IMG/VR virus record: IMGVR_UViG_3300026097_000876
Span: 62,001-126,000 of that record
Length of the DNA: 64,000 bases
Direction: 5' to 3' (one strand)
Positions 1 to 64,000 of this stretch are shown here, piece after piece (positions within the stretch are counted from its first letter, which is position 1; the number at the start of each line of letters is the position of its first letter). Under the pieces are notes generated by a model. The model was not told where the DNA came from. It did no database searches and saw only the letters and a program-made list of their open reading frames with translations. The position numbers and the translations under genes are program-made.

Positions 1-2
1 AT

Positions 3-368
3 ATGCAAAACTTTACACAAGCAGCACTTGCAGACGTGCAAGCACTAGTTAACACTTACGCTAATATTGCGGGCGATTACGAAGCAACGCTGTTATGCGG
101 CGTATGGCACTACATGTGCGACAGCGGCATATACACAGACGCATTTAGCGAAGCAGATGCGGAGTATGTAGAAGCGCACTACGACAACAATGTGCAATAC
201 TACAACGACGACGATTGCGGCTACACAGACGCATTTTATGCTGTAATATTTGACGACGATAAATTGCAATGCAATGCAGTGTTACAAGCACAAGATGCAA
301 TTGCAAACAAGCATAATTTGCATAACGAAGATGTTGCACGTATGTGTATGCAACTAGAAGCAAGTTAA
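3..368 (+). CDS. Early hypothetical protein, acidic, 121 aa
   Basis: ORF from ATG at 3; followed by an early promoter; D/E-rich; no Pro. Confidence 0.75.
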   Translation: MQNFTQAALADVQALVNTYANIAGDYEATLLCGVWHYMCDSGIYTDAFSEADAEYVEAHYDNNVQYYNDDDCGYTDAFYAVIFDDDKLQCNAVLQAQDAIANKHNLHNEDVARMCMQLEAS

Positions 369-381
369 TTGTAAAAAACAC

Positions 382-410
382 TTGACAGCAGCATGCTTTT
401 GTAGTATGCT
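382..410 (+). promoter_or_regulatory. Early sigma70-type promoter
   Basis: TTGACA(382-387)-17 bp-TATGCT(405-410); GAGGGC RBS at 438. Confidence 0.8.
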
Positions 411-448
411 GCTGCATATACACTAAAAAATTGCAAAGAGGGCAAACT

Positions 449-901
449 ATGCAATACAACAAGATTTTTACAAACTGCGCTGTAGTAAGCGACGAGAATT
501 TTGACTTGCTTACAGCAGAACAGCTAGAAGCATTTACACAAGCGGAACGTGCTTTTGTGCTTGTGTTTTTAGCAGACACACTTGCAAACTTGACACAGGT
601 TAACGCAGACTGTGCAGTAGAAAACGACAACTACTTTGTGCGACTAGCGGATGCGCAGGAGGTTATGCAAAATTTGCAAATGCTGTACGACACACTAGAC
701 GACAGCGACGACTGTACAAATATACAGTTTACGCTAGCGGATGCGGGTGCTGCGCTGTGTAGTTACGACACAGAATACAGGGAATGCATAGCGGAGCAAT
801 TTGAAGACGCATGCGACAACGCTGCTAAACTTGCAAAGCAAACTGGCAACACAAACGCAGACTACAGCACACTTGCTGTGCGTGTGCTGTGTAGTTATTA
901 A
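449..901 (+). CDS. Early hypothetical protein, acidic, 150 aa
   Basis: ATG 449 after GAGGGC RBS (ORF track starts at TTG 431). Confidence 0.8.
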   Translation: MQYNKIFTNCAVVSDENFDLLTAEQLEAFTQAERAFVLVFLADTLANLTQVNADCAVENDNYFVRLADAQEVMQNLQMLYDTLDDSDDCTNIQFTLADAGAALCSYDTEYRECIAEQFEDACDNAAKLAKQTGNTNADYSTLAVRVLCSY

Positions 902-908
902 AAAGGGG

Positions 909-937
909 TTGACAAATGTGTTTATGTGTGCTACTAT
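909..937 (+). promoter_or_regulatory. Early sigma70-type promoter
   Basis: TTGACA-17-TACTAT; GAGGGC at 963. Confidence 0.8.
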
Positions 938-973
938 GTACACATAAACAATTAATTGCAAAGAGGGCACGCT

Positions 974-1177
974 ATGCAAAAACTAAACGAAAAAGCACTA
1001 CAGCAGTGGAACGCAACACGGCGTTTTATGCGTACACTAGACGAAGCGCAGCTGCATTTATTAATAGCGGCGCTAGACGGCGACAACAAGTTGCAAGTTA
1101 CGCAAACGCTAGTAGACAGCGCATATGACGCAATAGACGACAACATGCGCAAACAATATGCACAACACTTAAAATAG
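974..1177 (+). CDS. Early hypothetical protein, 67 aa
   Basis: ATG 974 after GAGGGC RBS. Confidence 0.8.
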   Translation: MQKLNEKALQQWNATRRFMRTLDEAQLHLLIAALDGDNKLQVTQTLVDSAYDAIDDNMRKQYAQHLK

Positions 1178-1180
1178 GGG

Positions 1181-1208
1181 TTGACAACTGTGCATATTGT
1201 GTTATACT
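1181..1208 (+). promoter_or_regulatory. Early promoter, -10 enclosed in an 11-bp inverted repeat
   Basis: TTGACA-16-TATACT with TGn extension; AACTGTGCATA(1186-1196)/TATGCACAGTT(1210-1220). Confidence 0.8.
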
Positions 1209-1241
1209 GTATGCACAGTTAAACAATATAGAGGGCACTAT

Positions 1242-1502
1242 ATGCAAAACACTACATACTATCCTGCCGCAGTCGCAAACGTTATAACACATTACGCACA
1301 AGCAATTGCACGTGCTAGTTATGACAGCGTAGTGGAAGCAGGCGACTACAGCATAACAGACAACTGTGCAAAAATACAGTACCTGTTGTCTGCTAGTGCG
1401 CAACACACCTCAGTTAAAAGTCTAGCAGTTGCCGCACTAAACAGCGCAGAGGATACAGTGCTGCGCGAATGCATGTACACACAATTAATGCAACACGCAT
1501 AA
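1242..1502 (+). CDS. Early hypothetical protein, 86 aa
   Basis: ATG 1242 after GAGGGC at 1231. Confidence 0.8.
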   Translation: MQNTTYYPAAVANVITHYAQAIARASYDSVVEAGDYSITDNCAKIQYLLSASAQHTSVKSLAVAALNSAEDTVLRECMYTQLMQHA

Positions 1503-1527
1503 TCTAAATAAGAATCATTTGCATTTA

Positions 1528-1558
1528 GGAGGCTGTAAATAATTACAGTCTTCTTTTT
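1528..1558 (+). terminator. Rho-independent terminator
   Basis: GGAGGCTGTAA-ataa-TTACAGTCTTC followed by a T run. Confidence 0.65.
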
Positions 1559-1570
1559 GCAAATTAGGGG

Positions 1571-1599
1571 TTGACAGGCGCAACCTTTGAGACTATACT
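1571..1599 (+). promoter_or_regulatory. Early sigma70-type promoter
   Basis: TTGACA-17-TATACT. Confidence 0.85.
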
Positions 1600-1635
1600 G
1601 TATAAACAATGAAGCATTAGAGAGAGGGTTTTGAA

Positions 1636-1920
1636 ATGCGAGTAGTTGAGCAATATGGCATGTTTACCGACGCTGGTGACAAGATGGTAGACCGCATAGT
1701 ACGTGCCGCACTCCAGTTGGGGCAAGAGCAGGCAGCTACCAATGCCGATGTGTGGGGATTTGCATATCGCGAGTTGGAGAAGCTCCAGACCAGCTTAGAG
1801 TTCTCGGAAGCAACAGACACCGTAGTACGTGAGGAAGTGTTCTCAGCACTGTGGGACAACCTTCCAGGATTTAATCTAACAGAAGAAGAGTACTGGTTCT
1901 TTGTTGAGGAGACAGCGTAA
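1636..1920 (+). CDS. Early hypothetical protein, 94 aa
   Basis: ORF after GAGGGT RBS. Confidence 0.8.
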   Translation: MRVVEQYGMFTDAGDKMVDRIVRAALQLGQEQAATNADVWGFAYRELEKLQTSLEFSEATDTVVREEVFSALWDNLPGFNLTEEEYWFFVEETA

Positions 1921-2081
1921 TGATGAATCAATATTTCGTTTACTATGATGGTCGGTTCCAAGGAACTGTGATGGCACTGAGTGAACAGAGTGCAAAGCAA
2001 AAGGCCGGACAGATGGTTGGTGTGAGTGCAAGTGCCTACACCGGCCGAGCAAGTCGTTTGGTAGAGGTAGTAAGACGATGA
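1920..2081 (+). CDS. Small hypothetical protein, 53 aa (MMNQYFVYYDGRFQG...)
   Basis: Read by hand; TAATG coupling upstream and ATGA coupling downstream; below the ORF-track cutoff. Confidence 0.65.
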   Translation: MMNQYFVYYDGRFQGTVMALSEQSAKQKAGQMVGVSASAYTGRASRLVEVVRR

Positions 2082-2320
2082 AATTTCTATTGCTGAGCAC
2101 AGCACTGATGGGAAGCGAACCCATGCTGTACCAAGACCGTGCGGTTTGCGTGGAGGCCGCAGAGAAGATCACTCTGAGCATGGGACTGGGCGAAGCGACT
2201 TGTATCCCCGCACCCATGAACCTGCAACAGGATCCACAAACAGTATTCGAGAACATGATCAAACTGATAAACAGCCAAAAGCAGTTGACAGACACTAAAC
2301 CAGGTGCGCCGATAAACTAG
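2078..2320 (+). CDS. Hypothetical protein, 80 aa, hydrophobic N-terminus and two Cys
   Basis: ORF track; ATGA overlap. Confidence 0.7.
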   Translation: MKFLLLSTALMGSEPMLYQDRAVCVEAAEKITLSMGLGEATCIPAPMNLQQDPQTVFENMIKLINSQKQLTDTKPGAPIN

Positions 2321-2323
2321 GGG

Positions 2324-2352
2324 TTGACAACTCGGGGTGCTCTTGCTATACT
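2324..2352 (+). promoter_or_regulatory. Early sigma70-type promoter
   Basis: TTGACA-17-TATACT. Confidence 0.85.
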
Positions 2353-2377
2353 AGTTTCACAGTTAGGAGGGCATCCA

Positions 2378-2542
2378 ATGGCTAAGAAAGTTCGTACACC
2401 GCAGAAACCTAAACCACGCAACTGGGTTGCCAAGTCCGTCCGTGACCTAGACGGTCCTTATCGTCCTCGAGCAGAACGGGATCGCACCAAGTTCACTCGC
2501 AAGAAAAAACATAAAAAAGAGGTTGACAACGATCCTAGTTGA
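2378..2542 (+). CDS. Small basic protein, 54 aa (MAKKVRTPQKPKPRNWVAK...)
   Basis: ATG 2378 after GGAGGGC; K/R-rich. Confidence 0.7.
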   Translation: MAKKVRTPQKPKPRNWVAKSVRDLDGPYRPRAERDRTKFTRKKKHKKEVDNDPS

Positions 2543-2551
2543 TCATATACT
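2523..2551 (+). promoter_or_regulatory. Early sigma70-type promoter overlapping the 3' end of the upstream ORF
   Basis: TTGACA-17-TATACT. Confidence 0.85.
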
Positions 2552-2582
2552 GTATATAACAGTTAGGGCATTGGAGGGCAAC

Positions 2583-2864
2583 ATGGCATACTACACTTAC
2601 ACCCAAGCACCGATAGGTTGTTTCGTAGAGCGGGACACCGGCAATTACTTTGAGTATAGCCTCAACGAAGAATGCTATGACAAGCCCATGGCCATCTTTC
2701 CACACAAGGTATGGGTAGGTGGAGAAGGCGTATGCGGCATGACTGGCTGGCGCTATGCAATCGTCAAGAAGACTGTGGCAACTGTTGTGGTAGACGAAGA
2801 CGAGTATGGTTATCCTGTGCTAGAGAAATGGAAGCTCAAGTCCAACAAGGAGTATGCGGTATGA
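2583..2864 (+). CDS. Early hypothetical protein, 93 aa
   Basis: ATG 2583 after GAGGGC. Confidence 0.8.
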   Translation: MAYYTYTQAPIGCFVERDTGNYFEYSLNEECYDKPMAIFPHKVWVGGEGVCGMTGWRYAIVKKTVATVVVDEDEYGYPVLEKWKLKSNKEYAV

Positions 2865-3049
2865 TTAGGATCTTCAACTCAGCTTACCCAGGCACAGACA
2901 CCAAACTGTCACTGGAAGAAGTCAACATTGTCACACAGCAGATTGACTGGATGGGCCGTCCTTTCATTATGTTTGAGCACAGTGACTATCCACTGGGCGC
3001 TGTGGTCGCAACCTTTGATGGAGAATATTGGCAGGCTGATCTAGATTAG
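2861..3049 (+). CDS. Hypothetical protein, 62 aa (MIRIFNSAYPG...)
   Basis: ATGA overlap with upstream stop; AGGAG RBS. Confidence 0.7.
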   Translation: MIRIFNSAYPGTDTKLSLEEVNIVTQQIDWMGRPFIMFEHSDYPLGAVVATFDGEYWQADLD

Positions 3050-3052
3050 GGG

Positions 3053-3081
3053 TTGACAAACCCAGCCGTTGAGCATATACT
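3053..3081 (+). promoter_or_regulatory. Early sigma70-type promoter
   Basis: TTGACA-17-TATACT. Confidence 0.85.
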
Positions 3082-3113
3082 GTATAGACACTGAAGCATT
3101 AGAGGGCAATCAA

Positions 3114-3434
3114 ATGCAAGCACAAATCGAAAAACTCATCCAAGACATCAAAGACAACTACGCTGAGTTCTGTGATCGTGAAGACATGGTCACTGCGTTC
3201 AACGAAGGTGTTACCGCCAAAGCTGGTAAGAAGTATGTGAAGATCCTCAAGAAGCTGGGATCGCAGACAATGGTGTGGGGTTTCATCGTAAATGTAGATG
3301 ACGATAAGAAGTTCCGCAAGGGCGACTTGTTGATGGCGGCGGGCTTCAATGCTCCTGCTCGTAACAAGCCGCGTGGTAACATCCTAGACGGTGGATATAC
3401 TATTCGTTGGACCGGTCCGGGGTACTTGAAATGA
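3114..3434 (+). CDS. Conserved phage hypothetical protein, 106 aa
   Basis: ATG 3114 after GAGGGC; GKKYVKI...APARNKPRGN...WTGPGYL pattern resembles a family I recall from T4-like phages. Confidence 0.75.
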   Translation: MQAQIEKLIQDIKDNYAEFCDREDMVTAFNEGVTAKAGKKYVKILKKLGSQTMVWGFIVNVDDDKKFRKGDLLMAAGFNAPARNKPRGNILDGGYTIRWTGPGYLK

Positions 3435-3538
3435 GAGAGTACAACGAGAAAGCGGTAGAGCGAGAGATCCGAAAGGATCCTCGCATCAAGGGCAAAGAAG
3501 CCAAACTCATTAAGGCACTGTTAAAGGGACGCAAGTAA
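3431..3538 (+). CDS. Small basic protein, 35 aa (MREYNEKAVER...)
   Basis: Read by hand; translationally coupled at both ends. Confidence 0.6.
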   Translation: MREYNEKAVEREIRKDPRIKGKEAKLIKALLKGRK

Positions 3539-3750
3539 TGGCTTTGGAAACTCTACAGGAGACCACTGAAGGTCTCCACCCTCATACCTATCTCGTGGAC
3601 AACACCAAAGGCAAGATGTATGCCTATAGACGAGAGGACGGAGAGATCAATGTATTCTCCAAGCCGCTGACGTTTGGAAAAAAATACAGAAAGTTTAATA
3701 AAGTGGTTGACAACGAACTCGAACGAGCATATACTATATATAACAGTTAG
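3538..3750 (+). CDS. Hypothetical protein, 70 aa
   Basis: ORF track; TAATG coupling. Confidence 0.75.
   Translation: MALETLQETTEGLHPHTYLVDNTKGKMYAYRREDGEINVFSKPLTFGKKYRKFNKVVDNELERAYTIYNS
3707..3735 (+). promoter_or_regulatory. Early sigma70-type promoter inside the upstream ORF
   Basis: TTGACA-17-TATACT. Confidence 0.85.
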
Positions 3751-3768
3751 GGCAAAGAGGGAATACAC

Positions 3769-3942
3769 ATGCAAGGCACAATCCGAATCGTAGCAGGCTT
3801 CTTCCTTATGTTAGGCGGCGTAGGCGCCATCGAAAGCAACACAGAAGTCACAGTTCCGCTAGATAGCTTGGCAATTGCTGTTGCGGGTTTGGTTATTATG
3901 GCAAGCGGTGCATTGGCCGCGGCTCGACAGGAGACAGTGTAA
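3769..3942 (+). CDS. Small membrane protein, 57 aa, two predicted TM helices
   Basis: Read by hand; ATG after GAGGGA; MQGTIRIVAGFFLMLGGVG...LAIAVAGLVIMASGALAAA. Confidence 0.7.
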   Translation: MQGTIRIVAGFFLMLGGVGAIESNTEVTVPLDSLAIAVAGLVIMASGALAAARQETV

Positions 3943-4142
3943 TGGAAACGGTAACAGTCTACAAAGACTCATATGATCAACTTTGTGAAGAGCGGAATGC
4001 TGCCAGCTATAACTTGGCCACGCTCAAAGGTATGCTGATCGGCCTAAGCGGCTACTGTGATGAGCATCCGCAGATTGTATCGGACCGCATTAAAGAAATT
4101 GCACAAAAACTTGAATTAGAGGTTGACATCTCTAAACTTTGA
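3942..4142 (+). CDS. Hypothetical protein, 66 aa
   Basis: ORF track; TAATG coupling. Confidence 0.75.
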   Translation: METVTVYKDSYDQLCEERNAASYNLATLKGMLIGLSGYCDEHPQIVSDRIKEIAQKLELEVDISKL

Positions 4143-4151
4143 TCGTATACT
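4123..4151 (+). promoter_or_regulatory. Early sigma70-type promoter
   Basis: TTGACA-17-TATACT. Confidence 0.85.
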
Positions 4152-4187
4152 GTATAGACAATGTTAAACAACGCGAGGGCAAACGCA

Positions 4188-4346
4188 ATGGATTACAGAG
4201 ATTACGCAATTGAAATGGTTGAAGACGGCATAGTAGATCCTATGATGATGCTTACGGCCGCTCTCAAATATATGAGCCAAGACGACGTTCGTGATATGCT
4301 TACAGCGAACGAACTGGACTCACGCTTCGAAGAGGAGGACGCATAA
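4188..4346 (+). CDS. Hypothetical protein, 52 aa
   Basis: ATG 4188 after GAGGGC. Confidence 0.7.
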   Translation: MDYRDYAIEMVEDGIVDPMMMLTAALKYMSQDDVRDMLTANELDSRFEEEDA

Positions 4347-4831
4347 TGCCTAACTGGTGCATGAACAATGCAGACATCACAGCCACAACAGAAGAGCAGA
4401 AGGCACTGTTGTATCGTGTAAGCACAGCAGAAGCCGCAGACGGATTCTTCGAACTGCTTCGTCCACTGGGAGAGTGGGACTACAATAACTCAGTGGACAA
4501 CTGGGGAACCAAGTGGGATGTAGAACCTCTGAGTATGGAATACGATGGCACAACACTCACAGCATCGTTCGACTCAGCCTGGGCACCACCAGTGGCACTG
4601 TATGAGTATTTGAAAGAACAGGGCTTCGAAGTATCAGCCAACTATTACGAACCCGGCATGGACTTCGCAGGCGAGTGGACGGATGGTGATGACTTCGTGT
4701 TAGAGGATGTAGCAGAACTTGCTCGTGGTGATGAGAGTGCTCTGAGCAAACGCGAATACGACATCCTGGAGCAATGGGGCATCTTTGAAGACGTTGCCAT
4801 GTGGGATGAAGAACTTCAGGAAATAGATTAA
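4346..4831 (+). CDS. DUF1281/YubB-like ferredoxin-fold protein
   Basis: MPNWCxN, WGTKWD, FDSAWAPP, YYEPGMDFAG motifs. Confidence 0.7.
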   Translation: MPNWCMNNADITATTEEQKALLYRVSTAEAADGFFELLRPLGEWDYNNSVDNWGTKWDVEPLSMEYDGTTLTASFDSAWAPPVALYEYLKEQGFEVSANYYEPGMDFAGEWTDGDDFVLEDVAELARGDESALSKREYDILEQWGIFEDVAMWDEELQEID

Positions 4832-4841
4832 TTAAAGTTAT

Positions 4842-4918
4842 CTCCGCGTAGCTCAGCTGGATAGAGCATGGGATTTCTAATCCCAGGGTCGCAGGTTCGA
4901 ATCCTGCCGCGGAGGCCA
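4842..4918 (+). tRNA. trnR: tRNA-Arg(UCU)
   Basis: Cloverleaf; anticodon loop TTTCTAA; GGTTCGAATCC T-arm; encoded CCA. Confidence 0.95.
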
Positions 4919-4924
4919 AATTTA

Positions 4925-5011
4925 GCTCCCTTGGTGGAATAGGTAGACACAAGAGACTTAAAATCTCTCGCTGGAAACAGTGTCCCGGTTCGAGTCCGGG
5001 AGGGAGCACCA
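4925..5011 (+). tRNA. trnL: tRNA-Leu(UAA)
   Basis: Long variable arm; loop CTTAAAA; encoded CCA. Confidence 0.95.
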
Positions 5012-5017
5012 AGTTAA

Positions 5018-5093
5018 GGACCTATAGCTCAGTGGTTAGAGCACCCCACTCATAATGGGTTGGTCCCTGGTTCGAGTCCAGGTGGGTCCACCA
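5018..5093 (+). tRNA. trnI: tRNA with CAU anticodon, most likely Ile2 (lysidine, reads AUA)
   Basis: Loop CTCATAA; body closely resembles bacterial tRNA-Ile2 (AGCTCAGTGGTTAGAGCA...CTCATAAT...TTGGTC.CTGGTTC); CCA end. Confidence 0.85.
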
Positions 5094-5111
5094 ATACAAA
5101 GGAGAAGACGA

Positions 5112-5381
5112 ATGTCAATTTACGAAGTGTCACCGGAATACAAGAAGCTATGCCACGTCGGTGCTGATATGCAGGACTGGTCCGAGAACTATGGTAAGCT
5201 CCACGGACTGAAAGATGTCACGGACGATGGTTTACGCATGCTCAATCAAATGAGCCAAGTAGGCTGTATGCTCACACGTTTGGGCACTACCTTTGGCACA
5301 ACTGAGAAGAGCTTCACAGATGAAGACAAGCAATTAATTTCAAAATTTATGCAGAATAAGGTTGACATCGAGCGCAAGTGA
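5112..5381 (+). CDS. Hypothetical protein, 89 aa
   Basis: ATG 5112 after AGGAG. Confidence 0.75.
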   Translation: MSIYEVSPEYKKLCHVGADMQDWSENYGKLHGLKDVTDDGLRMLNQMSQVGCMLTRLGTTFGTTEKSFTDEDKQLISKFMQNKVDIERK

Positions 5382-5390
5382 CCATATACT
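5362..5390 (+). promoter_or_regulatory. Early sigma70-type promoter
   Basis: TTGACA-17-TATACT. Confidence 0.85.
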
Positions 5391-5422
5391 ATATATAACA
5401 GTTAGGGCAAAGGGCAATCCAA

Positions 5423-5818
5423 ATGACAACACTTCTTCAGCACATCGAATCTCTTAACGCAAAAGCAGACCTTATGATGGAGCAGGAGCCAGGCCTGTGG
5501 ATGAGCAAGTACACAGACGACATGAGCTTCTGGGCTGACATGGGAGTCTACACTGTAGAGGACTTCAAGCGCAGCCAACTGATCGATGGCATTAGTGATG
5601 CGTCTAAGGATCTCAACGGATGTCGTTTGCGCCTCAACTGGGATGTGATGAGCATGGAAGAACTAGAAGATACTTACGACAGCATCTGTTCTGCACTGAA
5701 CCGCCAGTTCGAAGCTGAGCAGGAAGCAGAGGCTTATGAAGCAGAACTGCGCAAAGGGTTGTCAGACAACTGTGAGCCACTACCCTACGAAGAATACGCA
5801 GACTTGGAGGCAGTGTAA
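5423..5818 (+). CDS. Acidic hypothetical protein, 131 aa
   Basis: ORF track; AAGGGC RBS. Confidence 0.8.
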   Translation: MTTLLQHIESLNAKADLMMEQEPGLWMSKYTDDMSFWADMGVYTVEDFKRSQLIDGISDASKDLNGCRLRLNWDVMSMEELEDTYDSICSALNRQFEAEQEAEAYEAELRKGLSDNCEPLPYEEYADLEAV

Positions 5819-5994
5819 TGATCAACTTGATAATTGGATTTGTGTTAGGGGCACTGTACATGAACGGAACCCTTGCTGAGTTTGGAGACATCATGTTGAA
5901 CCTTGTGAACAGCACAGCAGAGCAAGTGTCAGCGGCTACTGAGCCAACCACACTAGAAAAATTAGAACAGAAAATGGTTGACCTAACTGACTAA
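5818..5994 (+). CDS. Small protein, 58 aa, N-terminal TM or signal segment
   Basis: Read by hand; MINLIIGFVLGALYM...; TAATG coupling. Confidence 0.65.
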   Translation: MINLIIGFVLGALYMNGTLAEFGDIMLNLVNSTAEQVSAATEPTTLEKLEQKMVDLTD

Positions 5995-6006
5995 AGGTCG
6001 TATACT
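5978..6006 (+). promoter_or_regulatory. Early sigma70-type promoter
   Basis: TTGACC-17-TATACT; TGAGGGCA RBS at 6026. Confidence 0.8.
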
Positions 6007-6036
6007 TAAACAATAGCAAAACACATGAGGGCAACC

Positions 6037-7047
6037 ATGCAGAACATTAGAATTTTAGAAGGCACTTACAAGATCCGCGGCAAAGAAGTTGAACTGGCCG
6101 GAATGGTATTTCCACTGGTAGAAGAGTTCAAGGTTGGTGCGGGCGGCGGCTACGTAACGGTGAATGGTGCAACGGTCGCAGGCTTTCCGGACCGCAACAT
6201 CAAGATCAAATGCGAGAGCGCACAGTCATACGAGATTGTAGACAGCTCCGTAGCCGTCGTCCAGCGTGAGGAGACCGATGAAGAGACTATCGATCGCCTG
6301 CGTGAACGTTTCGACATGTTGGAGGAGATGACCAAAGCCTGCAAGAAAGGCGATGTACGTGCAATGATTGTGAGTGGCCCTCCAGGTGTTGGTAAGAGTC
6401 ACGGTGTAGAAAAAGTACTAGGCAAGCACGATCTTCTAGCAGAGATTGCCAACGACGAGAAGCTGAAGAAGTACGAAGTGGTCAAGGGCGCGATGAGTGC
6501 GATTGGTTTGTATGTAAAGCTATACAAGATGGCAGACAAAGACAACGTGGTAGTGTTCGATGACTGTGACAGTATCTTTTCAGATGAACTCAGCCTTAAT
6601 ATTTTAAAAGCGGCACTGGACACAAAGAAGACACGTCGCATCTGTTGGAACACTGACAGCTTCAAGCTGCGCAACGAAGGTGTGCCAGATAGCTTTGAGT
6701 TCAAAGGTAGTGCGATCTTTATCACCAACATCAAGTTCGACAACGTCAAGAGCAAGAAGATGCGTGATCACCTAGAAGCACTTGAAAGCCGTTGCCACTA
6801 TGTTGATCTAACAATCGACACAGAGCGAGAGAAGATGTTGCGCATCAAGCAGATTGTTACCGACGGTATGCTGGACGAATACAGATTCGACGAAGAAGTA
6901 CATCAAGAGATTGTAGACTTTGTTGATATTAATAAGAAGCGACTGCGTGAGCTGTCATTAAGAACAGTGTTGAAAGTCGCCGACTTAGCCAAAGCATTTC
7001 CCAGCAATTGGGAAGCGATGGCAGAGAACACAGTGATGAAACGTTAA
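6037..7047 (+). CDS. AAA+ P-loop ATPase
   Basis: Walker A GPPGVGKS; Walker B VVVFDDCD; sensor-1 FITN; SRC motif. Confidence 0.85.
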   Translation: MQNIRILEGTYKIRGKEVELAGMVFPLVEEFKVGAGGGYVTVNGATVAGFPDRNIKIKCESAQSYEIVDSSVAVVQREETDEETIDRLRERFDMLEEMTKACKKGDVRAMIVSGPPGVGKSHGVEKVLGKHDLLAEIANDEKLKKYEVVKGAMSAIGLYVKLYKMADKDNVVVFDDCDSIFSDELSLNILKAALDTKKTRRICWNTDSFKLRNEGVPDSFEFKGSAIFITNIKFDNVKSKKMRDHLEALESRCHYVDLTIDTEREKMLRIKQIVTDGMLDEYRFDEEVHQEIVDFVDINKKRLRELSLRTVLKVADLAKAFPSNWEAMAENTVMKR

Positions 7048-7156
7048 GCCCTCAACGACATCACTGGGTAGAAGTAGAGCATCCCTCATATGCCCTCACG
7101 CTCTACTTCGAAACTAGCCTCACTTGGACCGCCCTCATCCAAGTGGGGTTTTTTTT
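7048..7156 (+). ncRNA. Candidate 3'UTR-derived sRNA with CCCUCA loops complementary to the early-gene RBS
   Basis: 10-bp stem GAAGTAGAGC/GCTCTACTTC with loop ATCCCTCATATGCCCTCAC; terminator loop CCGCCCTCA; extra GCCCTCA at 7048. Confidence 0.55.
7118..7156 (+). terminator. Rho-independent terminator
   Basis: 11-bp stem CCTCACTTGGA/TCCAAGTGGGG followed by T8. Confidence 0.9.
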
Positions 7157-7158
7157 GG

Positions 7159-7187
7159 TTGACATCTCACCCCAACGACCTTATACT
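7159..7187 (+). promoter_or_regulatory. Early sigma70-type promoter
   Basis: TTGACA-17-TATACT; GAGGGC at 7206. Confidence 0.85.
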
Positions 7188-7217
7188 ATAAACAGTTAAA
7201 GCAAAGAGGGCAATCTT

Positions 7218-7502
7218 ATGTCGCAACGTCAAGCATTCGCAAATAACCACAACACACAACTCGCTCGCATAGTCAGCAAGCTCATCCGCAAGCACATTCC
7301 CACAAACCCACAGCTCACCACAGCATTCAATCAATTCAATCACAGCATGTATCTGCATCGTGTGTTGTACAAATATCATGTCAGCGCACTCAAGCACACA
7401 ATCCACAAGCCGCGCATGCAAGCCTATTTCGTTCGCATCCTGCGCAACAATCCACAAATCCTAGTCAACACCGCCCATACACCCACAGCATATCAAAAGT
7501 AA
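7218..7502 (+). CDS. Basic hypothetical protein, 94 aa, lacking D, E, G and W
   Basis: Promoter and GAGGGC RBS directly upstream. Confidence 0.7.
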   Translation: MSQRQAFANNHNTQLARIVSKLIRKHIPTNPQLTTAFNQFNHSMYLHRVLYKYHVSALKHTIHKPRMQAYFVRILRNNPQILVNTAHTPTAYQK

Positions 7503-7510
7503 AAAAGAGG

Positions 7511-7539
7511 TTGACAGCGTACGGCTTAGGTCGTATACT
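7511..7539 (+). promoter_or_regulatory. Early sigma70-type promoter
   Basis: TTGACA-17-TATACT; TGAGGGCA RBS. Confidence 0.85.
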
Positions 7540-7574
7540 TAATATAACAGTTAGCACGCCATGAGGGCAACAAG

Positions 7575-7736
7575 ATGAAGACTTCAGAAGAAATACAGGC
7601 TCAGATCCTCGAGTTGGAAGAGGAGATTGAAAACTACGAGTTTGGATCTTACCCGTATGATGTAGTGAATGCCGAGCTTCAATACCTGTATGCCTTCAAC
7701 TCAAATTCGGTTGACAGCAAACGGGGCACACCATGA
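7575..7736 (+). CDS. Small acidic protein, 53 aa (MKTSEEIQAQ...)
   Basis: Read by hand; RBS upstream. Confidence 0.65.
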   Translation: MKTSEEIQAQILELEEEIENYEFGSYPYDVVNAELQYLYAFNSNSVDSKRGTP

Positions 7737-7894
7737 ACGACTTTCAAGCACTACTAGAAGCACTAATTCCTTTCGTACAGTATGGATTCATCGCGGGCGT
7801 GACCATTGCTGTGATTGTGGCCGCGGCAAAGATCGGATTTAAGATTGCACCATACGTATTATTATTTGCTGCGATTGTTTACTTTTTCGGTTGA
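7733..7894 (+). CDS. Small membrane protein, 53 aa, two TM helices
   Basis: Read by hand; ATGA overlap; stop TGA lies inside the next -35 box. Confidence 0.7.
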   Translation: MNDFQALLEALIPFVQYGFIAGVTIAVIVAAAKIGFKIAPYVLLFAAIVYFFG

Positions 7895-7919
7895 CAACAC
7901 AGCACATTGATCATATACT
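7891..7919 (+). promoter_or_regulatory. Early sigma70-type promoter
   Basis: TTGACA-17-TATACT; GAGGGA RBS. Confidence 0.85.
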
Positions 7920-7952
7920 GCATATAACAGTTAGGGCAAAGAGGGAATACAC

Positions 7953-8126
7953 ATGCATATCAACGACATCTACGCATTGCGTTCAGAGTTATCAAAGCTG
8001 TTAGCAAACGAAACTCCTGATCGACCAACCGTCCGTGCATTGATGAGTGCGGCCTGCGACGAGATCACAGAGTTCGAAGCACACCTAGAACTGATGGCAG
8101 AACGTGAGGAGGCAGCACAATGTTGA
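7953..8126 (+). CDS. Small hypothetical protein, 57 aa (MHINDIYALR...)
   Basis: Read by hand; RBS upstream. Confidence 0.65.
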   Translation: MHINDIYALRSELSKLLANETPDRPTVRALMSAACDEITEFEAHLELMAEREEAAQC

Positions 8127-8332
8127 AACTGTTACAACGACTGGTAGCACTACAAGAGAACCGTGACTATCGTACTAATGAGATCATATGGAACTATGTG
8201 GATGCTGATGCGTATCACTATGCGAGAGAACTGTACAACACAGACGATGAGTTCTATGATGCATTCAACGCAGCCGCTGACGAAATAGATCGTGAAATAG
8301 CACAGAAAATGGTTGACAACACAGCACACTGA
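8120..8332 (+). CDS. Hypothetical protein, 70 aa
   Basis: ORF track; GAGGAGG RBS. Confidence 0.75.
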   Translation: MLKLLQRLVALQENRDYRTNEIIWNYVDADAYHYARELYNTDDEFYDAFNAAADEIDREIAQKMVDNTAH

Positions 8333-8341
8333 CCATATACT
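8313..8341 (+). promoter_or_regulatory. Early sigma70-type promoter
   Basis: TTGACA-17-TATACT; near-identical to the promoter at 7891. Confidence 0.85.
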
Positions 8342-8376
8342 GTATACACAATGAAGCAATAGATAGAGGGCATACT

Positions 8377-8724
8377 ATGCAATTGGAACAACACAACATT
8401 GAACTAGCACACACTAACGCACTAGCAGCAGCTGAGGCAGCAAGCCAAGCGTTCGTGGACAAACACTTTGGTGGTAGAGACGCAGGCGCTTGTGGCTTTG
8501 CGCACGTAGCAGTGTTTGGTGTACGTGCTAACAGCAAGCTGGGCAAAGCACTAGAAGCAGTAACAGGAGCGCGGAAGTGTTATGATGGAGCATTCCAAAT
8601 CCGCAACACATGGTACCGTGGACAGAGTGTAGACGCAGCTGACGCAGGTGCGCAAGCATACAAGGACACATTCAAAGCACTAACAGGACTTGACAAAGTC
8701 TACGCAGCAAGTAGACTAGACTAA
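8377..8724 (+). CDS. Conserved phage hypothetical protein, 115 aa
   Basis: GAGGGC RBS; DAGACGFAHV...QSVDA..AGAQAY...SRLD pattern. Confidence 0.8.
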   Translation: MQLEQHNIELAHTNALAAAEAASQAFVDKHFGGRDAGACGFAHVAVFGVRANSKLGKALEAVTGARKCYDGAFQIRNTWYRGQSVDAADAGAQAYKDTFKALTGLDKVYAASRLD

Positions 8725-8765
8725 CAACAAGAGTGTAGGCAGCAGGCTCGGATCTGCATGCAAGA

Positions 8766-8794
8766 AAGGGACGGTGGCAACACTGTCCTTTTTT
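8766..8794 (+). terminator. Rho-independent terminator ending the + strand early region
   Basis: AAGGGACGGTG-GCAA-CACTGTCCTT followed by a T run. Confidence 0.9.
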
Positions 8795-8818
8795 CTTATG
8801 CGCACAAAACACACAGCC

Positions 8819-8848
8819 AAAAAAAAGCACAGCGTATGTGCTGTGCTT
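8819..8848 (-). terminator. Rho-independent terminator, minus strand
   Basis: GCACAGC/GCTGTGC stem with A8 on the + strand. Confidence 0.8.
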
Positions 8849-8864
8849 GTGTGTTAACTAAACA

Positions 8865-9047
8865 CTACACATCAAAGTGCAGTGTTACTGATTCAGGAAT
8901 ATAGTCTGCGTCAGTTACTTCGCCCATTTGCTCAAACAGTTCCGCACTGTGCAGTTCAAGTTCTTTTGCTGAGTAGTGCGAAAACGCTGTTACTTGCAAG
9001 TGTTGCGGTAGTGCTTGCAGCTGTGCTACTAGTTCGCTTACTAACAT
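8865..9047 (-). CDS. Early hypothetical protein, 60 aa (MLVSELVAQLQALPQH...)
   Basis: ATG 9047 after GGAG RBS and its own promoter. Confidence 0.75.
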   Translation of the reverse strand: MLVSELVAQLQALPQHLQVTAFSHYSAKELELHSAELFEQMGEVTDADYIPESVTLHFDV

Positions 9048-9079
9048 TATGTATTGCTCCGTTTTGTTACTGTTTATAT

Positions 9080-9107
9080 ATAATAACACAACACAACAAA
9101 AAGTCAA
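9080..9107 (-). promoter_or_regulatory. Early sigma70-type promoter, minus strand
   Basis: TTGACT-16-TATTAT with TG extension; AAACAGT leader like the + strand cassettes. Confidence 0.7.
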
Positions 9108-9250
9108 CACATTTGGCTGTGAAAAAAATTTCAATCACATCAAGGGGTTACCAAAACAATTTAAAAAATTTCTGAGGGGCGGGGCGTAGTAAGCTATTGT
9201 TTTTAAAGCTGTTTTTTAGTAGTAGTGGTACAAAATCACCAACCAACTTC

Positions 9251-9366
9251 TGTAAGTACTTCTCTATAATTTTTCGCACGGGATCTCGCACACTGTGTAG
9301 AACCCATTTCGGAAATGTGTAAGTACTTCCCTAAATTTTTTTGCGCACTATTTTTTTACTGTGTAG
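9251..9366. repeat. Imperfect ~50-bp direct repeat pair with an intervening palindrome
   Basis: TGTAAGTACTTC.CTA.A.TTTTT..CGCAC...ACTGTGTAG at 9251-9300 and 9318-9366; CATTTC-G-GAAATG at 9305-9317. Confidence 0.75.
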
Positions 9367-9474
9367 GGAGTCTTTTCGGAGGAAGGCGACTCTTGAACCC
9401 TTTTCTCTACTGTAAGCTAGCGAAGCGAACACACACGTGAGTGCAGGGGTCGCTTGCTGAAAGCAAAGACTCCC
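9366..9474. ncRNA. Candidate structured RNA or DNA element
   Basis: GGGAGTCTTT/AAAGACTCCC closing stem; nested GCGACTC/GGGTCGC stem; TTGCT-GAA-AGCAA hairpin. Confidence 0.45.
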
Positions 9475-9555
9475 AACGAACGTGTATGTACACAGTACAT
9501 TTATATGTGTCTAAACAAGAACCTCTTAGCTGTGTGCTAGGATAGCAAGTGTGGA

Positions 9556-9684
9556 TTACTCGCTGATGCTCCAATCGAACGGTGCGTCATACATGTGTAC
9601 ACCTTGACAGTCTTTGCGATGCTGTGTGTATTCGTCATAGTCATCAAACATGCTTCCACATGTACTACAGTGTACCCAACCCAT
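9556..9684 (-). CDS. Small Zn-finger-like protein, 42 aa (MGWVHCSTCGSMFDDYDEYTQHRKDC...)
   Basis: Read by hand; CxxC-x12-HxxxC spacing. Confidence 0.55.
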   Translation of the reverse strand: MGWVHCSTCGSMFDDYDEYTQHRKDCQGVHMYDAPFDWSISE

Positions 9685-9715
9685 CTTTTGATAGAACTCT
9701 TGTTTGTCTTTTGGT

Positions 9716-9985
9716 TTATCCGTCATGTTGCTCTAGCTTAGGACTGTTACTAAAGAACTTTCTACTGTCAAGCGGATCACAGCCAGCTGCTTGTAGAGTG
9801 CGTGTGCCTTTTACTGTAAGCCATATCTCACCTGAGCGATTGGTTTCTAGATATCCCAGTGTAAAGTAAGGCTGAAGAGCTCGCATAGCATCTTTGTCTT
9901 TCTTGTCCCAGTGCCCGCTCTTGGCCTTGACAATCTTATCGTAGTCTTCTAGTGTTAGTTGAGGATTGTAATACTTTTCGTACAT
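9716..9985 (-). CDS. Hypothetical protein, 89 aa, possible winged helix
   Basis: AAGGAG RBS; GYLETNRSGEIWLTVKG resembles a wHTH wing. Confidence 0.7.
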   Translation of the reverse strand: MYEKYYNPQLTLEDYDKIVKAKSGHWDKKDKDAMRALQPYFTLGYLETNRSGEIWLTVKGTRTLQAAGCDPLDSRKFFSNSPKLEQHDG

Positions 9986-10219
9986 GCTGTCTCCTTTTGA
10001 ATATTTAGCGTTTGGTGCTGCGTTAGCTTGTAAAATTCTGCGCTAACGCTTCGCGCTTTTTAGCGTAAACCGCTCTGCGGCTGCGGGCCATAAATGGCTC
10101 TTAATTGCATGGGTTTTCGGTTTTGCTACCCAATATACCATTTAGTGGTTAAACGGCAATTTAAGGCTCATTTATGCTGGTAAAACCTTTATTTACGGTG
10201 TCTGTCGCACGGGTGATTT

Positions 10220-11023
10220 TTAGTCCTGGGTGTTGTTTTTTGGCCAATGCTGTGGGGGAATGGTATTGCCCGGCTGCATGGCCATTTGTACCAGTTGTTC
10301 ACACAGTCCCGGATGGGTCAGCTTGTGCTCCAGTTTGAGGAATCCAGTTTGAAAACGCTCGTGCTCTAGATCCAGTAGTCCAGCGCCTGGCTTGGTGAAT
10401 CTTTCCAACAGTAGGTCTGCAAACACCCGGTGATTGTGGGCGGTCATGTGATTGGCTCTGGTGTCAATGCTTTGACCGTACCACTGTTCAATGTCCCTAC
10501 AATCTGCAAACTCTCTGTCGCATATGCTCCAAGTCATGTTGCCCTTGCAGGGGTATAGGTCGGTCCAGTCTATGTTCATGGTAAACGCTGGAATAACCTG
10601 TAGGTTGATCTGTCGTTCAATACCTTTCACACGCAGGAAGTCAGTGATCATCTGTAGGCGAAGATCTGACAAGTCGTCTCTGTGCAGATGTTCATAGTAA
10701 CCGATCACAGCATCATATTTTTCTCTAGAGGCTTCTTTGACGTCTGCTGCATCCGCCGTGTTCAAAATGCTTACTAGGTTGCTGAGATGCGGTTCATCCT
10801 CAAAGAACCATTGCCTTGCGGGTTCAGTAAGAAATACTATCACACAGTCACCAGGCTCATGCGCATCGTCTCTAAATGTTTTGAGAATCCACTCGTTGCT
10901 GGTTCCTGCACAGGCCTGTATGTAACAGTGCGATGTTTTCAACCTGGGTGCCAACAGTCTCTGCCATCCCCAATCCACTTTCCAGTCTGTGGCAAAACTG
11001 TCTCCGTAGATCCACAGCTTCAT
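10220..11023 (-). CDS. SGNH/GDSL-like hydrolase
   Basis: N-terminal IYGDSF; GTSN block; C-terminal NH. Confidence 0.6.
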   Translation of the reverse strand: MKLWIYGDSFATDWKVDWGWQRLLAPRLKTSHCYIQACAGTSNEWILKTFRDDAHEPGDCVIVFLTEPARQWFFEDEPHLSNLVSILNTADAADVKEASREKYDAVIGYYEHLHRDDLSDLRLQMITDFLRVKGIERQINLQVIPAFTMNIDWTDLYPCKGNMTWSICDREFADCRDIEQWYGQSIDTRANHMTAHNHRVFADLLLERFTKPGAGLLDLEHERFQTGFLKLEHKLTHPGLCEQLVQMAMQPGNTIPPQHWPKNNTQD

Positions 11024-11799
11024 AGATCAATCTCCACCGTGACACTGTGCATGCCCTGGGTGTTGCACTTGGCTATCCACTCACCGTCAGGCCCTATTAT
11101 GCCCGAGGGTGCTTGCATAAAGTTTACGGTGCCTCCCAGCATGTCTGTGCTGGCGCTGGCCACTACTACGTGCATGCCACACAGCTTGGCCTGTAGCTGT
11201 AGATGATTTTCGTGCCATGTGTATACGTGTGGGTCGTAGGCTTCAGCGTTACAATTGGCGCTCACAAACACACAGCATGCACCCTGGTCTTTGATAGTGT
11301 TCCATAGGTAAGGGTCACCCTTGGGTGCCGCTGAGGGGAATGCCCAGGCGTCATTGCAAATAAGGCTGCCCAACCTAGGGCCAGTGTTGCTGAGTTCAAC
11401 TATGCTGCTTTCTAGGCCTGGTAGGTAAAAATAGTATTCACCCAGGCCATTGTGTGTGCGGGTCAATAGTTGTTTGTTGTATGCTGATATGAGCTGCCCT
11501 TCACGATAGTAGCGTATCTGATTGTAGGGGAAGCCATCCTGTTCGTAGTGGCCTGTGCCCAGTGCTATGCTGCGTTTGTTTTTGATCAGATAAGTTTCCA
11601 GGGTGTCCAAGGCTTTGAAGTATTCGTTCTTTTGCTCTTGGGTACCCTCATGACACACGTTGGCACAATAGCCGCTGAGGCTACCCTCGGGGGTAAGGAT
11701 CCAATCTGAATCAGGGTGGGTTTCTAGTACGTCTAACAAACACTCAAGATTTTCTTGAACGCTGTCAAACACAGGCTGTTGACTAGCGGTGATCTTCAT
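11020..11799 (-). CDS. Carbon-nitrogen hydrolase (nitrilase superfamily), copy A
   Basis: E-K-C triad: LTPEGSLSGY, YNKQ, LICNDAW. Confidence 0.8.
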   Translation of the reverse strand: MKITASQQPVFDSVQENLECLLDVLETHPDSDWILTPEGSLSGYCANVCHEGTQEQKNEYFKALDTLETYLIKNKRSIALGTGHYEQDGFPYNQIRYYREGQLISAYNKQLLTRTHNGLGEYYFYLPGLESSIVELSNTGPRLGSLICNDAWAFPSAAPKGDPYLWNTIKDQGACCVFVSANCNAEAYDPHVYTWHENHLQLQAKLCGMHVVVASASTDMLGGTVNFMQAPSGIIGPDGEWIAKCNTQGMHSVTVEIDL

Positions 11800-12643
11800 C
11801 TGGGTCCTTCCTTACAAAAATATGGCTGCTGGCTTTTTCTACAGCCAGTCTTGGTTTGATGTCTAGCTCTACTGTGACACTGTCCATGCCTAGGTCTTTG
11901 CACTTGGCTATCCACTCACCGTCTGGTCCGATCACTCCTGAAGAGCACTGTAGGAAATCTGTTTCTTTGTGATTAATACTAGTAGCACTTCCAGCATGCA
12001 CTACATACATACCAAACTCTCTAGCAAATATCTGTAGATGTGATTCGTTCCATACTTTTGCTAGGTGGTCTGGTTCTTCGCCGTTACAGTTGCTGCTTAC
12101 AAACAAAATGTCTACACCGTTCTTTGCTAGCTCTACTTGGTAGTAGGGATTACCGGCAGGTGCTACTCTTGGCATACACCAAAAGTCATTGCATATCATA
12201 GATGATGCTAGAACAGTTTGTTCTTGATCTAAATAAAAATAGTTAGGCACATGTCCTGCAAGATAGTGATGATGTTCCCCACCGCCTTCCCAGCCACGGG
12301 TAATAATACGTTTCTTGTACATGCTGACTAGGTTGCCCTGATCGTATATCAACATGCTGTTGTAGGGATAACCATCGTTGTCTTTTATGCCCGAGCCTAG
12401 TGCTAGGTTTATGCTTAGTTCCTTTGCACGATCCTTGATTTTTTGTATAATCTTCTCTACTTGTGTTGTTCTTACATCGAACACATTATTCAGCGTAGGC
12501 GGCATACAGTATCCGCTTACAGCACACTCTGGAGTTAACAGCCAATCGGTATCTGCATTTGCTTCCAGCACATCTAGTGTGCATTCGTAGTTCATTAGTA
12601 GGTCTCTAAAAATAGGCTGTTGGCTTACAGTAACTTTGATCAT
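11783..12643 (-). CDS. Carbon-nitrogen hydrolase (nitrilase superfamily), copy B
   Basis: E-K-C triad: LTPECAVSGY, YKKR, MICNDFW. Confidence 0.8.
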   Translation of the reverse strand: MIKVTVSQQPIFRDLLMNYECTLDVLEANADTDWLLTPECAVSGYCMPPTLNNVFDVRTTQVEKIIQKIKDRAKELSINLALGSGIKDNDGYPYNSMLIYDQGNLVSMYKKRIITRGWEGGGEHHHYLAGHVPNYFYLDQEQTVLASSMICNDFWCMPRVAPAGNPYYQVELAKNGVDILFVSSNCNGEEPDHLAKVWNESHLQIFAREFGMYVVHAGSATSINHKETDFLQCSSGVIGPDGEWIAKCKDLGMDSVTVELDIKPRLAVEKASSHIFVRKDPDEDHR

Positions 12644-13332
12644 TTATATTTTTTCTTCCTGTGAAATATTTTAGCATATGCATCGCTAAGAAAAAACTTA
12701 AGACTAGTGTCACGCTTTAGACCGTTTTCATCTACTTCAAGTGACATCTTCCAATCGTCCCGCTTGAATGGAACTATCTGTGCTAAAGGCTCTCCTGGCT
12801 GTAATACAAATCTATCTTGTAGCATAGCACCGGGCCAGTTGTTCCAAGGTACGTCGATTGTGTCAGTATCGATTACAGCTGGAAATAATTGATAGCGTTC
12901 CTCGAAGTGATAGAACGGACTCATAATAAGACAGCTATACCCCGGCGGTGTTTCAATACGCCACGGTACACTAAACGTGATATAATCCCTACGTCTTCCC
13001 TGAAGCTCTACTGGACACTGAGCATGCTCGTGACCCTCTTGCGGACATTGCATAGCCCAACCCTGGGGATACTCACGACTAAAACCTTCTACCCCTGTGT
13101 CTAGTCTAGGTGCATTAGAAATTTCTTGTTCTACAGGATTCATTACCATGTAGCCCATATTGATATAGTCGCCAACAGGCATGCATTTTTTAATTGTAGG
13201 GTAGCTCTGATGAGGCTGACCTAGCCATGGAGTTGTTTTCTTGTACCAATCTGGTTTAGCTTGACTTGCAGGGACTACAGGGTAGTGCTCAGCAACTTTA
13301 GGTTCTCCACATATAAACTTAATATCTAGCAC
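12640..13332 (-). CDS. Conserved phage protein, possibly dUTPase-like beta fold
   Basis: PWRIETPPGYSCL...PAVIDTD...PGEPLAQIVPFKR; probable GTG start 13332. Confidence 0.5.
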   Translation of the reverse strand: MLDIKFICGEPKVAEHYPVVPASQAKPDWYKKTTPWLGQPHQSYPTIKKCMPVGDYINMGYMVMNPVEQEISNAPRLDTGVEGFSREYPQGWAMQCPQEGHEHAQCPVELQGRRRDYITFSVPWRIETPPGYSCLIMSPFYHFEERYQLFPAVIDTDTIDVPWNNWPGAMLQDRFVLQPGEPLAQIVPFKRDDWKMSLEVDENGLKRDTSLKFFLSDAYAKIFHRKKKYK

Positions 13333-13336
13333 AGGT

Positions 13337-14056
13337 TTAATTTTCCCAAACTGCCGCGGAATAACCTTTTCCGTTAGTTTCTGCACCGTCGTTGTCAACT
13401 TCAACACCGTCGTAGTATACTTCTGTTACAGTGTCTTCGCCGTTCAAATACTCTGTGGTATGGAACTTTAGTTTCTTAGGATCGAACTCACCCACAGTTT
13501 CAATACGACCATCAAAGAACCCGCCCTTTTCACTTGAATACATCTGTGCAATATACTTGTGTTCTTCATGTTCGTCGCAACATCCCATTTCGATGATTTC
13601 TACTTCCCAATCGCTTTCTTCTGATACCGTGTCAATATATTCTTGTAGATCGTCACCGCTTACTACTTCTGCAATATTTTGAGCACCGTAGTCTTCTCCG
13701 TCAACTTCGTCAACGTACAAACGAGCACTGCCGTACTCTACACCATATGTATGTTCAAGTTCGTTCGGCGGTTCAAACCAAGGACGAGCATCTCCGTCTT
13801 CGTCAGTCATAAACTCTGCTTCTGTTGGTACGCCTTCGATGTCCTCGAAGTCAAAGTCATTATCTTCTGCACCTATCATATAGTTTACAAGATCACTGTC
13901 ACCATATTGCTCTGTGTGATCCTTCCAAAAGTCATGTGCTTCTTTCGAAATACTCATGTATGAACTTTCACCGCCATATCCTGTTAGTTGAATACGATAG
14001 TAGCGTGGACCACTAAGTGTGTCTACTAGTTCTTGTTTTTCTTCTGATGTTGCCAT
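13337..14056 (-). CDS. Highly acidic hypothetical protein
   Basis: ORF track; ATG 14056 after GAGGA. Confidence 0.75.
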   Translation of the reverse strand: MATSEEKQELVDTLSGPRYYRIQLTGYGGESSYMSISKEAHDFWKDHTEQYGDSDLVNYMIGAEDNDFDFEDIEGVPTEAEFMTDEDGDARPWFEPPNELEHTYGVEYGSARLYVDEVDGEDYGAQNIAEVVSGDDLQEYIDTVSEESDWEVEIIEMGCCDEHEEHKYIAQMYSSEKGGFFDGRIETVGEFDPKKLKFHTTEYLNGEDTVTEVYYDGVEVDNDGAETNGKGYSAAVWEN

Positions 14057-14060
14057 TTCA

Positions 14061-15500
14061 TTATTCCTCGTTGTCAAGATTTGCTAAAAATGATCTAAGT
14101 TTAGTAGACTCTGCTTCTACTTTGATTTTTCCTACTGACGAGCCTTGTGATGGATCGTCATTTGTTTCCGTATTATCTACGGCAGAATTGCGTTTGAGAT
14201 TACCTACAATGTTATTCACTGTTTTGTTAGTACCAAACGAATTAGTATTTTCATCTTCGTCTTCGTCCAAGTTTCGAATACGTAATGTGTCTACATCAAA
14301 CTCTAGATCAATTTTTTGTCCCACACCACTCGACGAACGTGTCTTCATTAACTGGATCTGATAGCGTCCTCGCTCACGCATTGCTCTACTAGTAAAGATA
14401 CCAATCAAGTTATCTGCTGTGTTGATCTTAGATATACCGCCCGAGATGTGCGAGTGATCAAATTCAATTTCTTCTACTGAACTTCTGTTCAACTGAGATG
14501 CTGTAACAAAGATAGTGTTCAACTCCATAGCCAAGTTACGTAACTCTTCCGATACATACTTGTCTTTCACAAACAAGTTCTCTGCGCTAATCTTTGCGGC
14601 AATAGGATGCATCAAATCCAAGTAGTCAACTAATAGTACATCTACCTTACGTCCTGTTTTAATTTCGTATTCTTTCAAATAGCTTCTGATATCGTTTGCG
14701 TTTTTGCCTGTGGGCATATACTTGACCTGGAATGCACCCGACTTCTTGCCAATCATCTTGACTTTCATTTCTACATCGTCAATACTTTTAAACACATCGC
14801 GACTAGGAATATCTGTAGTCATCGAATCAAGACGCATACTTACTAAGTTTTCTGAAAGCTCAAATGTCAAGTACACCACGTTCAATCCTTGTAGTGCCCA
14901 GTTCACTCCCATGTTTGCTAAGAATAAACTCTTACCAGATCCTGAACCACCTGCAAAGATATTCAGTTCGCCTCTGTTAAATCCGCCAAATAATTTTTTA
15001 TCTAAACTTGGCCAGCCTGTAGATATCTGTCCGTTCTTGTCTTTAATTGCTTCAAGACGAGACTTAGGATCAGCAAAGTAATCAGTACCTAGATCTTTCT
15101 GTAGACCAATTTGCACAGCTTTCTTAACCAAGTCTTCAACAGGCCCGTACTCGCCCTTTTCTAATAAGTCAGCACTATCAAGGATTGCTTTCTCTAATGC
15201 TTTGTGTCTACTAAATGTTTCAAATTCTTTGAGCAACCAGTCATAGTGATTTTCTGCTAAGTCGCCCGGGTGTTTTAAATCTACCTGAGTTGCTGCATTT
15301 ATCATTTCAAAAGTAGGTAATGCATTGTGTTCGACAACATAATCATTTAAAAACTTTGCAGGGTCTTGTAAGCGTCTATCAAAAGATAACGGATCAAACA
15401 CAGCTTGACATCGCACAAAACTCTCGGCGTCAGTCAGCATCATTTCTAGATAGATTTTTTGTATATCGTAACCGTAGTCTGTATTTTGTCTTGTGCTCAT
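14061..15500 (-). CDS. gp41: Replicative DnaB-like helicase (T4 gp41-like)
   Basis: Walker A GGSGSGKS; LLVDYLDLM; TASQLNR; QLMKTR. Confidence 0.9.
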   Translation of the reverse strand: MSTRQNTDYGYDIQKIYLEMMLTDAESFVRCQAVFDPLSFDRRLQDPAKFLNDYVVEHNALPTFEMINAATQVDLKHPGDLAENHYDWLLKEFETFSRHKALEKAILDSADLLEKGEYGPVEDLVKKAVQIGLQKDLGTDYFADPKSRLEAIKDKNGQISTGWPSLDKKLFGGFNRGELNIFAGGSGSGKSLFLANMGVNWALQGLNVVYLTFELSENLVSMRLDSMTTDIPSRDVFKSIDDVEMKVKMIGKKSGAFQVKYMPTGKNANDIRSYLKEYEIKTGRKVDVLLVDYLDLMHPIAAKISAENLFVKDKYVSEELRNLAMELNTIFVTASQLNRSSVEEIEFDHSHISGGISKINTADNLIGIFTSRAMRERGRYQIQLMKTRSSSGVGQKIDLEFDVDTLRIRNLDEDEDENTNSFGTNKTVNNIVGNLKRNSAVDNTETNDDPSQGSSVGKIKVEAESTKLRSFLANLDNEE

Positions 15501-15506
15501 ATTAGT

Positions 15507-15536
15507 ATTATAAAGCCTTATGCCATTTGTTGTCAA
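15507..15536 (-). promoter_or_regulatory. sigma70-type promoter for the helicase (leaderless)
   Basis: TTGACA-18-TATAAT, 6 nt from ATG. Confidence 0.7.
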
Positions 15537-16476
15537 TTGATATATGCTGTTTTGAATGTGCTAGAAACGTACCGATACAACTTCCAGGATCGCCTGGGTT
15601 CTTAGGCACATGCACATTTTGCCATTGATCTCTAATTTTATCAATAGCTTGTTTGTTTAGTGCGCCTCCGCCTGCTAGTGCTAAGTTAGAACTCTTAGTT
15701 TTATTTTTTGCCCAACAGCTTAGACCAAACACAGCATCTTCAAATATTTCTTGAGTAGTTGCTGCTAACATTCCTAAAGCTCTTTCAGTGCTTATTTCTG
15801 GACGGAACCATCGACAGCCTCTATGTAAATTTTCTTTAAATCTCCACCTAGGGTCTCGAAAGCTAGGTAAACGGTCTACTATCTCAGTCATTACAGCGTT
15901 GCGAAAATGTTCCGGGTCGTGACCTTCCCCCATGCTTGCTACCATGTACTCGTCACGTTGTGGTACTAATCCTAAACGTTGAGTCATTGCCGAATAAAAT
16001 AAGCCAGGACTGTGTGGATAACCTTGACTGTAAATCTTTCTAAGTTTATTGTTCTTTCCGTGCCATATAGTTAAAGTTTCAAACTCACCTATACTATCTA
16101 AACAGATTACAGCACAATCATCATGAGGTTGTGTGTAATAAGCATAGGCAGCATGACTTAGATGATGCTGAGTATATTTAATTTTACAATTGATATCCCA
16201 TTGCTTTAAATATTTTTTTATGTTATTTTCTTTGTATAACCAACCCTGTCCTGCTTTGAACTGACGCAGTGTTTTTAGTACAGGTTTTTCATACCAATAA
16301 ATCTTAGATGGCGTTCCAAATTTTTGTTTGGCTACTTCTAGCTGTGTCCAATTAAAGTCTGGGTCATTAGGAATTTTGGAGAAGTCCTTTGCAAGACTTG
16401 CCCATAGTAACTTATTGTCATCAAATACAGCTAGGCTAGCATCGTGACTATTGCCAACCATTCCCCAATTAATCAT
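15508..16476 (-). CDS. Carbamoyltransferase (NodU/CmcH/TobZ family), N-terminal Kae1-like domain only
   Basis: SHDASLA, HHLSHAA, DSIGE, GGGALN, PGDPG motifs; 322 aa. Confidence 0.8.
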   Translation of the reverse strand: MINWGMVGNSHDASLAVFDDNKLLWASLAKDFSKIPNDPDFNWTQLEVAKQKFGTPSKIYWYEKPVLKTLRQFKAGQGWLYKENNIKKYLKQWDINCKIKYTQHHLSHAAYAYYTQPHDDCAVICLDSIGEFETLTIWHGKNNKLRKIYSQGYPHSPGLFYSAMTQRLGLVPQRDEYMVASMGEGHDPEHFRNAVMTEIVDRLPSFRDPRWRFKENLHRGCRWFRPEISTERALGMLAATTQEIFEDAVFGLSCWAKNKTKSSNLALAGGGALNKQAIDKIRDQWQNVHVPKNPGDPGSCIGTFLAHSKQHISIDNKWHKAL

Positions 16477-16595
16477 TTGTAAATAAAAGGATCCCGTTTT
16501 TTAAGTTCTTCAATCTTCTTTTTTAGATCTTGTTTCTTCTTCCATTTAGTATAGGGAATTATTAACCAATTCCAGAATTTTTTTAAGTGAACCAT
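16473..16595 (-). CDS. Small basic protein, 40 aa (...KKRDPFIYK)
   Basis: Read by hand; overlaps the primase stop and the next start. Confidence 0.6.
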   Translation of the reverse strand: MVHLKKFWNWLIIPYTKWKKKQDLKKKIEELKKRDPFIYK

Positions 16596-17566
16596 TTTTT
16601 TGCTCTCAGTCTAATTTTAAGTGGCGATTCTTCTGCAGCATTTGCAATGCTATGTAACGTATACAGTCTTCCGTATTTACTTACAGCATCTCCGATGTCG
16701 CCTATCTCTGGCATCCAATCAGGTAAACTAACACTCCAACCTAGTTCAATAGCACGTTCTACTAGTTTGCTACCAGCCTTGTCTCTGTCAGGTACTACAA
16801 TGATCTGTTTCTGTAGCCTGTTGAGTAGCATTGCTTGTTGATCGCTAATCTCTGAACCGCCTAGGGCACAGCCTTCTACATGGATAGCATCGATCTGTCC
16901 TTCGCATACAATAGCAAACACTTTAGTATGACGCTGTTCATCTAGCCCATACACGAACCCGGGCTGTATCTCACTCAAGTACTTGGGCTTCTTGTCTGCT
17001 AGTATTGAACGTCCTGTCCACCCTACGATGCGTCCTTCGTAGTAGAAGGGTATGATCAATCTATCACGATAGCCTAGGCTTGGGCTCCAGTAGTAGTCAG
17101 TGTCATCTACATTCAAGTGACGTGCTGCCATGTACTCTAGTATAGCCATGCTAAACTTGTTGAAGTCTGTGATGTCTGTGATCTTAATCGCATCGTCTGG
17201 CAACGGGACAGTATTGAAGGTAGGCAGTTCCGCTATACGGTTCTTGACCTCAACGCCTTCGTTCTCTCTCATAACCTCAAGTGCCACCTTGTTGATTATA
17301 TCGTCAGGTGCTCCCATCCACTGGAGAAGTTTACGCAGCTTGTGGCTAAAGTTCCTGCCCGGTTGCCAGGATGCTTTGAAGCCGCAGTTAAAACAGTGAT
17401 AACTTACGCCACCATCCGGATTGGCAATTAAGCCGCCACGTTGTCTTGTGTCCGCAGTTGTACCATTATGATTACAACACGGAGCATTAAACGAAACCCA
17501 ACCACTAGGAGTTGTCTTACGCTTTGGTGGCAAATATGTTAGAACTGTATCAGATACTATACTCAT
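16583..17566 (-). CDS. gp61: DNA primase (T4 gp61/DnaG-like)
   Basis: Zn-binding CC.H...HCFNCG; TOPRIM CEGQIDA and PDRD. Confidence 0.9.
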   Translation of the reverse strand: MSIVSDTVLTYLPPKRKTTPSGWVSFNAPCCNHNGTTADTRQRGGLIANPDGGVSYHCFNCGFKASWQPGRNFSHKLRKLLQWMGAPDDIINKVALEVMRENEGVEVKNRIAELPTFNTVPLPDDAIKITDITDFNKFSMAILEYMAARHLNVDDTDYYWSPSLGYRDRLIIPFYYEGRIVGWTGRSILADKKPKYLSEIQPGFVYGLDEQRHTKVFAIVCEGQIDAIHVEGCALGGSEISDQQAMLLNRLQKQIIVVPDRDKAGSKLVERAIELGWSVSLPDWMPEIGDIGDAVSKYGRLYTLHSIANAAEESPLKIRLRAKKWFT

Positions 17567-17572
17567 ACTAAG

Positions 17573-17601
17573 AGTATACGATATATCTATAATAAAGTCA
17601 A
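17573..17601 (-). promoter_or_regulatory. sigma70-type promoter for the primase (leaderless)
   Basis: TTGACT-17-TATACT, 6 nt from ATG. Confidence 0.75.
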
Positions 17602-18366
17602 CTAATTTCTTAAAAGAATTTTATCAATAGTTCCAGTGTTACCAGAATTATTACTATACTTAAATCTCAAATGGCTAAAAACACCATTGAAATTTTCGTA
17701 TACTGGAGTTGAAGGAGTTGACATATTAATAGTACTAATGTCAAACCAAGACTGAGTTGTATTATCATCCAACGTACCCTGTATAGTTACAGTGCCGTCG
17801 AATCCTGTTGAATAAATTGCAGCTGTGTGTAAGCCTTCATTGCTATTGATCTGTGGTTCTGCATCTATAGCTGAACTAGTATTTTCTACAAATGTTGAAA
17901 TTGTTTTTGAAACAATAGGTCCTGGGAACGCAGAAGTTATTAGTTCGATTGTGCCGCTGGTTCCAAATTGATCGTCTGCATATGTAATATTGTTTGTGCT
18001 ATCAGCAATTTTATTTAGATACACAGTATACATCATATATTGTCCGTCAATATTTAATATGTCGCCATCTGCAATATTAATTGTAAACTGACCTTTATAT
18101 AATGAACTAGTTTCTTTAACAGTGCCCTGATACTTTTTTAATAATACCTTGTCTTCTGTAAAAACTTCTACATAAGGAATATATGTGTTTAAAATTGAAA
18201 CTGGTTTGTGATCACTATTTTTAACTTCAAACGTTATCACGTTATCAATTCCTTTTATTACTTTTATATTTCTTTGATACAATTTTCTATACTCCACGTT
18301 GCCTGCAAAGTCATCTGCGATAACTACGGTTCTGTTTGAAACTAAATACCTTGTCACTAGCTGCAT
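17602..18366 (-). CDS. Hypothetical protein, beta-rich, probably late or virion
   Basis: ORF track; TATAAATA late promoter upstream. Confidence 0.75.
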   Translation of the reverse strand: MQLVTRYLVSNRTVVIADDFAGNVEYRKLYQRNIKVIKGIDNVITFEVKNSDHKPVSILNTYIPYVEVFTEDKVLLKKYQGTVKETSSLYKGQFTINIADGDILNIDGQYMMYTVYLNKIADSTNNITYADDQFGTSGTIELITSAFPGPIVSKTISTFVENTSSAIDAEPQINSNEGLHTAAIYSTGFDGTVTIQGTLDDNTTQSWFDISTINMSTPSTPVYENFNGVFSHLRFKYSNNSGNTGTIDKILLRN

Positions 18367-18388
18367 AATGAATTAATCCTAACTAGTG

Positions 18389-18396
18389 TATTTATA
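18389..18396 (-). promoter_or_regulatory. T4-type late promoter
   Basis: TATAAATA. Confidence 0.7.
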
Positions 18397-18401
18397 AGAG
18401 C

Positions 18402-18773
18402 ATGTTAAGAAAAGATATAGAAGAAAAATTTCCGTTTTTGAGTGTTGTCACGTATGGTGGTTCCGAGTACATCGGTATCATTAATAATCAGGACAACTAT
18501 ATTACTAGTATGTATGTGTATACTGAATTACGCACCCAAGAAGATAAACAAAGGTTTATCGAACTTGGCGAAGTATGGTGGTGGGAATCAAATAGAATGA
18601 TCCCTATTAATATATTTTTAAATTCTGATATGCAACAATTTAGATATGCACAAATAACTATGAATTCTAAAGATGTTAAAATAACACTAGGGCCAACTGT
18701 AAATCTTAACAGACTACATGTTAAGAGAGTAAAACGTAAAAGTGTACAGTTAGTTAAAAAGCCTAAGAACTAA
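18402..18773 (+). CDS. Hypothetical protein, 123 aa
   Basis: ORF track. Confidence 0.75.
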   Translation: MLRKDIEEKFPFLSVVTYGGSEYIGIINNQDNYITSMYVYTELRTQEDKQRFIELGEVWWWESNRMIPINIFLNSDMQQFRYAQITMNSKDVKITLGPTVNLNRLHVKRVKRKSVQLVKKPKN

Positions 18774-19323
18774 TTTGTTCGCAAAGTAAATTCATATGTA
18801 CTACAACAGCTACAGCATACGAGAAGGCATGGCTTTTCTTAAAGTAGTACCCGCCGTCAGTCGGCTTCGTCCACACTTCCTTCATTATCGTTTCCCAACC
18901 CTTGTCCGCTAGATGTCTCTTCGCTGGACGTATTATCGCTAGTGTCGCTGCCAATTGTTCTACCGATTGCGGCTTCAATTGTTTCAGCAGTGCTCCGTGC
19001 CCGTTTAGATGAAAGACGCTTTCGCTGAAGTCTTCGTGTTCCAGAAGTTGCCATAAAGGAGTCCTTTCCATTAATTCTTGAAGATGTCGACTGTCCTTAA
19101 CGTCTTTGTAAATGTTGACGTTAAGGAAGTCTAGTTTAAAGTAGCCGCGTTCTTCTGCGGTCTTATGATCAATTGTAGATAGATTATCTACAGGATTGTG
19201 TGGAATTTCAGTAGCATAAATTCCAGTATTGTGTTTTTTCCCAGTGTCTAATTTTGCTACTCGATGTTGTAGCTTAGACAATATAATATCTCTGTTAGGA
19301 AAATCAATATCAATATCAGGCAT
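18763..19323 (-). CDS. Miniature DNA polymerase III alpha (DnaE)-like protein
   Basis: MPDIDIDF, GYFKLDFLNV, AIIRP, FKKSHAFSYA; only 186 aa. Confidence 0.8.
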   Translation of the reverse strand: MPDIDIDFPNRDIILSKLQHRVAKLDTGKKHNTGIYATEIPHNPVDNLSTIDHKTAEERGYFKLDFLNVNIYKDVKDSRHLQELMERTPLWQLLEHEDFSESVFHLNGHGALLKQLKPQSVEQLAATLAIIRPAKRHLADKGWETIMKEVWTKPTDGGYYFKKSHAFSYAVAVVVHMNLLCEQISS

Positions 19324-19804
19324 TTGCTAGTGCTTCTTTCCATTTTGAAGGAGTTACGTGTTCTTGCATAGTAACACCGTTAAGCAAATCTATCAAGCGC
19401 AAGAATGTTCTAGCTGAATAACCACTTAACCATTCCTCTCTAGTTTTTCCTAATTCGTTAGTCCAGCGAGCAAGTACTTTGCATGGCCTTGAAATTTGTA
19501 AAGTAACACCTGGAAAACTTAAACAAGATTCCCACATATCAACTTCTTGTTCGTCTACTTCAATAATTTCAGGATTAATAGCAAGCATTTTTCGCTCATT
19601 AATGTTGTTTGTTGACGAATTCATCATAGCAAAAGCCCTAAAAGTTTCTCCTATTTGATTTGCTGATACTCCAGTTCCGTTATTTTTAATTATAACATCA
19701 AACATTTCTTCTTTAAGTTCAGTAAAATTAACTGGTGCATTGTCAATATCAATCTGGTCGCACACAGTTTCTAAAAGTTTATTTGGGTGTGTAATTACTT
19801 CCAT
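19316..19804 (-). CDS. def: Peptide deformylase-like protein with a degenerate active site
   Basis: GTGVSANQIG, INPEI and ESCLSFPG present; HExxH replaced by RLIDL. Confidence 0.8.
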   Translation of the reverse strand: MEVITHPNKLLETVCDQIDIDNAPVNFTELKEEMFDVIIKNNGTGVSANQIGETFRAFAMMNSSTNNINERKMLAINPEIIEVDEQEVDMWESCLSFPGVTLQISRPCKVLARWTNELGKTREEWLSGYSARTFLRLIDLLNGVTMQEHVTPSKWKEALANA

Positions 19805-19805
19805 C

Positions 19806-20366
19806 TTATTTCTCCTCATAAAAATAGTCTACTACAAACACTCTTTTGTCTTGCCTAGTCGGATATGATCCATATAGGACTGTGCTTTTAAAAATTAACA
19901 CATCGCCTCTATTAGGTTTATAACAGAGGTCGTGTGTATTTCCTAACCCGTCATAAAGAAACGCAAAAGTTCCTCCATGCCATGTCGATTCATCGCTGTC
20001 TGGTTCTGTTAAGTAACAAATTGCACTAATTTTCTTTACAGTTTGATCACTGTGTCTGTGCGCCTTTTGCCACCCTCCTTTCTTGTAATCAACAATCCAT
20101 AGTGCGCATAAATCTGTTAGTTGTATATTTAACCCAACTTCGTCAATTTTATCCTGTAAAAAAGGTTTATACTTCCATTCGTTGAGATATGCACGTTCGT
20201 GTACATTAAATTGCTGTCCTCGATATGTAGTGGTTTGATCGCTTACATCGGTTCGAGTATCTTTAGGGAATACTTTTTTATCCCAATGAAAATCAAACTC
20301 TTCGCAATCAGGATAGTGTGATTCTATGATCCATTGGTGTTCGTTTCCTAATAAACATGTTTTCAT
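19806..20366 (-). CDS. 2OG-Fe(II) oxygenase-like protein
   Basis: HRH, SAICYL, GGTF, PNRGDVLIF, KRVFVVD; distal His appears replaced by Tyr. Confidence 0.7.
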   Translation of the reverse strand: MKTCLLGNEHQWIIESHYPDCEEFDFHWDKKVFPKDTRTDVSDQTTTYRGQQFNVHERAYLNEWKYKPFLQDKIDEVGLNIQLTDLCALWIVDYKKGGWQKAHRHSDQTVKKISAICYLTEPDSDESTWHGGTFAFLYDGLGNTHDLCYKPNRGDVLIFKSTVLYGSYPTRQDKRVFVVDYFYEEK

Positions 20367-21049
20367 AGTTTTGATTCCTTGGCTACTTCTTTTACTATTT
20401 CAACATCAGCAACTTTCTTTTTAAATTTGAGTGCCCAGTGTTGAGGATTTAATACAACATATACAAAGCCTAATTGCTCGTCATTAAACTTGTTTAGCAT
20501 TTCTTTTCCGCTTGAACAATTCAACACTAACCAAGGACTTATCTTTCCGTCCTTAATATCTCGTACAATTCGATTTAAACTTGCGTAACGAAAATAATCA
20601 TTCCACGGAGTATCTTTTTCTTCGCCCCAATCCATCATTGTTTCGATAGAACGTTTAACTGCTGTATCCATATTTTCTTTCAGGATCAAATCAATGACAT
20701 ACTTTTCGTATAGTTCATCTTTACACCAGTGATCTAATTTAATACCACTAGTTACTACATGGTCGATATAACGTTCAGGATATAATGGACGTACATTGCT
20801 AACAAATGATCCAAATTTTACAAATGCATTGTAGTACTGAGAATTGCAAAATTCTTTATATGTTTTATCCTGTTTAGCACCTGCACTTAGTTTGTAAAAT
20901 CTTTGAAATGCGTATAATCCTAGTTGTACTCGCTTTTCATTTTTCTGTAAAGCTCTGCGTTTTTTTTCGCACATATGCACAGCAAGAGTTTTTTCTCTTA
21001 CATACGCTGTGTTGCAATATTCACACACATAAGGCTTTTCTACAGACAT
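20363..21049 (-). CDS. Conserved hypothetical protein with an N-terminal C2H-type Zn finger
   Basis: YVCEYC...LAVHMC. Confidence 0.7.
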   Translation of the reverse strand: MSVEKPYVCEYCNTAYVREKTLAVHMCEKKRRALQKNEKRVQLGLYAFQRFYKLSAGAKQDKTYKEFCNSQYYNAFVKFGSFVSNVRPLYPERYIDHVVTSGIKLDHWCKDELYEKYVIDLILKENMDTAVKRSIETMMDWGEEKDTPWNDYFRYASLNRIVRDIKDGKISPWLVLNCSSGKEMLNKFNDEQLGFVYVVLNPQHWALKFKKKVADVEIVKEVAKESKL

Positions 21050-21053
21050 TTGT

Positions 21054-21782
21054 TTAAATGACCCATTCGATTGTTTTTGACGATTCAAAAATTCTATCAT
21101 ACTCTTTTGATTCCATGGTGTGTAATTTTATTTGCCAGTCATTAATAAACTCTTTTGTACTGTCAGTTATCTTATAGTGTAACACGTTTTCTACAAAATT
21201 ACAATGTTCTAATGGCAGAGGATGATCTTCAATATACCATTCATTATCTCGTAAATATTGCGGTCTTGTTTTATCCTTTTCAATATTAGGATACCAGGAT
21301 AATTCAGTAAGTGTTTTAGTTTTAGGTTCAACCCATTGTTTATACATGTCTAATATTTTAGATATTGTTTCATGTTCTAATAGTATATCGTCAGTATAAG
21401 GATTGTTGATACTAGTACTGATTACATTAGCACCAGTTGTTTTTAATGCCAATAGTGTACTTGCAATTAAATTACAATCTCGATAAACATAATATTCTAA
21501 ATCATCATGTTCGATATTCTGATTAAAGATATTTCCTCTAGTTACCCATTCGCCATTATATCTATCTTCTCTAAAAAAGTTACTCCACATAATTATAATT
21601 GTATCGTCTTTGTTAAACTTTTTTATAGCATTTGTTTCCCAGATTCTATTAGCAATTAATTGGTTACCGCTGCCTAACTTTCCACAGTTGTAACCTTCCT
21701 GAGATTCTCTAATTATAATATCTGCCCATGTAGGATAATAGTATTTTGTAAAGCTGCATCCATAAGCAAACACTCGACTCAA
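21054..21782 (-). CDS. SGNH-like hydrolase
   Basis: FAYGCSFT, GSGN, DHP motifs. Confidence 0.6.
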   Translation of the reverse strand: MSRVFAYGCSFTKYYYPTWADIIIRESQEGYNCGKLGSGNQLIANRIWETNAIKKFNKDDTIIIMWSNFFREDRYNGEWVTRGNIFNQNIEHDDLEYYVYRDCNLIASTLLALKTTGANVISTSINNPYTDDILLEHETISKILDMYKQWVEPKTKTLTELSWYPNIEKDKTRPQYLRDNEWYIEDHPLPLEHCNFVENVLHYKITDSTKEFINDWQIKLHTMESKEYDRIFESSKTIEWVI

Positions 21783-22234
21783 AGTTTAACTCCGTCGAAT
21801 CCGTTGTCTTTAGCTAACTGTTGTAATTCTTTTTTAGTATACATAGATGCAAGCATTTCTATTTCATCTATTTTTTTGTTCGGATAAAGCTCTTTTAAAA
21901 ACTTAGATGCTTTACTGTTGTCCTGAGTTTTTTTCTTGTGCCCTATCCACTGATGATATTCTATTTTACCTGTGTTTCCGCTTAAACATAACAGTTGCCA
22001 TAATAATTTTTTATGTCGTTGCAACGTAAAAAAATGTTTGTTGTAATATTCATTAGTTTTAAAAACCGCTAGTTCTTGTTTTTCTCGCGACCCCTTAACA
22101 CAACTGACATATCTGTTTAAAAGATAAAAGCTAACTTGCTTTCGATCGTCCTCTGTTAATTCGTCCCACACAGACATACCGCCCATGTCAATTGCGGCTA
22201 ATATATCTTTTAATGGAAGTTTTTGTGATGCCAT
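21779..22234 (-). CDS. gp62: Clamp-loader small subunit (T4 gp62-like)
   Basis: FYLLNRYVS...NKHFF...HKKLLWQLLC...QWI pattern. Confidence 0.6.
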   Translation of the reverse strand: MASQKLPLKDILAAIDMGGMSVWDELTEDDRKQVSFYLLNRYVSCVKGSREKQELAVFKTNEYYNKHFFTLQRHKKLLWQLLCLSGNTGKIEYHQWIGHKKKTQDNSKASKFLKELYPNKKIDEIEMLASMYTKKELQQLAKDNGFDGVKL

Positions 22235-22242
22235 ATGAGTTC

Positions 22243-22500
22243 TCAATTACTATCTTTTATAATATAATACGTTGTTACTATTTTGTCAAGTTGTTTTTTT
22301 AATGTAGGATTTGTTAGTGCAAGTTCACATAGTTCCTTCCAAGCACTATAATCTAATAGTTCGCCTTGTGCTCTAGCAACAGAAAAAGGATCTCCACCTA
22401 CGATCCAGCGTTTAATCTCAGGAAGATCGCGATACCGAGCGTAGACAACACCGTCGCTACGCTCGTATATCAATGGCTCGCCTGGAATTAATTTAGCCAT
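22243..22500 (-). CDS. Hypothetical protein, 85 aa
   Basis: ORF track. Confidence 0.7.
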   Translation of the reverse strand: MAKLIPGEPLIYERSDGVVYARYRDLPEIKRWIVGGDPFSVARAQGELLDYSAWKELCELALTNPTLKKQLDKIVTTYYIIKDSN

Positions 22501-22753
22501 TCAATCGTGCAATTAGCTCTTCTTTTTTAAGACTAGCATTTGCTTTGATTCCTTTTTCCTTGCAAAGAGCAAGCAAGTCTTTTTTAGCCATAGTAGTTAA
22601 ATCAGCCTTTGTACTTTTAGTCGAAACTGTTTTTGTTTTGATTGACATAGGCGACTTTGTTTCTTCTTTTACTTCTGATTTTTGCGCATCTTGTGTAATA
22701 ACCGGAGTGTCCGGAATATCTAATCCAAATAACTTCTTTAACCAATTAAACAT
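22493..22753 (-). CDS. Protein with a C-terminal SAP/Rho-N-like nucleic-acid-binding motif
   Basis: DLTTMAKKDLLALCKEKGIKANASLKKEELIARL. Confidence 0.65.
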   Translation of the reverse strand: MFNWLKKLFGLDIPDTPVITQDAQKSEVKEETKSPMSIKTKTVSTKSTKADLTTMAKKDLLALCKEKGIKANASLKKEELIARLNG

Positions 22754-22763
22754 AATACTTCCT

Positions 22764-23117
22764 TTAGTTTGTTTTAGTGCCTACTGTGCGACGAACAATG
22801 TCGTCGTGATTAAATTCAGCCCAGTATAGTTCAAAAGCGACACCGTCTTCTAAACCTTCAAACTGGTGAATCTTACCTGGCTTCACCTGCGTGAAGTCTC
22901 CTGCTTCAAGAATAGTCTCGTCAACTAGTCCTTCCTGCTCTCCGTCTTGCCAAACACGAACAATCATCTTGCCCGACTCTACAAAGAACCCGTTCCATTT
23001 GTACTGATGTTCATGTTCTGAACATTTGTATCCTGCTTTGTATTCAATCCGGTGGAACTCTAGTACACCGTTTGCGTGGATCAATTCTGTAGATCCCCAA
23101 ATTTTTCCTGACTTCAT
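22764..23117 (-). CDS. Cupin (sugar isomerase-like)
   Basis: KIWG, CSEHEH, VESG, KPGKIHQF. Confidence 0.75.
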   Translation of the reverse strand: MKSGKIWGSTELIHANGVLEFHRIEYKAGYKCSEHEHQYKWNGFFVESGKMIVRVWQDGEQEGLVDETILEAGDFTQVKPGKIHQFEGLEDGVAFELYWAEFNHDDIVRRTVGTKTN

Positions 23118-23623
23118 TATAACAATTCTCCGTATCTAATAAGTTCCGTTTGTCGAGTAACATCCTTAATAAAAAATGCACAAATTGGATCGTCTCCATC
23201 CTGCAATGGTATACTCAAAAGTTGTCCATTTTTAACTTTAGGAAAATACCATTTCACATCGTTATAATAATTAGTTACCTTGATTTCTGCAAACTCGGCC
23301 TTGAAGCTGGTAAGAGGATTAAACAAGAATGCTTCGAATCCCCTATCGCCGATACTAGTTAACGGTAGTACTTCTAAGTCATTTCCGCTGTCACTACAGC
23401 CAACAGCAATATGCCAATCAATTGGCATTTGTATCTCTACTTGACCAATTTGTAGTACAATACTAGGAGAGCTAAATGCTTCTAAAAATATTAAAGGTAT
23501 GTAAAAAAAGTCAGGTGTAGTTTGATCGCTATTATCCAATACACTAAATCTAATATCTTCTTCTATTTGATCTGGCAGGGTATTTAAATCCAATGCTTTA
23601 TTTTCTAATGTTAGTATATTCAT
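23117..23623 (-). CDS. Hypothetical protein, 168 aa
   Basis: ORF track; coupled to uvsW. Confidence 0.75.
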   Translation of the reverse strand: MNILTLENKALDLNTLPDQIEEDIRFSVLDNSDQTTPDFFYIPLIFLEAFSSPSIVLQIGQVEIQMPIDWHIAVGCSDSGNDLEVLPLTSIGDRGFEAFLFNPLTSFKAEFAEIKVTNYYNDVKWYFPKVKNGQLLSIPLQDGDDPICAFFIKDVTRQTELIRYGELL

Positions 23624-25087
23624 TTAATTCCAATCCACCTTTTCTATAGTAAATGGGTATTGCGCCTCTTTGTAAAACTTTTTACGTTGTGTGAGATGCC
23701 GCTTCGCATACTTGCATGTTGATGTCAAGTCCCATATTTGTACGAAGTCTTTGTCCTTTGCCTTTCTTACGCCTCTACCAATTGATTGAATAACTCTAAC
23801 AAAACTTTTGCCAGGCTCAAGAAGAACAAGATTAAAGATACGTGGAATGTTAAGTCCAACAGCCGCTACACCATATGTTGCAATAATAACTTCGTTAGTG
23901 CCTTCCTTGATTGTATCGTATGTTTCTTTTCTATCTTTATTCTTAACAGCGCCACTTACAAATGTGCTGCCTGGTATAAGTTCTGCTAGTGCTTCTCCTG
24001 CACTAATTCTATCTACTAGTATAAGTGTGTTGCCTGATTCTTTTACTGTGCTTAATAATTTGCCTATGTATTCTAATCGTTTTGTATTTGTTGTTAGATA
24101 TTTTAATTCTTCTTGATAGCCTGCATGTGCTACTGTATCAATTAACTGTACTACGTTAACGTGACACTCAGATAATACACCTTTATCCTGTAGTTCTTTT
24201 GCACTGATCTGTCCAATTACTGGACCTAGGCTAGCATGAATACTTTCAAACTCAAACTTCTCTTTGGGTACTGTACCAGTTAGTCCCCAACGGATCGGTG
24301 CATTGCGTAAGTTACGAGTCAGTAAGTTTTTAAGAACTTCTGCCTTTGCCTGGTGTACTTCGTCGACAATAATAGTGCTCACATCTTCTAAGAACTCTGC
24401 AAGGCTTAGTACAGCCGTGCCGTCTTTATGCTTCTTGTCTAGAATATTCAAACTCTGCCAAGTGCAAATAGTGTGAGTCTTACCTAACATCTTTCTGTCG
24501 CCAAAGTATACACCTACATCTAGTCCACAGTTGATGTAGTCTTCTTCTGTTTGTTCTACCAACGACTTGTTAGGTACAATAACTAAACTACGTCCATACT
24601 TCTCGCTCATATGCGACAGTGTAGCTGTTGTAATTGTTTTTCCTGCGCCTGTTGCAATCTGCTGTAGACTCTGCGGGTTCTTTGCAAAGTTGTTAATTGC
24701 TTCTACTTGATAGTCACGAAGAATAATATCTTCGCCTTCTGCTGGATGACCTTTGGGCCATACAACACCTTGCTCTTTCCAGTAGTTCTCTGTTACTTCC
24801 GGAAAGTTTAAATCGATAGGATGACGTCTATCTTCAATATCAACTATTTGAACGTTGTTTTTTGCAAGTACATCACTAACAACATCGAGATGATTAACAT
24901 AGCCGGTTCCGCCAATACCAAAGAACGCAACTTTGCCGTCCCAGCGTCCTAGCTTATATTGCGGCATATATTTTGCATACGGCACTTCAAATTTTAGTGC
25001 ATTAGCGAGTTTTCGTCGTACATCTACATCTAGTCCTTCTAGCTTGATGTTTACTTCATCTTCGATTATTAGTTTACACGCTGACAT
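23624..25087 (-). CDS. uvsW: SF2 DNA helicase (UvsW-like)
   Basis: LRDYQ, ATGAGKT, IIVDEVH, GLTGT, QSIGRGVR. Confidence 0.9.
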   Translation of the reverse strand: MSACKLIIEDEVNIKLEGLDVDVRRKLANALKFEVPYAKYMPQYKLGRWDGKVAFFGIGGTGYVNHLDVVSDVLAKNNVQIVDIEDRRHPIDLNFPEVTENYWKEQGVVWPKGHPAEGEDIILRDYQVEAINNFAKNPQSLQQIATGAGKTITTATLSHMSEKYGRSLVIVPNKSLVEQTEEDYINCGLDVGVYFGDRKMLGKTHTICTWQSLNILDKKHKDGTAVLSLAEFLEDVSTIIVDEVHQAKAEVLKNLLTRNLRNAPIRWGLTGTVPKEKFEFESIHASLGPVIGQISAKELQDKGVLSECHVNVVQLIDTVAHAGYQEELKYLTTNTKRLEYIGKLLSTVKESGNTLILVDRISAGEALAELIPGSTFVSGAVKNKDRKETYDTIKEGTNEVIIATYGVAAVGLNIPRIFNLVLLEPGKSFVRVIQSIGRGVRKAKDKDFVQIWDLTSTCKYAKRHLTQRKKFYKEAQYPFTIEKVDWN

Positions 25088-26327
25088 GTATAAATTTCCT
25101 CTGACTCCTACTCCAGTATCCTTCAGATACCTTGTCGTTGCATATAATTTGTAAATCGCATTGTTGCGAAAATGCTGTTACATGATTAAAACGTAAACTC
25201 CTAGAATCGTAATTAACTACACAATTAGGAACCCATCCTGATTTAATTAAAGGTTTAGGAAGTTTACTACTATTAATATACACTATTTTTGTATTTTCTG
25301 CAACTGGATTATTAAGTTTCTTTTGTTTTACATATTCGTTAAATGGATCAGAACCGTCTAGTCTAAACAATACAGATACGTCTTCAGAGTTTATAGAATA
25401 TTTTAAAGAATTATACGTTTCTACTAATTTATCAAATGCGTTATTTTCATCAAGTACAATTAGTATTGGAAATCTTTTTAATTCGGTTACACTAGATATA
25501 ATTTGATCAAAATTAAATTCATTATTGATTACTATTTCAGGATTATCTCTATTAATTATGATCTGAGACAAAGTTGAGTACTCTCTAATATATTGATTAA
25601 TATTATCAAATGAATGTAAACCATATAAGTACCTTCTTTCGTAATATAATACTATGTTATCTTTAGGATCGCCTATTGTTTTTAACAAATAGTTTACAGC
25701 ATTATCAGGTAAGTTTTTAATTTTATAATCATAAACTCCTGGAATGTACTCTTCTTTATTTTCATAATAACCTAAAAGAACATTGTATGCATCTAATATT
25801 TCTTGCTGTATTTCAAATTTGTGTTCGAATCGTTTAGCAATTTGCATTAGCTTAAACAAGTTTTCTGCATTTACTGGGAAGTGATGCGTGTGCTTATCAT
25901 ATTGTGTATTACGTAACGGATTTAAGTTTTTAATCTCTTGTACACGTTTAATAATTTTATTAGAAAAAGGAAATCTAATTGCTAAAAATTCTTCGTTATT
26001 TCGAGACACTATTCTAAGCCAGTGAGAGCGATCTATTTCTCTAAGGCCGTATTTTTTAATTTTAGAAATTGCTAAAACATCAATGTTTTTTTCGTTAAAC
26101 TGATCTGCATAATCATTAGTTAACTTTTCTTTAACTAGTGCATATTGTCTATCAGTCATCGCAACACCTTTAGACAATTGCCTAGCAATGCTAATTAAAA
26201 TAGTTGCATCGTTTTGTTTTAGATGAAATCCAAAATCTTCATAAGAAGTTTTTCCTTGTTTAGGAATTCTAACACCAGTTAGTAATGTTAGACAGTCCTC
26301 GCAAGTCGTAGGTTCTAGTACATTCAT
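25074..26327 (-). CDS. Hypothetical protein, 417 aa
   Basis: ORF track; own promoter. Confidence 0.75.
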   Translation of the reverse strand: MNVLEPTTCEDCLTLLTGVRIPKQGKTSYEDFGFHLKQNDATILISIARQLSKGVAMTDRQYALVKEKLTNDYADQFNEKNIDVLAISKIKKYGLREIDRSHWLRIVSRNNEEFLAIRFPFSNKIIKRVQEIKNLNPLRNTQYDKHTHHFPVNAENLFKLMQIAKRFEHKFEIQQEILDAYNVLLGYYENKEEYIPGVYDYKIKNLPDNAVNYLLKTIGDPKDNIVLYYERRYLYGLHSFDNINQYIREYSTLSQIIINRDNPEIVINNEFNFDQIISSVTELKRFPILIVLDENNAFDKLVETYNSLKYSINSEDVSVLFRLDGSDPFNEYVKQKKLNNPVAENTKIVYINSSKLPKPLIKSGWVPNCVVNYDSRSLRFNHVTAFSQQCDLQIICNDKVSEGYWSRSQRKFIHVSV

Positions 26328-26333
26328 AATAGT

Positions 26334-26362
26334 ATTATACGATACTATAGTTTAGAAGTCAA
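26334..26362 (-). promoter_or_regulatory. sigma70-type promoter (leaderless)
   Basis: TTGACT-17-TATAAT, 6 nt from ATG. Confidence 0.75.
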
Positions 26363-27190
26363 GCGTTTAAGTGGTAAACCTGATGCAATTTCTTCTACAG
26401 TCCATTCAGTATGAGCGTAGTCGTTTAGCCATTGTTGCCTGTCAGGTTGGGGAGGATTGTTTATGTTGGTAAGACTCTTAATACTTACGTCCCATGCTAG
26501 GCTTGATTGTGATGTATATGCCGGTACACCTTCTAAGACGCTGTGTATGCCTGGGTTAGACGTCCAACTAACAGTACAGTATATGTCGTTGAAATTCATA
26601 TCGAAGTCGTCGTATGTGTCTTTTAATTGTATAGGTTCTTGCCTGTACACGTTCCTATATTGTCTTTCGATTGCTTCTAGTCTACATCTTGGATGTGCTC
26701 GAAATATAATAGGACGATCTGTGTGTGCTTGTACGTTTTCGATAGTGTCCATTACCCATCGACTCATACGTGGTTGATTGCGCCACTGTTCGCTCTTTTC
26801 GTGTTGTCCTGCTATTAGAACATAATCGCCGTCGGATCTCCAAGGCTTACAAACCAGTCCCAAGCTATCAGCCCTAGTCCTATCATTGTTTTGCTCACCA
26901 AAGTAAGCATCTCTGTTAATTCCATTTAATCCTACCTTCCATGTTGTTCCACGTTTGATACCACCTACTTCTAAGACAACCACCGGTTTGGATCTGGCTC
27001 TAGCGGCTTCCCAAATAGCTTTGTTTCCAGACATACGACCATTCCAAAGAACGCTCCAAATAACATCAACGTCGGCACTAGGATCATTGTCAACACAATC
27101 ATAGCCAAGAGACTCAGCACCGCTAACAAAAGCGTCAAACACAGGTCGGCTGTTGAGTGCTCCATATTGTCTCCAAAGGCTAAACTTCAT
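26345..27190 (-). CDS. GT-B-like / capsule-biosynthesis-like protein, paralog 1
   Basis: FRAHP, TSNPGIHSVLEGVP, RQQWL..YAHTEWT.EEI..G. Confidence 0.55.
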   Translation of the reverse strand: MKFSLWRQYGALNSRPVFDAFVSGAESLGYDCVDNDPSADVDVIWSVLWNGRMSGNKAIWEAARARSKPVVVLEVGGIKRGTTWKVGLNGINRDAYFGEQNNDRTRADSLGLVCKPWRSDGDYVLIAGQHEKSEQWRNQPRMSRWVMDTIENVQAHTDRPIIFRAHPRCRLEAIERQYRNVYRQEPIQLKDTYDDFDMNFNDIYCTVSWTSNPGIHSVLEGVPAYTSQSSLAWDVSIKSLTNINNPPQPDRQQWLNDYAHTEWTVEEIASGLPLKRLTSKL

Positions 27191-28019
27191 TCCAGTACGC
27201 TTCTGTTCTATTTACCATTAAATCTTTAGACAAACTTTTTCCAGAATTTTTTCGACCACCTTTCATGTGATCAATCCATTTTCCAAGTTCGCTATTAATT
27301 AACGGGTGACCACCTCCGCCTGTCTTAGCGGTGTTGTTGTAAATATTAGCACTATAATCGTATGACTGGAAATCTTTATATTTGTTCAATAAATGTCCGA
27401 ACACATAACTGTCATGCCATTCTTCTAATGTGAAGATTCCGTTGTCTGCATCTTCATACATAAGTTCAAAATCCTCTAAGAAACTATGACACACAGGATG
27501 ATTTAGATTCATTCCGTAAAACCCACACTCCGGCCATGTTTGTGATCCTTTGCCTCGGCCAACGTATGTAATGTATGCACTATTAGGAAGCAATTCTTTA
27601 AACTGTTCATAACTCCAGTCACTGTGTACATATGTATCCGCATCCATCCATACACACCAGCCCGTAGACCGCGCACAAGCGTCGTACACAGCATAAGTTT
27701 TGTTAGCGAACCGTATAGCGTCCCATTTAAATTCTTTGTGCCAGTCGCGTGGCCTACGTGCTTTAATTGCATCAGGAGGGATGCCATTTGCCTTAGGATC
27801 ATCTTTCCATCGTTCTTTAAATGCTGTTAGTTTAGGTAGATGTTCTTTTGCATCTAGTACAGTGATACGATCGTCATCTACAACAGGTGTACAATCTTCT
27901 GTATATACTAACAATTCAATACGTGAATCTACACGTTTACTAAAACTATCTAAAAATCTTTGACCATATAATTCTAATCCAGGCTTGTGAAATGTTGTTA
28001 CTACTGTTATTTTTTCCAT
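27180..28019 (-). CDS. Glycosyltransferase (GT-A fold)
   Basis: VWMDAD DxD motif; ECGF; WHDS. Confidence 0.65.
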   Translation of the reverse strand: MEKITVVTTFHKPGLELYGQRFLDSFSKRVDSRIELLVYTEDCTPVVDDDRITVLDAKEHLPKLTAFKERWKDDPKANGIPPDAIKARRPRDWHKEFKWDAIRFANKTYAVYDACARSTGWCVWMDADTYVHSDWSYEQFKELLPNSAYITYVGRGKGSQTWPECGFYGMNLNHPVCHSFLEDFELMYEDADNGIFTLEEWHDSYVFGHLLNKYKDFQSYDYSANIYNNTAKTGGGGHPLINSELGKWIDHMKGGRKNSGKSLSKDLMVNRTEAYWNEV

Positions 28020-28948
28020 GCATATTCTCTCATATGTTTCCAGCATTCGCCGGATCTTAATTCATCTAATGTCCAATGACTCATCGCAAGTCTTCTAAGC
28101 CATGCTTCTCTGTCAAACTCAAAATTTGGATTTTCAATATTTTTAAGATTTGTATTTGCCACATCTCTAGCTTGACTGCGTTTAGGATCAATTACAAAAA
28201 TTGGAACACCTTCAATAGCGGCAATTACCGCCGGACTGCTATTGTAACTAATCACAGCGCATGCATCATGTAAGTCTTTTAACAAAGAACTAGTCGGAGA
28301 TGAAATTTCTACTTTATGTCCTATTGCTTTGAGCTGTTGAATGTGTTTGTCAATTTTTTTGTCACCTGGATGAAATCGTACAAGGATACGTTTATCTGTA
28401 AATTTTCTTAAATTTTGTAACAAGGGATGTAACCAATTAATAATTTTTAATCCGTCCATACTCCATCCACCATCACGTTGACAAGTAATCAGAATATAAT
28501 CACCATACTTTTTCCAAGGTTTGAGTTGTAGTCCTAATCTATCTCGCAACTTGCCCCAACGTGCAGGATCAATTTTATCGTCACAGTATTCTCCCGTGGT
28601 TGGAAAAATACCATCATAGCTGTATCTTAAATATGATTTAGTATTTCCAGGATCGTATGCTAAAAATAAGTTACTGTCAGCAATAATAGTTCTACCTCCT
28701 AATTCAGATTGCGAAGATAATACTCGACGGCGTAAATCTAAATGAGGTACATTTTTACTACCTGGATGAACAAACCCTTGTAATATACCAACATCTGCTG
28801 GCTCGTATTGAAACGTATTAATTAGTTGACCTTTATCTTCTAATGAACGCACACCTTGAATAAAATACTCTAAAAGTTTTGGTTTTTCTTGATTCTTATT
28901 TCCAGGTGGTATTGCTTTCATATAAGCATTAACTTTAAAAGGCCTCAT
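28007..28948 (-). CDS. GT-B-like / capsule-biosynthesis-like protein, paralog 2
   Basis: VRFHP, YNSSPAVIAAIEGVP, REAWLRRLAMSHWT. Confidence 0.55.
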   Translation of the reverse strand: MRPFKVNAYMKAIPPGNKNQEKPKLLEYFIQGVRSLEDKGQLINTFQYEPADVGILQGFVHPGSKNVPHLDLRRRVLSSQSELGGRTIIADSNLFLAYDPGNTKSYLRYSYDGIFPTTGEYCDDKIDPARWGKLRDRLGLQLKPWKKYGDYILITCQRDGGWSMDGLKIINWLHPLLQNLRKFTDKRILVRFHPGDKKIDKHIQQLKAIGHKVEISSPTSSLLKDLHDACAVISYNSSPAVIAAIEGVPIFVIDPKRSQARDVANTNLKNIENPNFEFDREAWLRRLAMSHWTLDELRSGECWKHMREYAWKK

Positions 28949-29807
28949 CGTATAATCCTTTTTCTTCAATCATTTTTACTACACTTCCGCTTCCTAATTC
29001 TGGTACTGTATATTGACAGTACGCTAAGAAATGTAATAGTTCAATAAATTGTTCTTCTGGGGGGTAATAAGGATCTTCAATATTGGATAGGTCTTTATTA
29101 GCAACTTGGTCGACACAAGATGGCGCCATAGTAAACGCAGGAATACCATAATGCATAGCTTCAAGAGCTGCCATACTTTGATAGGTTACTACCGAATGAA
29201 TCTGTTCTCTAAAACACTGTGCTGCCACACTATTATCTTTAATGCGTTCAAATCTTAAACCTTTATCTCTAATAATAATAGGACGATCTGTGTGTTTTTT
29301 AATTTCAGCAATTGTAGAGTTTAACCATTCTTGTTTAGTAATATTATAAAACTGACAAGGCTTTTCTGACGGAGTAACAACTAAGATAGGACCGTTTTGT
29401 TTAGACTGATCTTTTTTGCCGTTGTATTGCATATAAGGAGCAACTTTGACTAATTTTTCAAATCTATCACCTGGCATACTTTTGTATTTTGTATGCTGAA
29501 TATTATTTTTTACAACTCTATAAAAAATTTTCTTTTTCATTAAGTTGCCCATATAACCGTTATCAATATAATAAAACGGTCGACCAGTTTCCCAACATTT
29601 ATAAATTTCTTTACGTTTAGTCATGCTTCTGAATGCTACTGGAATTTCTATCGGCCAGGGTGATTGAGAAATTTTACTTGCAATTTCTTTTCGATCTATA
29701 ATCCTTGCATTAGTGCCCGCACCCCAATGTTTTAAAATTTCATCATCGCCGTTAATCATAAGCATAGATGGCTTATCATTTTTCCCTAGCATATCAAATG
29801 TACCCAT
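28935..29807 (-). CDS. GT-B-like / capsule-biosynthesis-like protein, paralog 3
   Basis: YIDNGY, VTYQSMAALEAMHYGIP, LAYCQYT..EL. Confidence 0.55.
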   Translation of the reverse strand: MGTFDMLGKNDKPSMLMINGDDEILKHWGAGTNARIIDRKEIASKISQSPWPIEIPVAFRSMTKRKEIYKCWETGRPFYYIDNGYMGNLMKKKIFYRVVKNNIQHTKYKSMPGDRFEKLVKVAPYMQYNGKKDQSKQNGPILVVTPSEKPCQFYNITKQEWLNSTIAEIKKHTDRPIIIRDKGLRFERIKDNSVAAQCFREQIHSVVTYQSMAALEAMHYGIPAFTMAPSCVDQVANKDLSNIEDPYYPPEEQFIELLHFLAYCQYTVPELGSGSVVKMIEEKGLYDEAF

Positions 29808-30481
29808 TATACCTCCATCATCTCAAATAATTCGTTTTTCCACAGTTCGTTAAACTCACAGTTACGATAGTTTTCAAACCAAGGGCCGCCTTCTGTGTAG
29901 TGTATTAGTTTAGGAGTTTCGATATCGTCATATACTCCTACTAGGTAGTTCCATGTGTGATCTAGTTTGCCAATCTCTTCGTCCTTGAGCCAACTGAATC
30001 TATGGAAGTATGCTCCGTTTAGTTCTGGATCGTTTACCATATCCTGTGTTAGTCTAGCGTTACTAGGGTGCGCACAGTTAAATAGTACAGCACTAGACCA
30101 GTTCTTGCGTGGATAGATGGTTTGCTTTTGTCCGTCCATCTTCATACCTTCTTTAGGAGTGTAATCATGTTGCACACACATGACAGCGTACTTGTCATCT
30201 GCTTGATCAAACAACTCTTTAATATCTGTTGTAAGGATCATGTCACAATCTATAAACAAAGCCCAGCCTTTGAAGTTAGCCAATTCAGGTACTAAGAAGC
30301 GTGTAAATGTAAATTCAGTACTTGCTAACTTATCCACAGGGCGTGTGTACCAACCTGCATCACGCAATTCTTGTTGTACTAGAGGACGTACTTCTGCTGT
30401 TGGTGATCTACTTATAATACTATGCTTGCACACTTGATATGCAATGTCCTCTCGAGGATCGTAACCTACAAATACTTTCAT
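29807..30481 (-). CDS. Glycosyltransferase (GT8-like)
   Basis: MKVFVGYD, STEFTFTRF, FIDCDM, PRKNWSS, HYTEGGPW. Confidence 0.8.
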   Translation of the reverse strand: MKVFVGYDPREDIAYQVCKHSIISRSPTAEVRPLVQQELRDAGWYTRPVDKLASTEFTFTRFLVPELANFKGWALFIDCDMILTTDIKELFDQADDKYAVMCVQHDYTPKEGMKMDGQKQTIYPRKNWSSAVLFNCAHPSNARLTQDMVNDPELNGAYFHRFSWLKDEEIGKLDHTWNYLVGVYDDIETPKLIHYTEGGPWFENYRNCEFNELWKNELFEMMEV

Positions 30482-31251
30482 TAATCTCTTCTTTCTATAT
30501 CTTCTTCTGTTAGAGTGTCGCCCAACCATACTTCTATAACTTTAGCAGTTGTATCGCCCAAATTGGTTGCTTTGTGCCATGTGTTTTTTGGAATGTCAAT
30601 ACTATAACCAGAAATAAGATTTTGTATTTCAATTCTTCCATCTGCATGTTCTAGTTTCATTTGAATAGTGCCTTCAACAACGTGCCAGTGTTCACTACGT
30701 TCAAAATGTCTTTGGTCACTTAGTGCATTACCAGCATCAAATGCAAGTTGCTTAACTTGCCAGCCTTCGCCTTTGTCTAATACAGTATATCTACCCCAGT
30801 CACGTTCTGTAGTGGGTTGACTCCATTCTTTGAGTATCCAGCTGCTTGAGTTTTTCTTATCTTCGCCTCCGACAGCAAATGCAAACTCTACATCTTGATG
30901 CTCTCCGTATATAGTGTATTCTGGAGTAGTAGTATTTGTTCTGTCGCCGCCATTAGCAAATACTACTTTCCAACTACTGCCTTTGGTTTGTAGTACTTGG
31001 CCTATGGCACTAAGTGCAGTATTGTCGTCGTCGTTAAAACCGATAACTTCGTCAACACATGCAAGTTCTTTAATGATTGCTGCACGTTCTTCAAACGGCA
31101 TAAATGGTCTACCTTTTTTGCGTGTAAGCCACTCGTCTGAATTGACACCTACTACTAAATGATTGCCGAGTTCTTTTGCTGATTTAAAATAGGCGATGTG
31201 CCCTGAGTGTAAGGGATCAAAGCCGCCAGTAACCAATACCACTTTATTCAT
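30481..31251 (-). CDS. Cytidylyltransferase-like domain fused to a C-terminal cupin (MPI type II-like)
   Basis: TGGFDPLHSGH; FANGGDR; LSDQRH..RSEHW. Confidence 0.85.
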   Translation of the reverse strand: MNKVVLVTGGFDPLHSGHIAYFKSAKELGNHLVVGVNSDEWLTRKKGRPFMPFEERAAIIKELACVDEVIGFNDDDNTALSAIGQVLQTKGSSWKVVFANGGDRTNTTTPEYTIYGEHQDVEFAFAVGGEDKKNSSSWILKEWSQPTTERDWGRYTVLDKGEGWQVKQLAFDAGNALSDQRHFERSEHWHVVEGTIQMKLEHADGRIEIQNLISGYSIDIPKNTWHKATNLGDTTAKVIEVWLGDTLTEEDIERRD

Positions 31252-31256
31252 ATAGA

Positions 31257-31264
31257 TATTTATA
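31257..31264 (-). promoter_or_regulatory. T4-type late promoter, 5 nt from ATG
   Basis: TATAAATA. Confidence 0.7.
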
Positions 31265-31271
31265 TTAGCAC

Positions 31272-31931
31272 TTATTTGCTAGTAGTTGATTTGATACCTT
31301 GAACTTTTGTAAAGTAAGGTTTATATGTACGTAACCAAGGACATAATTGTTTACACATTATAGCGTCGTTGGGCCACCATCCGATTGTATCTTGTATTTT
31401 TATAATTTCTTTGGCAGCCTCTGGTTTAATAATATAAGCACTATGTCCAGGAAGTCCTTGAGGAATAGATTTGTCTGTGACCCAAGGAACCTGTTGTTCT
31501 CCTGAATTATCTAGCGCATCGTACAACTTACTATTAAATGTTGCATGATCAGGATTATTGATACTAATTGCGCCGCCAGAGAACTCAAAAGGTTTAAATT
31601 GTCTAGTAAAAATTGCATCGTGCTCTAATATCATAATAGTTTCATTAAGCTCGACACTCTTCTCCCATAGTTTATAATGACTTCCGGCGGCAGCTATACG
31701 TTTAGACATGTCGTATGTCTTGTATGCTTTTAATATCATGCCAGTCGTAGGACAAACTGATTTTTTATTATATGGCCATTTCCAATTTATCTTCCACATA
31801 GTATTAGGAGTAATTGCTGTAAATTTTTCTACTTCTATTTGAGAGTTTGTATCTGTAATAGATTGTATACAGCGATCTGCATGACTTTGACTATCGTCAT
31901 GATCATCTATTGTAATTATGTACGCTTTCAT
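31272..31931 (-). CDS. Glycosyltransferase family 25-like
   Basis: SHYKLW, ILEHDA, SAYIIKP. Confidence 0.7.
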   Translation of the reverse strand: MKAYIITIDDHDDSQSHADRCIQSITDTNSQIEVEKFTAITPNTMWKINWKWPYNKKSVCPTTGMILKAYKTYDMSKRIAAAGSHYKLWEKSVELNETIMILEHDAIFTRQFKPFEFSGGAISINNPDHATFNSKLYDALDNSGEQQVPWVTDKSIPQGLPGHSAYIIKPEAAKEIIKIQDTIGWWPNDAIMCKQLCPWLRTYKPYFTKVQGIKSTTSK

Positions 31932-32503
31932 TTAGATAACACATAAACTCTACAAGGTACTTTGCCCTTTAATCCAGTTGATTCAAAAACTGATTCTAAT
32001 TGTAATCCTGTGTTTTTAAACAGTTGTCGTAATTCGTCGTCATTAATTTCCACAGGGTCCCATGGTCTTGCATTATTATCACTAGGCCCGTAGCCGTGTT
32101 CTAAATACAATTTACCGTTTGACGAAAGTTGATCTGCCCAAACTTTAATAGTTCTAACAGGGTCAAATGCATGATCAAATGCATTTGAATAAACAACATC
32201 AAAATAGCCAAGCCAGTCTTCGCGTATATTATTAAAATCATGTTGTACTGTCATTGGAAATTTGCTTGCGGTGTGTGATACTTCAGTTCCAATAATCTCA
32301 GCTTCTGGAAAATTTTCTTTAAAATAAAATTGTTCTGCGGCATTACGAGTACCATGACATAATATTCTTGTTGCCTGTTTTTTATCTTCACAGATTTTTT
32401 TAATTGTTTTCTTTTCTACATAAATCATTTTAAGTTTAGCAACATTTGCTTCGACTTGATTTTCTAAATACTCTTCATAATTTTTATATTCGTAAACTTT
32501 CAT
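31928..32503 (-). CDS. SAM-dependent methyltransferase-like protein
   Basis: LCHGTR.AAE, IGTEVS, FDVVYSNAFDH. Confidence 0.6.
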   Translation of the reverse strand: MKVYEYKNYEEYLENQVEANVAKLKMIYVEKKTIKKICEDKKQATRILCHGTRNAAEQFYFKENFPEAEIIGTEVSHTASKFPMTVQHDFNNIREDWLGYFDVVYSNAFDHAFDPVRTIKVWADQLSSNGKLYLEHGYGPSDNNARPWDPVEINDDELRQLFKNTGLQLESVFESTGLKGKVPCRVYVLSK

Positions 32504-32514
32504 TGTATTTCCTT

Positions 32515-33201
32515 TTAAGTTATTTTTTGTACAAACCCGTGAACACTAGTATGTATGTCTTTGTACGGTTCGCTTAGTATTTGATACCATCCCCATTCGT
32601 TAGGGTATAATTTATGTTCTTTAACTAATTTGCGTAATAATGCATGATCAAAATGTTTTCGATGATGAATTAAAAAATCATAAGGCAAAAATCCATACCA
32701 GTCGTCTTCAGGATTGTCTTTGTTAACTTCTGTCCATTGTCCTGAGCCAAACTGACTGCCGCGATTTTCTCTAGTCATAAATCCTACCGGGCCAACTTCA
32801 TATGCTTTGCGCAACCAATGATTTAAATCTACTTGTCTGTCTATTTTAGTATTCCAGTCAACTCTTATAATTAGATCATGATGTGAAGGTATTTTTCTAA
32901 TTAAATCCGAGTGTGCTAAAATAGGAACTATTCCAAAATAAAATTCATCTTTTAATTTTCCCGACTCAACATATTTTTTATATTTTCCATGTTTAGAATG
33001 AGGAGTAACCTCCATAGGATGATAATGCCATTTCGGATAGTGCATTGTACTTAATCTGTTGTGTAAATTTTCAGGCACTAAATTTGTTCGATTTGTGAAC
33101 GTGTGATAATAGAAATTACAGCCAGGAATTTTGTGCTGAAGCTGTTCAACAATTTTGCTGTCTTTATCATTCACACCAGAAATACAAATTGCAATATTCA
33201 T
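32515..33201 (-). CDS. Hypothetical protein, GT-like
   Basis: MNIAICISG start typical of island proteins. Confidence 0.55.
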   Translation of the reverse strand: MNIAICISGVNDKDSKIVEQLQHKIPGCNFYYHTFTNRTNLVPENLHNRLSTMHYPKWHYHPMEVTPHSKHGKYKKYVESGKLKDEFYFGIVPILAHSDLIRKIPSHHDLIIRVDWNTKIDRQVDLNHWLRKAYEVGPVGFMTRENRGSQFGSGQWTEVNKDNPEDDWYGFLPYDFLIHHRKHFDHALLRKLVKEHKLYPNEWGWYQILSEPYKDIHTSVHGFVQKIT

Positions 33202-33908
33202 TTAAAAAACCATTTCTTTAGATTGGCAGCAAAGAGCGCATGACTGTTGTGTCCAGGATGGGGATTTGGTTTATCTAATGCTTCATCTATGTAAAAATTT
33301 GTTTCCCATATAAAGTTTTTTAGATTAACATTTTTTACATAAAAATTATCAAAATATTCTTTGTGTTTTTTTGGAATCTCATGTTCGGGAAAAACATGAA
33401 AACTTTTTATTCCTTTGTTTTTAAGGTATCCGTGAACATAATTTATTCTAATTAATTGATCAAAAATTGTGTCAAACTGTTCGTAGTAATTTTCGTAATA
33501 AGTTTTTACTGTTTTTATAAATTCAGTTTTTTCTGACTTGTGTCTTCTCCAAAATGTTAAGGGCATATTTTGTTTTATAAATGCTGGTAGCATATGTATT
33601 CTAATGTTTTTTTGATCTTCAAATATAGTCTGCCTATTAAAGTTAGACCAAAGTATTACTACTACAGTGTTTTTTGTGTAATGGGGATATTCTATTATAG
33701 ACTTAGTAATCATTTTATTAGACGAGCCGGGTATTGCACAATTATCTACAGAAGTAAAGTTAACTAAATCTTTTAACTTTTCGGGCCAAGCGTATTTACT
33801 AGGATACGGGCCTTCTGAGCGACTGTCCTCGCCTAAGCAATCTTTTAGTCCGTGACCGTATGTATGACTGCATCCAAACGTAACTAATTTGTAATTTGAC
33901 CAAGCCAT
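33198..33908 (-). CDS. SGNH-like hydrolase
   Basis: TFGCSHT, GSSN, HPGHNSH. Confidence 0.6.
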   Translation of the reverse strand: MAWSNYKLVTFGCSHTYGHGLKDCLGEDSRSEGPYPSKYAWPEKLKDLVNFTSVDNCAIPGSSNKMITKSIIEYPHYTKNTVVVILWSNFNRQTIFEDQKNIRIHMLPAFIKQNMPLTFWRRHKSEKTEFIKTVKTYYENYYEQFDTIFDQLIRINYVHGYLKNKGIKSFHVFPEHEIPKKHKEYFDNFYVKNVNLKNFIWETNFYIDEALDKPNPHPGHNSHALFAANLKKWFFK

Positions 33909-34570
33909 GTGTTTTTCCTTGCACTTGTATCGAAATCAAAGTTCCAATACTCAATATCTTGTTTGTACCAGTCTGCTACAATTTGTATTGTTTGAGGCGT
34001 GTATATTTCTTTATAAGAATCTATTAGTCCTGTAACATTTCGAGAACGTGGCATAGTTGCTAAATTTAAATATTTTGTTAGGTCAGTGTCAAGATTTTCT
34101 TGTCTTAATATATCGCATCGAACATTGTTATCTTCGTCAATGACATAATCAAATTGATTGTACCATCCTCGTACAGCACGATGCCACATAAATTCCATTC
34201 CGCCCCATTTGTGCCGCTCTTCTAAAAATGCTTCAAAGGAAGATATGTCAGCATAACCAATTGGAGAATTTTTTTCAATTTCGATAACTTTTTTAGCAAA
34301 GTAAAAACGAGAAGCAACTCTTGCCCACGGATTTCGAACTATAGTAAATGCTGTATGTTTTTCTCTCAAAGACACATTAAAATCTCTCCATCGTGCATGT
34401 GCGTAGCCGTGGTGATCTCCAAGAGCATTCATAGTACTAAGAAGATTAGCTGTGTACTCTTTACTAATATGTGTTTTAGGACTAGCATCGATTATTTTAT
34501 TTTTTAAATCTTTGTTAAGTCTAATTGTACATCCTGCATTTTTTGGTATGTGTATAAAAAGTTTTTTCAT
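33884..34570 (-). CDS. Sulfotransferase (Sulfotransfer_2-like)
   Basis: FIHIPKNAG (5'-PSB); VRNPWARVAS (3'-PB). Confidence 0.8.
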   Translation of the reverse strand: MKKLFIHIPKNAGCTIRLNKDLKNKIIDASPKTHISKEYTANLLSTMNALGDHHGYAHARWRDFNVSLREKHTAFTIVRNPWARVASRFYFAKKVIEIEKNSPIGYADISSFEAFLEERHKWGGMEFMWHRAVRGWYNQFDYVIDEDNNVRCDILRQENLDTDLTKYLNLATMPRSRNVTGLIDSYKEIYTPQTIQIVADWYKQDIEYWNFDFDTSARKNTWLGQITN

Positions 34571-34947
34571 TAGTATTTTGTATAATTCTTTTCTTCTATT
34601 ATAGACGAATTTGTTATTGTGTTGATCATTTTTTTAATTTCTGCTCTATTGTCATTTTTTATATAAACCTGCCTAGCAAGTTCTACAAACTTAGGACCAA
34701 AGTCCTTTGTGATTTCACATTTACGTTTATCATTTTCTATATTCCAAAGTGCTAGATTTATTTCATATAATTCGTGCACTAGGTGATTTACTTCTGCGTC
34801 ATCAGTAAATGCTTTACTTTCTAGTAAAGACAATTCTTTACTAACATTTATTAGTTGCTTTTCGTCTGTTAACTTTTCCTGTTTGATTTTTAATATTGTA
34901 ATTTTATCAAACAGCTCACCGACAGATACTTCAATCGATACCATCAT
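34570..34947 (-). CDS. Conserved phage protein (DUF6165-like)
   Basis: VSVGELFDKITIL.IK...ELARQVYIKND.RA.IK..IN. Confidence 0.7.
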   Translation of the reverse strand: MMVSIEVSVGELFDKITILKIKQEKLTDEKQLINVSKELSLLESKAFTDDAEVNHLVHELYEINLALWNIENDKRKCEITKDFGPKFVELARQVYIKNDNRAEIKKMINTITNSSIIEEKNYTKY

Positions 34948-35692
34948 TAATTTTGATCCTATTGTCTTTAGCCCTGTGCATATGATGACTCCAACGATCC
35001 TTAGCACTTGTTGTATATATGTGAATGTTCTCTGGGGCAAAGTATATTTGTGACATGTGCAAAAATCCACTATCAACGCCAACATGATAAGTTGCTTTAG
35101 ACATTGCATATGCAATATGTTTGAGACTATCTTTTAATAGTATATTTTTAGATTCGCCGCCTACAACAACTATTTCATAGTCTTTATACTTGTCTAGTAT
35201 TGCTTGTCGTAGATTAGGCTTAATCATACGTTTTTTTGATGTACTATCAAACTGTACAGTAATAAATTTTTTAGGGAGTTTAATATCTTGGTATTCTGCT
35301 GCGATTTGTGGAAAATGTTTAAGATATTGTGTTGAGTCAATACCTTGTGCAGGTTCAAAACGTTGTGGATAATCAGTATATATATGTGCTTCTGCGTCGT
35401 ATCCTTGAGACCTTACATAGTCTACAAAATCATTATTGTCTTTGGGTTCGAAATCTAAGTGAGGCATAATTGAAATATTTTTATTAGGAAATAGGTCTAG
35501 TATTTCAGGCCAACTTTCAGGCTTATGTCTATTCCATTGATATTTTGTAAGGTGTAAAGTTACTGGGGTGTTTTCTATTAGTCCGTAGTTGTATGCTAGT
35601 AATACACTGTGTATTCTATCACCTAAACCAGGAGCACCGTAGTGAAAGTTTTTCTTTACGGTGCTATATGCTCTCATAGCTATATGTTTCAT
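34931..35692 (-). CDS. Glycosyltransferase (GT9-like, GT-B fold)
   Basis: GLGDRI; HVGVDSGFLH. Confidence 0.6.
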   Translation of the reverse strand: MKHIAMRAYSTVKKNFHYGAPGLGDRIHSVLLAYNYGLIENTPVTLHLTKYQWNRHKPESWPEILDLFPNKNISIMPHLDFEPKDNNDFVDYVRSQGYDAEAHIYTDYPQRFEPAQGIDSTQYLKHFPQIAAEYQDIKLPKKFITVQFDSTSKKRMIKPNLRQAILDKYKDYEIVVVGGESKNILLKDSLKHIAYAMSKATYHVGVDSGFLHMSQIYFAPENIHIYTTSAKDRWSHHMHRAKDNRIKINDGID

Positions 35693-35694
35693 AA

Positions 35695-36321
35695 TTACAC
35701 TCTAATTTCAAACTGAGTCATTCCGTGTCGATAAAAATTATTACGTAAATTATGGTTATCAACAAATTGGTTTACAGCTCGCGTTACTCCTGGTTTACTC
35801 CAAGTAGCTTTAGGCCATTTAAAATCATCTCCTAATATTAATCCTCCAGGTTTGACTTTTTTATATGCGTTTATAAGATCAGCATAACACCCTTCATAAG
35901 AATGATCGCCATCGATATAAATCCAATCTAAATGATTATCTTGACAGGAATCAAACCAAACAGTAGACGATTGTCTTATAATTTTAACTTCTGGATTATT
36001 AGCAAATTTTGTTTTGACTTTTTGATATACATTGTCATAGTACTTGTCAAACTCTTTTTCTAATTCCGCAGGATCCTTAATTTCAGGAGATATATTGAGA
36101 AGTTTTTGATATTTCCATAACCACTTATCATATGTCATTTCACTATTATCTTTGAACGGGTCAACTGAATATGGATCAACTAGATATAATTTTTTTAACT
36201 TTTTCTTTGCAAATTCAAATGAAGTATTTCCCATCCATACTCCTATTTCAGCGCCTACTGTGTCTTTTTTAATTAGGTGTAAAATATTCGGTGCATCGCT
36301 ATTTCTTTCTTTTACCATCAT
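35695..36321 (-). CDS. Class I SAM methyltransferase
   Basis: AEIGVWMG; WIYIDGDHSYE; GDDF. Confidence 0.8.
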   Translation of the reverse strand: MMVKERNSDAPNILHLIKKDTVGAEIGVWMGNTSFEFAKKKLKKLYLVDPYSVDPFKDNSEMTYDKWLWKYQKLLNISPEIKDPAELEKEFDKYYDNVYQKVKTKFANNPEVKIIRQSSTVWFDSCQDNHLDWIYIDGDHSYEGCYADLINAYKKVKPGGLILGDDFKWPKATWSKPGVTRAVNQFVDNHNLRNNFYRHGMTQFEIRV

Positions 36322-37115
36322 AAAGGGTGTTCTCCAATTTCTTTCATCAAGGTTAGAATATTTTCTCCCCTTTGTGGTAATAAATCTTTTAAGAAAAAAT
36401 GAATAAAATATGCTTCGGACAAATAATTGTCGTCAATACCTTTGTATAATCCATTCCATCTCCAGTCCATGTTCAGCGATGGAATATTTTCTTTTTTTAT
36501 CCACCAGTTGAGTAACATTTGATCTGTAGACCATTTTCGATATCCTACGCCATCAACAAAATCCTTAAATTCAGGACGTTCTAAAAATTCTTTAGGAGTT
36601 TGATTTTTTAAGTAAGGTTTAAATTTTTCACAATTAATTACCATCATACCCATATTATAAAATTCAGCGCCTGTGTTGTTCCATTTCCAATCAACATCAG
36701 TACATGGCTCAAACGCTGCTTTAGAATACTTTTTAATTTTAGACTTATATTTTTTAGAACAAGGTAGCTCTCGTTCAACAACTGCACCAAATGCATATTC
36801 TCCAGTTAGGTCTTTAAAAATATTTGGAGCATTATGTTTAATAAAAATATCACTATCTATAATTGCAATTTGGTCATAATCTTTAATGTACTGAAATGCA
36901 TTTTCTTTTTCGTAGATCGGCAAGTACCCTAGTCGCTCGACCGCTTCTTTACTACGGCCCGTTCTGTCCATATCGGGTCTAATTTTTAAAAGAGGTTCTG
37001 TTTGCACAATATGTGTAATGTTGTATGCAGCGCAATATTTTTCAACGCTTTGTATACAATGAGTATACAGTTTACTGGGTGTTCCAACAGCAACTTGGTA
37101 GATCATTCTCTTCAT
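36318..37115 (-). CDS. Glycosyltransferase (GT-A, GT8-like)
   Basis: IIDSDI; FYNMGMM; TDQMLLN. Confidence 0.7.
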   Translation of the reverse strand: MKRMIYQVAVGTPSKLYTHCIQSVEKYCAAYNITHIVQTEPLLKIRPDMDRTGRSKEAVERLGYLPIYEKENAFQYIKDYDQIAIIDSDIFIKHNAPNIFKDLTGEYAFGAVVERELPCSKKYKSKIKKYSKAAFEPCTDVDWKWNNTGAEFYNMGMMVINCEKFKPYLKNQTPKEFLERPEFKDFVDGVGYRKWSTDQMLLNWWIKKENIPSLNMDWRWNGLYKGIDDNYLSEAYFIHFFLKDLLPQRGENILTLMKEIGEHPL

Positions 37116-37690
37116 GATAAATCCTTAGTAAAACTAACTTTTGTTTCGTATGTTACTTTGTTATACTTATCAAATTGCATATTAACAATTCCGTCACATA
37201 ACATCCAATCTGCTGGCATAACGCCGTATGTGTCTACCCAATTTAAAATTTTTCTAGCACCTGTTGGAGTAATTCGATATGCTCGGGCTCCCTCATACCA
37301 ATTTCCAGCCGGGATAGGTTTAGCTTTTTTAAAGCCTTCAAATTTATATACATCGCAATCTGTATACTTGCCGATAGGTTTTTTAAATACTACGTCGTGT
37401 TCAAATATACATATTGACGTATTAGTTTCTGCGCATTCCTTCCATAATAACCATTGACTTAGAAAACACCCTTGTGTTCCAGGACGTTGCAAAAGTTTTT
37501 TTGCTTTTTTACTTTGATTAGTTACCGATAGATTATAGTCTGCTAGTCCAGTAATTAATCCGTTAACACCTGGTCGTAATTCTAGATTCCATCCGTGATG
37601 TGTGCCAGTTTGAATAGCACGAGATGCCATTTGAACGCTTTGATCATAATCTGGAAGATAGATAACATAACCTCTATCTTCCACTAACAT
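37112..37690 (-). CDS. Glycosyltransferase family 25-like
   Basis: GCFLSQW.LW; IFEHDV; AYRITP.GA; PADW. Confidence 0.7.
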   Translation of the reverse strand: MLVEDRGYVIYLPDYDQSVQMASRAIQTGTHHGWNLELRPGVNGLITGLADYNLSVTNQSKKAKKLLQRPGTQGCFLSQWLLWKECAETNTSICIFEHDVVFKKPIGKYTDCDVYKFEGFKKAKPIPAGNWYEGARAYRITPTGARKILNWVDTYGVMPADWMLCDGIVNMQFDKYNKVTYETKVSFTKDLS

Positions 37691-38537
37691 TTTCTAAGTT
37701 CCTAATTTCTCGCTCTATTTTAGTACGCCAATGATCTGGAAGCCACCTAAGTTGAGCTGATTTAAATCGCCTATCTTCTTTTTTATTACCTTTGCCTGTA
37801 CTAAAAATGTCATCCTTTTTTTGACCCCATGCATTCCATTTATACGGAATTTTAGAATATGTTTTTCCTAACCGTGTCCACTCCGCCATTGTATCTTTTA
37901 ATACATCTTGATCAATAAACCAATAACATCCTTGTTCAAACCCTTTTATTAAATTGTTACTAAACAAATTTCTGAATTCTATACCTTCTTGATTTGTCCC
38001 TGGTGTTAATGCACTAGCAATAAAAATTCCTTGATCTTTTGGCTTAGGCATTACTCCTACGTATCTAGTAAGATTTTCAAAGTCTCGTAAATGAAATCCA
38101 TTTTTTAAAATGCTATCGCAATCAATTTGTAATATATACTGATTGCTATTTTTAAATAATTCGTTTAATCTCATAAAACGAGCACTAGCTAAATAGGTTC
38201 TTCTTGCAACATAGTCTACATCTGAAGTTTTAAAAATATCAAAACCTTCTTTCATTTTTTTATTATTTTTTGGCAAATTATTATAAAAGTCTTGTGTAAC
38301 AGTTTCCCAAGTATAGGTAAATTTAAAATTATTAGAAAGAAATTTTAAAACATCGTGATCTATATTTCCTTCGTCAATGATATGGCAATGTACGTGTACC
38401 CAAGAAAGGGTTCGATTTATACTCTGCTGTAGTGCATAACCGTGCCTATCAAAATATTTGTAGTCGCAACTAAAATATACAACATAGTTATTTTCTTTAG
38501 GACACAGAGTGCCATTTAATTTTGGTAGATTAAACAT
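37674..38537 (-). CDS. Glycosyltransferase-like protein (GT-A)
   Basis: QIDCDS; WFIDQ. Confidence 0.55.
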   Translation of the reverse strand: MFNLPKLNGTLCPKENNYVVYFSCDYKYFDRHGYALQQSINRTLSWVHVHCHIIDEGNIDHDVLKFLSNNFKFTYTWETVTQDFYNNLPKNNKKMKEGFDIFKTSDVDYVARRTYLASARFMRLNELFKNSNQYILQIDCDSILKNGFHLRDFENLTRYVGVMPKPKDQGIFIASALTPGTNQEGIEFRNLFSNNLIKGFEQGCYWFIDQDVLKDTMAEWTRLGKTYSKIPYKWNAWGQKKDDIFSTGKGNKKEDRRFKSAQLRWLPDHWRTKIEREIRNLENVSGR

Positions 38538-39210
38538 CGGGTGCCATCCTTGGTCGATATCCAATAATTGCATTCTTTTCTCCGCGGCCGACTTTTCTAA
38601 TCATTCTATACCCTAGAGACATTAAAATTTCTCTAATGCTTTCTTCAGTGTATCCATAACGTCGGGGATGTTGTTTTCTTTCGTATAAAATAATCGGCTT
38701 GCACCTTTCAATAGTTTCTAAGCCTCCGATTGCAACAAACGGCTCATATCCTTCAGCATCAATTTTAATAAAGTCTACATCTCGAAAATTAAAAAAGTCT
38801 AAAGGTTTTATAGCAATGCTACCTTTGTCTTGACTGTTAGGTTTTACATGTGTGCCAAAACTTTTGTTAGTAGTAACAATATCAACAGTTTCCTCTTTTC
38901 TGCCTACGCCAACTGGATATGTTGTTACGTTAGTGACCTTTTTATGTGCAAGGTTATGCACTAAGCATTGATATATTTTTGGATTAATTTCAAAAGCATG
39001 TATATGTTCAAATGTTTTTGACATTTGATATGAAGTAATTCCTACATGTGCTCCTACATCAATAGCAACTCTTAGTTTTTCACAATAGCTCATTGCTATC
39101 TGTAGTTCCAAGTTTTGGTAATCTTCTATTTTACCGACTCCTTGTTTTTTAGCACTTTTTAAACAAATATCTCCGCTTACTGTGCGCCACCCGTCAATTT
39201 CATTATACAT
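38530..39210 (-). CDS. FkbM-family methyltransferase
   Basis: IDVGAHVG; AFEINP; IKIDAEGYE. Confidence 0.85.
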   Translation of the reverse strand: MYNEIDGWRTVSGDICLKSAKKQGVGKIEDYQNLELQIAMSYCEKLRVAIDVGAHVGITSYQMSKTFEHIHAFEINPKIYQCLVHNLAHKKVTNVTTYPVGVGRKEETVDIVTTNKSFGTHVKPNSQDKGSIAIKPLDFFNFRDVDFIKIDAEGYEPFVAIGGLETIERCKPIILYERKQHPRRYGYTEESIREILMSLGYRMIRKVGRGEKNAIIGYRPRMAPDV

Positions 39211-39982
39211 TATTTTCTACCTGATATTTAAATGTGCATTTCCATGCTGTTCCATTTGCAAATTCGTCTCTAGAAAATTGACTCCATGCAATATGTTCTA
39301 GCATCTCTTGACGATCAAAGTTTGTTTGATTTTGCCAATGTTGCACTGCACTTTGGCCTAGTATTTCTACTGGAGTGCCAAGACAAAGAGATTCAACAGC
39401 AGCCATGCTATGATATGTTATTACTTTTTTTGCTTCTTTTATCATAGGCAATATTTCTTTGAATCTTTGTTTACGTTTACCCTGCTTTTCTCTAATAATT
39501 AGCGGAACATCTAAATTATTATATTTTTCAATAGTTTCTTCTCGCCAAGTATTATAGTTTTTACCTAAGTATTTAAAAATATTACTAGACTGTGACATAA
39601 CTAAAAGATTATATTTTCCTTTTAGATTCCAGTCTTGCCATAAACTATTATCTATTTCTAACTTTGATATTCTGCTTGTACTAACCGGGTATGGTTTAGT
39701 ATTTTGTAATGAGTTGTAACTAATACGATAATAGTACGGAGTTTTATAAAGATGATTACCGATATAACCATTATCAATATGGAAAAAATTTAATTTTTTA
39801 TTTTTACTAATTTCGTCAAACACCCAGTCATCAAATGGATGACTGAATGCTAAGTATCTGTTCGGATCGATTTGGTCTTGCGAATTAATTGTTATAGTGT
39901 CAAAGTTATTGTATAGATAACTAAAGACTTGTCCTCTCAGATTTTTTGAGTTTTCGGGTACTTGAAATTTATAAGGATGCAT
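39203..39982 (-). CDS. GT-B-like / capsule-biosynthesis-like protein, paralog 4
   Basis: HIDNGY; ITYHSMAAVESLCLGTP; IAWSQFS..E. Confidence 0.55.
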   Translation of the reverse strand: MHPYKFQVPENSKNLRGQVFSYLYNNFDTITINSQDQIDPNRYLAFSHPFDDWVFDEISKNKKLNFFHIDNGYIGNHLYKTPYYYRISYNSLQNTKPYPVSTSRISKLEIDNSLWQDWNLKGKYNLLVMSQSSNIFKYLGKNYNTWREETIEKYNNLDVPLIIREKQGKRKQRFKEILPMIKEAKKVITYHSMAAVESLCLGTPVEILGQSAVQHWQNQTNFDRQEMLEHIAWSQFSRDEFANGTAWKCTFKYQVENNV

Positions 39983-40424
39983 CTTCCATGCCCGCGACCC
40001 TAAGTTTAACTACGTTTGTAATTTGCCACTGTTTTTGATCAAGTCCTTTTAATAAGCCTAACCATTTATTACGAAGTAAAGCAAATTCATTGATAATTTT
40101 TTCATAATCAACAACATCGGCTTCGCCTTCTACATATTTTTCTACGTCTCGACTACTCAATGCTCTTTGATAATTTTCAAGATATTTTTTAAAATACGAG
40201 CTACGTAGTCTACGTAGCTCGATATTCATATAGTTAAGGATTGCTTCAATTTCTTGAAGTTGATTGAATCGATGTTCAACTATACCAGGAAGCTCAGAGG
40301 CAGCTCTTTCAACGTTTCCTTTAAGTTTTACTTCGTTTTTAGCCTCAACTAATTCTTTTTCAAAATGATCAATTGCATTAGGTATTTTACTGATATCTCT
40401 CGATACTTCAGAGTACCATCCCAT
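39969..40424 (-). CDS. uvsY: Recombination mediator UvsY
   Basis: KYLENYQRALSSRDVEKYVEGE...KGLDQKQWQITNVVKLR.AG; adjacent to uvsX. Confidence 0.8.
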   Translation of the reverse strand: MGWYSEVSRDISKIPNAIDHFEKELVEAKNEVKLKGNVERAASELPGIVEHRFNQLQEIEAILNYMNIELRRLRSSYFKKYLENYQRALSSRDVEKYVEGEADVVDYEKIINEFALLRNKWLGLLKGLDQKQWQITNVVKLRVAGMEDASL

Positions 40425-40426
40425 AC

Positions 40427-40663
40427 TTAATCATCCCACTCGTCTTCGTCTTCATCATATTCGATATTTTCGTCAACGTCAAGATAATATGTAATTGCTG
40501 AATCTAAAATATCACATATTCCCATAGCATCTTTTAAATGTATATCATCTGCACCATGATCGGCACAAGTATCAATAAATTTTTCTGCTACTACTTCAAT
40601 ATTTTTTTTGTCAATGCTATCTTTAAATGTGTTCCACATATCAACAATAAGGCTTGCTTGCAT
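40427..40663 (-). CDS. Small acidic hypothetical protein
   Basis: ORF track. Confidence 0.7.
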   Translation of the reverse strand: MQASLIVDMWNTFKDSIDKKNIEVVAEKFIDTCADHGADDIHLKDAMGICDILDSAITYYLDVDENIEYDEDEDEWDD

Positions 40664-40667
40664 AGAA

Positions 40668-41750
40668 TTACTCCTGATTTTCTAGTTCTTCGATTGATTC
40701 TTCGATTGATTCTTCAATCTCGGTATTTACCGTCGGAGCCGTCTTTTCAGCGTACTCTGACATAATTAAATCAAGTTTTTCACCGATCCATTGTTTGCGA
40801 TAATCAAGATGTTCGTTGCCTTCTAAGTCAATATATTTGAGACGATTGCCTTGCTTTTCTAACAAGCCTTTTTTCTCAAACAATTCAACAAGGCCACTAT
40901 AAGGGTTCATTCCTGTTTCGTAAGGAATCTTAACTTGTACACCTTCGAACGGTTTTGCATAACGTGTCTTCATAACTTTACAGCCAGCACGGATACCCAT
41001 AACTTCTGAAATTTTATTACCATCCTCATCTTCTTTGAGTTTCATTTTTTTCATTGCAACTACAATAGATGAGGCATAGATAAAGCCTTGACCGCCTGAA
41101 ATCTTATCGTCTGGATCAAACATATCTTGCGATGCATATGTATGGTTAGTACATACAAGTCCTACGTTATAACTACCGATCATATTAACTGTATTACGAA
41201 CAAGTGCTGTTAATTGCTTGGGCTTACGTCCCATGTCACCTTTCATATCACCTTTTTGAAACTGATCCATGTCGGTAGGTGTAAGTAACATGCCTAGCGA
41301 ATCAACTACAAACAATACTTTAGGTCGATCTTCCTCATTCATTGCTTTATAGTCTGCCATGAATGTTGAAATAGTTTTAGCAACATCGTCGATCATTGAC
41401 ATATTAAGTTTGAGAAGTTTCTCTTCACTTGTGTCAACATCTAATGCTTGTAGCCATGTTTCATCAAGTGCATTTTCCGAGTCAATAAGAACTACAAAAA
41501 TGCCCTGATCTTGTGCATGTTTTACAATATTGCCTGAACAAAAATACGATTTGCCTGCTCCTGATTCTCCAGCAAATACTGTTACTTTACCTAGTGGAAC
41601 ACCTTTGTTAAAGTCTCCTGAGATAAGATAGTTAAGAGCATAACTACCTGTACTGATCCAGTCTGTAGGATCGTTGAATCCGCTACTCATACCTGTAATG
41701 GATTTTGTTAAGTCCTTGCGGAACTTACTAACATCGAATGATTTAGCCAT
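40668..41750 (-). CDS. uvsX: RecA-like recombinase UvsX
   Basis: GESGAGKS; IDSENA; VVDSLG; SGGQG..YAS. Confidence 0.9.
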   Translation of the reverse strand: MAKSFDVSKFRKDLTKSITGMSSGFNDPTDWISTGSYALNYLISGDFNKGVPLGKVTVFAGESGAGKSYFCSGNIVKHAQDQGIFVVLIDSENALDETWLQALDVDTSEEKLLKLNMSMIDDVAKTISTFMADYKAMNEEDRPKVLFVVDSLGMLLTPTDMDQFQKGDMKGDMGRKPKQLTALVRNTVNMIGSYNVGLVCTNHTYASQDMFDPDDKISGGQGFIYASSIVVAMKKMKLKEDEDGNKISEVMGIRAGCKVMKTRYAKPFEGVQVKIPYETGMNPYSGLVELFEKKGLLEKQGNRLKYIDLEGNEHLDYRKQWIGEKLDLIMSEYAEKTAPTVNTEIEESIEESIEELENQE

Positions 41751-41771
41751 AATTTCTCCTAAAATAAAAAA

Positions 41772-41811
41772 TAAAAACCCCTAAGCAGTCCTTTTCAGCA
41801 ACTGATAGGGG
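41772..41811 (-). terminator. Rho-independent terminator after ssb
   Basis: CCCCT...AGGGG stem followed by a T run on the minus strand. Confidence 0.65.
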
Positions 41812-41819
41812 CCGTGTTA

Positions 41820-42818
41820 TTATTGTCCTTGACGTGAACGAATCATTGCAAGGATGTCATTTGCATCGCCACCGGTTGCTGGCTTTTCATCTGATGCTGC
41901 TGGAGTGTCGTTTACTACAGTCTCTGTTACAGGAGCAGGTGCTTCTGTAGTAGTTTCTGTCGGAAGCGGAGCAGGAGCAGGAGTTGTAGCCGCCGAAGAA
42001 GACATGTTAGGATCTCCTGTACGTGACGCCATGCCTGCTGGACGGAAGTAATTACTCCAACGATCTGGATCGTATGGCTCGCCGTCTACTGATGCTTCGA
42101 ACATTTCTTGCATCACTTTAACTTCAACTTCACCTGGCTTTTTAGGAAGAAAATCATTAAGATTAAACAATCCGTTTGTGTTAATAGAATTCATTTCTGA
42201 ATCACCTAATGGACGATCTCGACGTGCCCAGTTAGATGTTGAATAGTCAGCAAACCCACCTTTTGAACTTTTGTTAAGACGGAAGTCTACACCAGCAGTA
42301 TAATCTGTTGGCAATTCTTCCATGTCTGGGTCCATAAGTGCTTGCTTAATGATCTGGAAGATCTGTGGCCCAATAATAAATCGACGAATCGGATTATCTG
42401 GCGTTGTATCTTCTGCTAAAGGATTATCTGTAACAAATCCTTGGAACAAGTATGAACGCTTTTTCCAGTACTTACGACCCATGTCTTCTAAACTAGGATC
42501 CTTAAACCAACCGCGCACTTCTTGTAGAATACTACAACTATCGCCATACATTTCCATACAAGGAATTTGTACTTGTACTGGTCGCGAATCAGTCTGACCC
42601 TTTACTCCGCTAAATGGGAGTTTGATCATTAAACGCTCTTTCCAGAAAAATGTATTAGATTCGTCTCCATCTGGAAGGAACCGCAAAGTTGCTGTTTGAC
42701 CTTCTTGCATGTTCCAGAATGGATAGATTGCGTTGTCGCCACCGCCTGACTGACGGTTACCTGAAGCGCCTGCTTCTTGTTCTTTGAGCTTCGCTCGAAT
42801 TTCTGCTAATGATGCCAT
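41820..42818 (-). CDS. gp32: Single-stranded DNA-binding protein (T4 gp32-like)
   Basis: LRFLP, YWKKRSY, GVDFRL.K, DYSTS; C-terminal DILAMIR. Confidence 0.85.
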   Translation of the reverse strand: MASLAEIRAKLKEQEAGASGNRQSGGGDNAIYPFWNMQEGQTATLRFLPDGDESNTFFWKERLMIKLPFSGVKGQTDSRPVQVQIPCMEMYGDSCSILQEVRGWFKDPSLEDMGRKYWKKRSYLFQGFVTDNPLAEDTTPDNPIRRFIIGPQIFQIIKQALMDPDMEELPTDYTAGVDFRLNKSSKGGFADYSTSNWARRDRPLGDSEMNSINTNGLFNLNDFLPKKPGEVEVKVMQEMFEASVDGEPYDPDRWSNYFRPAGMASRTGDPNMSSSAATTPAPAPLPTETTTEAPAPVTETVVNDTPAASDEKPATGGDANDILAMIRSRQGQ

Positions 42819-42896
42819 AGTGCCTATTCTCCTATAATGTTTGCCTATGTAGAACAACTAAATTGTTCTTGTGCCTTTATATGTAGCACAGTGTTT

Positions 42897-42925
42897 ATTA
42901 TATACTGTACTACTTAGTAAGTCAA
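42897..42925 (-). promoter_or_regulatory. sigma70-type promoter for the ssb/uvsX operon
   Basis: TTGACT-17-TATAAT. Confidence 0.75.
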
Positions 42926-42951
42926 GTATTTTCTTGACTGTATTTAAGAAA

Positions 42952-45519
42952 TTATCTTAATCCTGCTAACTGCTGAATTCTAGACATTTCTTTATCTTGC
43001 CCTTGAAGTAATGTTGTTATCACTTCTTGAGCATCATCAACTGCACTATCACCGTACTGTTTTTGTACCGCTGTTAGTACCGCTGTTTCTCCCTTTGGAA
43101 AAGAATTTTGTGTATAATCATACATAGTTTTAACAAACTCTTCTAATGAAATTTCATCTGGTGCGCTTGGCTCATCGTCAAATGATTCTTTTTCTTTACC
43201 TTTTCCAAATAATGCTTGAAATACTTTATATCCGCCAAATAATAATGCTAATACAACTGCTGCAGGTAATGCATGTTTCTTAGCCATACTAACAATATTA
43301 TCTATATTTGGAAGTTTGTCTAATGCGCCGCCTGCCATAGCTTTTAGTTCATCTGCTGTTTGAGCAACTTTATTGCCTGCAGCTTTTACATTGTTTTGTA
43401 CAGTTGCCATTGTATCTGCTGCCTGCTGAGGTAATTGAGAAATTGTATCGGCCGCCGAAGCAACACCTTTCGCGGTATCAACAGCGCCTTGTGCAATTTT
43501 GGCTGTTGTGTCTGGATTAGCAGCTGCTACACCTCCTACTGTGGTTTTTACAGGATTTTTGACAGCAAACTTAGCAATTTCTTTTGCTCCTTTTGCTGCT
43601 GTAGGAAGTAATTTAGGTGCAATATATCTAGCAGCGGCTGTAGCTGCCGGAATTAAAAATTGAATAAATTCGTTTAGTTGTTCACTTTCGTTCATCTGGC
43701 TGTCAGCTAACATCTTAGCCGCTGTACCTTTGTCCATTGTTACTTTACGCATTTTACCAGAACCTTTTGGATATTCGAATTCTGTCTCACCTTTGGCCGC
43801 CGCATTTGCCGCCGCCATTTTGAAATCTTCAAATGCTTGTTCTTCTGCTGTAACAGTTTCTGACTGTGCATCACTATCTTTTTCTGCTTCGTGATGCTGT
43901 GAAAGTTCAATCCATAATGCTCGAGGCTTTAATCCGGCTTCGTCTCTTTCTGCATCGTAGCCGGCCTTGGCTTCATCTGGTATGCTAATTTGCTTGCCTC
44001 TTCCGGCATCCAATACAGCCTGTGCTAGTTGTTCTTGATACTTTTCACTAATTCCTATAATACTCATGTAAGTTTTAAGATTCATATGTCCTGAAATACC
44101 TGCCTGGCCCGGCTTAAATTCATCGTCATAAGTTGTTACTAGTGGATTCTCATCTGTGGTAATTCTGTCGCCTTTCGGGGCGGCGACTCTGAAGTCTTCG
44201 CCTCTTCCTTCAAAAAATGTATCTAAATCTTCTAGTTCAACGCCCTCAATTCTCTTACAGCTACCTTTTTCGCCGCGCTTCTTGCCTTTCACACGTCTGT
44301 ATCCTTTCCAGCACTTGTCGTAGATCTCGTCGTCACTGCGTCTTTCGCCTTCTGCAAACTGTCCCATTAAGCTCTCAATGCTAGACTCGATTGTTTCATC
44401 ATATCCGCTAAAGTCTTCGTTGTTATCCTCGTGCGGTCCCGACCACTCTTTGCAATCACTGCAAATGCCGAGTCCGTCATTGTAGTTCAATAACGGAGCA
44501 TCGCAACATGCACTCATTGATTCGTCATCGTCGTCATCGCGATATTCACCTAGTAAATCTTCAGGACCAATTTCTTCAACAACATTTGCTTTACCTACCA
44601 GTTTATAGATGTACGGAAATACGTCTTTTAGTTCCTCATTAAACTGGCGAATAGTAAGTTCGTCGATCCAGTTTGCTGTAACGTCTTCTGGCACGTCTTC
44701 CATTACAGTTTCTTCAAAATTTTCTAGTGTTGTGGTATAATGATTTTGTTTTTGAAGGGACTCTACTGTTTTCTTTACTGTGTCAATTCTGTCATTTACT
44801 ACATCCATATACTGCGAAAGACCTTCTGCCATCACAGTTGAGCGATTCATGTATGTTTTAAATTTACGTAAGTTTGATAACTCTTCTGAAAGACTAGAAA
44901 TATGAGATCCAAATGTGTCATAAGGATTACCGCCTTCTGCTACATGACGAGCCATTGCTCTTGCACCATTTAAGTGTCTATACGGATATTTAAATCTTTC
45001 TCCGGCATTACTTTCGATATAGATGCTGTGAATACTAGAATTTCTTCCCGTTGCTGATTCTTGGTTAATCGGTGCAGAATGTTTAATAACCATTCTAGCT
45101 GATCCTATATTTTGGTAGCTAGTTCTGCTAGTACCGTATAACTTTGATTCGCTCATTTGTTTCTCCGTGCTAAGGTATTGGTAATCTCTTTTATCTAAAT
45201 TTGATTTAGTTATATCTCTTGTATCAAAATTTAACATTCTTTTTTTAGCAAAGATTCTAAGTTCCTTTAAAAAATCAAACCATTTTGATTTTAAAACTTC
45301 TTCGTGCTCTGCAAATAGATCTTTACTATACATAACAGTAAGATCTTCTTCATCTAATGTAATACTTACCTTTTTTCCACTAGTAAAATTAAACTCAAAA
45401 AATCTACCATTAGAAACTTCGTTAGTAATTGTAGCAGATTCGTCGCCGACTGTTACACTAGGAAATCGTCCTCTAATTTTGTTAAATAATTCTGTTGCAA
45501 TAGTGTCAAGGTTTTTCAT
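42952..45519 (-). CDS. Large mosaic hypothetical protein, 855 aa, probably virion-associated
   Basis: ORF track; late promoter GATAAATA 5 nt upstream. Confidence 0.75.
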   Translation of the reverse strand: MKNLDTIATELFNKIRGRFPSVTVGDESATITNEVSNGRFFEFNFTSGKKVSITLDEEDLTVMYSKDLFAEHEEVLKSKWFDFLKELRIFAKKRMLNFDTRDITKSNLDKRDYQYLSTEKQMSESKLYGTSRTSYQNIGSARMVIKHSAPINQESATGRNSSIHSIYIESNAGERFKYPYRHLNGARAMARHVAEGGNPYDTFGSHISSLSEELSNLRKFKTYMNRSTVMAEGLSQYMDVVNDRIDTVKKTVESLQKQNHYTTTLENFEETVMEDVPEDVTANWIDELTIRQFNEELKDVFPYIYKLVGKANVVEEIGPEDLLGEYRDDDDDESMSACCDAPLLNYNDGLGICSDCKEWSGPHEDNNEDFSGYDETIESSIESLMGQFAEGERRSDDEIYDKCWKGYRRVKGKKRGEKGSCKRIEGVELEDLDTFFEGRGEDFRVAAPKGDRITTDENPLVTTYDDEFKPGQAGISGHMNLKTYMSIIGISEKYQEQLAQAVLDAGRGKQISIPDEAKAGYDAERDEAGLKPRALWIELSQHHEAEKDSDAQSETVTAEEQAFEDFKMAAANAAAKGETEFEYPKGSGKMRKVTMDKGTAAKMLADSQMNESEQLNEFIQFLIPAATAAARYIAPKLLPTAAKGAKEIAKFAVKNPVKTTVGGVAAANPDTTAKIAQGAVDTAKGVASAADTISQLPQQAADTMATVQNNVKAAGNKVAQTADELKAMAGGALDKLPNIDNIVSMAKKHALPAAVVLALLFGGYKVFQALFGKGKEKESFDDEPSAPDEISLEEFVKTMYDYTQNSFPKGETAVLTAVQKQYGDSAVDDAQEVITTLLQGQDKEMSRIQQLAGLR

Positions 45520-45527
45520 ACTAGTAT

Positions 45528-47114
45528 TTATCCTAGACCGCCTGTAACAAAGATTGGCATTGGAGCTTCGTATTCTTCAAATTCTGTATCAGTTTGTGTA
45601 AAAGTATTATATATTCTAGGATCCCAATCTTTTAAAACTGTCATCATTCTTAATGCAAGAATAGTCGCCATAACTAAATCGTCTGTTGCTCCGGACTTAG
45701 CCTTAAAACTTGTACCAGTAGCTACAAATCCTTTTAACTCACTTATTAATGCACTACTATTAATTTTAAGTTTTTCGTTTTCGATCATAGTCTTTAATCG
45801 ACTACATGCTGAAATTTTAGTACCGTGCGTAGTGTTAAATCCTTTGCGGAACTTTCTTACATGTCCTTTGCGCATAGGCTCGCTAACAAACAAGCCCGGT
45901 ATATTCTCTTCACCAAAATCGTTAATTACAATTAATGCAGCTTCACCGATAGAATTATTTTCCACGCTCCAATATATATTTGTTCCGCTAGTTCCACATT
46001 GTTCTTTGATGTGTGTGCAGATATCTGTAAGTATTCTAATCTGTGCAGGTATGGGCGTTTCGTTATGCCTCCATTCTGCTACTTGAGTATACGACGGTAG
46101 TTCAAATACTTGTATAGCTGCATAATCACCGCCAGTGCCCATACTTGGATCAAGTGCAACAGCATAGTTTTCTGTAGACTTAGGTTTAGCAAACCATCGT
46201 GTTTGTCCCATGTTCATTATAGGATCAATGCCTTCCATGCCAGACAGTTTAAGTGAACTAATTAGTGTTTCGTCATAAACTAGAAATTCGCATCCATACT
46301 CTCGGCGAAATCTCTCTTCACCAATTCTTCCAATCTCTGCTCGTTTCCATTCGTCGTCACGATCTGGATGCTCATCCCAAGTAGCTGTAAAACCAAAAAA
46401 TCCATTAGTTCCGATTTCTTGTTCATTGCCATACTCGTCAAATTTATTTTGGCTTTCTTTCCAAATAGTAGCAAACGTATCTTCGTCTGAATTTGGTGTT
46501 GATGTAAGAATTGCACGACCACCAGTTGCTAGCGTAGGTGATATCGAAGTCCAAAATTCTTCAGCAATACCAGGATTTACAAATGCAAACTCGTCACAAT
46601 ATAATAACGATATTGACATGCCTCGTCCTGTGTTACCAGTTGTTGTTGAACTTACAATACGTGAACCGTTTTCAAATTCGATACTACCTTTATTGTAACT
46701 AGTAACACCTGCTCTAATATGATCTGGGCAAGTTTCGTATACAAATCGAATTCGTTGCATGATTTCTTGTGCACCCGAATACTTGTGTGCAGCAATAAGA
46801 ATTGTTTGGTCTGGATTAAACATAGCATACCATGCTAGATATACCGCTGCACAGGTTGTTTTTCCTGTTTGACGAGGTAGCATGTTAACATTGAACCTAT
46901 TATCATGATACGATTGTAAAAGTCGTACTTGATAATCAAAAGGATCGAATAGTAACTTTCCTTTTACAGGATGTTGAATATATGCAAATTTACGAGCAAA
47001 ATAAAGATACCCTAATTCAGGATCCATGCATTTTGCAAGATCAGTAATTTGTTCTTCTGTATATGTTTCTCGTTGATTTGCTTTTTTGGTTAATACGCCA
47101 TCTAATGATTTCAT
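45528..47114 (-). CDS. gp17: Terminase large subunit
   Basis: PRQTGKTT; LYCDEFAF; STPN; nuclease ALDPSMG; DDLVMA. Confidence 0.95.
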   Translation of the reverse strand: MKSLDGVLTKKANQRETYTEEQITDLAKCMDPELGYLYFARKFAYIQHPVKGKLLFDPFDYQVRLLQSYHDNRFNVNMLPRQTGKTTCAAVYLAWYAMFNPDQTILIAAHKYSGAQEIMQRIRFVYETCPDHIRAGVTSYNKGSIEFENGSRIVSSTTTGNTGRGMSISLLYCDEFAFVNPGIAEEFWTSISPTLATGGRAILTSTPNSDEDTFATIWKESQNKFDEYGNEQEIGTNGFFGFTATWDEHPDRDDEWKRAEIGRIGEERFRREYGCEFLVYDETLISSLKLSGMEGIDPIMNMGQTRWFAKPKSTENYAVALDPSMGTGGDYAAIQVFELPSYTQVAEWRHNETPIPAQIRILTDICTHIKEQCGTSGTNIYWSVENNSIGEAALIVINDFGEENIPGLFVSEPMRKGHVRKFRKGFNTTHGTKISACSRLKTMIENEKLKINSSALISELKGFVATGTSFKAKSGATDDLVMATILALRMMTVLKDWDPRIYNTFTQTDTEFEEYEAPMPIFVTGGLG

Positions 47115-47127
47115 AAAGTATTTACCC

Positions 47128-47154
47128 AAAAAAATAGCGCCTTTCGACGCTATT
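47128..47154 (-). terminator. Rho-independent terminator
   Basis: ATAGCG(T)C-GAAA-GGCGCTAT followed by T7 on the minus strand. Confidence 0.75.
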
Positions 47155-47159
47155 GATTT

Positions 47160-48161
47160 TTACTTTTTATAGTTTTGATAAAAAGTTTCTAGTTCTTCTT
47201 TAATTTTATCTTTTAGTGCCATTGGATTATCTCCGCCTGCAACTTTTGGATATGATTTTTTGGATTTGTTTAAATCATTTCCGCTTCTACTCATATCCGA
47301 ATATGATGAATAATGTTCGTTTGGTTCGTTTTCATAATCTTCACCTGTTAGTTTATCGCCAATTGATGATCCAGCTACTGAACCTGCTAGTGCTGGGAGT
47401 GCTTTGCCAGCTGCTTGTCCTATTGCTGCTCCAGTGGGGCCAGCAATAGCACCGCCCAGGGCACCGCCTGCTGCACCCAATGCATCGGCGGCTCCTGCAC
47501 CTAATGTCGATCCTGCTGCTCCACCTAATACACCGCCTGCTAACGAACCTAACATACCGGCTTGTAAATCTTGATCGCCTTCAACATCGTCGCGACCTGG
47601 AATATTTGGGTCATCTTCATCGTCGCTGTTTAATGCTCCGCCAATTGCACCGCCTGCTGCGGCTCCTAAAGGTCCGCCGACCATGCCGCCCAGTGCCGCT
47701 CCTGCTGCTCCGCCAAGGCCACCACCGCCTGCTAATGCTCCTAAAGGTCCGCCGAGGGCACCGCCTGCTAATGCACTACCTGCTCCTGCGCCAATGCCTG
47801 AGCCAATAGCACCTGCTGTTAAGTCTTGGTCGCCGGGTACATCGTCCCTTCCAGGAATGTCTGGATTATCATCTAATGCTGATCTAAATTTTTCCATATC
47901 TGAACGCATATTTCCAGTTGGTGCTGAAACTTCCTGCGGATTCATTCCTGCATTACGCATCATTGCCATTAATTGCCCAACTTGACCTGCATCATCTGCT
48001 GTCATTGAAATGTTCATCGAGGCTGATTCGTTAACAACTTCTTTAGTTGACGCATCATGAAATCCTTCTAAAATAGCCTTCATGTCGTTTGCATCGGTTT
48101 TATTAGATGTGCCGCTAGTTGATACACCGTCCATTGCTTGTAAGATTTTTTTCATGTCCAT
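47160..48161 (-). CDS. Gly/Ala-rich glycine-zipper protein with an internal duplication
   Basis: Two IPGRDDV.GDQDL.AG units, each followed by GxxxG repeats. Confidence 0.75.
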   Translation of the reverse strand: MDMKKILQAMDGVSTSGTSNKTDANDMKAILEGFHDASTKEVVNESASMNISMTADDAGQVGQLMAMMRNAGMNPQEVSAPTGNMRSDMEKFRSALDDNPDIPGRDDVPGDQDLTAGAIGSGIGAGAGSALAGGALGGPLGALAGGGGLGGAAGAALGGMVGGPLGAAAGGAIGGALNSDDEDDPNIPGRDDVEGDQDLQAGMLGSLAGGVLGGAAGSTLGAGAADALGAAGGALGGAIAGPTGAAIGQAAGKALPALAGSVAGSSIGDKLTGEDYENEPNEHYSSYSDMSRSGNDLNKSKKSYPKVAGGDNPMALKDKIKEELETFYQNYKK

Positions 48162-48162
48162 A

Positions 48163-48723
48163 TTATTTGCTCCCTACTGGAGATATACTAACTCCAGAAT
48201 CTTTGATATCTGTTGTTTTACCTGGAGTGACGTCTGCAATAGGATCATTTTCTCTTTCTTTACGTGCTTCTTCCAGTTCTTTTAACAAATCCATAACTCT
48301 GTTTGTACCTACAGTATTTTGAGCATCTGGATCAGCTTGTTCCATTTCTAGTGTATCTAATTTTGATTGATAATTAGTTTCGTCTTCTTGTGTTTGATAG
48401 TCAATTCTTGGATCTTGTTTAGTTCTTACAATTACCGAAGCTCTTTCTACACCACAACACATTGAAAGATATTCTTCTAAAACTTGCGGAGTAGTAGGAT
48501 AGTTAAGTTCTGCTTCGTAGTATGTTACTTCACAATTAGAAAGTTGTGGGAAATCCAAAGGACGTTCTTGAATTGGTGTTTTTTTACCAGTGCTCATTGA
48601 TGCTACACTATAGCGATCTAGTGCAGATTCTAAGCTGTCTTCGAAACCCTCAGGGAGCTCTCCAGCAACACCAATACTGAATTCGTACACTTTTTTTGCT
48701 TCTGTTAGGTATTTCTCAAACAT
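48163..48723 (-). CDS. Hypothetical late protein, 186 aa
   Basis: ORF track; GATAAATA upstream. Confidence 0.75.
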   Translation of the reverse strand: MFEKYLTEAKKVYEFSIGVAGELPEGFEDSLESALDRYSVASMSTGKKTPIQERPLDFPQLSNCEVTYYEAELNYPTTPQVLEEYLSMCCGVERASVIVRTKQDPRIDYQTQEDETNYQSKLDTLEMEQADPDAQNTVGTNRVMDLLKELEEARKERENDPIADVTPGKTTDIKDSGVSISPVGSK

Positions 48724-48743
48724 GTTCTTTTTCCTATTATAAA

Positions 48744-49232
48744 TTATTTATCCATATTCTTAAGTTTTTCTAGCAAACTATTACGGTCTGTGATAATAGC
48801 ACCTTCGCCCTGAACAATGTTGCCATCGACTTCGCTGTTATCTTTGTCCATTTTTTCTTTTTTGAGTTGTAGTTCAACCATTTTAAGTTTTTTATCTAAT
48901 TTTGCAACCTTAGCATCAAGACTAGTTTTTAACATTCCGCCGGCAACCTCAAATACTCTGCCGCTGTACCTAGAGTCTACATTCATACCAAGATCCATTA
49001 AGTCTTCATATGCTTCCATTGCCTTGTCTGCAACTTCATTAAGTTCTTTATCAGCCATCTCTCCTAAACCTTTTACAGCGGGAAGTGCTGAAGAAATTTT
49101 GTCAAACTCTGCAATATCTCTTAGAGTATCATTTTGTTGTTCAACAACTTCTTTTTTCTCTTTCTTCTGCTCTTTTTTGATCATTTCTTTACTGTCAGGT
49201 AAGTCAAGAAGGTCTTCTAGTTTTTTTGTCAT
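48744..49232 (-). CDS. Probable terminase small subunit (T4 gp16-like)
   Basis: RVFEVAGGMLKT...KL motif resembles gp16 RAYEVAG.LIK; near TerL. Confidence 0.5.
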   Translation of the reverse strand: MTKKLEDLLDLPDSKEMIKKEQKKEKKEVVEQQNDTLRDIAEFDKISSALPAVKGLGEMADKELNEVADKAMEAYEDLMDLGMNVDSRYSGRVFEVAGGMLKTSLDAKVAKLDKKLKMVELQLKKEKMDKDNSEVDGNIVQGEGAIITDRNSLLEKLKNMDK

Positions 49233-49272
49233 ATCTACTCACATTAACTACTAATATTATTTATCATTAGTA

Positions 49273-49710
49273 TTATTTTCTATTTCCTTGATGAAACATA
49301 TCTTTTTCAGTGATAATTCTGAAACTAATTCCTTTAGACTTAGCATACTTACTTGCGGCTTCCCATTTTGCGGCATTGAGAACAGCATGTGCTTGATTGT
49401 GTTTAGAACGCCCTGCATTCTCCATAGTAGTTTGGTTATCAGGCTTTACTTCTATGAGTTCAACCATATTTTTGCCTTTTCTAGTTTTATATTGTATTAA
49501 GAAGTCGGGTACATATATTGTTGCTTTGCCAGTAAAAGGATTTCTGTAAGGTATTTTAACAGCTTCGCTAGCCCACATTTGAATTGCAGGATTTTCGTCA
49601 CAAAATTTCATAAATGCAAACTCCCAACTACTTCTATAAGTTGGAGTTAGTCTTCCTGCATATTTGTCAGGATTTTTTAGATTATATTTGCCTTGTGCAA
49701 ATCGTGACAT
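49273..49710 (-). CDS. gp4: Head completion nuclease (T4 gp4-like, TnsA fold)
   Basis: YRSSWE, WASE, YVPDF, IEVKP, NAAKWEAA. Confidence 0.85.
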   Translation of the reverse strand: MSRFAQGKYNLKNPDKYAGRLTPTYRSSWEFAFMKFCDENPAIQMWASEAVKIPYRNPFTGKATIYVPDFLIQYKTRKGKNMVELIEVKPDNQTTMENAGRSKHNQAHAVLNAAKWEAASKYAKSKGISFRIITEKDMFHQGNRK

Positions 49711-49714
49711 ATCA

Positions 49715-50098
49715 TTATCCTATGATATTTCTTGCTTCTAATGGATTAGTGGTGTTTGCGGATCTAAACCCTAGTGTGCTAGTTTTTTCACGATTAAAGT
49801 TTAACACTTGTGCTACAGCAAAACTTAATTGTAGTTTATTAAGTCCGTTAAGAGTATCAAGAAGTTCAAATACTTTTATCCCGTCAATTTTAGATTGCTG
49901 TAATAATACAGCCGAAGTCGAAATAGCTGCTTGTTTTTCAAAACCTTTAGATTCTAAAAATCCAATTACAGCATCAATTTCGTTGGATGGATACGAAAGT
50001 TGTTTTGAATAAAAAGTGTTAAACAATTTTTTAGTGTCACTTGCACTGTCAGTATTTTTCTTGACAGGCAAATTAAGTTCTACAGTTTTTGACGACAT
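49715..50098 (-). CDS. Hypothetical protein, 127 aa
   Basis: ORF track. Confidence 0.7.
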   Translation of the reverse strand: MSSKTVELNLPVKKNTDSASDTKKLFNTFYSKQLSYPSNEIDAVIGFLESKGFEKQAAISTSAVLLQQSKIDGIKVFELLDTLNGLNKLQLSFAVAQVLNFNREKTSTLGFRSANTTNPLEARNIIG

Positions 50099-50109
50099 TA
50101 ATTTTTCTC

Positions 50110-51300
50110 CTATGGTCCAAAATCGTTAGGATTTGGTGGCGGTTTACTAGTTTCGCCTCCTCCTGGGTTGGCGCCACTTAATAAACTTGCACCCCCTACT
50201 AATGCCGCAGCAGCTGCAACTGTGCCTATACTACCGCTACCGCCTTTAGGAAATGCTACTCCTGCAACACCACTTACATCAATACCGGTTGTTTCTCCAA
50301 TGGCACCAATTGCGGCTCCTAATAATTCTCCTTTGAGTCCACTAGCACTTAAATTTGAAGCATTAGTAATTGCATTAGCAGCTTTCAATACAGTTCCAAA
50401 GTTTGCTTTACCACTAGTAATGTCATCCAGTACTCCAAAGCCTCCAGCAAGCACTCCGCCTACTCCGAGCAAACTTGCTGCGCCCCCACCAGATAATGAA
50501 TTAGGACTCGGAGTTTTATCGTATAGTTCTTGTGCAAAACCTTTAGGGCCTGCATCCCCAACTGGACCTCTACTGTAATGCACAGTTTCATAATCAATAG
50601 TCATTTGGTTAGTAACAGTATCGCTAACACTATTGTCCATAGTGTCGTGTTGCCACGCACTAATAATAGGATTAACTAATGTCATTGCTGTGTAGCGTTT
50701 TCTTGACATTTGATGAATTGTAATACTTGAAAAGAAAGGAGCAAAACTATCGTTATCAAGACCGTATCTATATTGTCTTTGACTAAACAAATTTCCTCTG
50801 TTAAATTCTTCACTAAAACTAGGCAACGTATCTTGGTATTCTTTAATTGTTGGATCGGGTGCGCCAGCTGGTCCTACTTTTGTATAATTTCCGTCTCTAT
50901 AATAATACCTATAGTATGCTTCCCACATGGCTGTAGTCACACCATATGAATCGTCATGAAACTGAATAGTTACTGGTTGGTAGTCAATTCTTTTTTGAAC
51001 TACTCTTTTTCTATTGTATTGATGCTTTACATCAGTTTGAATATTATATGCCGGTAGTTGAACATTTTTAACCAACATATTAAGTTCATTAAGATGCTTT
51101 TCTGAAAGCTGAGGAATAATCGCAGATGCATCTCTATTAATCGTGAAACTTACATGATAAAGAAATTTTACCTTAGGTGAAAGTCTATGACTATCGTCAA
51201 CATATAGTCTAGCCGCGTGTTGATAATCTGCTAAGTTGCCTTTAGGATTTAATGCACCTGATGCAACGTTGTCTAAAAAACCATTTAAAAAGTTTGCCAT
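50110..51300 (-). CDS. Tail tube-like / baseplate tube initiator with a Gly-rich C-terminus
   Basis: LVKNVQLP, YQPVTIQFHDD, TIDYE; adjacent to the tube gene. Confidence 0.55.
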   Translation of the reverse strand: MANFLNGFLDNVASGALNPKGNLADYQHAARLYVDDSHRLSPKVKFLYHVSFTINRDASAIIPQLSEKHLNELNMLVKNVQLPAYNIQTDVKHQYNRKRVVQKRIDYQPVTIQFHDDSYGVTTAMWEAYYRYYYRDGNYTKVGPAGAPDPTIKEYQDTLPSFSEEFNRGNLFSQRQYRYGLDNDSFAPFFSSITIHQMSRKRYTAMTLVNPIISAWQHDTMDNSVSDTVTNQMTIDYETVHYSRGPVGDAGPKGFAQELYDKTPSPNSLSGGGAASLLGVGGVLAGGFGVLDDITSGKANFGTVLKAANAITNASNLSASGLKGELLGAAIGAIGETTGIDVSGVAGVAFPKGGSGSIGTVAAAAALVGGASLLSGANPGGGETSKPPPNPNDFGP

Positions 51301-51351
51301 ATAAATATTTATCCATTTATATTAACTACATATATAACTTTATTTAGTCAC

Positions 51352-51374
51352 AAAAAAAGGAGCTTGCGCTCCTT
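51352..51374 (-). terminator. Rho-independent terminator after the tail tube gene
   Basis: AAGGAGC-GCAA-GCTCCTT followed by a T run. Confidence 0.85.
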
Positions 51375-51394
51375 AGTTTGTAGTACTATACTAG

Positions 51395-52024
51395 TTAGAT
51401 AGAGCCGCCACCTGTAATAGCAGTATTAACTGTTCTACCTACTGCTGTACCAATTCCAGTACCCTGTGGTGTTTGAATTGCGTTATCGTAACGAATAGAT
51501 AATCCAACAGTTACAACTTCTGATGTTGCATAGTTAAGTGCATTATAATTAGCACTTTCTAAGTAACAACCGTAAAGCTCAAATGTTTCAAGTACTCCTG
51601 GTACATTAGCACCGTTGCCACCGTCTAAGATTTCAATTCTAGTTACAAACTTGTAATCTGCTCCACTTGCTGCACTTGACTGTTCAAAGAAATCAAACTG
51701 TTTCTGAAGTTGTTCACCAACTAATTTTTGTACATTGTTACTTACATCTTCACGCAAGTTAAGTGAAATTGGCTCCCAGTTGTGCTTGCCTGCTAAGTGT
51801 ACTCTTGAATTGTAAATATTAACAGTCATTTGTTCAAAACTAACATTAGGTCGTGTTACGTCCATAACTTGTTTTGTCAACTCTGTTGTCGGACTTGATA
51901 CGCCAAAGTTTTCTAAAGATACTCTAAAACGGTACTGTAGTTTTGGCATTAACAGACCTTGGTTAGATGCACTTGCGTTGCTATCTAGTGGTACTGTTAA
52001 TTTTGAAAGTGTTGAAATTGCCAT
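51395..52024 (-). CDS. gp19: Tail tube protein (T4 gp19-like)
   Basis: Follows the sheath gene; GKHNWEPISL; GCYLES.NY; IRYD. Confidence 0.8.
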   Translation of the reverse strand: MAISTLSKLTVPLDSNASASNQGLLMPKLQYRFRVSLENFGVSSPTTELTKQVMDVTRPNVSFEQMTVNIYNSRVHLAGKHNWEPISLNLREDVSNNVQKLVGEQLQKQFDFFEQSSAASGADYKFVTRIEILDGGNGANVPGVLETFELYGCYLESANYNALNYATSEVVTVGLSIRYDNAIQTPQGTGIGTAVGRTVNTAITGGGSI

Positions 52025-52054
52025 TATATGCTCCTGTTACTTTTATTTATCTGT

Positions 52055-55000
52055 TTATAGCCCTGAAATTTCACCAGTGTTTTTCAAGCGTAGTGGAATG
52101 TAAATAAATTCAACTGCTTTAACTGGTTCAATAGCAATGTCTACATATAGTTCATTTCTGTCAATTCTGTTCGGAGTATTGTTAGACTCATCACAGACAA
52201 CCAAGAAGTCATACAGTGCTCTTTGCGACACAAGTTCAAGCATTAAACTATCAACTTGTGCTTTAATTTCATCACGTGTAATCTTATCATTTGGTTCAAA
52301 GATATACGGCTTAGCTAATTTCTTAAGTTGTGATCTTAAGTAAATTACCAAACGTGCTACGTTGATTCTATCTAATGCACTTGCATTTCTTGCACGAGTT
52401 TTTTGACCGTAGTTTACAAGTCCTGCTCCTGTTAAGAATGTAATTGGATTAATGTTTTGAGAATACAATGTATCACGTTGTCCTTCATTAAGTGCGATTG
52501 ACTTAAATTCGCCTTCTGCATCTATGAACCCGGACGCACTTGCATTAGTAATTCCGCCTCGTCTTGTTCCTGCTGGTGCAAACCATGGGAAGCTAACTTG
52601 ATCGCTCAGTGCAAGTGTTCTAATAATACCGTGACTTGGTGGAACAACAATATTGTTTCCTGCATTGTCACTTGTAAACAAGCTCGGATAGAACATACCT
52701 AAATACTCGTCTCTAGTAACAGCGCCGTCGTCGTTGTCCTCAACAGCTAGTGCAACATTGTTGCCGTAGTTGTTGAGCGTAGTTGCGTCTGATGTTAATC
52801 TAAATGGCGTATCCCCCACAACAAATGCTGTTAAGCCTCTGTCATAGTTTAATGAAACCATTTCACCGATTAGTTCAGGATATCCTGGACAAGCCATAAC
52901 GTTGAACAACCTTGATTCGTCATCTCGGATATCTTGGTTGCCATTGACCATTGATTGTAATGCTTGAACAATAACTTTACGCTGTGCTTTACGTCCGAAG
53001 CTACCAGCACCGTTTGGCTGATTAGCTGATTCAGTAACCCAACGGTGTGGGTAATAAGTTGCCATACTAACATCGCCCATTCTAACATTGTCTGCTGTTA
53101 AGTCAATGTAGTTACGCTCAAAACGCTTGACGTTAAATCCGCTTCTGCGTAGATTCCATAGCAGCATACCTTTTGGATATAGTGCAGGATCTGGTGCATC
53201 GGTATCTAAGAAATCGCTTACTAATAATTCTGCAATTGTACCGCTTGGTGCTTCTGTTGCAGTTCCGCCACTAGTACCGTAACGTGCATCAGCAAACAAA
53301 ATACCATCTTCTGTGGTTTGATCGCCTTCGTCTAGTGCAATCCATTTTTGTAAATCTGCATTATACTTGTGTACTTGTGGATAATTTTCTAAGTCTGCTG
53401 TTGATACCCAAATATCACCTGTTACTAGCGGACTAGTGTCTGATTGTTGTGTAGGTTGTGTTGCTGCTACGATAGGTCCTGCTGGGTCAGCGTCTGGATA
53501 TACATTAGCATAACCTTTCCATGTTGTCCCATCATGTACTAGCATATCAACTTCGTCAACAATTGAGCTATACCATAGTCTACCGTCTGTTGTCAATGCT
53601 GTTGGAGCGTCTTCGCTAGCTGTTTGTGTTAAGATTTTCCAGTTTGAAGCATGGAAATCATATGTACTATCACCAGAAGGTGCAGCATACAAATTAGCTG
53701 TTCCTAATTTTGTTGTATAGTTATATGCTGAAAAACCAATTCCGGCTAGTAAACTATCTGTATCAGCAATACGAATCTCTCCGCCGTCGTTATGTTCAAT
53801 AACAACCCTGTTACTTGCATCTACACTTGCAACAATATTTTCAAAACCAGCAGCATTAATTGCATCAGCAATTAGGTCTGCGTCACTTGCTGCACCTGTT
53901 GCTGTAACGCTTAGTGCTTTAGCTTCTTGAATAGCAGCCTTTGTTGGATCACTTTCGGCCATTATAAATCCATATGATTGGGCTGTAAGTGAACTTGCTG
54001 TAACCGCCGACGAAACAATTCTAGTTGCGCCTGAAACATTTCTAGCAAAAATTGTAAAATCTAATTCTTCATTTTCTGATTCGGAAGTGTGTGCTTGCAC
54101 ATATAACTGTCCTAGTGCAAGGTTAATTCCACCGCCTGTTCTATCTAAATTGTAAAGAGCTTCTTGATGCGTCTTATAAACTGGAGCATCTTTACTTTCC
54201 CAAAGTCTAGTAGTGCCGTTATAAACTTTAACATTTACTTGCGCACCTAAATTAGCTTCAGTTGTTTTGAACCAAACTGAACCAGTTGGTCTTGTTTGTG
54301 TGTCTGCTGTCTTAAATGCAGGTACTGAAGTATGAGGTGCAATTTCTAATGCCGGGGCATAATAAGTACCGGCTGTAATTCCTAAATCAGATAATAGTGT
54401 GCCCGAAGCACCTGCTGAAATTACAATAGCGCCGTCGTCGTCAGTAGACCCGTCAGTAGTTGAACTACCGTCACTATAAATGTAAAGTTTGCCATCAGTA
54501 ACGCCTGCTGATACACCAGTAATACCAGCGTCGTCGATAGCTGTTTCCATATCCGAAACTGCAGTTCCGCTAATAGTAACAGTTGTTCCGTTAATAATAA
54601 TTGTTTGGCTTGTTGTTAATGTTGGATTTGAAGCTGAGCCTTTAATAGTTGGCCAGCTCTTCACCCAGTCGGCTGTGCCTAGCTTAACCCATGCACCGCT
54701 TGTATTTTTATAATAAACTTTATTAACAGTTGTTGTTGCTACTACAGCATAGTCGCCCACGGCGCCTACAGCACCTTTTGGAGCTCCAGTATTTTGTTCG
54801 CCAACTAATTGTGTATTAGATGTAATTACCAAAGGAATTTTATTTGTGAATGTTTGTCCGCCTGTTACGGTTACTGCATTGCCGTTCCATTCAAAAATTC
54901 CGTATTTGGTTAATGCTGTATCAAACCAATATGTTCCGTTAGCCGGTGCTGCTGCCGGAGCCGATGCTGAAGGTTGTAATTCTCCTAAATCAACATCTGC

Positions 55001-55333
55001 TCTAACAACATATGCTCTGTTGCTTACTCCTAAATACGAATATGCTGCTTGTAAGCCATATTCGTTCAACTCTCCACCGTTTACTGGATTGTTGTTTGCG
55101 TCCACTTGGAAAGTTGGATCTCCAAATGTATCTGCTAAATCTCTTTGTGATGTAATTAAAAACGGAACGCCGGCATTTGCCTTTGTTGTTCCTGTTGCTG
55201 TACCGGTTCCGGCAGCGTTACTTTTATCTTGTTCCGAAGTAACGAAAAGCATTGGTGTGGTGCCTGGTTCTGCTGGAGTGTAAAAACTTTCGTCAATTAC
55301 ACTAACTTGAACTCCTGGTGATACTAAAGCCAT
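52055..55333 (-). CDS. gp18: Contractile tail sheath protein (T4 gp18-like), enlarged
   Basis: MALVSPGVQV..IDES; PWFAPAG..RG; RINVARL; IFEPND; EFIYIP. Confidence 0.95.
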   Translation of the reverse strand: MALVSPGVQVSVIDESFYTPAEPGTTPMLFVTSEQDKSNAAGTGTATGTTKANAGVPFLITSQRDLADTFGDPTFQVDANNNPVNGGELNEYGLQAAYSYLGVSNRAYVVRADVDLGELQPSASAPAAAPANGTYWFDTALTKYGIFEWNGNAVTVTGGQTFTNKIPLVITSNTQLVGEQNTGAPKGAVGAVGDYAVVATTTVNKVYYKNTSGAWVKLGTADWVKSWPTIKGSASNPTLTTSQTIIINGTTVTISGTAVSDMETAIDDAGITGVSAGVTDGKLYIYSDGSSTTDGSTDDDGAIVISAGASGTLLSDLGITAGTYYAPALEIAPHTSVPAFKTADTQTRPTGSVWFKTTEANLGAQVNVKVYNGTTRLWESKDAPVYKTHQEALYNLDRTGGGINLALGQLYVQAHTSESENEELDFTIFARNVSGATRIVSSAVTASSLTAQSYGFIMAESDPTKAAIQEAKALSVTATGAASDADLIADAINAAGFENIVASVDASNRVVIEHNDGGEIRIADTDSLLAGIGFSAYNYTTKLGTANLYAAPSGDSTYDFHASNWKILTQTASEDAPTALTTDGRLWYSSIVDEVDMLVHDGTTWKGYANVYPDADPAGPIVAATQPTQQSDTSPLVTGDIWVSTADLENYPQVHKYNADLQKWIALDEGDQTTEDGILFADARYGTSGGTATEAPSGTIAELLVSDFLDTDAPDPALYPKGMLLWNLRRSGFNVKRFERNYIDLTADNVRMGDVSMATYYPHRWVTESANQPNGAGSFGRKAQRKVIVQALQSMVNGNQDIRDDESRLFNVMACPGYPELIGEMVSLNYDRGLTAFVVGDTPFRLTSDATTLNNYGNNVALAVEDNDDGAVTRDEYLGMFYPSLFTSDNAGNNIVVPPSHGIIRTLALSDQVSFPWFAPAGTRRGGITNASASGFIDAEGEFKSIALNEGQRDTLYSQNINPITFLTGAGLVNYGQKTRARNASALDRINVARLVIYLRSQLKKLAKPYIFEPNDKITRDEIKAQVDSLMLELVSQRALYDFLVVCDESNNTPNRIDRNELYVDIAIEPVKAVEFIYIPLRLKNTGEISGL

Positions 55334-55369
55334 ATTATTTCTCCTGTTATTATTAACAACTGTTAAAAG

Positions 55370-55377
55370 TATTTATA
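55370..55377 (-). promoter_or_regulatory. T4-type late promoter for sheath and tube
   Basis: TATAAATA. Confidence 0.75.
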
Positions 55378-55444
55378 TGATTTGGGTCAATTCACACAGT
55401 AAAACCACCAATAAAAGGTGGCGGAAAGGTGTGGTAAATACAAT

Positions 55445-55783
55445 ATGAGACCATTATGTGAATGCGGATACCGTCCAGCGGCAATAAATTATAAAAAAGA
55501 CGGCAAAACATATTATCGAAAGTCGTGCGAAACTTGTTTACATCAAGGGAAGAAAAAATACGGAATTCCTAAATGGTATCAGGCAGGATATCGACAAAAA
55601 TCAGTATGTGAAAAATGTGGATTTAAAAGTCAACACAAAGAACAGTTTAATGTGTATCATATAGACGGTGATCTAAACAACGTGCTTCCTAGTAACTTAA
55701 AAACTATATGTGCTAATTGTCAGCGGTTAGTGCAGAAGCAAGACGTAAAGTGGAAGCAAGGCGACCTTGTACCTGACTTTTAA
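55445..55783 (+). CDS. HNH endonuclease-like protein
   Basis: CEKCG...HIDGDLNN...NLKTICANC. Confidence 0.75.
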   Translation: MRPLCECGYRPAAINYKKDGKTYYRKSCETCLHQGKKKYGIPKWYQAGYRQKSVCEKCGFKSQHKEQFNVYHIDGDLNNVLPSNLKTICANCQRLVQKQDVKWKQGDLVPDF

Positions 55784-56339
55784 GATCCTCAAGCGTTCCT
55801 TCGTTATAAATATTGAAATCAAAATCAGTCTTTGCCCAAGACCACTCTGACCGATGAACATCAACAGGTTCAATATCCAAATCAACATATTGTCTAAACC
55901 AAAGAGGATCGGGACCTCTTTTTACACACCAAACTTTTCCACCTAAACTTTTAACAACAGATGCTTCGTTTTCAAAACGAAGATCAGGAATTACAAAACT
56001 AGTATTTGGATTTTCAATAATTTTCTTTTTAACGAAGCTAACCCAAACTCCGTCGTAAAATCCGTTGCGCATGCAATCTGTTCCAAATTCTTGTAGTACT
56101 AATCGAGGAGTAATAGATCTTCCAGTTTCTTTTGTCCAGAAAGTATCTTCTTGTTCTCGCCAATATCTGCTTTCTGCTGTATCTCCTTCGATCATATCAC
56201 GCGGCCAGTCAAACATGACACTTACGGCATCTTTAAGTTTGTCTGCAAAACTAATTTTTTGAAAGTTGTGTGTTTCAACTAGAATATCGGCAACAGTGCC
56301 TTTACCACTGCCAATTAAACCACAGATGCCTATAATCAT
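55713..56339 (-). CDS. dNMP kinase (T4 gp1-like)
   Basis: GLIGSGKGT; FADKLK; TPRLVLQEFGT; PDLRF.NE; HRSE. Confidence 0.9.
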   Translation of the reverse strand: MIIGICGLIGSGKGTVADILVETHNFQKISFADKLKDAVSVMFDWPRDMIEGDTAESRYWREQEDTFWTKETGRSITPRLVLQEFGTDCMRNGFYDGVWVSFVKKKIIENPNTSFVIPDLRFENEASVVKSLGGKVWCVKRGPDPLWFRQYVDLDIEPVDVHRSEWSWAKTDFDFNIYNEGTLEDLKSQVQGRLASTLRLASALTADN

Positions 56340-56364
56340 AAAATTCTCCATACTATTTTAAAGT

Positions 56365-56393
56365 ATTATAAACTAAAAAATAAGATATGTCAA
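56365..56393 (-). promoter_or_regulatory. sigma70-type promoter for the dNMP kinase
   Basis: TTGACA-17-TATAAT. Confidence 0.75.
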
Positions 56394-56396
56394 CTA

Positions 56397-57158
56397 TTAT
56401 CCTATAGTAAATCCGTATCCTGTGCCGCCTGGTACAGCAAGTGTTATATCACTTTCTAACTTTTCCATTTCGGCTTGTGCTTCTGCTTTTAGTGCATCGC
56501 CATTTAAAGAACTACCACCTTGAGGGCCGGCAATAGTAGCAAATTTACTACGTGCTTCGCCTAACATGTATTTGCACTTAGCAAGAGTGTAATCTTTAAT
56601 CCATTGGATTGCTAGATAATCTTCTAATAAATCAAAGTCCGGTCTATAGTTGTACACGTACAACAACAGTTCTTCTTCTGCTCTAGGTCGTTGTAATACT
56701 GTAAGTCTTTTATTTGATCTATTCCATTTAAATTCAATAAATGAACCAAACATGCGACCTACTAGTTCTTGATAACCTGCGAACATTTCATATGTTGCTA
56801 GGCCGCCCATGTTTGAACTACTCAGCAGATATGTATTTGTATAGGCCATGTTGAATGGTTCAAAAAGCGTACCGCCGTCACCGCCGCCGGTGCGTGAGCC
56901 AATGCTTCTGCGAAAAATTTGACGCACTTCCATTACTTCTGTTGGGAGAACATAATCATTTTGGTCAATTACTGTTGGTAGAAACATGTACGATTCTTCT
57001 ACACCGTTATCTGATCTCTGTCTAAATTTTGTTAGTGCTGTGTTTAACGCCGTCTCGTAATGTATAGGATCAAGTTCAACATCAACCATGCCGCCGCCGA
57101 GCATAGTTTCAGCATATTTGTAAACTTCTTGTTTCTTAGTATTAATGTTTGTAGTCAT
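56397..57158 (-). CDS. gp13: Neck protein (T4 gp13-like)
   Basis: LGGGMVDVELD; WIKDYTLA.CKYMLGEARSKF...LNG..L. Confidence 0.8.
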   Translation of the reverse strand: MTTNINTKKQEVYKYAETMLGGGMVDVELDPIHYETALNTALTKFRQRSDNGVEESYMFLPTVIDQNDYVLPTEVMEVRQIFRRSIGSRTGGGDGGTLFEPFNMAYTNTYLLSSSNMGGLATYEMFAGYQELVGRMFGSFIEFKWNRSNKRLTVLQRPRAEEELLLYVYNYRPDFDLLEDYLAIQWIKDYTLAKCKYMLGEARSKFATIAGPQGGSSLNGDALKAEAQAEMEKLESDITLAVPGGTGYGFTIG

Positions 57159-57203
57159 TTAATATTCTCCACATAGTATTTATTCGTTACGATAAATATG
57201 TAT

Positions 57204-58361
57204 ATGCCAAGACTTAGTTTATATAGACCCGAACGCGGAAAAGATTATGCATTCTTAGATAAGACAATAACAGAAATGTTTACAGTCGGAGGTACTGACG
57301 TATTTGTACACAAATATCTAGGACCAAAAAATCCCGAAGAAGCTGATGCAACAGCAACTCAACCTCTTTATGACGCTGTAGCCGAAACTAATATTCAAGA
57401 TATGCTATTCATGGAAAATAGGGATCGCAAATATGATCCTGATGTTTACACTATGAGAGGTATCTATAACGTTAGTGATGTAGATTTTGACATGAGCCAA
57501 TTTGGTTTATTTTTGCAAAACGACATTGTGTTCATGACAATTCCAATTAACTACAGTGTTAGAACATTAGGAAGAAAAATTATGTCAGGAGATGTTATTG
57601 AACTTCCTCATTTAAAAGATGAAAATGCATTAAATGACTATAGTGTAGCATTAAAAAGATTTTATGTTGTAGAAGATGTTAACAGAGCTGCTGAAGGATT
57701 TTCGCCAACTTGGTATCCACACTTATATCGTGTGAAAATGAAACAAATTGTTGATTCGCAAGAGTTTAAAGAGATTCTTGATTTGCCAGCAGAAGAAGGA
57801 AGTAGTCAGACATTAAGAGATGTATTATCAACTTACGAATCAGAAATGCAAATTAATGATGCAATTATTTCTCAAGCCGAAGCTGATGCTCCTAAAAGTG
57901 GTTATGACACCAGTCATTTCTTTACACTACAAGTAGACGAAGATGGTAGACCGGAACTTGTAACAGCTGATCTTGACACAATGGATGCTAGTACAATTAA
58001 CGAATTTGCTGACAGAATAAATCAAACACCTGAAAGAGAAGGATATACTGGCTATTTGGTCGGCGACGGCATTGCTCCAAACGGCGAAGCATTTGGTAGT
58101 GGTATTAGTTTTCCTCTTAGTAGCATTAAGGGTGATTACTTTTTAAGAGTAGACATGTTTCCTAATAGATTGTTTAGGTATGACGGAACTAGGTGGGTCA
58201 AGATGGAAGATAATGTACGCATGACTATGACAAACTCTAGCGATAGAAAAACACAAAAAGGTACATTTGTTAACAATACAAATACTAATGAGATTGCGGG
58301 AGATACTGTACAAGAAAGACAAAGTATTTCGCAAGCACTTAGACCTAAGGCAGATAATTAA
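57204..58361 (+). CDS. Neck / head-closure protein (T4 gp14-like)
   Basis: SQFGLFL; GDVIELPH; divergent from gp13 and upstream of gp15. Confidence 0.65.
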   Translation: MPRLSLYRPERGKDYAFLDKTITEMFTVGGTDVFVHKYLGPKNPEEADATATQPLYDAVAETNIQDMLFMENRDRKYDPDVYTMRGIYNVSDVDFDMSQFGLFLQNDIVFMTIPINYSVRTLGRKIMSGDVIELPHLKDENALNDYSVALKRFYVVEDVNRAAEGFSPTWYPHLYRVKMKQIVDSQEFKEILDLPAEEGSSQTLRDVLSTYESEMQINDAIISQAEADAPKSGYDTSHFFTLQVDEDGRPELVTADLDTMDASTINEFADRINQTPEREGYTGYLVGDGIAPNGEAFGSGISFPLSSIKGDYFLRVDMFPNRLFRYDGTRWVKMEDNVRMTMTNSSDRKTQKGTFVNNTNTNEIAGDTVQERQSISQALRPKADN

Positions 58362-59848
58362 TGGATCATTTTTACGACGGTCAGATAAGACGATATATTA
58401 CACAACTTGTTAGATTGTTTAGTAATTTTTCTTACAAAGACGGTGACGGCAAAGCAGTACAGATACCAGTAATGTATGGAGATATTACTCGACAAGTTGG
58501 TAATATTCTTAGAGATAACTCAGAAAATAAAATTCCAAGTGCTCCAAGAATTGCTGTTTATATCACATCATTAGACCAAGACAGATCAAGAACAAGTGAT
58601 AGTTCTTATACTAATAAAGTGCATATTCGTGAAAGAGCTTATGATAACAATAATAACGAATATCTAAATACTCAAGGTAAAAATTATACTGTTGAAAGGA
58701 TTATGCCTAGCCCTTATACACTAGGTATTAACATCGACATTTGGAGTACAAACACAGATCAAAAACTTCAAATTGTAGAACAAATTTTAATGCTTTTTAA
58801 TCCTAGTCTAGAAATACAAACTACAGACAATTATATTGATTGGAGTAGTTTGACTAGTGTTGAATTAACAAATATTAATTTTAGCAGTCGAACTATTCCG
58901 ATCGGAACAGAATCAGATATAGATATAGCACAGTTAAGTTTTACAACTCCAATCTATATAAACATGCCAGCTAAAGTTAAAAAGCTAGGTGTAATTACAG
59001 ATGTTGTTATGAGTATTTTTGATGAATCAAAAGGAACCATTGACCTGGGTAATAGTACTCCTGAATTAGAAGCATGGTCAGGAACTCGAGTGCCATCAAG
59101 TGATCTAGAAAACAATAAGTTAGAAATTAATATGATAGTTCGAGGCTACGATAATTATGACTTATCTGTATTAAACAATGTAGCACAACTAATAGATAAA
59201 GGACAAACTGGTGCAATAACTTGGACGGAATTTTTCCAGTCTCGACCCAACGATTATCTTGCAGGACTTTCTCAATTGCAATTAAAAAGAACTACAATAG
59301 AAGGGGAATCTGTTTCCGGAAGCGTTAACGGAACTGTTACAATAAATCCAATAGACGATACACAATTAATTATAAATTGGGACGAAGACACAATACCTAC
59401 TAATTCATCTTTGCCTTCGCCTAGCGGAAGGAATAATACCGGAAGTGTAGATTTTATTATTGACCCGTCTACGTATAATCCAAATGTTGATAGCACTAAT
59501 GCAGGGTTACGATTATTATTATTAGGTGCTATTAATAACAGTGAAAATGTTAATGGTCTTATGGACTTTGGTCAAGATCCAAGTGACGGAAGTTCTAAAG
59601 ATCCATATGATGGTCCAGATGCTTGGAAAAACGACGACGGTAGTGATTTTGTTGCCGACACAAATGACATTGTAGAATGGGACGGTAGCGAATGGAATGT
59701 TGTTTTTGATGCAAGCGAATATACCGAGCAAGATACTGTGTACGTTACTAATCTAAATACAGGTGTTCAGTACAAGTGGACCGGTGTTGAGTGGATTTTA
59801 TCATTCGAGGGCGAATACCGAAAAGGATCGTGGCGCATTACCTCTTAA
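58361..59848 (+). CDS. gp15: Tail terminator / sheath stabiliser (T4 gp15-like) with a C-terminal extension
   Basis: FYDGQIRRY...IPVMYG; PSPY.LGI...QIVEQIL..FNP. Confidence 0.75.
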   Translation: MDHFYDGQIRRYITQLVRLFSNFSYKDGDGKAVQIPVMYGDITRQVGNILRDNSENKIPSAPRIAVYITSLDQDRSRTSDSSYTNKVHIRERAYDNNNNEYLNTQGKNYTVERIMPSPYTLGINIDIWSTNTDQKLQIVEQILMLFNPSLEIQTTDNYIDWSSLTSVELTNINFSSRTIPIGTESDIDIAQLSFTTPIYINMPAKVKKLGVITDVVMSIFDESKGTIDLGNSTPELEAWSGTRVPSSDLENNKLEINMIVRGYDNYDLSVLNNVAQLIDKGQTGAITWTEFFQSRPNDYLAGLSQLQLKRTTIEGESVSGSVNGTVTINPIDDTQLIINWDEDTIPTNSSLPSPSGRNNTGSVDFIIDPSTYNPNVDSTNAGLRLLLLGAINNSENVNGLMDFGQDPSDGSSKDPYDGPDAWKNDDGSDFVADTNDIVEWDGSEWNVVFDASEYTEQDTVYVTNLNTGVQYKWTGVEWILSFEGEYRKGSWRITS

Positions 59849-59861
59849 GATAATTACTTGT

Positions 59862-60311
59862 ATGAATCAAGAAATCATTTGTAGTGGTGCATTAATTTAT
59901 TCTTTAAAATCTAAACGTTTTTTACTTTTGCATAGAACACAAAGTAAACAAAAAAATGTTTGGGGATTAGTAGGAGGAACAAACGGAAAAAATGAACGTC
60001 CGTGGCCTGCACTACAAAGAGAAATCATAGAAGAAGTTGGTGAACTTCCTAATATTGTAAAAACAATTCCGCTCGAAACATTTGTTAGCACAGATGAAAA
60101 ATTTAGTTTTCATACATATCTAGTAGTTGTTAATGACGAATTTTTACCAATATTAAACGAAGAACACGATGGTTACGCATGGGTAAGTTTTGACAAATGG
60201 CCCAAGCCATTACATCAAGGCCTACGCAATACATTACAAAATAAAACAAATCAAACAAAATTAAAAACCGTTTTTGACCTAATAGGATATTTACAAAATG
60301 AAGCAGATTAA
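59862..60311 (+). CDS. NUDIX hydrolase
   Basis: Nudix box GG..GKNE.PW.ALQREIIEEVG; LNEEHDGYAW. Confidence 0.8.
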   Translation: MNQEIICSGALIYSLKSKRFLLLHRTQSKQKNVWGLVGGTNGKNERPWPALQREIIEEVGELPNIVKTIPLETFVSTDEKFSFHTYLVVVNDEFLPILNEEHDGYAWVSFDKWPKPLHQGLRNTLQNKTNQTKLKTVFDLIGYLQNEAD

Positions 60312-61809
60312 AAACATTACTATTGTAGGTGGAGGTTCAGCCGCTTGGCTAGCAGCTACTTACATACAAAATAATCACTGGGACTTACCCATTACTGTAA
60401 TCGACAAAGAAGTAGGTAATCCTATAGGAGTGGGCGAAGCAACGGTGCTTACATTCCCACATTTTTTAAGAAAATGTGGTATAAATTTGCCAGAATGGTT
60501 TAGAAATATTGATGCTACATACAAGTCTGGCATTGAGTTTCCTCATTGGAAAAGACCTAACAATAATGTTTGGCATCCATTTTACCTAAATAGAAGTTAC
60601 TTTGCACAAGGATGTACAGCATATGACCTTTGGGCACAAAAGCAAGATCTAGATTTTAGAAAAACAGCACTTCCGACTTATAACGTTAATATGAATAACA
60701 AACTTGATATGTGGGGAGCATTTGAAACCCTTGCGTATCATATTGACGCTGGAAAACTTGTTACAGAGTTACAAACGATTTGTGGACAAAATGTTAATGT
60801 AATTAAAAGCGATGTTGTAAAAGTAAACAAAGATGGTAACAATGTAACTAGCGTTGAACTTAAAAACGGTGCTGTACATGAAAGTGACTTTTTTATCGAC
60901 TGTACAGGATTTGCTAGTATTCTTAAAGAAGCTGACCGTGTAGAGCTATTAGGTGAAGGAAGATTATTTACAAATGCTGCTGTTGCCGGACATATTCCGT
61001 ATGAAGATTTTGAAAAAGAATGTACTCCGTATGTAAAATGTCCTGCTGTTGATCACGGTTGGATCTGGAAGATACCTGTGCAATCACGCATCGGATCAGG
61101 ACTTGTATTTAATAAAGATATTACAGACCCAGAGGAAGCAAAACGTTATTTCTGCGAACACTGGGATAATCGAATAAAACCAGAAGATCTAAAGTTAATT
61201 GACTGGGTTCCTTATTACAGTAAAAACTTTTGGGAAGGTAACGTAGTTTCAATTGGACTAAGTGGCGGATTTATCGAACCGTTAGAGTCTACAGGGCTTG
61301 CTAGTATGACCACTGGTGTTGAAAAATTAATGGATATGATTCCTCAATATGCTTATACTGATGCTAATGTAGAAACTTATAATAGAGAAATGGAAGTTTG
61401 GTATAATGATGCTGTTGATTTTGTTAACAGCCATTATGCTGACACAGAATGGGATACACCTTTTTGGAATTATGTAAAAGAAACCCATGTAAAATCAGAA
61501 AAACATTTATGGTATGAAGATTGGTTAAAAGATCCACAACGTAAGTTTTATACTCCGGTGCAGTCACGCACACTGTTCCATCCGCCAAATTGGCATTTGT
61601 GGTTGGTACAAATGGGGTATCCAGTAAATGTAGATCTTAACTATATGCCTCCGCAAGAAATAGAGTTTCTTTTGAGAGATTTTCAACTGGCTGAAGAAAT
61701 TAGAATGCACACTAGTCAAAGTCATATAGATGCTATTGAATCAACTAATCTTGGATTAGACTGGTTAGTATTAGCACAGTCTAGGGGAGATAGGGGCCAA
61801 TTGGTATGA
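60298..61809 (+). CDS. Flavin-dependent (tryptophan) halogenase, copy A
   Basis: VGGGSAAW; GVGEAT; catalytic K in DATYK; GWIWKIP; FIEPLESTG. Confidence 0.9.
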   Translation: MKQIKNITIVGGGSAAWLAATYIQNNHWDLPITVIDKEVGNPIGVGEATVLTFPHFLRKCGINLPEWFRNIDATYKSGIEFPHWKRPNNNVWHPFYLNRSYFAQGCTAYDLWAQKQDLDFRKTALPTYNVNMNNKLDMWGAFETLAYHIDAGKLVTELQTICGQNVNVIKSDVVKVNKDGNNVTSVELKNGAVHESDFFIDCTGFASILKEADRVELLGEGRLFTNAAVAGHIPYEDFEKECTPYVKCPAVDHGWIWKIPVQSRIGSGLVFNKDITDPEEAKRYFCEHWDNRIKPEDLKLIDWVPYYSKNFWEGNVVSIGLSGGFIEPLESTGLASMTTGVEKLMDMIPQYAYTDANVETYNREMEVWYNDAVDFVNSHYADTEWDTPFWNYVKETHVKSEKHLWYEDWLKDPQRKFYTPVQSRTLFHPPNWHLWLVQMGYPVNVDLNYMPPQEIEFLLRDFQLAEEIRMHTSQSHIDAIESTNLGLDWLVLAQSRGDRGQLV

Positions 61810-63284
61810 AAATTGTAGTAGTCGGCGGCGGCACGGCTGGATGGCTTGCCGCATTAATGATTTCAAAAATACGTCCTGAACATGATGTCACTGTTATTGA
61901 AAGTAGTAAAATTGGCATTGTCGGTGCCGGGGAAGGTAGTACCGGAACACTTACAAATATTGTACAAAACGAAATGTGGAATCTTGGCTGTAACGAACAA
62001 GATTTTATCAAAGAGTGTGATGCTACAATCAAATTAGGAATTAAACATATAGGTTGGAATAAAGATCCTAAAAAATATTACATCGGTCCAATTGACGGAA
62101 CACCGACTTCTAACGACAGAGCCGATATTATTTTTCAACATGCCTTAGGTTACAGAGACGAAAATTTATTACATATTTCAACAGAGCTTGGTTATAAAAT
62201 TCATCATAATAAAAATAGTTTCGTTGAGACTGCTGGTAATCACGCATATCATTTTGATGCTCATAAAGTAGGAAAATACTTTAAAAAAGTTAGTAATACT
62301 GTAAAACATATTGACAGCGAAGTAGAACATGTTATACTAGACAGTGAATCAGGTAGAGTAAAAGAATTAAAATTGTCAAATGATGAAATAGTCCAAGGCG
62401 ATATGTTTATTGATGCAAGTGGCTTTCATCAAGTTTTAATGAAAGCTGTTGGAGGTAAATGGAAAAGTTATAAAGAAAATTTACCAGTTAATAGTGCATT
62501 ACCGTTTTTACTTCCATATGAAGAAGATGAAGTTATTGAACCTGTTACAAATGCATGGGCACAAAAAAACGGTTGGTGTTGGCAAATTCCAACAAAAGAA
62601 CGTCGAGGATGTGGATATGTATTTTGCGATGATTTTGTAACTCCTGATCAAGCACATGCTGAACTTGAGCAAACAATTGGTCGTAAAGTTGACCCAATTA
62701 GATTATTAAAATTTGATAGCGGAAGACAGGAAAAATTGTGGGTTAAAAATGTATTGTCTATCGGATTGTGTGCTGCGTTTGCAGAGCCGTTAGAAGCAAC
62801 AAGTATTCACACAACAATTATTCAGTTAAAACATTTTGTATTTGGTTGTTTAGGAGTTGATGTAGACGATACTTGTAATCCTGCACAAGTTGATAATTAC
62901 AATCAACAAAATGGTCATTTATACGACAATATGAAAGACTTTCTTGTTGCGCACTATACGTGTGGCAGAAATGATTCTGAATTTTGGAAACATATCGACA
63001 GCGGTGCAACAATTACTCCGTTTGTACAATCAATACACGAGATCTGCAAGCACAGGATGCCTAACTCAACTTTATTCCCACGCCAAGAGGGAAGTGCCGG
63101 ATGGCCTTTATGGAGTTTTGTTCTTGCAGGTACAGGAAAACTAACAGATACAATTGCTAGACAAGAACTTAAATTTAATCATGATGAAATGTTAAGCGAT
63201 AGTGCATATCAATATCACACAAAAGAACATCACTCAATGAGTGAATCATTACCGGATAATACCAACTACATAAAAGGCATTTAA
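61806..63284 (+). CDS. Flavin-dependent (tryptophan) halogenase, copy B
   Basis: VGGGTAGW; GAGEGS; DATIK; GWCWQIP; FAEPLEATS. Confidence 0.9.
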   Translation: MKIVVVGGGTAGWLAALMISKIRPEHDVTVIESSKIGIVGAGEGSTGTLTNIVQNEMWNLGCNEQDFIKECDATIKLGIKHIGWNKDPKKYYIGPIDGTPTSNDRADIIFQHALGYRDENLLHISTELGYKIHHNKNSFVETAGNHAYHFDAHKVGKYFKKVSNTVKHIDSEVEHVILDSESGRVKELKLSNDEIVQGDMFIDASGFHQVLMKAVGGKWKSYKENLPVNSALPFLLPYEEDEVIEPVTNAWAQKNGWCWQIPTKERRGCGYVFCDDFVTPDQAHAELEQTIGRKVDPIRLLKFDSGRQEKLWVKNVLSIGLCAAFAEPLEATSIHTTIIQLKHFVFGCLGVDVDDTCNPAQVDNYNQQNGHLYDNMKDFLVAHYTCGRNDSEFWKHIDSGATITPFVQSIHEICKHRMPNSTLFPRQEGSAGWPLWSFVLAGTGKLTDTIARQELKFNHDEMLSDSAYQYHTKEHHSMSESLPDNTNYIKGI

Positions 63285-64000
63285 TGATTAGAGTATATGG
63301 CGATATTATGCTGGACAAATGGATCATTGGCAATGCCAATCGAATTAGTCCAGAAGCACCTGTTCCTGTCTTGCACGAAACAGAGCAAAAACATTGTCCT
63401 GGTGGTGCTGGTAATATTGCAATTAATATTGCAAGCCTTAACGAAAATGTAGGAGTATACGGAACTATTGCTCCTGATTATGAAGGCAACTTACTTGCTG
63501 AATGTTTTAGAAATTATGAAAAAATTGCATTCAATGTTACTACAGACTCTAAAATTACTACTACTAAAAATAGACTTGTTGGTCAAGGTGGACAGCATAT
63601 TTTGCGCTGGGACAGAGAAGAAAAATATCAAAATTCAAATGCATTCAAAAAATTATTAGCAGATGTGCAATCACAAGATGTTGTTTGTGTAAGTGATTAT
63701 AATAAAGGAACAATTCAAAAAAATACAATTAGTGATTTGTTAGATAAAGGTTGCACTGTGTTAGTTGATCCTAAACAAGATGCTGAAACATATAGAGGTG
63801 CATTTTTAGTTAAGCCAAATATGAAGGAATATAATTCATGGTTTGGAGAGTTTAAAAAAGAAAACGCAATACTAAAACTTAAAGAGTATAATTGGACATA
63901 TCTTGTAGTTACAGACGGTGCTAATGGAATTCATGTACTAAAAGATGATTTAACTTATCGTCACTATCAAGAACCTGCACAAGAAGTAGCTGATGTTGTA
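63284..64000 (+). CDS. hldE: HldE/RfaE heptose-7-phosphate kinase (PfkB family), truncated by the window end
   Basis: MIRVYGDIMLD.W..G...RISPEAPVPV; PGGAGN; SDYNKG; VDPK; LVKPN; not in the ORF track because there is no stop. Confidence 0.9.
   Translation, partial: MIRVYGDIMLDKWIIGNANRISPEAPVPVLHETEQKHCPGGAGNIAINIASLNENVGVYGTIAPDYEGNLLAECFRNYEKIAFNVTTDSKITTTKNRLVGQGGQHILRWDREEKYQNSNAFKKLLADVQSQDVVCVSDYNKGTIQKNTISDLLDKGCTVLVDPKQDAETYRGAFLVKPNMKEYNSWFGEFKKENAILKLKEYNWTYLVVTDGANGIHVLKDDLTYRHYQEPAQEVADVV

Follow-up and report, generated by a model that had tools for sequence, protein, structure and literature searches.

Why does a giant uncultivated phage begin about sixteen small, presumably early, gene units with near-identical promoter, leader and ribosome-site cassettes, and what could such uniformity achieve? 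We analysed a window of 64,000 nucleotides from the 262-kb genome of this phage, a jumbo myovirus distantly related to PA5oct. The original prediction described an array of 15 plus-strand promoters and one minus-strand promoter, likened it to the promoter-repeat modules of some T4-like phages that allow recombinational shuffling of accessory genes, and suggested that it could also titrate host RNA polymerase. As set out below, the array itself was confirmed, while its reading as a recombination module was only partly supported. In addition, the same region was found to encode a conserved folded RNA whose loops are the exact complement of the cassette ribosome site, pointing to a so far undescribed way of controlling early phage genes.

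The reality of the array was first assessed by pattern searches. The exact pattern TTGACA-N15-18-TATACT matched 12 times on the + strand between 1181 and 8341, while about 0.04 matches are expected in the whole window, which holds only one other match. GGTTGAC occurred 15 times in 907-8317, against 4.8 expected in the whole window. A consensus scan then recovered all 16 predicted positions, including the variants at 382 (-10 TATGCT), 909 (TACTAT) and 5978 (-35 TTGACC) and the minus-strand site at 9107 (TTGACT-16-TATTAT). The features of the region are as follows.

1..1262 (+), YC-free block of g01 (3-368), g02 (449-901), g03 (974-1177) and their cassettes, with no TC or CC dinucleotide on the sense strand; the depletion fades through g04, up to about 1500.
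382..448 (+), cassette 1 (TTGACA-17-TATGCT, leader, GAGGGCA RBS), heading g02.
909..973 (+), cassette 2 (TTGACA-17-TACTAT), heading g03.
1181..1241 (+), cassette 3 (TTGACA-16-TATACT), heading g04.
1571..1635 (+), cassette 4 (class B leader), heading g05-g06-g07; a weak AT-rich hairpin plus T-run lies at 1533-1558.
2324..2377 (+), cassette 5, heading g08.
2523..2582 (+), cassette 6 (class A leader), heading g09-g10; the stop codon of g08 lies in the promoter spacer.
3053..3113 (+), cassette 7 (class B), heading g11-g12-g13.
3707..3768 (+), cassette 8 (class A, GAGGGAA RBS), heading g14-g15; g13 reads through the -35 and the -10 and stops in the leader.
4123..4187 (+), cassette 9 (class B-like), heading g16-g17.
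4842..5093 (+), three tRNA genes inside the array (Arg-TCT, Leu-TAA, Met-CAT), followed by g18 (5112-5381).
5362..5422 (+), cassette 10 (class A), heading g19-g20; the -35 and spacer encode the C-terminus of g18 (..KVDIERK*).
5978..6036 (+), cassette 11 (TTGACC-17-TATACT), heading g21.
6037..7047 (+), g21, a 336-aa AAA-type ATPase of the T4 NrdC.10 family (phrog_1250), the most conserved gene of the array.
7048..7156 (+), structured RNA in the g21 3'UTR with four (G/U)CCCUC motifs: a 5' single-stranded copy at 7048, a hairpin at 7070-7109 with two copies in its loop, and a terminator hairpin at 7120-7145 with one copy in its loop plus a T-run at 7149-7156; a candidate anti-RBS RNA.
7159..7217 (+), cassette 12, abutting the terminator T-run (the one clear terminator-plus-promoter composite), heading g22.
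7511..7574 (+), cassette 13 (class A core), heading g23-g24.
7891..7952 (+), cassette 14 (class A; its last 36 nt are identical to cassette 8), heading g25-g26.
8313..8376 (+), cassette 15 (class B; promoter nearly identical to cassette 14), heading g27 (8377-8724; YC observed/expected 0.28).
8769..8848 (no strand assigned), end of the array, with a + strand terminator hairpin (8769-8788 plus T-run) and a - strand terminator (8848-8825).
8865..9107 (-), minus-strand cassette (TTGACT-16-TATTAT at 9107-9080, leader, GGAGCA RBS) with its roughly 61-aa gene (9050-8865).

The finer claims of the original prediction were examined in the same manner. The 36-nt repeat 3738-3773 = 7922-7957 is exact, and the promoters at 7891 and 8313, described as near-identical, differ at 2 of 31 bases. 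The leaders fall into two classes plus variants, class A (...TATATAACAGTTAGGGCAAAGAGGG) in 7 copies and class B (...GTATAgACAaTGAAGCAtTAGAGGGCA) in 4 copies. As claimed, the first gene after a promoter uses GAGGG(C/A), while internal genes use GGAG/GAGG-type sites, often inside the 3' end of the preceding gene, and across relatives 65% of promoter-proximal genes have rAGGGC against 29% of the others (Fisher p = 2e-11). Some corrections were, however, required. The array starts just left of the window, since g01 has its own cassette at genome position 61,929, and a weaker extra site lies at 8690. The GA.C(A/G) element described just before the -10 is real, but in part it is the TGA stop codon of the upstream ORF. 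The designation "early" is inferred from the sigma-70 consensus.

We then asked whether the cassette is peculiar to this genome, and found it to be a family trait. The 22-mer of the -10 plus leader occurs exactly in 60 IMG/VR loci, all of which have GGTTGAC 17 nt upstream, and at least six more similar cassettes lie elsewhere in the genome itself. PA5oct, the nearest cultured relative (TerL 55% identical), is transcribed by host RNA polymerase from TTGAC/TATAATA promoters (PMC7318152). Homologues of the array genes occur in relatives in scrambled order, with 291 distinct upstream/downstream pairs among 479 cassettes. A fixed cassette order across relatives had been named beforehand as evidence against shuffling, but gene order was not fixed; for example, the g21 family is preceded through a cassette by 22 different upstream gene families. 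In four relatives the same g18 end and promoter is followed by four other genes. Gene families nevertheless keep their junction type, as g21 is preceded by a cassette in 21 of 21 cases, g16 in 13 of 14, and g17 by a tight junction in 8 of 10. Upstream ORFs end at stop codons inside the cassette.

Two further findings, both absent from the original prediction, bear on why the leader and the RBS are conserved. The first is the 3'UTR of g21, which is a covarying multi-hairpin RNA with GCCCUC, the reverse complement of the cassette RBS GAGGGC, in its loops. In 35 distinct UTRs, 85% of motif bases were unpaired against 46% overall. Of 86 motifs, 57 lay in hairpin loops, on 39 different stems. The terminal hairpin gave a covariation score of 0.684, against 0.24 in shuffles (0 of 500 reached it) and at most 0.165 when slid, and its closing pair is a U-G wobble in 17 of 22 sequences, which fixes the strand. 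There is one copy per contig, always just after g21, and no Rfam match was found. In clade A the top UTR 6-mer is GCCCTC (34 of 35 UTRs) and the top RBS 6-mer is GAGGGC (149 of 239 leaders). In contrast, in a second clade, clade B, the RBS is AGGAGCUA and the loops are UAGCUCCU, the top UTR 6-mers being TAGCTC, AGCTCC and GCTCCT (24-26 of 44) and the top RBS 6-mers AGGAGC, GGAGCT and GAGCTA. The cross motifs are absent. Within the window, the one UCCCUC loop motif matches the two GAGGGA sites, and duplex energies favour promoter-proximal over internal start regions (mean z -1.6 against +0.3, p = 0.018). However, the complementary core is only 6-8 nt, in clade B it overlaps the ordinary SD/anti-SD pair, and only two independent motif switches support the covariation. 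A third clade (contigs L101-L140) has no such RNA after g21, with no matching loops found in the DNA examined, and PA5oct lacks the element. The RNA could also act only in cis on g21, or could bind a protein. While the complementarity suggests an RNA that pairs with the early leaders, this pairing is inferred from sequence.

The second finding is the lack of YC dinucleotides. Genes g01-g03 contain no TC or CC on the sense strand (0 observed, 93 expected in total; 33, 42 and 19 expected for g01, g02 and g03) and encode no proline. Positions 1-1500 of the window have 10 YC against 138 expected, all at 1263-1433. This is the only such zone in the 262-kb genome, and equivalent zones occur in 24 of 203 related loci. 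Leaders across relatives are also depleted, with an observed/expected ratio of 0.20 and 267 of 349 containing no YC, while the 37 nt upstream of the -35 have a ratio of 0.96. Each cleft of the primary binding site of the termination factor Rho takes one YC dinucleotide (PMC5314796), and the depletion fits evasion of Rho, although it could have other causes.

Taken together, we favour, with moderate confidence, the view that this is the hyperplastic early-gene region of an uncultivated jumbo myovirus that relies on the host sigma-70 RNA polymerase. In this view each of about 16 short transcription units, of 1-3 small genes of unknown function, begins with the same compact cassette of GG + TTGACA, a 17-bp spacer, TATACT, a purine-rich leader free of YC dinucleotides and a special ribosome site (GAGGGCA), which also supplies stop codons for whichever gene lies upstream. 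Any gene module could therefore sit behind any other and still be expressed immediately after infection. Across the phage family the promoter stays with its downstream gene while neighbours change freely, and the cassette is thus the 5' end of a portable gene module, although it has not been shown to be the crossover site. The special RBS is probably the address of a post-transcriptional control, in which the GCCCUC loops of the g21 3'UTR can pair with the GAGGGC sites of the promoter-proximal genes, and this could damp or time their translation as that transcript accumulates. The lack of YC dinucleotides in the leaders and in the first three genes most likely keeps these RNAs from being bound by Rho. 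The sequence features, their conservation, the scrambled gene order, the covariation of the RNA and the RBS/loop complementarity in two clades are demonstrated by our analysis, whereas the early timing, the RNA-RNA pairing and the direction of its effect, and the link to Rho are inferences from sequence, no RNA run having been found to hold this sequence.

The strongest alternative, though a tentative one, is that of the original prediction, in which the repeated cassettes are substrates of homologous recombination that excises, inserts and swaps the genes between them, for example through mini-circles, and are conserved for that role. As mentioned above, gene order is scrambled and the g18 end plus promoter is followed by five different genes. 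Several shared segments between otherwise different contigs (numbered L022, L031 and so on) begin and end within 0-30 nt of cassettes, such as L022 10014-10421 / L031 70-476 and L076 9130-9467 / L082 3208-3545. In the one metagenome run that holds the sequence, assembly contigs break at the cassettes, and 94 of 210 contigs match only partly. There is also precedent in T4-type phages (PMC4122927, PMC2839356). In contrast, however, tight promoter-less junctions are rearranged as often, the follower being the same in 0.26 of tight junctions against 0.32 of cassette junctions, and the predecessor in 0.31 against 0.15 pooled and 0.34 against 0.25 per family. Indels between 99%-identical contigs did not fall in cassettes but lay 80-500 nt from any of them. 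The longest exact repeat in the window is 36 nt and most are under 25 nt, relatives are too diverged to map crossovers, and an upstream stem-loop is missing from 12-13 of the 15 cassettes. Purifying selection on expression signals alone explains the conservation.

It is less likely that the GCCCUC-loop RNA is a protein-binding or Rho-related element, such as a sponge or loading site for an RNA-binding protein or a C-rich rut-like element, with its complementarity to the RBS incidental or reflecting mimicry of the anti-SD. Repeated short motifs displayed in hairpin loops are typical of protein-sponging RNAs such as CsrB/RsmZ, the motif is rich in YC (21 YC in 109 nt), and the clade B motif, GCUCCU, is close to the 16S anti-SD. 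However, the loop motif changes together with the RBS motif between clades, including positions outside the SD core (GC-U-A pairing with U-A-GC), the YC content of the RNA is not above expectation (21 against 20.6), and the RNA ends in an intrinsic terminator, so that Rho is not needed there.

The invariant -10/leader core could also be envisaged as an operator, although this seems doubtful. Here the 15-bp near-palindrome ACTGT-ATATA-ACAGT, which spans the -10 and the start site, would bind a phage or host repressor that shuts the early promoters off together. The core is exact in 86 copies from the 60 loci, it overlaps the -10 and +1, where repressors usually act, and two leader classes could correspond to two regulators. 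However, class B and the variant cassettes lack the palindrome yet keep the same promoter, the spacing (CTGT-N5-ACAG) does not fit the gammaproteobacterial LexA box CTGT-N8-ACAG, and no candidate repressor was identified. The 22-mer was not found in host-like genome contexts, the only hits being 4 MAG contigs from four phyla, probably mis-binned phage. Finally, although sixteen near-consensus promoters lie within 9 kb, it is very unlikely that the array works mainly as a sink titrating host RNA polymerase away from host genes, a role that could only be inferred from promoter number, as every promoter heads a conserved, translatable gene with an RBS and a sink would not need conserved leaders or an RBS.

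Among known systems, the PeSL (promoter-early stem-loop) elements of the T4-type phages RB49/phi1, T4/PST and KVP40/nt-1 (PMC2839356, PMC4122927) are likewise repeated composites with a sigma-70-like -35/N17/-10, an SD and a start codon, which cluster between small ORFs of unknown function in hyperplastic regions where neighbouring gene content varies between relatives, and one copy here (7120-7217) is a true terminator-plus-promoter composite. However, most copies here have no upstream stem-loop, the upstream ORF instead running into the promoter, the best conserved part lies downstream of the promoter (the -10 plus a 16-nt leader plus a special RBS), breakpoints are not enriched at the cassettes, and the phage is not T4-like but belongs to another lineage, as a distant relative of Arenbergviridae/PA5oct. 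PA5oct depends on host RNA polymerase, has 32 conserved TTGAC/TATAATA promoters (PMC7318152), and has an NrdC.10-like AAA gene among small plus-strand genes next to a non-coding region. The region around that gene has, however, no GAGGGCA sites, no class A leader and no GCCCUC-loop RNA.

The phage antisense RNAs that mask ribosome sites, P1/P7 c4 RNA, P22 sar RNA and P4 CI RNA, are also small structured RNAs made from the same operon or region as their targets, with exposed loops or segments that pair with the translation start region of phage genes. Those RNAs each control one target (immunity or antirepressor genes) in temperate phages, whereas here one RNA carries 1-5 copies of a short seed that matches a ribosome site shared by a dozen or more early genes of a presumably virulent jumbo phage, and there is no sequence relationship. 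C-rich-loop sRNAs of the RsaE/RoxS type have several C-rich motifs in loops or single-stranded stretches that pair with G-rich ribosome sites of many mRNAs, and end in an intrinsic terminator. They are host-encoded Firmicute sRNAs, while the RNA described here is phage-encoded and 3'UTR-borne, and its target motif appears to have been built into the phage's own leaders. A similar logic is found in the control of T4 early mRNAs by the RegB endoribonuclease (reviewed in PMC3014915). RegB cuts GGAG in early ribosome sites, so that early genes share a ribosome-site feature that lets one factor switch them off together; RegB is a protein nuclease, whereas the candidate factor here is an RNA.

The contig that carries the window is a single linear IMG/VR virus record of 261,806 bp with 37.7% G+C and a CheckV completeness estimate of 73%. 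Outside the array, the window encodes a tail sheath, a T4-type large terminase, a gp15-like protein and helicases. The nearest cultured relatives are PA5oct-like Pseudomonas jumbo phages (Arenbergviridae), whose large terminase is 55% identical and a virion protein 30% identical, while no phage record was similar at the DNA level. The array is richer in G+C (44-48%) than the rest of the window (33-42%). Further features in and beside the window were as follows.

Window 4842-5093: tRNA-Arg(TCT), tRNA-Leu(TAA) and tRNA-Met(CAT), inside the early array; the same three anticodons are among the 12 tRNAs of PA5oct, and the tRNA-Leu is 87% identical to one in EBPR podovirus 3.
Window 9108-10220: about 1.1 kb without a convincing ORF, between the array and the long block of minus-strand genes, with G-rich and T-rich runs and a 27-nt direct repeat (9251-9277 / 9318-9344); in PA5oct the corresponding neighbourhood holds a transcribed 'lncRNA'.
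Window 60298-63284: two adjacent genes for tryptophan-halogenase-like flavoproteins (Pfam PF04820, E 1e-85 and 2e-94).
Genome 61,300-61,830 (locus L060, 3330-3900; window coordinates about -700 to -170), just left of the window: a minus-strand class A cassette (genome 61829) followed by no ORF, which reads into a non-coding stretch with three to four DnaA-box-like sites TT(A/G)TCCACA and repeated CATTTAACATAATA..GCGCAC units; a candidate replication origin activated or primed by early transcription.

The promoter array put forward in the original prediction was confirmed. The pattern TTGACA-N15-18-TATACT matched 12 times on the + strand between 1181 and 8341, against 0.04 expected, and GGTTGAC occurred 15 times in 907-8317. 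A consensus scan recovered every one of the 16 predicted promoters, as 12 exact TTGACA-N16/17-TATACT sites and four one-mismatch variants, and added only a weaker site at 8690. Direct-repeat analysis grouped the cassettes into a class A leader (2523, 3707, 5362, 7511, 7891 and relatives) and a class B leader (1571, 3053, 4123, 8313), and confirmed the exact 36-mer repeat and the near-identical pair 7891/8313. We read 27 + strand genes in the array (35-336 aa), for which no non-standard genetic code was used. Only g21, the conserved NrdC.10-like gene, has a family with many members, and searches of the array proteins against Pfam and PHROGs found no functions. The 15 + strand cassettes were all followed within 24-38 nt of the -10 by GAGGG(C/A) and ATG, while the 11 internal genes and g18 used GGAG/GAGG sites embedded in the end of the preceding gene, often with ATGA or TAATG overlaps. 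Eight of the 15 promoter-proximal genes (starting at 449, 974, 1242, 3114, 3769, 6037, 7953 and 8377) begin ATGCA(A/G/T), encoding Met-Gln or Met-His, so that cassette conservation runs into the first codons. The first gene, g01, has its own cassette just left of the window, and more copies lie elsewhere in the genome on the other strand, at genome positions 1120, 5650, 6558, 26791, 61829 and 250828.

The cassette is a family trait. The 22-mer formed by the -10 box and the class A leader core occurred exactly in 60 IMG/VR loci, 86 copies in all, and every copy had GGTTGAC(A/T) 17 nt upstream, most with (G/A)AGGGC or a GGAG-type site before an ATG. One 44-kb contig (loci L026, L060 and L061) is identical to the window. 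To assess whether the motif mimics a host promoter or could identify a host, the 22-mer was scanned in one genome from each of 185,579 prokaryotic species. It was found in only four contigs (L204-L207: PAND01000020.1, JBDNIA010000195.1, PBPT01000016.1 and CALVJI010000018.1), which are assigned to four different phyla and filed in MAGs of Flavobacteriales, Crocinitomicaceae, Neomarinimicrobiota (a 335-kb contig) and Bacilli. These are most simply jumbo-phage DNA binned by mistake with bacterial genomes, so that the motif does not appear to be a host promoter, and no host was identified. In the family, upstream ORFs most often stop at the TAG/TAA just before GGTTGAC, at the TGA inside TTGACA, or at a TGA in the spacer, and in the window six upstream proteins end with residues encoded by the -35 box (..V-D..). 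The cassette therefore terminates the preceding reading frame, starts transcription and starts translation within about 70 nt, although its transcriptional role is predicted from sequence, and the early timing is inferred from the sigma-70 consensus and from PA5oct.

We then examined whether the order of the genes is fixed among relatives, an outcome that had been named beforehand as one that would refute the shuffling idea. It is not fixed. Homologues of the array genes occurred in the relatives in many different orders, and among 479 cassettes with both neighbours identified there were 291 distinct upstream/downstream family pairs. The g21 family was preceded by 22 different families and the g18 family was followed by 9. 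However, when cassette junctions were compared with tight, promoter-less junctions (gap of 25 nt or less) as a control, the follower was the same in 0.32 of cassette pairs and in 0.26 of tight pairs, with per-family means of 0.27 and 0.37. Tight junctions have their own conserved boundary, in which the 3' end of the upstream gene carries the SD and start codon of whatever follows it. At window 2861 and 4346, and at homologous junctions in the related loci L018, L022, L029, L066, L085 and L086, the 3' ends of the g09 and g16 families encode a conserved SD plus an overlapping stop/start (..AAGGAGTATGCnnTATGA, ..GAGGAGGAnGCnTAATG), to which unrelated downstream genes are attached in different phages, a promoter-less counterpart of the cassette. 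Gene families do keep their type of 5' junction, with g21 preceded by a cassette in 21 of 21 cases, g16 in 13 of 14, and g17 by a tight junction in 8 of 10. The promoter thus behaves as part of the downstream gene module.

The original prediction also held that the cassettes resemble the promoter-repeat modules of some T4-like phages that allow recombinational shuffling, and this interpretation found only partial support. Some modules shared between otherwise different contigs were bounded by cassettes on both sides, whereas the indels between 99%-identical contigs were few and did not lie at cassettes, and no close relative of the window itself differs from it. Mapping of crossovers by position-specific identity, using cassette pairs that share only the upstream or only the downstream gene, was uninformative, as the relatives are too diverged (flank identity 0.30-0.39 against a background of 0.25-0.28). 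In the only public run found to hold the sequence, a DNA metagenome kept as contigs, contigs broke at the cassettes and many matched only up to a cassette. The joints seen there had short sides (20-22 nt) that cannot be told apart from co-occurring relatives, so that this fits mosaic relatives in the sample but is no evidence for or against excision circles. We conclude that the region is hyperplastic at single-gene resolution and that the cassettes make modules self-sufficient. Their role as preferred recombination sites is possible but not shown, and on the comparison with tight junctions gene shuffling in this lineage does not seem to depend on them.

The 109 nt between the stop codon of g21 and cassette 12 (window 7048-7156) contain four copies of (G/T)CCCTC, the reverse complement of the cassette RBS. 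The predicted fold consists of a single-stranded 5' copy, a 10-bp hairpin with two copies in its loop, and a terminator hairpin with one copy in its loop. Downstream of g21 homologues in 35 distinct relatives the same architecture recurred, with 1-5 hairpins; 85% of motif bases were unpaired, against 46% of all bases, and 57 of 86 motifs sat in hairpin loops carried on 39 different stem sequences. For the terminal hairpin, 22 sequences showed compensatory changes in 8 of 10 pairs and gave a covariation score of 0.684, against 0.24 in shuffles (0 of 500 reach it) and at most 0.165 for slid registers. The closing pair is a U-G wobble in 17 of 22 sequences which, together with the T-run, fixes the RNA to the + strand. 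A covariance model found one copy per contig, always 40-260 nt after g21, and one strong copy in the window's genome. A search of Rfam 15 with E up to 1 found in 1-10500 only the three tRNAs and two chance hits elsewhere, and no family matched the leaders or the 3'UTR RNA.

The loop motif and the RBS were then compared at the level of the family. In clade A (g21 at least 66% identical), the commonest 6-mer of the 3'UTRs was GCCCTC (34 of 35 UTRs, 63 copies), and the commonest 6-mer in the 17 nt before promoter-proximal start codons was GAGGGC (149 of 239 distinct leaders). In a second clade, with a diverged g21 homologue, the leaders use AGGAGC, GGAGCT and GAGCTA, while the 3'UTR hairpin loops carry GCTCCT, AGCTCC and TAGCTC (24-26 of 44 UTRs; motif 74% unpaired), again on unrelated stems. 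Each clade lacks the other clade's motifs (0 of 44 and 4 of 35). Within the window, the single UCCCUC loop motif matches the two GAGGGA sites of cassettes 8 and 14, and the two motifs in the hairpin-1 loop can pair with both GGGC blocks of the class A leader. Predicted duplexes were better for promoter-proximal than for internal start regions (mean z -1.6 against +0.3, p = 0.018), a separation that is only modest because intramolecular structure is ignored. In contrast, a more distant third clade (L101-L140, for example L102:9890-10000), with a 61%-identical g21, uses TTGACTTTTTG..TATAAT promoters and leaders with two or three repeats of TAAGGCAAA before the start codon (repeated AGGCAA) and no ordinary SD. 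It has no structured RNA after g21, and no convincing UUGCCU-loop hairpins were found in the DNA examined. No homologous RNA, leader or RBS was found in PA5oct.

The first 1.26 kb of the window (g01-g03 with cassettes 1 and 2 and the promoter of cassette 3) contains no TC or CC (YC) dinucleotide on the sense strand, with 0 against 93 expected in g01-g03, whose proteins contain no proline. Window 1-1500 has 10 against 138 expected, while the opposite strand is only mildly depleted (observed/expected 0.59). The genes g04 and g27 (8377-8724) are partly depleted (0.34 and 0.28). No other 400-nt window of the 262-kb genome falls below 0.25. Zones of this kind lie upstream of g21 in many relatives, and on its strand wherever that can be read, in 24 of 203 loci and up to 3.6 kb long (for example L066:5001-8600 and L086:401-3000). 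The leaders share the property, as 349 distinct leaders have an observed/expected of 0.20 and 267 have no YC at all, whereas the 37 nt upstream of the -35 box have 0.96. Each of the six clefts of Rho's primary binding site accommodates one YC dinucleotide (PMC5314796). RNAs without YC should therefore not load Rho, which would protect untranslated leaders and the very first transcripts. Rho evasion is the leading idea, but this link is an inference, as a YC-specific deaminase acting on the displaced strand, or a YC-specific RNase, would leave the same footprint.

The simplest reading of the 3'UTR element is an RNA that pairs with, and masks, the ribosome sites of the first gene of each early unit, with translationally coupled downstream genes following. 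The seed is short, only two independent switches are seen, and a purely cis effect on g21, or a protein partner, is not excluded. The promoters, leaders, variable gene order, covarying hairpin, loop/RBS complementarity in two clades and YC depletion are direct results of the sequence analysis, while the early timing, the pairing itself, any repression by it and the escape from Rho are inferred. More tentatively still, the early region of this phage family could be envisaged as organised around RNA-level devices that have not been described for phages. In this view, the promoter-proximal early genes would form a 'regulon' defined by a private extended ribosome site (GAGGGCA in one clade, AGGAGCUA in another), read by a multi-loop anti-RBS RNA cut from, or carried on, the 3'UTR of the conserved NrdC.10-like gene, giving a built-in timer or feedback for early protein synthesis. 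The leaders and first genes, written without any YC dinucleotide to the point of excluding proline from three proteins, would likewise give transcripts that offer no binding site to the host termination factor Rho. A LexA operator, on the other hand, was dismissed, as the core CTGT-N5-ACAG has the wrong spacing for the gammaproteobacterial SOS box.

Arrays of early promoters are familiar in large virulent phages, so the array alone is a modest addition, which extends PeSL-like cassettes to a large, uncultivated jumbo-phage lineage known mostly from metagenomes. The putative anti-RBS RNA and the YC-free design are the unexpected parts; they matter more, and both are directly testable. A phage RNA whose loops co-vary with the ribosome sites of a whole set of early genes would be a simple, portable way to co-regulate many unrelated genes after transcription; a literature search found no report of such a phage RNA among the papers searched. 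Genes and leaders written without YC dinucleotides would be a sequence-level way of escaping Rho, the host's main silencer of foreign transcription, and the signature is clear enough (zero YC in 1.2 kb) to be searched for in other viruses. Both features also give practical markers for recognising early regions in metagenomic phage contigs.

Compared with the PeSL elements of T4-type phages, the sigma-70-like -35 and -10 boxes about 17 nt apart, the SD and start codon of the downstream gene at the 3' end, and the hyperplastic setting among small ORFs of unknown function agree. The stem-loop directly upstream of the promoter, in contrast, is mostly absent. Only one clear terminator precedes a + strand cassette (7120-7156; hairpin 7120-7145 in the scan), with a second, weak one seen by eye (1533-1549, extending to about 1558), and in the 479 cassettes of the family most upstream ORFs end within 0-30 nt of the promoter boxes or inside them. 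For the 3'UTR RNA, the nearest known analogues are P1 c4, P22 sar, P4 CI and the C-rich-loop sRNAs of Firmicutes. With trans-acting antisense RNAs of the P1 c4 type, which mask ribosome sites, it has in common a stable structure, here supported by covariation, with exposed segments complementary to the start regions of its putative targets.

Follow-up and report, generated by a model that had tools for sequence, protein, structure and literature searches.

A clade of uncultured marine jumbo phages keeps, directly after an early ATPase gene, an array of RNA hairpins whose stems differ between lineages and whose loops display GCCCUC, the exact complement of the box in front of their early genes. 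It is a real, conserved RNA element that we did not find described and probably a new regulatory RNA, although the proposed action, pairing of the loops with the early leaders, is plausible but inferred from sequence alone. The observation in the original prediction, a run of CCCTCA-bearing hairpins between the ATPase stop codon and its terminator, was correct in every sequence statement and indeed understated, whereas its interpretation as an sRNA that represses early translation by binding a phage-specific Shine-Dalgarno sequence was only partly supported.

Genomic context

The window (the whole 64-kb stretch of DNA analyzed) is bases 62001-126000 of a 261.8-kb IMG/VR contig and encodes a T4-type large terminase, tail sheath, gp15-like sheath stabiliser, DnaB-like helicase and other phage proteins. 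Two adjacent genes at 60298-63281 (+) (503 and 492 aa) match the tryptophan halogenase family very strongly (E = 1e-85 and 2e-94), which is an unusual auxiliary function for a phage. No close DNA relative was found among 50,697 deposited phages, and by protein the nearest cultured relatives are PA5oct-like Pseudomonas jumbo phages (30-47% identity). Positions 1-9000 on the + strand form an early region with 16 near-consensus sigma-70-type promoters (TTGACA-N17-TATACT), many small genes and three tRNA genes (Arg-TCT, Leu-TAA, Met-CAT; 4842-5093, +), which lie between two early operons. The 10 kb upstream of the window holds no further early cassettes or GCCCUC hairpins, but at about 9827 (- strand) of locus L258 (L numbers designate the loci compared here), just upstream of the window start, a divergent promoter of the early type has a leader UUAGGGCAAAGGCAC followed by G-rich sequence and no obvious start codon, and may give a non-coding transcript that marks the left edge of the early region.

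The ATPase gene (6037-7047, +) starts at the ATG at 6037 and encodes a 336-aa AAA-type ATPase related to T4 NrdC.10 and phrog_1250, with no solved structure matching by sequence. It is preceded by a promoter (TTGACC 5978-5983, TATACT 6001-6006) and a leader (5978-6036, +) with the box UGAGGGCA at 6026-6033 just before the ATG, and the same cassette type is found in front of the ATPase in relatives. The next early promoter (TTGACA 7159-7164, TATACT 7182-7187) and its leader (7159-7217, +), with GAGGGCA at 7206-7212, start directly after the ATPase terminator.

Structure of the hairpin array

CCCTCA starts at 7049, 7083, 7093 and 7132, which are four of the nine + strand copies in 64 kb; GCCCTCA is at 7048, 7092 and 7131, and TCCCTCA at 7082. 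As claimed originally, TGAGGGCA is at 6026 and 7562, and GAGGGA at 3757 and 7941. All four copies lie in predicted unpaired loops of three stacked hairpins (H0, H1 and the terminator). H0 (7031-7066, +), which the original prediction missed, spans the ATPase stop codon: an 8-bp outer stem (7031-7038/7059-7066) is formed by the last ATPase codons and the downstream sequence, and an inner 4-bp stem (7042-7045/7054-7057) closes an 8-nt loop AAGCCCUC (7046-7053), which holds two bases of the stop codon (7045-7047) and motif copy 1 (7048-7053). H1 (7071-7109, +) has a perfect 10-bp stem (7071-7080/7100-7109) and a 19-nt loop AUCCCUCAUAUGCCCUCAC with copies 2 and 3, and belongs to the class with the conserved string GCCCUCACGCUCU. 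The last hairpin (7116-7156, +), and only this one, is an intrinsic terminator, in which an 11-13 bp stem at 7116-7150 (7118-7128/7138-7148) carries copy 4 in the 9-nt loop CCGCCCUCA (7129-7137) and is followed by T8 (7149-7156); the same loop class GGACCGCCCUCAUCC occurs in relatives L007 and L024.

The region folds at -39.9 kcal/mol (z = -3.95 against shuffles), and each of the four copies has a predicted unpaired probability of 0.88-0.93, whereas opening the stems would cost 7-9 kcal/mol. A cluster of four copies of a G+C-rich hexamer within 95 nt arose in 1 of 200 Markov simulations of the window, and the comparative data below make chance irrelevant. The only other places in the window where a hexamer occurs four times within 95 nt are 47701-47784 (+) and 28352-28447 (+) (CCTGCT and AATTTT), both inside long reading frames of the other strand.

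Conservation in related phages

Relatives were retrieved with the ATPase protein from IMG/VR and from JGI/ENA metagenomes. Among 100 distinct 3' regions from phages whose ATPase is 70-100% identical, 99 carry CCCTC (one to five copies) within 250 nt of the stop and 96 carry two or more, and 250 of 270 copies (93%) fall in predicted loops, against a 24% background for any 5-mer. In contrast, all 30 distinct regions from relatives below 66% identity (62% or less) have none, and PA5oct also lacks the element. A survey of all hairpins of at least 8 bp in 35 non-redundant loci, made without reference to the motif, put GCCCT, CCCTC and TGCCC at the top of the loop words.

The stems share no sequence between lineages but covary strongly. 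In 26 distinct hairpins chosen only by the loop word GTGCCCTCG, 81.7% of stem cells are paired against 50.8% in shuffles (0 of 500 shuffles reach this) and 34-48% in slid registers, 11 of 12 pairs show double changes, and the three pairs next to the loop are paired in every sequence with four or five pair types. This alignment was anchored on the loops because MAFFT/RNAalifold on whole 3' regions, in which hairpin number and length vary, misaligned H0 and recovered only the terminal hairpin; RNAalifold nevertheless found the same hairpin independently. H0 is also conserved, with a mean uninterrupted outer stem of 8.0 bp against 5.5 bp with shuffled downstream sequence, and the stop codon lies in or next to the apical loop. 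Recognisable hairpin classes recur in a roughly fixed order: the stop-codon hairpin, a class with GCCCUCACGCUCU (H1 here), and terminal classes with U-GUGCCCUC-G or GGACCGCCCUCAUCC (the terminator of the window). Therefore, we conclude that this is a real, selected, RNA-level structure, and this conclusion is secure.

The window has only one such cluster, but in some relatives extra hairpins or terminators with GCCCUC loops lie at other early operon ends (L008 781-810, L010, L014, L033 and L040 with two sites each, L027 4723-4756, L229 3807-3840), many with the loop GCCCUCNNAGAAAG. A two-loop pattern scan of IMG/VR gave mostly chance hits in G+C-rich phages, and only 9 of 120 loci held the ATPase. 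A covariance model of the UGUGCCCUCG class found only main-clade loci and did not score the window's own hairpins at E of 1 or less, because they belong to other loop classes. Searches of Rfam 15 gave only three tRNAs above gathering score in the whole window, and in 6950-7220 the best hits under permissive thresholds (E = 0.33-8.5) were far below their gathering scores.

The complementary leader box

In the early region (382-8376, +), 15 of 16 promoter-proximal leaders carry (G/A)AGGG(C/A/T) 4-9 nt before the first ATG (GAGGG at 438, 963, 1231, 1624, 2367, 2574, 3102, 3757, 4175, 6027, 7206, 7563, 7941, 8366; AAGGGC at 5410), of which eleven are GAGGGC, and several carry a second AGGGCA nearer the 5' end (2565, 3749, 5404, 7933). 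None of 53 later genes on the other strand has the box (they use AGGA or GGAG), and internal cistrons of the early operons use GAGGAG or GGAGAC. The box thus belongs to the promoter-leader cassette, as the original prediction said. It is conserved throughout the clade, and its invariant core AGGGC(A) is the exact complement of the loop core (U)GCCCU.

The leader boxes are predicted to be accessible (median opening cost 1.0 kcal/mol), and in several leaders the box sits in the loop of a small hairpin whose 3' arm includes the start codon. Predicted loop-leader duplexes are -13 to -16 kcal/mol for single boxes and reach -21 to -23 kcal/mol where the double loop of H1 meets, in two parts, the doubled boxes in the leaders of promoters P2523, P3707 and P7891, against a mean of -5.5 to -7 kcal/mol for control start regions.

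The early promoters (382-8341, +, e.g. 7182-7200) share more than the two hexamers: a G-rich run (AGGGG or AGAGG) precedes TTGACA, and the -10 element runs into a conserved start region, TATACT-GTATATAACAGTTAG, in which TATAC/GTATA is a perfect inverted repeat and TATAAC is a second -10-like word, which may be an operator or a sigma-dependent pause site. In several early promoters (382-414, 919-950, 1186-1220) the spacer or -10 region is part of an 11-12 bp perfect inverted repeat with the start of the transcript (e.g. TGTTTATGTGT/ACACATAAACA), which differs from promoter to promoter.

Tests of loop-leader pairing

The strongest loop word is the exact reverse complement of the strongest leader word, and both are present in one clade and absent from its sister clades, including one clade (L233, L078) with the same promoter layout but GGAG leaders. 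Relatives that keep GAGGGC leaders but lack the CCCTC loops, which had been named beforehand as a refuting case, were not found: 99 of 100 distinct loci of the clade have the loops and the one exception has GCCCUU/GCCCUG loops. In the window UGCCCUCA is complementary to UGAGGGCA at 6026-6033, as in a 3'UTR anti-Shine-Dalgarno element of the icaR type, and 92 of 98 distinct relatives have at least 6 nt of complementarity to their own ATPase leader, some up to 10 nt; the particular 8-nt match to UGAGGGCA that was pointed out originally is not conserved in relatives. In the L036 lineage (seven or more distinct contigs) most early leaders have drifted to GAGGA, GAGAA or AGGA, yet the ATPase leader keeps GAGGGC and H0 keeps GCCCUC, with a 10-nt perfect match UAGCCCUCUC/GAGAGGGCUA between the stop-codon loop and the gene's own leader in L266 and L270, while the other loops have become CUCCC/CUCUC-rich. 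The loops of this lineage were predicted to pair with its changed leaders only slightly better than the window loops (-11.0 against -9.0 kcal/mol).

However, two direct tests for loop/leader covariation, which the original prediction had asked for, were not significant. The longest complement between a genome's own ATPase leader and its own 3' region (mean 7.13 nt) is no better than between genomes (6.96 nt), and the variable base next to the core does not co-vary across 81 loci (loop CCCU-N against leader N-AGGG, Spearman 0.11, p = 0.35). Counter-examples exist (L096, L332 and L296 have AAGGG leaders with CCCUC loops, and L212 has CCCUU loops with GAGGG leaders), so the attractive single case L323 (GCCCUU loops with AAGGGC leaders) is anecdotal. 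Both motifs are nearly invariant, and the case therefore rests on one gain/loss event plus the complementarity itself. Loop conservation also goes beyond the complementary core and is wider than that of the leaders: U-GUGCCCUC-G is invariant at 10 positions in one class, and the 13-nt string GCCCUCACGCUCU of another is kept even where its pairing register differs, which is more typical of protein recognition or a defined loop fold. Further, in the distant clade that lacks the hairpins (L073, L064, L077, L244, L043, L049) the 75 nt before the ATPase start holds three spaced copies of UAAGGCAA or UUAGGCAAA, the last at the ribosome-binding position (AAGGGCAC in some), indicating that the box has an older function of its own.

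Interpretation and alternative explanations

We presume, tentatively, that 7031-7156 is the structured 3' end of the early transcripts that finish at the ATPase terminator (no strong + strand terminator was found between the upstream promoters and this point), and that its three hairpins serve to display (U)GCCCU(C) in unpaired apical loops, which would base-pair with the (G/A)AGGGC(A) boxes at the Shine-Dalgarno position, and often again near the 5' end, of promoter-proximal early leaders. Pairing would occlude the ribosome-binding site and lower translation and/or stability of early mRNAs. The oldest and most constant partner seems to be the ATPase mRNA's own leader, reached in cis or in trans, and in the main clade, where nearly every early leader carries the box, the array could damp the whole early class, a function comparable to that of T4 RegB. 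This is the best-supported mechanism, but it rests on complementarity, accessibility and co-occurrence only, and since the ATPase gene is itself early the array is made together with its supposed targets. Our analysis demonstrates the structure and its conservation, the loop motif and its predicted accessibility, the class-specific leader box, and the complementarity and co-occurrence of the two; pairing in vivo, the sign of the effect and the existence of a processed small RNA are inferences. The discrete 3'UTR-derived sRNA of the original prediction cannot be inferred from sequence. RNAs of this kind (CpxQ/SroC type) are stable, share the mRNA's terminator and are made by processing or from an internal promoter; here the terminator and U8 tail are present, and no sigma-70-like promoter lies in 6900-7040. 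The alternatives offered with it, 5'-3' autoregulation of the ATPase mRNA and a loop array that binds a protein, gain some support, the former from the L036 lineage and the latter from the extended loop conservation.

A more far-reaching version, which we consider unlikely but not excluded, is that the array is a multivalent anti-leader RNA whose 3-5 GCCCUC loops seize the (G/A)AGGGCA tags of all promoter-proximal early mRNAs and switch the early class off together, an RNA counterpart of the T4 RegB nuclease that relatives sharing the tag could also use against each other on co-infection.

The most serious rival, doubtful but less so than the remaining ones, is that the loops are recognition sites for a phage or host RNA-binding protein, which could set 3'-end stability or processing, tune termination or read-through at the terminator whose own loop carries the site, or be titrated by the array as by a sponge, the complementarity to the leader box then being secondary or coincidental. 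The extended conservation of U-GUGCCCUC-G, GCCCUCACGCUCU and GGACCGCCCUCAUCC, the roughly fixed order of the hairpin classes and the lack of loop/leader covariation speak for this view; CGCUCU resembles the first 6 nt of the lambda boxA, and the position at a gene end just before a terminator is like that of lambda nutR. On the other hand, the match between the top loop word and the top leader word would be a roughly 1-in-thousands coincidence, the two features are present and absent together across clades, and no candidate protein was identified. The array is not a lambda-type nut site, which has boxA (CGCUCUUA) followed by boxB, a 5-bp stem with a pentaloop, since only CGCUCU is present, inside the 3' arm of H1, and the loops are 8-19 nt; moreover, the downstream genes have their own strong promoters, so antitermination is not needed. 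The motif also lacks the GGA that CsrA needs.

It is unlikely that the element is only a passive 3'-end module, in which stacked hairpins stop 3' exonucleases and insulate neighbouring early transcription units and the loop sequence has no partner. Stacked 3' hairpins are a common stabiliser, and the last hairpin is a standard terminator followed at once by a promoter, but stabilisers need stems rather than loops, and here the stems drift freely while the loops are invariant across about 100 distinct loci. Other terminators in the same loci use unrelated loops such as UUCG or GGGAGACU, the latter conserved in a terminator about 1 kb after the ATPase in relatives (L004 4127-4154, L008 3440-3467) and Shine-Dalgarno-like, the opposite sense of the C-rich loops. 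Very unlikely is a DNA-level role of GAGGGC/GCCCTC as the site of a DNA-binding protein acting at the early promoters, with the ATPase-distal cluster as inverted copies, for although the box lies at fixed distances downstream of the -10 element, is often doubled (AGGGCA N4-10 AGGGCA) as is typical of operators, and goes with the promoter rather than with translation, this explains neither why each distal copy sits at the centre of an inverted repeat whose arms covary nor why the array ends in a U-tract on the + strand only. Chance is negligible. We also rejected a small ORF (only a spurious TTG frame at 7008-7199), a CRISPR repeat, a riboswitch (no conserved junction), a tRNA-like element, and REP/BIME-type palindromic repeats, because the stems differ in every locus and only the loops are conserved, and the window has a single cluster.

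Comparison with known systems

Proven precedents exist for C-rich loop or 3'UTR motifs that pair with a Shine-Dalgarno sequence. In the icaR mRNA of Staphylococcus aureus (PMC3868564), a C-rich motif in the 3'UTR is complementary to that mRNA's own ribosome-binding site and can act in cis or in trans; icaR has one UCCCCUG motif in a long 3'UTR of a cellular gene, with pairing and RNase III cleavage shown, whereas here 3-5 redundant loop copies with a different word occur in a phage, the box is shared by a whole gene class, and the action is predicted only. The UCCC-motif small RNAs of Gram-positive bacteria, LhrC, RsaE and RNAIII (PMC4132741, PMC2790875), display redundant C-rich motifs in hairpin loops, including the terminator loop (LhrC, PMC4132741), and bind the G-rich Shine-Dalgarno region, and one RNA may bind several mRNAs. 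The array likewise has four predicted unpaired copies complementary to 15 of 16 early leaders, but those RNAs are independent genes of cellular genomes with their own promoters, while the array starts inside the ATPase reading frame as the 3' end of an mRNA without a detectable internal promoter, the promoters are of the sigma-70 TTGACA type, and the motif is GCCCUC.

Another comparison is the P1/P7 c4 antisense RNA (PMC12197685). The c4 RNA is a phage RNA with loops complementary to a ribosome-binding region in the same phage and made from the same transcription unit, but it has two specific loops for one target (icd/ant) in a temperate phage; Rfam includes c4, and the array matched no Rfam family. 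The T4 RegB endoribonuclease (PMC3014915) acts on a class-specific tag in the Shine-Dalgarno region of early mRNAs (GGAG in T4), which allows early messages to be switched off together, and the ATPase here is a relative of T4 NrdC.10; RegB is a protein nuclease, whereas the effector proposed here is RNA. CsrB/RsmZ-type sponge RNAs also show the same short motif on many hairpins, but the defining GGA loop that binds CsrA/RsmA is absent here, and the motif is its near-complement.

The literature search found no description of the element and no paper linking GAGGGC, Shine-Dalgarno and phage. The array would work like an icaR-type element and like UCCC-loop small RNAs, and differs in that it is viral, is multivalent with distinct conserved hairpin classes, includes the stop codon of its gene, and has as its proposed partner a box that tags a whole temporal gene class. 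If the loops do pair with the leader boxes, this would be, as far as we could find, the first case of a lytic jumbo phage using a built-in 3'-end RNA to control its own early gene class through the ribosome-binding site, readable directly from sequence in about a hundred environmental genomes; it would add a viral, multi-loop, class-wide version to the few proven bacterial 3'UTR/anti-Shine-Dalgarno systems and would explain why these phages give their promoter-proximal early genes an unusual, invariant leader box. Even if the partner turns out to be a protein, the array is a well-supported new structured RNA motif with invariant loops, covarying stems and a fixed genomic address, and a good candidate for Rfam.

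Follow-up and report, generated by a model that had tools for sequence, protein, structure and literature searches.

Selective loss of GA and GG from the coding strand of a small putative early gene of an uncultured jumbo phage

A small, conserved gene of an uncultured jumbo phage has had every G followed by a purine (GA or GG, denoted GR) removed from its coding strand by selection. The gene lies at 7218–7502 (+) of a 64 000-nucleotide stretch of IMG/VR record IMGVR_UViG_3300026097_000876 (the window, to which all coordinates refer unless stated), and it belongs to arrays of putative early genes that avoid either pyrimidine-C (TC or CC, denoted YC) or GR dinucleotides. We did not find this pattern in the literature searched, and we tentatively read it as a set of target-free messages that escape a dinucleotide-specific enzyme. 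The initial annotation had noted that GA and GG are missing from 7211 to 7506, and this observation is correct. Its interpretation of the segment is partly supported, as set out below.

The + strand from 7210 to 7507 (298 nt) contains neither GA nor GG and is the only GR-free run of at least 150 nt in the window; the next longest GR gap is 134 nt. Within 7211–7506 there are 38 G (26 GC and 12 GT). In 20 000 mononucleotide shuffles of the region the mean was 17.9 GR and the minimum 7, and resampling of synonymous codons with the protein held fixed gave a mean of 9.9 and a minimum of 1 in 20 000 trials. The absence therefore goes beyond the lack of Asp, Glu, Gly and Trp in the product; by our reading of the codons, all 15 G-ending codons are followed by a codon that starts with C or T. 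The left edge of the run is the last G of the GAGGG Shine-Dalgarno sequence (7206–7210), and the right edge is the GA at 7507–7508, in the AAAAAGAGG stretch just upstream of the next TTGACA −35 hexamer at 7511. An assembly artefact was ruled out: the sequence is identical in a contig from a second metagenome, a Logan contig of run X1 covers 6939–7800 with no differences (although that run may be the source sample), and the homologues come from JGI, ENA and Logan assemblies.

The 94-residue + strand ORF is a genuine gene. It has its own sigma-70-type promoter at 7159–7187 (+; TTGACA, 17 nt, TATACT; 11 of 12 consensus matches), one of 16 such + strand promoters between 382 and 8690, whose spacer is C-rich and YC-rich like the gene and contains one GA. 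The Shine-Dalgarno sequence lies inside the conserved leader AAAGAGGGCA, which also precedes the YC-free genes at 449 and 974, and supplies the only GA and GG dinucleotides between the inferred transcription start and the next promoter. Upstream, at 7071–7156 (+), two conserved hairpins with GCCCUCA in their loops follow the AAA ATPase gene (z = −5.0); the second, together with a U8 run, is the intrinsic terminator that isolates the gene from upstream transcription. Downstream, the promoter of the next early gene occupies 7511–7539 (+); its upstream GAGG ends the GR-free stretch, and no terminator lies in between. Against the 87%-identical homologue, 23 of 42 substitutions fall at third codon positions, and pairs of more distant homologues show 41–52 third-position against 15–21 second-position differences. 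The family comprises 20 homologue clusters plus distant members and has 28 invariant residues. By contrast, the antisense ORF at 7167–7457 (−; 96 residues) is not a gene but a by-product of the codon set used on the + strand, since its frame has 3–5 stops in seven sequenced homologues (one in the window's own copy) and the substitution pattern fits the + frame.

The protein is basic (net charge +13), has no Asp, Glu, Gly or Trp and is predicted to be all-α (confident AlphaFold2 model with six helices, pLDDT 82.8). Searches of Pfam, PHROGs and PADLOC and a PDB profile search gave no hit, Foldseek searches of PDB and BFVD gave best E-values of only 2.5 and 3.4, and the ESM Atlas returned unnamed clusters only. 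No nuclease, inhibitor or RNA-binding fold was recognizable.

The avoidance of GR is conserved and acts at the nucleotide level. Five diverged homologues (63–87% identity) have 0, 0, 0, 1 and 2-2 GR with 31–45 G, where synonymous resampling expects 8.6–10.7, and new G in relatives arise only before C or T. Three distant homologues have 2, 7 and 3 GR against 15, 22 and 15 expected. The avoidance persists down to about 35–45% identity, with 0–7 GR that sit almost all in Asp, Glu or Gly codons. Homologues almost completely lack Asp, Glu, Gly and Trp (mean of 1.0 per protein over 24 clusters). In three homologous loci (L083, L084 and L085) the GR-free run continues through the inferred 3′ UTR and the terminator hairpin. 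In the 5′ UTRs, GR is almost confined to the Shine-Dalgarno sequence, which necessarily keeps GA and GG, and two homologues have one extra GA there; transcript ends are inferred from sequence in each case.

The GR rule is the rarer of two coding-strand rules in this phage clade. An unbiased scan of all 16 dinucleotides over 84 related loci found that TC, CC, GA and GG account for 87 of 107 anomalous zero-runs. Across these loci 35 genes are YC-free, 24 of them with strong promoters; 27 have exactly 0 YC and 8 have 1, against 9–42 expected, so that the distribution is close to all-or-none. Three unrelated families of small basic proteins are GR-free and usually sit in the same promoter-per-gene arrays; the two families other than the 94-residue one, of 15 and 61 clusters, lie inside YC-free arrays. 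Within the window the mirror class is the YC-free block at 1–1262 (+), which extends 97 nt further upstream to give 1359 nt in all (3880–5238 of locus L001). It holds three + strand genes (3–368, 449–901 and 974–1177), all but the first promoter (which lies just upstream of the window) and the first 7 codons of a fourth gene, and its genes also show partial loss of GR. The rule follows the coding strand, since an inverted gene in locus L029 (6310–6654, minus strand) is YC-free on its own strand and is homologous to the + strand gene at 8015–8362 of locus L006; replication-strand explanations were rejected because the inverted gene keeps the rule on its own coding strand. The two avoidances are separable: the lineages of loci L012 and L029 avoid only YC, the 94-residue family avoids only GR, and the window's lineage avoids both where the protein allows (GR at codon junctions 3.1 against 14.5 per 100 codons). 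The avoidance is independent of reading frame, which rules out tRNA- or codon-level explanations.

Removal reflects selection and not mutation. At YC positions of unconstrained homologues the constrained genes carry C>G 31, C>A 23, C>T 24 and Y>R 10, and the same gene families are constrained in one phage and normal in another. A 41-kb early region of a PA5oct-like Pseudomonas phage shows no such runs, and megablast gave no match to any deposited phage.

These data bear directly on the initial annotation. Its proposal that this is a real + strand gene with a canonical promoter and ribosome-binding site, forming a genuine mirror image of the + strand YC-free genes in 1–1262, is confirmed. Two outcomes that it had named as refuting this view, an expressed antisense gene and homologues with normal Asp, Glu and Gly content, were examined through the conservation and composition of the homologues, and neither was borne out. 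Its suggestion that an old cassette had been inverted is not supported, because the constraint is actively maintained in the + orientation across homologues of 63–87% identity and, more weakly, in distant ones. Palindrome elimination is likewise not supported, and general palindrome or restriction-site avoidance was rejected. Palindromes that need no YC or GR are abundant in these segments (in 1–1262, TGCA 29 against 4.5 expected, GCGC 8 against 2.6 and CTAG 9 against 4.5). In the rest of the window 13 of the 16 palindromic 4-mers have ratios of 0.83–1.16, including the four that need both YC and GR (GATC 1.13, TCGA 1.00, CCGG 0.95 and GGCC 0.83), while AGCT (0.74) and CGCG (0.57) are lower. 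The annotation had also disfavoured a purely mRNA-level or template-level explanation because either strand can be the clean one. Setting aside an mRNA-level or coding-strand explanation is not supported either, since the rule follows the gene and not the genome strand and since some genes avoid both classes at once, which looks like two separable coding-strand rules. Its idea that one clean strand is enough survives as the main alternative discussed below, because YC and GR are exact complements.

Taken together, the sequence data establish that 7218–7502 is a real, separately promoted gene of a roughly 262-kb jumbo myovirus distantly related to PA5oct, that purifying selection keeps it free of GR from just after the Shine-Dalgarno sequence to its inferred 3′ end (at codon junctions, at synonymous sites and, in homologues, in the putative 3′ UTR and terminator stems), and that this is one of two avoidance regimes marking the promoter-per-gene arrays of the clade. 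What follows is inferred, as is early expression itself, for which no RNA sequencing run was listed for this sequence. We suggest, tentatively, that the avoided dinucleotide is the recognition unit of an enzyme acting on single-stranded nucleic acid early in infection, possibly an endoribonuclease or an mRNA-modifying enzyme, encoded by the host as a defence or by the phage as a shut-off tool. Because a single hit would inactivate a message, only a message with zero sites would stay translatable; the near all-or-none distribution of YC counts fits such single-hit inactivation. In this view the 94-residue protein must be made while a G-purine-directed activity is at work, and could be the counter-measure to that activity or a component of it that has to spare its own message. 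Several points weigh against the model. No agent was found among the scanned ORFs of the window (64 of 262 kb) or with PADLOC, Pfam and PHROGs. The Shine-Dalgarno sequence keeps GA and GG, so the message is not completely target-free. GR-free genes rich in YC sit in the same arrays as YC-free genes, so each gene would be proof against only one of two agents, and two independent agents whose targets happen to be exact reverse complements would be a coincidence (we estimate about 1 in 48 among simple degenerate dinucleotide classes). In addition, in first or isolated YC-free genes the clean block already starts at the −35 hexamer, upstream of the transcript (all 4 have no YC there, against 22% of 355 ordinary promoters).

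Agents with dinucleotide specificity are documented. CmdT, the mRNA ADP-ribosyltransferase of the anti-phage system CmdTAC, modifies the A of GA in single-stranded mRNA, and one modification can block translation (PMC11618068); this is exactly the kind of agent that a GA/GG-free message would escape. However, no CmdT-like gene is known here, GG is avoided as strictly as GA whereas CmdT modifies purine pairs other than GA only faintly, the gene keeps GA in its Shine-Dalgarno sequence (which the CmdT authors suggest as a possible target), and CmdTAC is triggered late, by capsid protein, whereas this gene is putatively early. Tth-MazF1 cuts at U|GN (PMC13107127), which shows that RNases with dinucleotide-level specificity exist. 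In the MazF-based single-protein production system, ACA-less messages remain translatable while all others are cut. The principle is the same, but those messages are engineered and avoid a 3-nt motif, whereas here the purge is natural, applies to dinucleotides, forbids whole amino acids and is conserved across gene families. Cas13 orthologues show collateral preferences for AU, UC, AC or GA (PMC10196884), of which UC and GA are of the two kinds avoided here; these are preferences and not strict specificities, and Cas13b occurs mainly in Bacteroidota, whereas this phage uses sigma-70 consensus promoters and strong Shine-Dalgarno sites. Phages also remove restriction sites, sometimes on one strand only, as with the Type III sites of T7 that all lie in one orientation, but those cases concern 4–8 bp sites genome-wide, whereas here dinucleotides are removed from individual transcription units.

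The main alternative, which we consider unlikely but the strongest competitor, is a single agent that needs YC and GR together in the same molecule or segment, such as a G-R:Y-C stacked pair in an RNA helix (YC can pair only with GA or GG) or nearby hits at YC on both DNA strands that produce a break. A gene would then be safe if either class is absent; proteins that need Asp, Glu or Gly would become YC-free and those that need Pro GR-free. This would make the reverse-complement relation of the two rules a necessity, and zero tolerance would be expected, since one stray YC among many GR makes a target. Indeed, both classes occur side by side in the same arrays, YC-free genes have no Pro and are mostly acidic, GR-free families have conserved Pro and almost no Asp, Glu or Gly, the isolated 94-residue gene shows no YC depletion at all, and arrays without GR-free members (L012, L029 and L011) show no GR depletion. 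On the other hand, arrays in the window and in locus L028 lose avoidable GR although they contain no YC, and the 81-residue family is depleted in both classes, neither of which would be needed if one clean class were enough. The GR-free genes also keep GA and GG in their promoter and Shine-Dalgarno sequence, within 10–60 nt of many YC. No + strand terminators lie in 1–2900, so array transcripts probably run on into YC-containing genes, which defeats the RNA version, and protecting about 1% of a 262-kb genome gives no obvious benefit in the DNA version. The YC-free RNAs are more structured than mononucleotide shuffles, not less (z −2.5 to −3.9), and no enzyme with such a requirement is known to us.

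Strand-specific DNA chemistry, the 'hemi-unmodified DNA' of the initial annotation, appears less likely still. Here a base modification or lesion of the virion DNA at G in GR (equivalently at C in YC on the other strand) would leave early genes in need of one unmodified strand to be read by the unaided host RNA polymerase. The start of the clean block of first or isolated YC-free genes at the −35 hexamer and not at the transcription start, and the dependence on template against non-template strand are consistent with this, phage 7-deazaguanine modifications are reported in GA and GGC contexts in CAjan and 9g, and the window carries many glycosyl-, sulfo-, carbamoyl- and methyltransferases of unknown substrate. 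Yet the two classes clean opposite strands relative to transcription, so a single rule such as an unmodified template cannot cover both, and status differs between close relatives for the same gene. No tRNA-guanine transglycosylase (DpdA-type) or queuosine-pathway domain appeared among about 40 ORFs scanned in the 64 of 262 kb seen. Major-groove modifications of that kind are generally transcribed without difficulty, and modification that acts on both strands genome-wide does not explain why single genes clear one strand. An explanation through Rho seems very unlikely. Its primary binding sites read 5′-YC on single-stranded RNA (PMC12360218), so that YC-free transcripts would be invisible to Rho-dependent termination and the GR-free message (97 C against 38 G, 45 YC in 285 nt, −0.13 kcal/mol per nt of predicted structure) would be an exposed loading RNA, acting as a decoy or a regulated target; GR being the only dinucleotides that can pair with YC, a GR-free RNA leaves all its YC unpaired. 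But Rho loading needs several YC within tens of nucleotides and selection should relax at low density, whereas 27 of 35 genes have exactly zero and Pro is forbidden outright. YC-rich GR-free genes embedded in the arrays would reintroduce Rho entry sites, a decoy does not require zero GR, and the protein is clearly under selection. Finally, a passive footprint is refuted as far as sequence data can go. TC/CC is the classical context of single-strand cytosine deaminases and the antisense frame of the window copy is open for 96 codons, but the mixed substitution types, the intact and conserved ORFs, the non-conserved antisense ORF, the deep maintenance of the constraint in the + orientation and the resampling tests exclude hypermutation, a recently inverted YC-free cassette and chance. 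An unstructured RNA as the purpose was also rejected, because YC-free messages fold better than mononucleotide shuffles and the GR-free message is weakly folded only because it is G-poor, as was base-pairing between the GR-free message and the YC-free array (longest complement 9 nt, the same as controls).

We could find no description of complete, conserved removal of a dinucleotide class from natural genes that is strong enough to ban Pro or Asp, Glu, Gly and Trp from the proteins. It is a clean case of selection on nucleotides overriding protein composition, and the signature is simple to compute and singles out, without any homology, a set of phage early genes under unusual pressure. If that pressure is a dinucleotide-specific RNase or mRNA modifier, the signature would reveal the specificity of an unknown defence or shut-off enzyme and point to the genes that counter it; it would also give a natural precedent for enzyme-proof messages, useful for expression systems. 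A broader reading, which remains possible although we regard it as more doubtful than not, is that a clade of uncultured aquatic jumbo phages writes its immediate-early arrays in a reduced dinucleotide alphabet (no YC, no GR, or neither) because an undescribed, widespread activity in their hosts or in the phages themselves reads single-stranded nucleic acid at the dinucleotide level. This could be a pair of RNases or mRNA modifiers or, more radically, one enzyme that needs a G-R:Y-C pair. The small acidic and basic proteins encoded in this way would then be a large untapped set of counter-defence or host-takeover factors, with the 94-residue family either the antidote to the G-purine-specific activity or the activity itself.

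Elsewhere in the window, a search of Rfam returned only the three tRNAs. The early gene at 8377–8724 (+) is partly YC-depleted (9 YC against 32 expected), and the minus-strand gene at 8865–9134, at the end of the early cluster, is YC-poor on its own coding strand (6 GR on the + strand in about 300 nt).

The window belongs to a 261,806-bp viral contig (IMGVR_UViG_3300026097_000876, positions 62001-126000) whose terminase (54.6% identity) and a virion protein point to the PA5oct-like jumbo myoviruses as the closest cultured relatives; no deposited phage matches at the DNA level. Positions 1 to about 9000 form a + strand early region with 16 near-identical sigma-70-type promoters between 382 and 8690, which match TTGACA, 16-17 nt, TATACT almost perfectly. 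Most of them are followed by ACAGTTA, the leader AAAGAGGGCA and a small ORF. The region is built of promoter-per-gene cassettes, and gene starts often read ATGCAAAAC (MQN). Three tRNA genes (Arg-TCT, Leu-TAA and Met-CAT, 4842-5093) lie inside the early region. From 10220 to 57158 the genes are on the minus strand and include the replication, sugar-modification, terminase and tail-sheath genes.

The absence of G-purine dinucleotides (GA and GG, here GR) described in the initial annotation is confirmed. The + strand 7210-7507 contains no GA or GG and is the only GR-free run of at least 150 nt in 64 kb. The 38 G in 7211-7506 are all followed by C or T, whereas mononucleotide shuffles give 17.9 GR on average and never fewer than 7. 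With the amino-acid sequence held fixed and codons redrawn from the usage of ordinary early genes, 9.9 GR are expected, and none of 20,000 draws reached zero. The companion claim, that 1-1262 is free of TC and CC (YC) on the + strand, is also correct, although this block starts 97 nt upstream of the window. Within 1-1262 TGCA occurs 29 times (4.5 expected) and GC is the commonest dinucleotide context for both G and C, a side effect of allowing C only after a purine while G is preferentially followed by a pyrimidine. The sequence is identical in a contig from another metagenome and in a Logan contig of a DNA run.

The ORF 7218-7502 is a real + strand gene, with a consensus promoter (7159-7187), a GAGGG Shine-Dalgarno sequence (7206-7210) and an upstream intrinsic terminator. 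Against an 87%-identical homologue, 23 substitutions fall at third codon positions, 12 at first and seven at second, and pairs of more distant homologues show the same pattern. The family has 20 clusters at 63-100% identity with 28 invariant residues, and a profile search adds members at E = 1e-15 to 1e-22. The antisense ORF 7167-7457, also pointed out in the initial annotation, carries 3-5 stops in seven sequenced homologues (one in the window's own copy) and is a by-product of the codon set used. AlphaFold2 gives a confident six-helix model (pLDDT 82.8), but no structural or sequence relative was found in PDB, BFVD, Pfam, PHROGs, PADLOC or the ESM Atlas. Upstream of the gene, at 7040-7158, are two strong hairpins (z = -5.0), conserved in the related loci L006 and L088, that display GCCCUCA in their loops, the exact complement of the early-gene Shine-Dalgarno UGAGGGC. 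The second hairpin is the terminator of the AAA ATPase gene; the pair may be an anti-Shine-Dalgarno regulatory RNA or a protein-binding site. Weak promoter-like sites (9 of 12 matches) are formed on the minus strand at 7570-7541, 7213-7185 and 7939-7910 by the reverse complement of each ribosome-binding site and -10 region (TTGCCC ... TATAxT). The one at 7570 would send antisense transcripts into the GR-free gene, but these sites are probably incidental.

The constraint is conserved and acts on nucleotides. DNA of five homologues at 63-87% protein identity carries 31-45 G each and only 0, 0, 0, 1 and 2-2 GR, against 8.6-10.7 expected from their own protein sequences. Three distant homologues have 2, 7 and 3 GR against 15-22 expected, and these lie almost only in Asp, Glu or Gly codons. 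Where the 87% homologue has gained a G, the next base is C or T. In the homologue-bearing loci L083, L084 and L085 the GR-free run continues past the stop codon through the terminator hairpin, whose stems are built from alternating GC/AC steps, and in the 5' UTRs GR is almost confined to the Shine-Dalgarno sequence. Neighbouring genes are ordinary.

The gene is one face of a wider phenomenon. Eighty related loci were fetched through the neighbouring AAA ATPase gene, and many carry long YC-free runs of up to 2 kb. In an unbiased scan of all 16 dinucleotides, TC, CC, GA and GG make up 87 of 107 anomalous zero-runs. A census of ORFs preceded by a ribosome-binding site identified 35 genes with at most 1 YC on the coding strand (9-42 expected), mostly encoding small acidic proteins and 24 with their own strong promoter; only five genes had at most 1 GR. 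The YC-free genes form arrays of 3-10 genes within the early clusters. Two further, unrelated GR-avoiding families were found inside such arrays: an 81-aa family (15 clusters, 13 with no Asp/Glu/Gly/Trp), which is also almost free of YC, and an 89-aa family (61 clusters with a mean of two such residues). A 41-kb early region of a PA5oct-like cultured Pseudomonas phage shows nothing comparable. Constraint status changes between close relatives, possibly by recombination at the shared promoter and leader: the fourth gene of the window's array (1242-1502) is YC-free only up to codon 7 (10 YC in all), while its homologue in locus L028 (568-828) has 1 YC, and the gene at 4188-4346 is ordinary here but YC-free in locus L027 (80-301).

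These comparisons exclude a number of explanations. The gene at 6310-6654 in locus L029 lies on the minus strand, is YC-free on that strand and is homologous to the + strand gene at 8015-8362 in L006; the rule thus follows the coding strand, which argues against replication-strand explanations. The same gene families are YC-free in one phage and ordinary in another, and at the YC positions of the ordinary copy the clean copy has C>G 31, C>A 23, C>T 24 and Y>R 10. This is selection, not the footprint of a cytosine deaminase. Palindromes that need neither YC nor GR are frequent in the clean segments, and in the rest of the window there is no general avoidance of 4-mer palindromes (13 of 16 have ratios of 0.83-1.16, with AGCT at 0.74 and CGCG at 0.57 lower); restriction-site avoidance is not the cause. 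The interpretation in the initial annotation is only partly supported: it correctly called a + strand gene, but the palindrome elimination that it favoured is not borne out. YC-free messages fold better than mononucleotide shuffles (z -2.5 to -3.9), the GR-free message is weakly folded simply because it is G-poor, and the two kinds of message have no special complementarity to each other.

The two avoidances can be separated. Arrays in the L012, L029 and L011 lineages avoid YC only, with 13.5 GR per 100 codons at codon junctions against 14.5 in ordinary genes, whereas the 94-aa family encoded at 7218-7502 avoids GR only and its YC is, if anything, enriched. In the window's lineage the YC-free genes also lose the avoidable GR (3.1 per 100 codons at junctions, and 1.7 against 6.2 at codon positions 2-3), and the 81-aa family avoids both classes. 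This favours two pressures on the coding strand. However, YC and GR are exact reverse complements, both classes share arrays, and the class a gene adopts follows its amino-acid needs (Pro against Asp/Glu/Gly), all of which would follow naturally if a single agent needed both dinucleotides together. We consider this rival the less likely, because of the double depletion, because GA and GG are kept in promoters and Shine-Dalgarno sequences next to many YC, and because the array lacks terminators, so that its transcripts probably run into YC-containing genes. One observation fits neither RNA-level reading. In four first or isolated YC-free genes (L006 11163-11445 and 5190-5450, L028 540-830 and L029 6734-7111) the clean block begins at the -35 hexamer, upstream of the inferred transcription start, whereas only 22% of 355 ordinary promoters lack YC there; the 40 nt further upstream are ordinary (2.75 YC). 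The cassettes are related to each other, however, and these four cases are not independent. A strand-specific DNA modification remains possible. Rho, whose primary sites bind YC, explains the YC rule poorly because it needs clusters of sites, and does not explain the GR rule at all.

The near all-or-none distribution (27 of 35 genes have exactly zero YC, and the 94-aa family has 0-2 GR) suggests that a single site is harmful, as does the cost paid in forbidden amino acids. This is the logic of a cut or an adduct on a single-stranded molecule, and enzymes of that kind with dinucleotide-level specificity are documented: CmdT ADP-ribosylates the A of GA in single-stranded mRNA and blocks translation, Cas13 orthologues prefer AU, UC, AC or GA, and a MazF homologue cuts U|GN. 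We therefore tentatively read the gene as a message that has been made invisible to a G-purine-directed activity, so that its product can be made while that activity is present. The sequence comparisons establish the gene, the selection against GR and the two coding-strand regimes; the activity itself, the timing of expression and any role of the protein are inferred from sequence alone, and no candidate enzyme was found in the quarter of the phage genome that was examined. The product could be the antidote or part of the activity, and the family-specific, context-independent conservation of the rule fits both.

About 280-500 nt upstream of window position 1 (3480-3700 of L001, the locus that includes the start of the window) is a non-coding region with three exact copies and one near copy of TGTGGATAA, the complement of the DnaA box TTATCCACA. 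It lies just before the divergence point of the early cluster and the YC-free array and is a possible replication origin. On the minus strand, 11020-37690 holds a dense set of genes encoding two carbon-nitrogen hydrolases, a carbamoyltransferase, a 2OG-Fe(II) oxygenase, six glycosyltransferases, a sulfotransferase, a methyltransferase, a cytidylyltransferase/mannose-6-phosphate isomerase fusion and a peptide deformylase, for which the substrate could be DNA, virion or cell-surface glycan. Two adjacent genes at 60298-63284 have full-length tryptophan-halogenase domains (E = 1e-85 and 2e-94).
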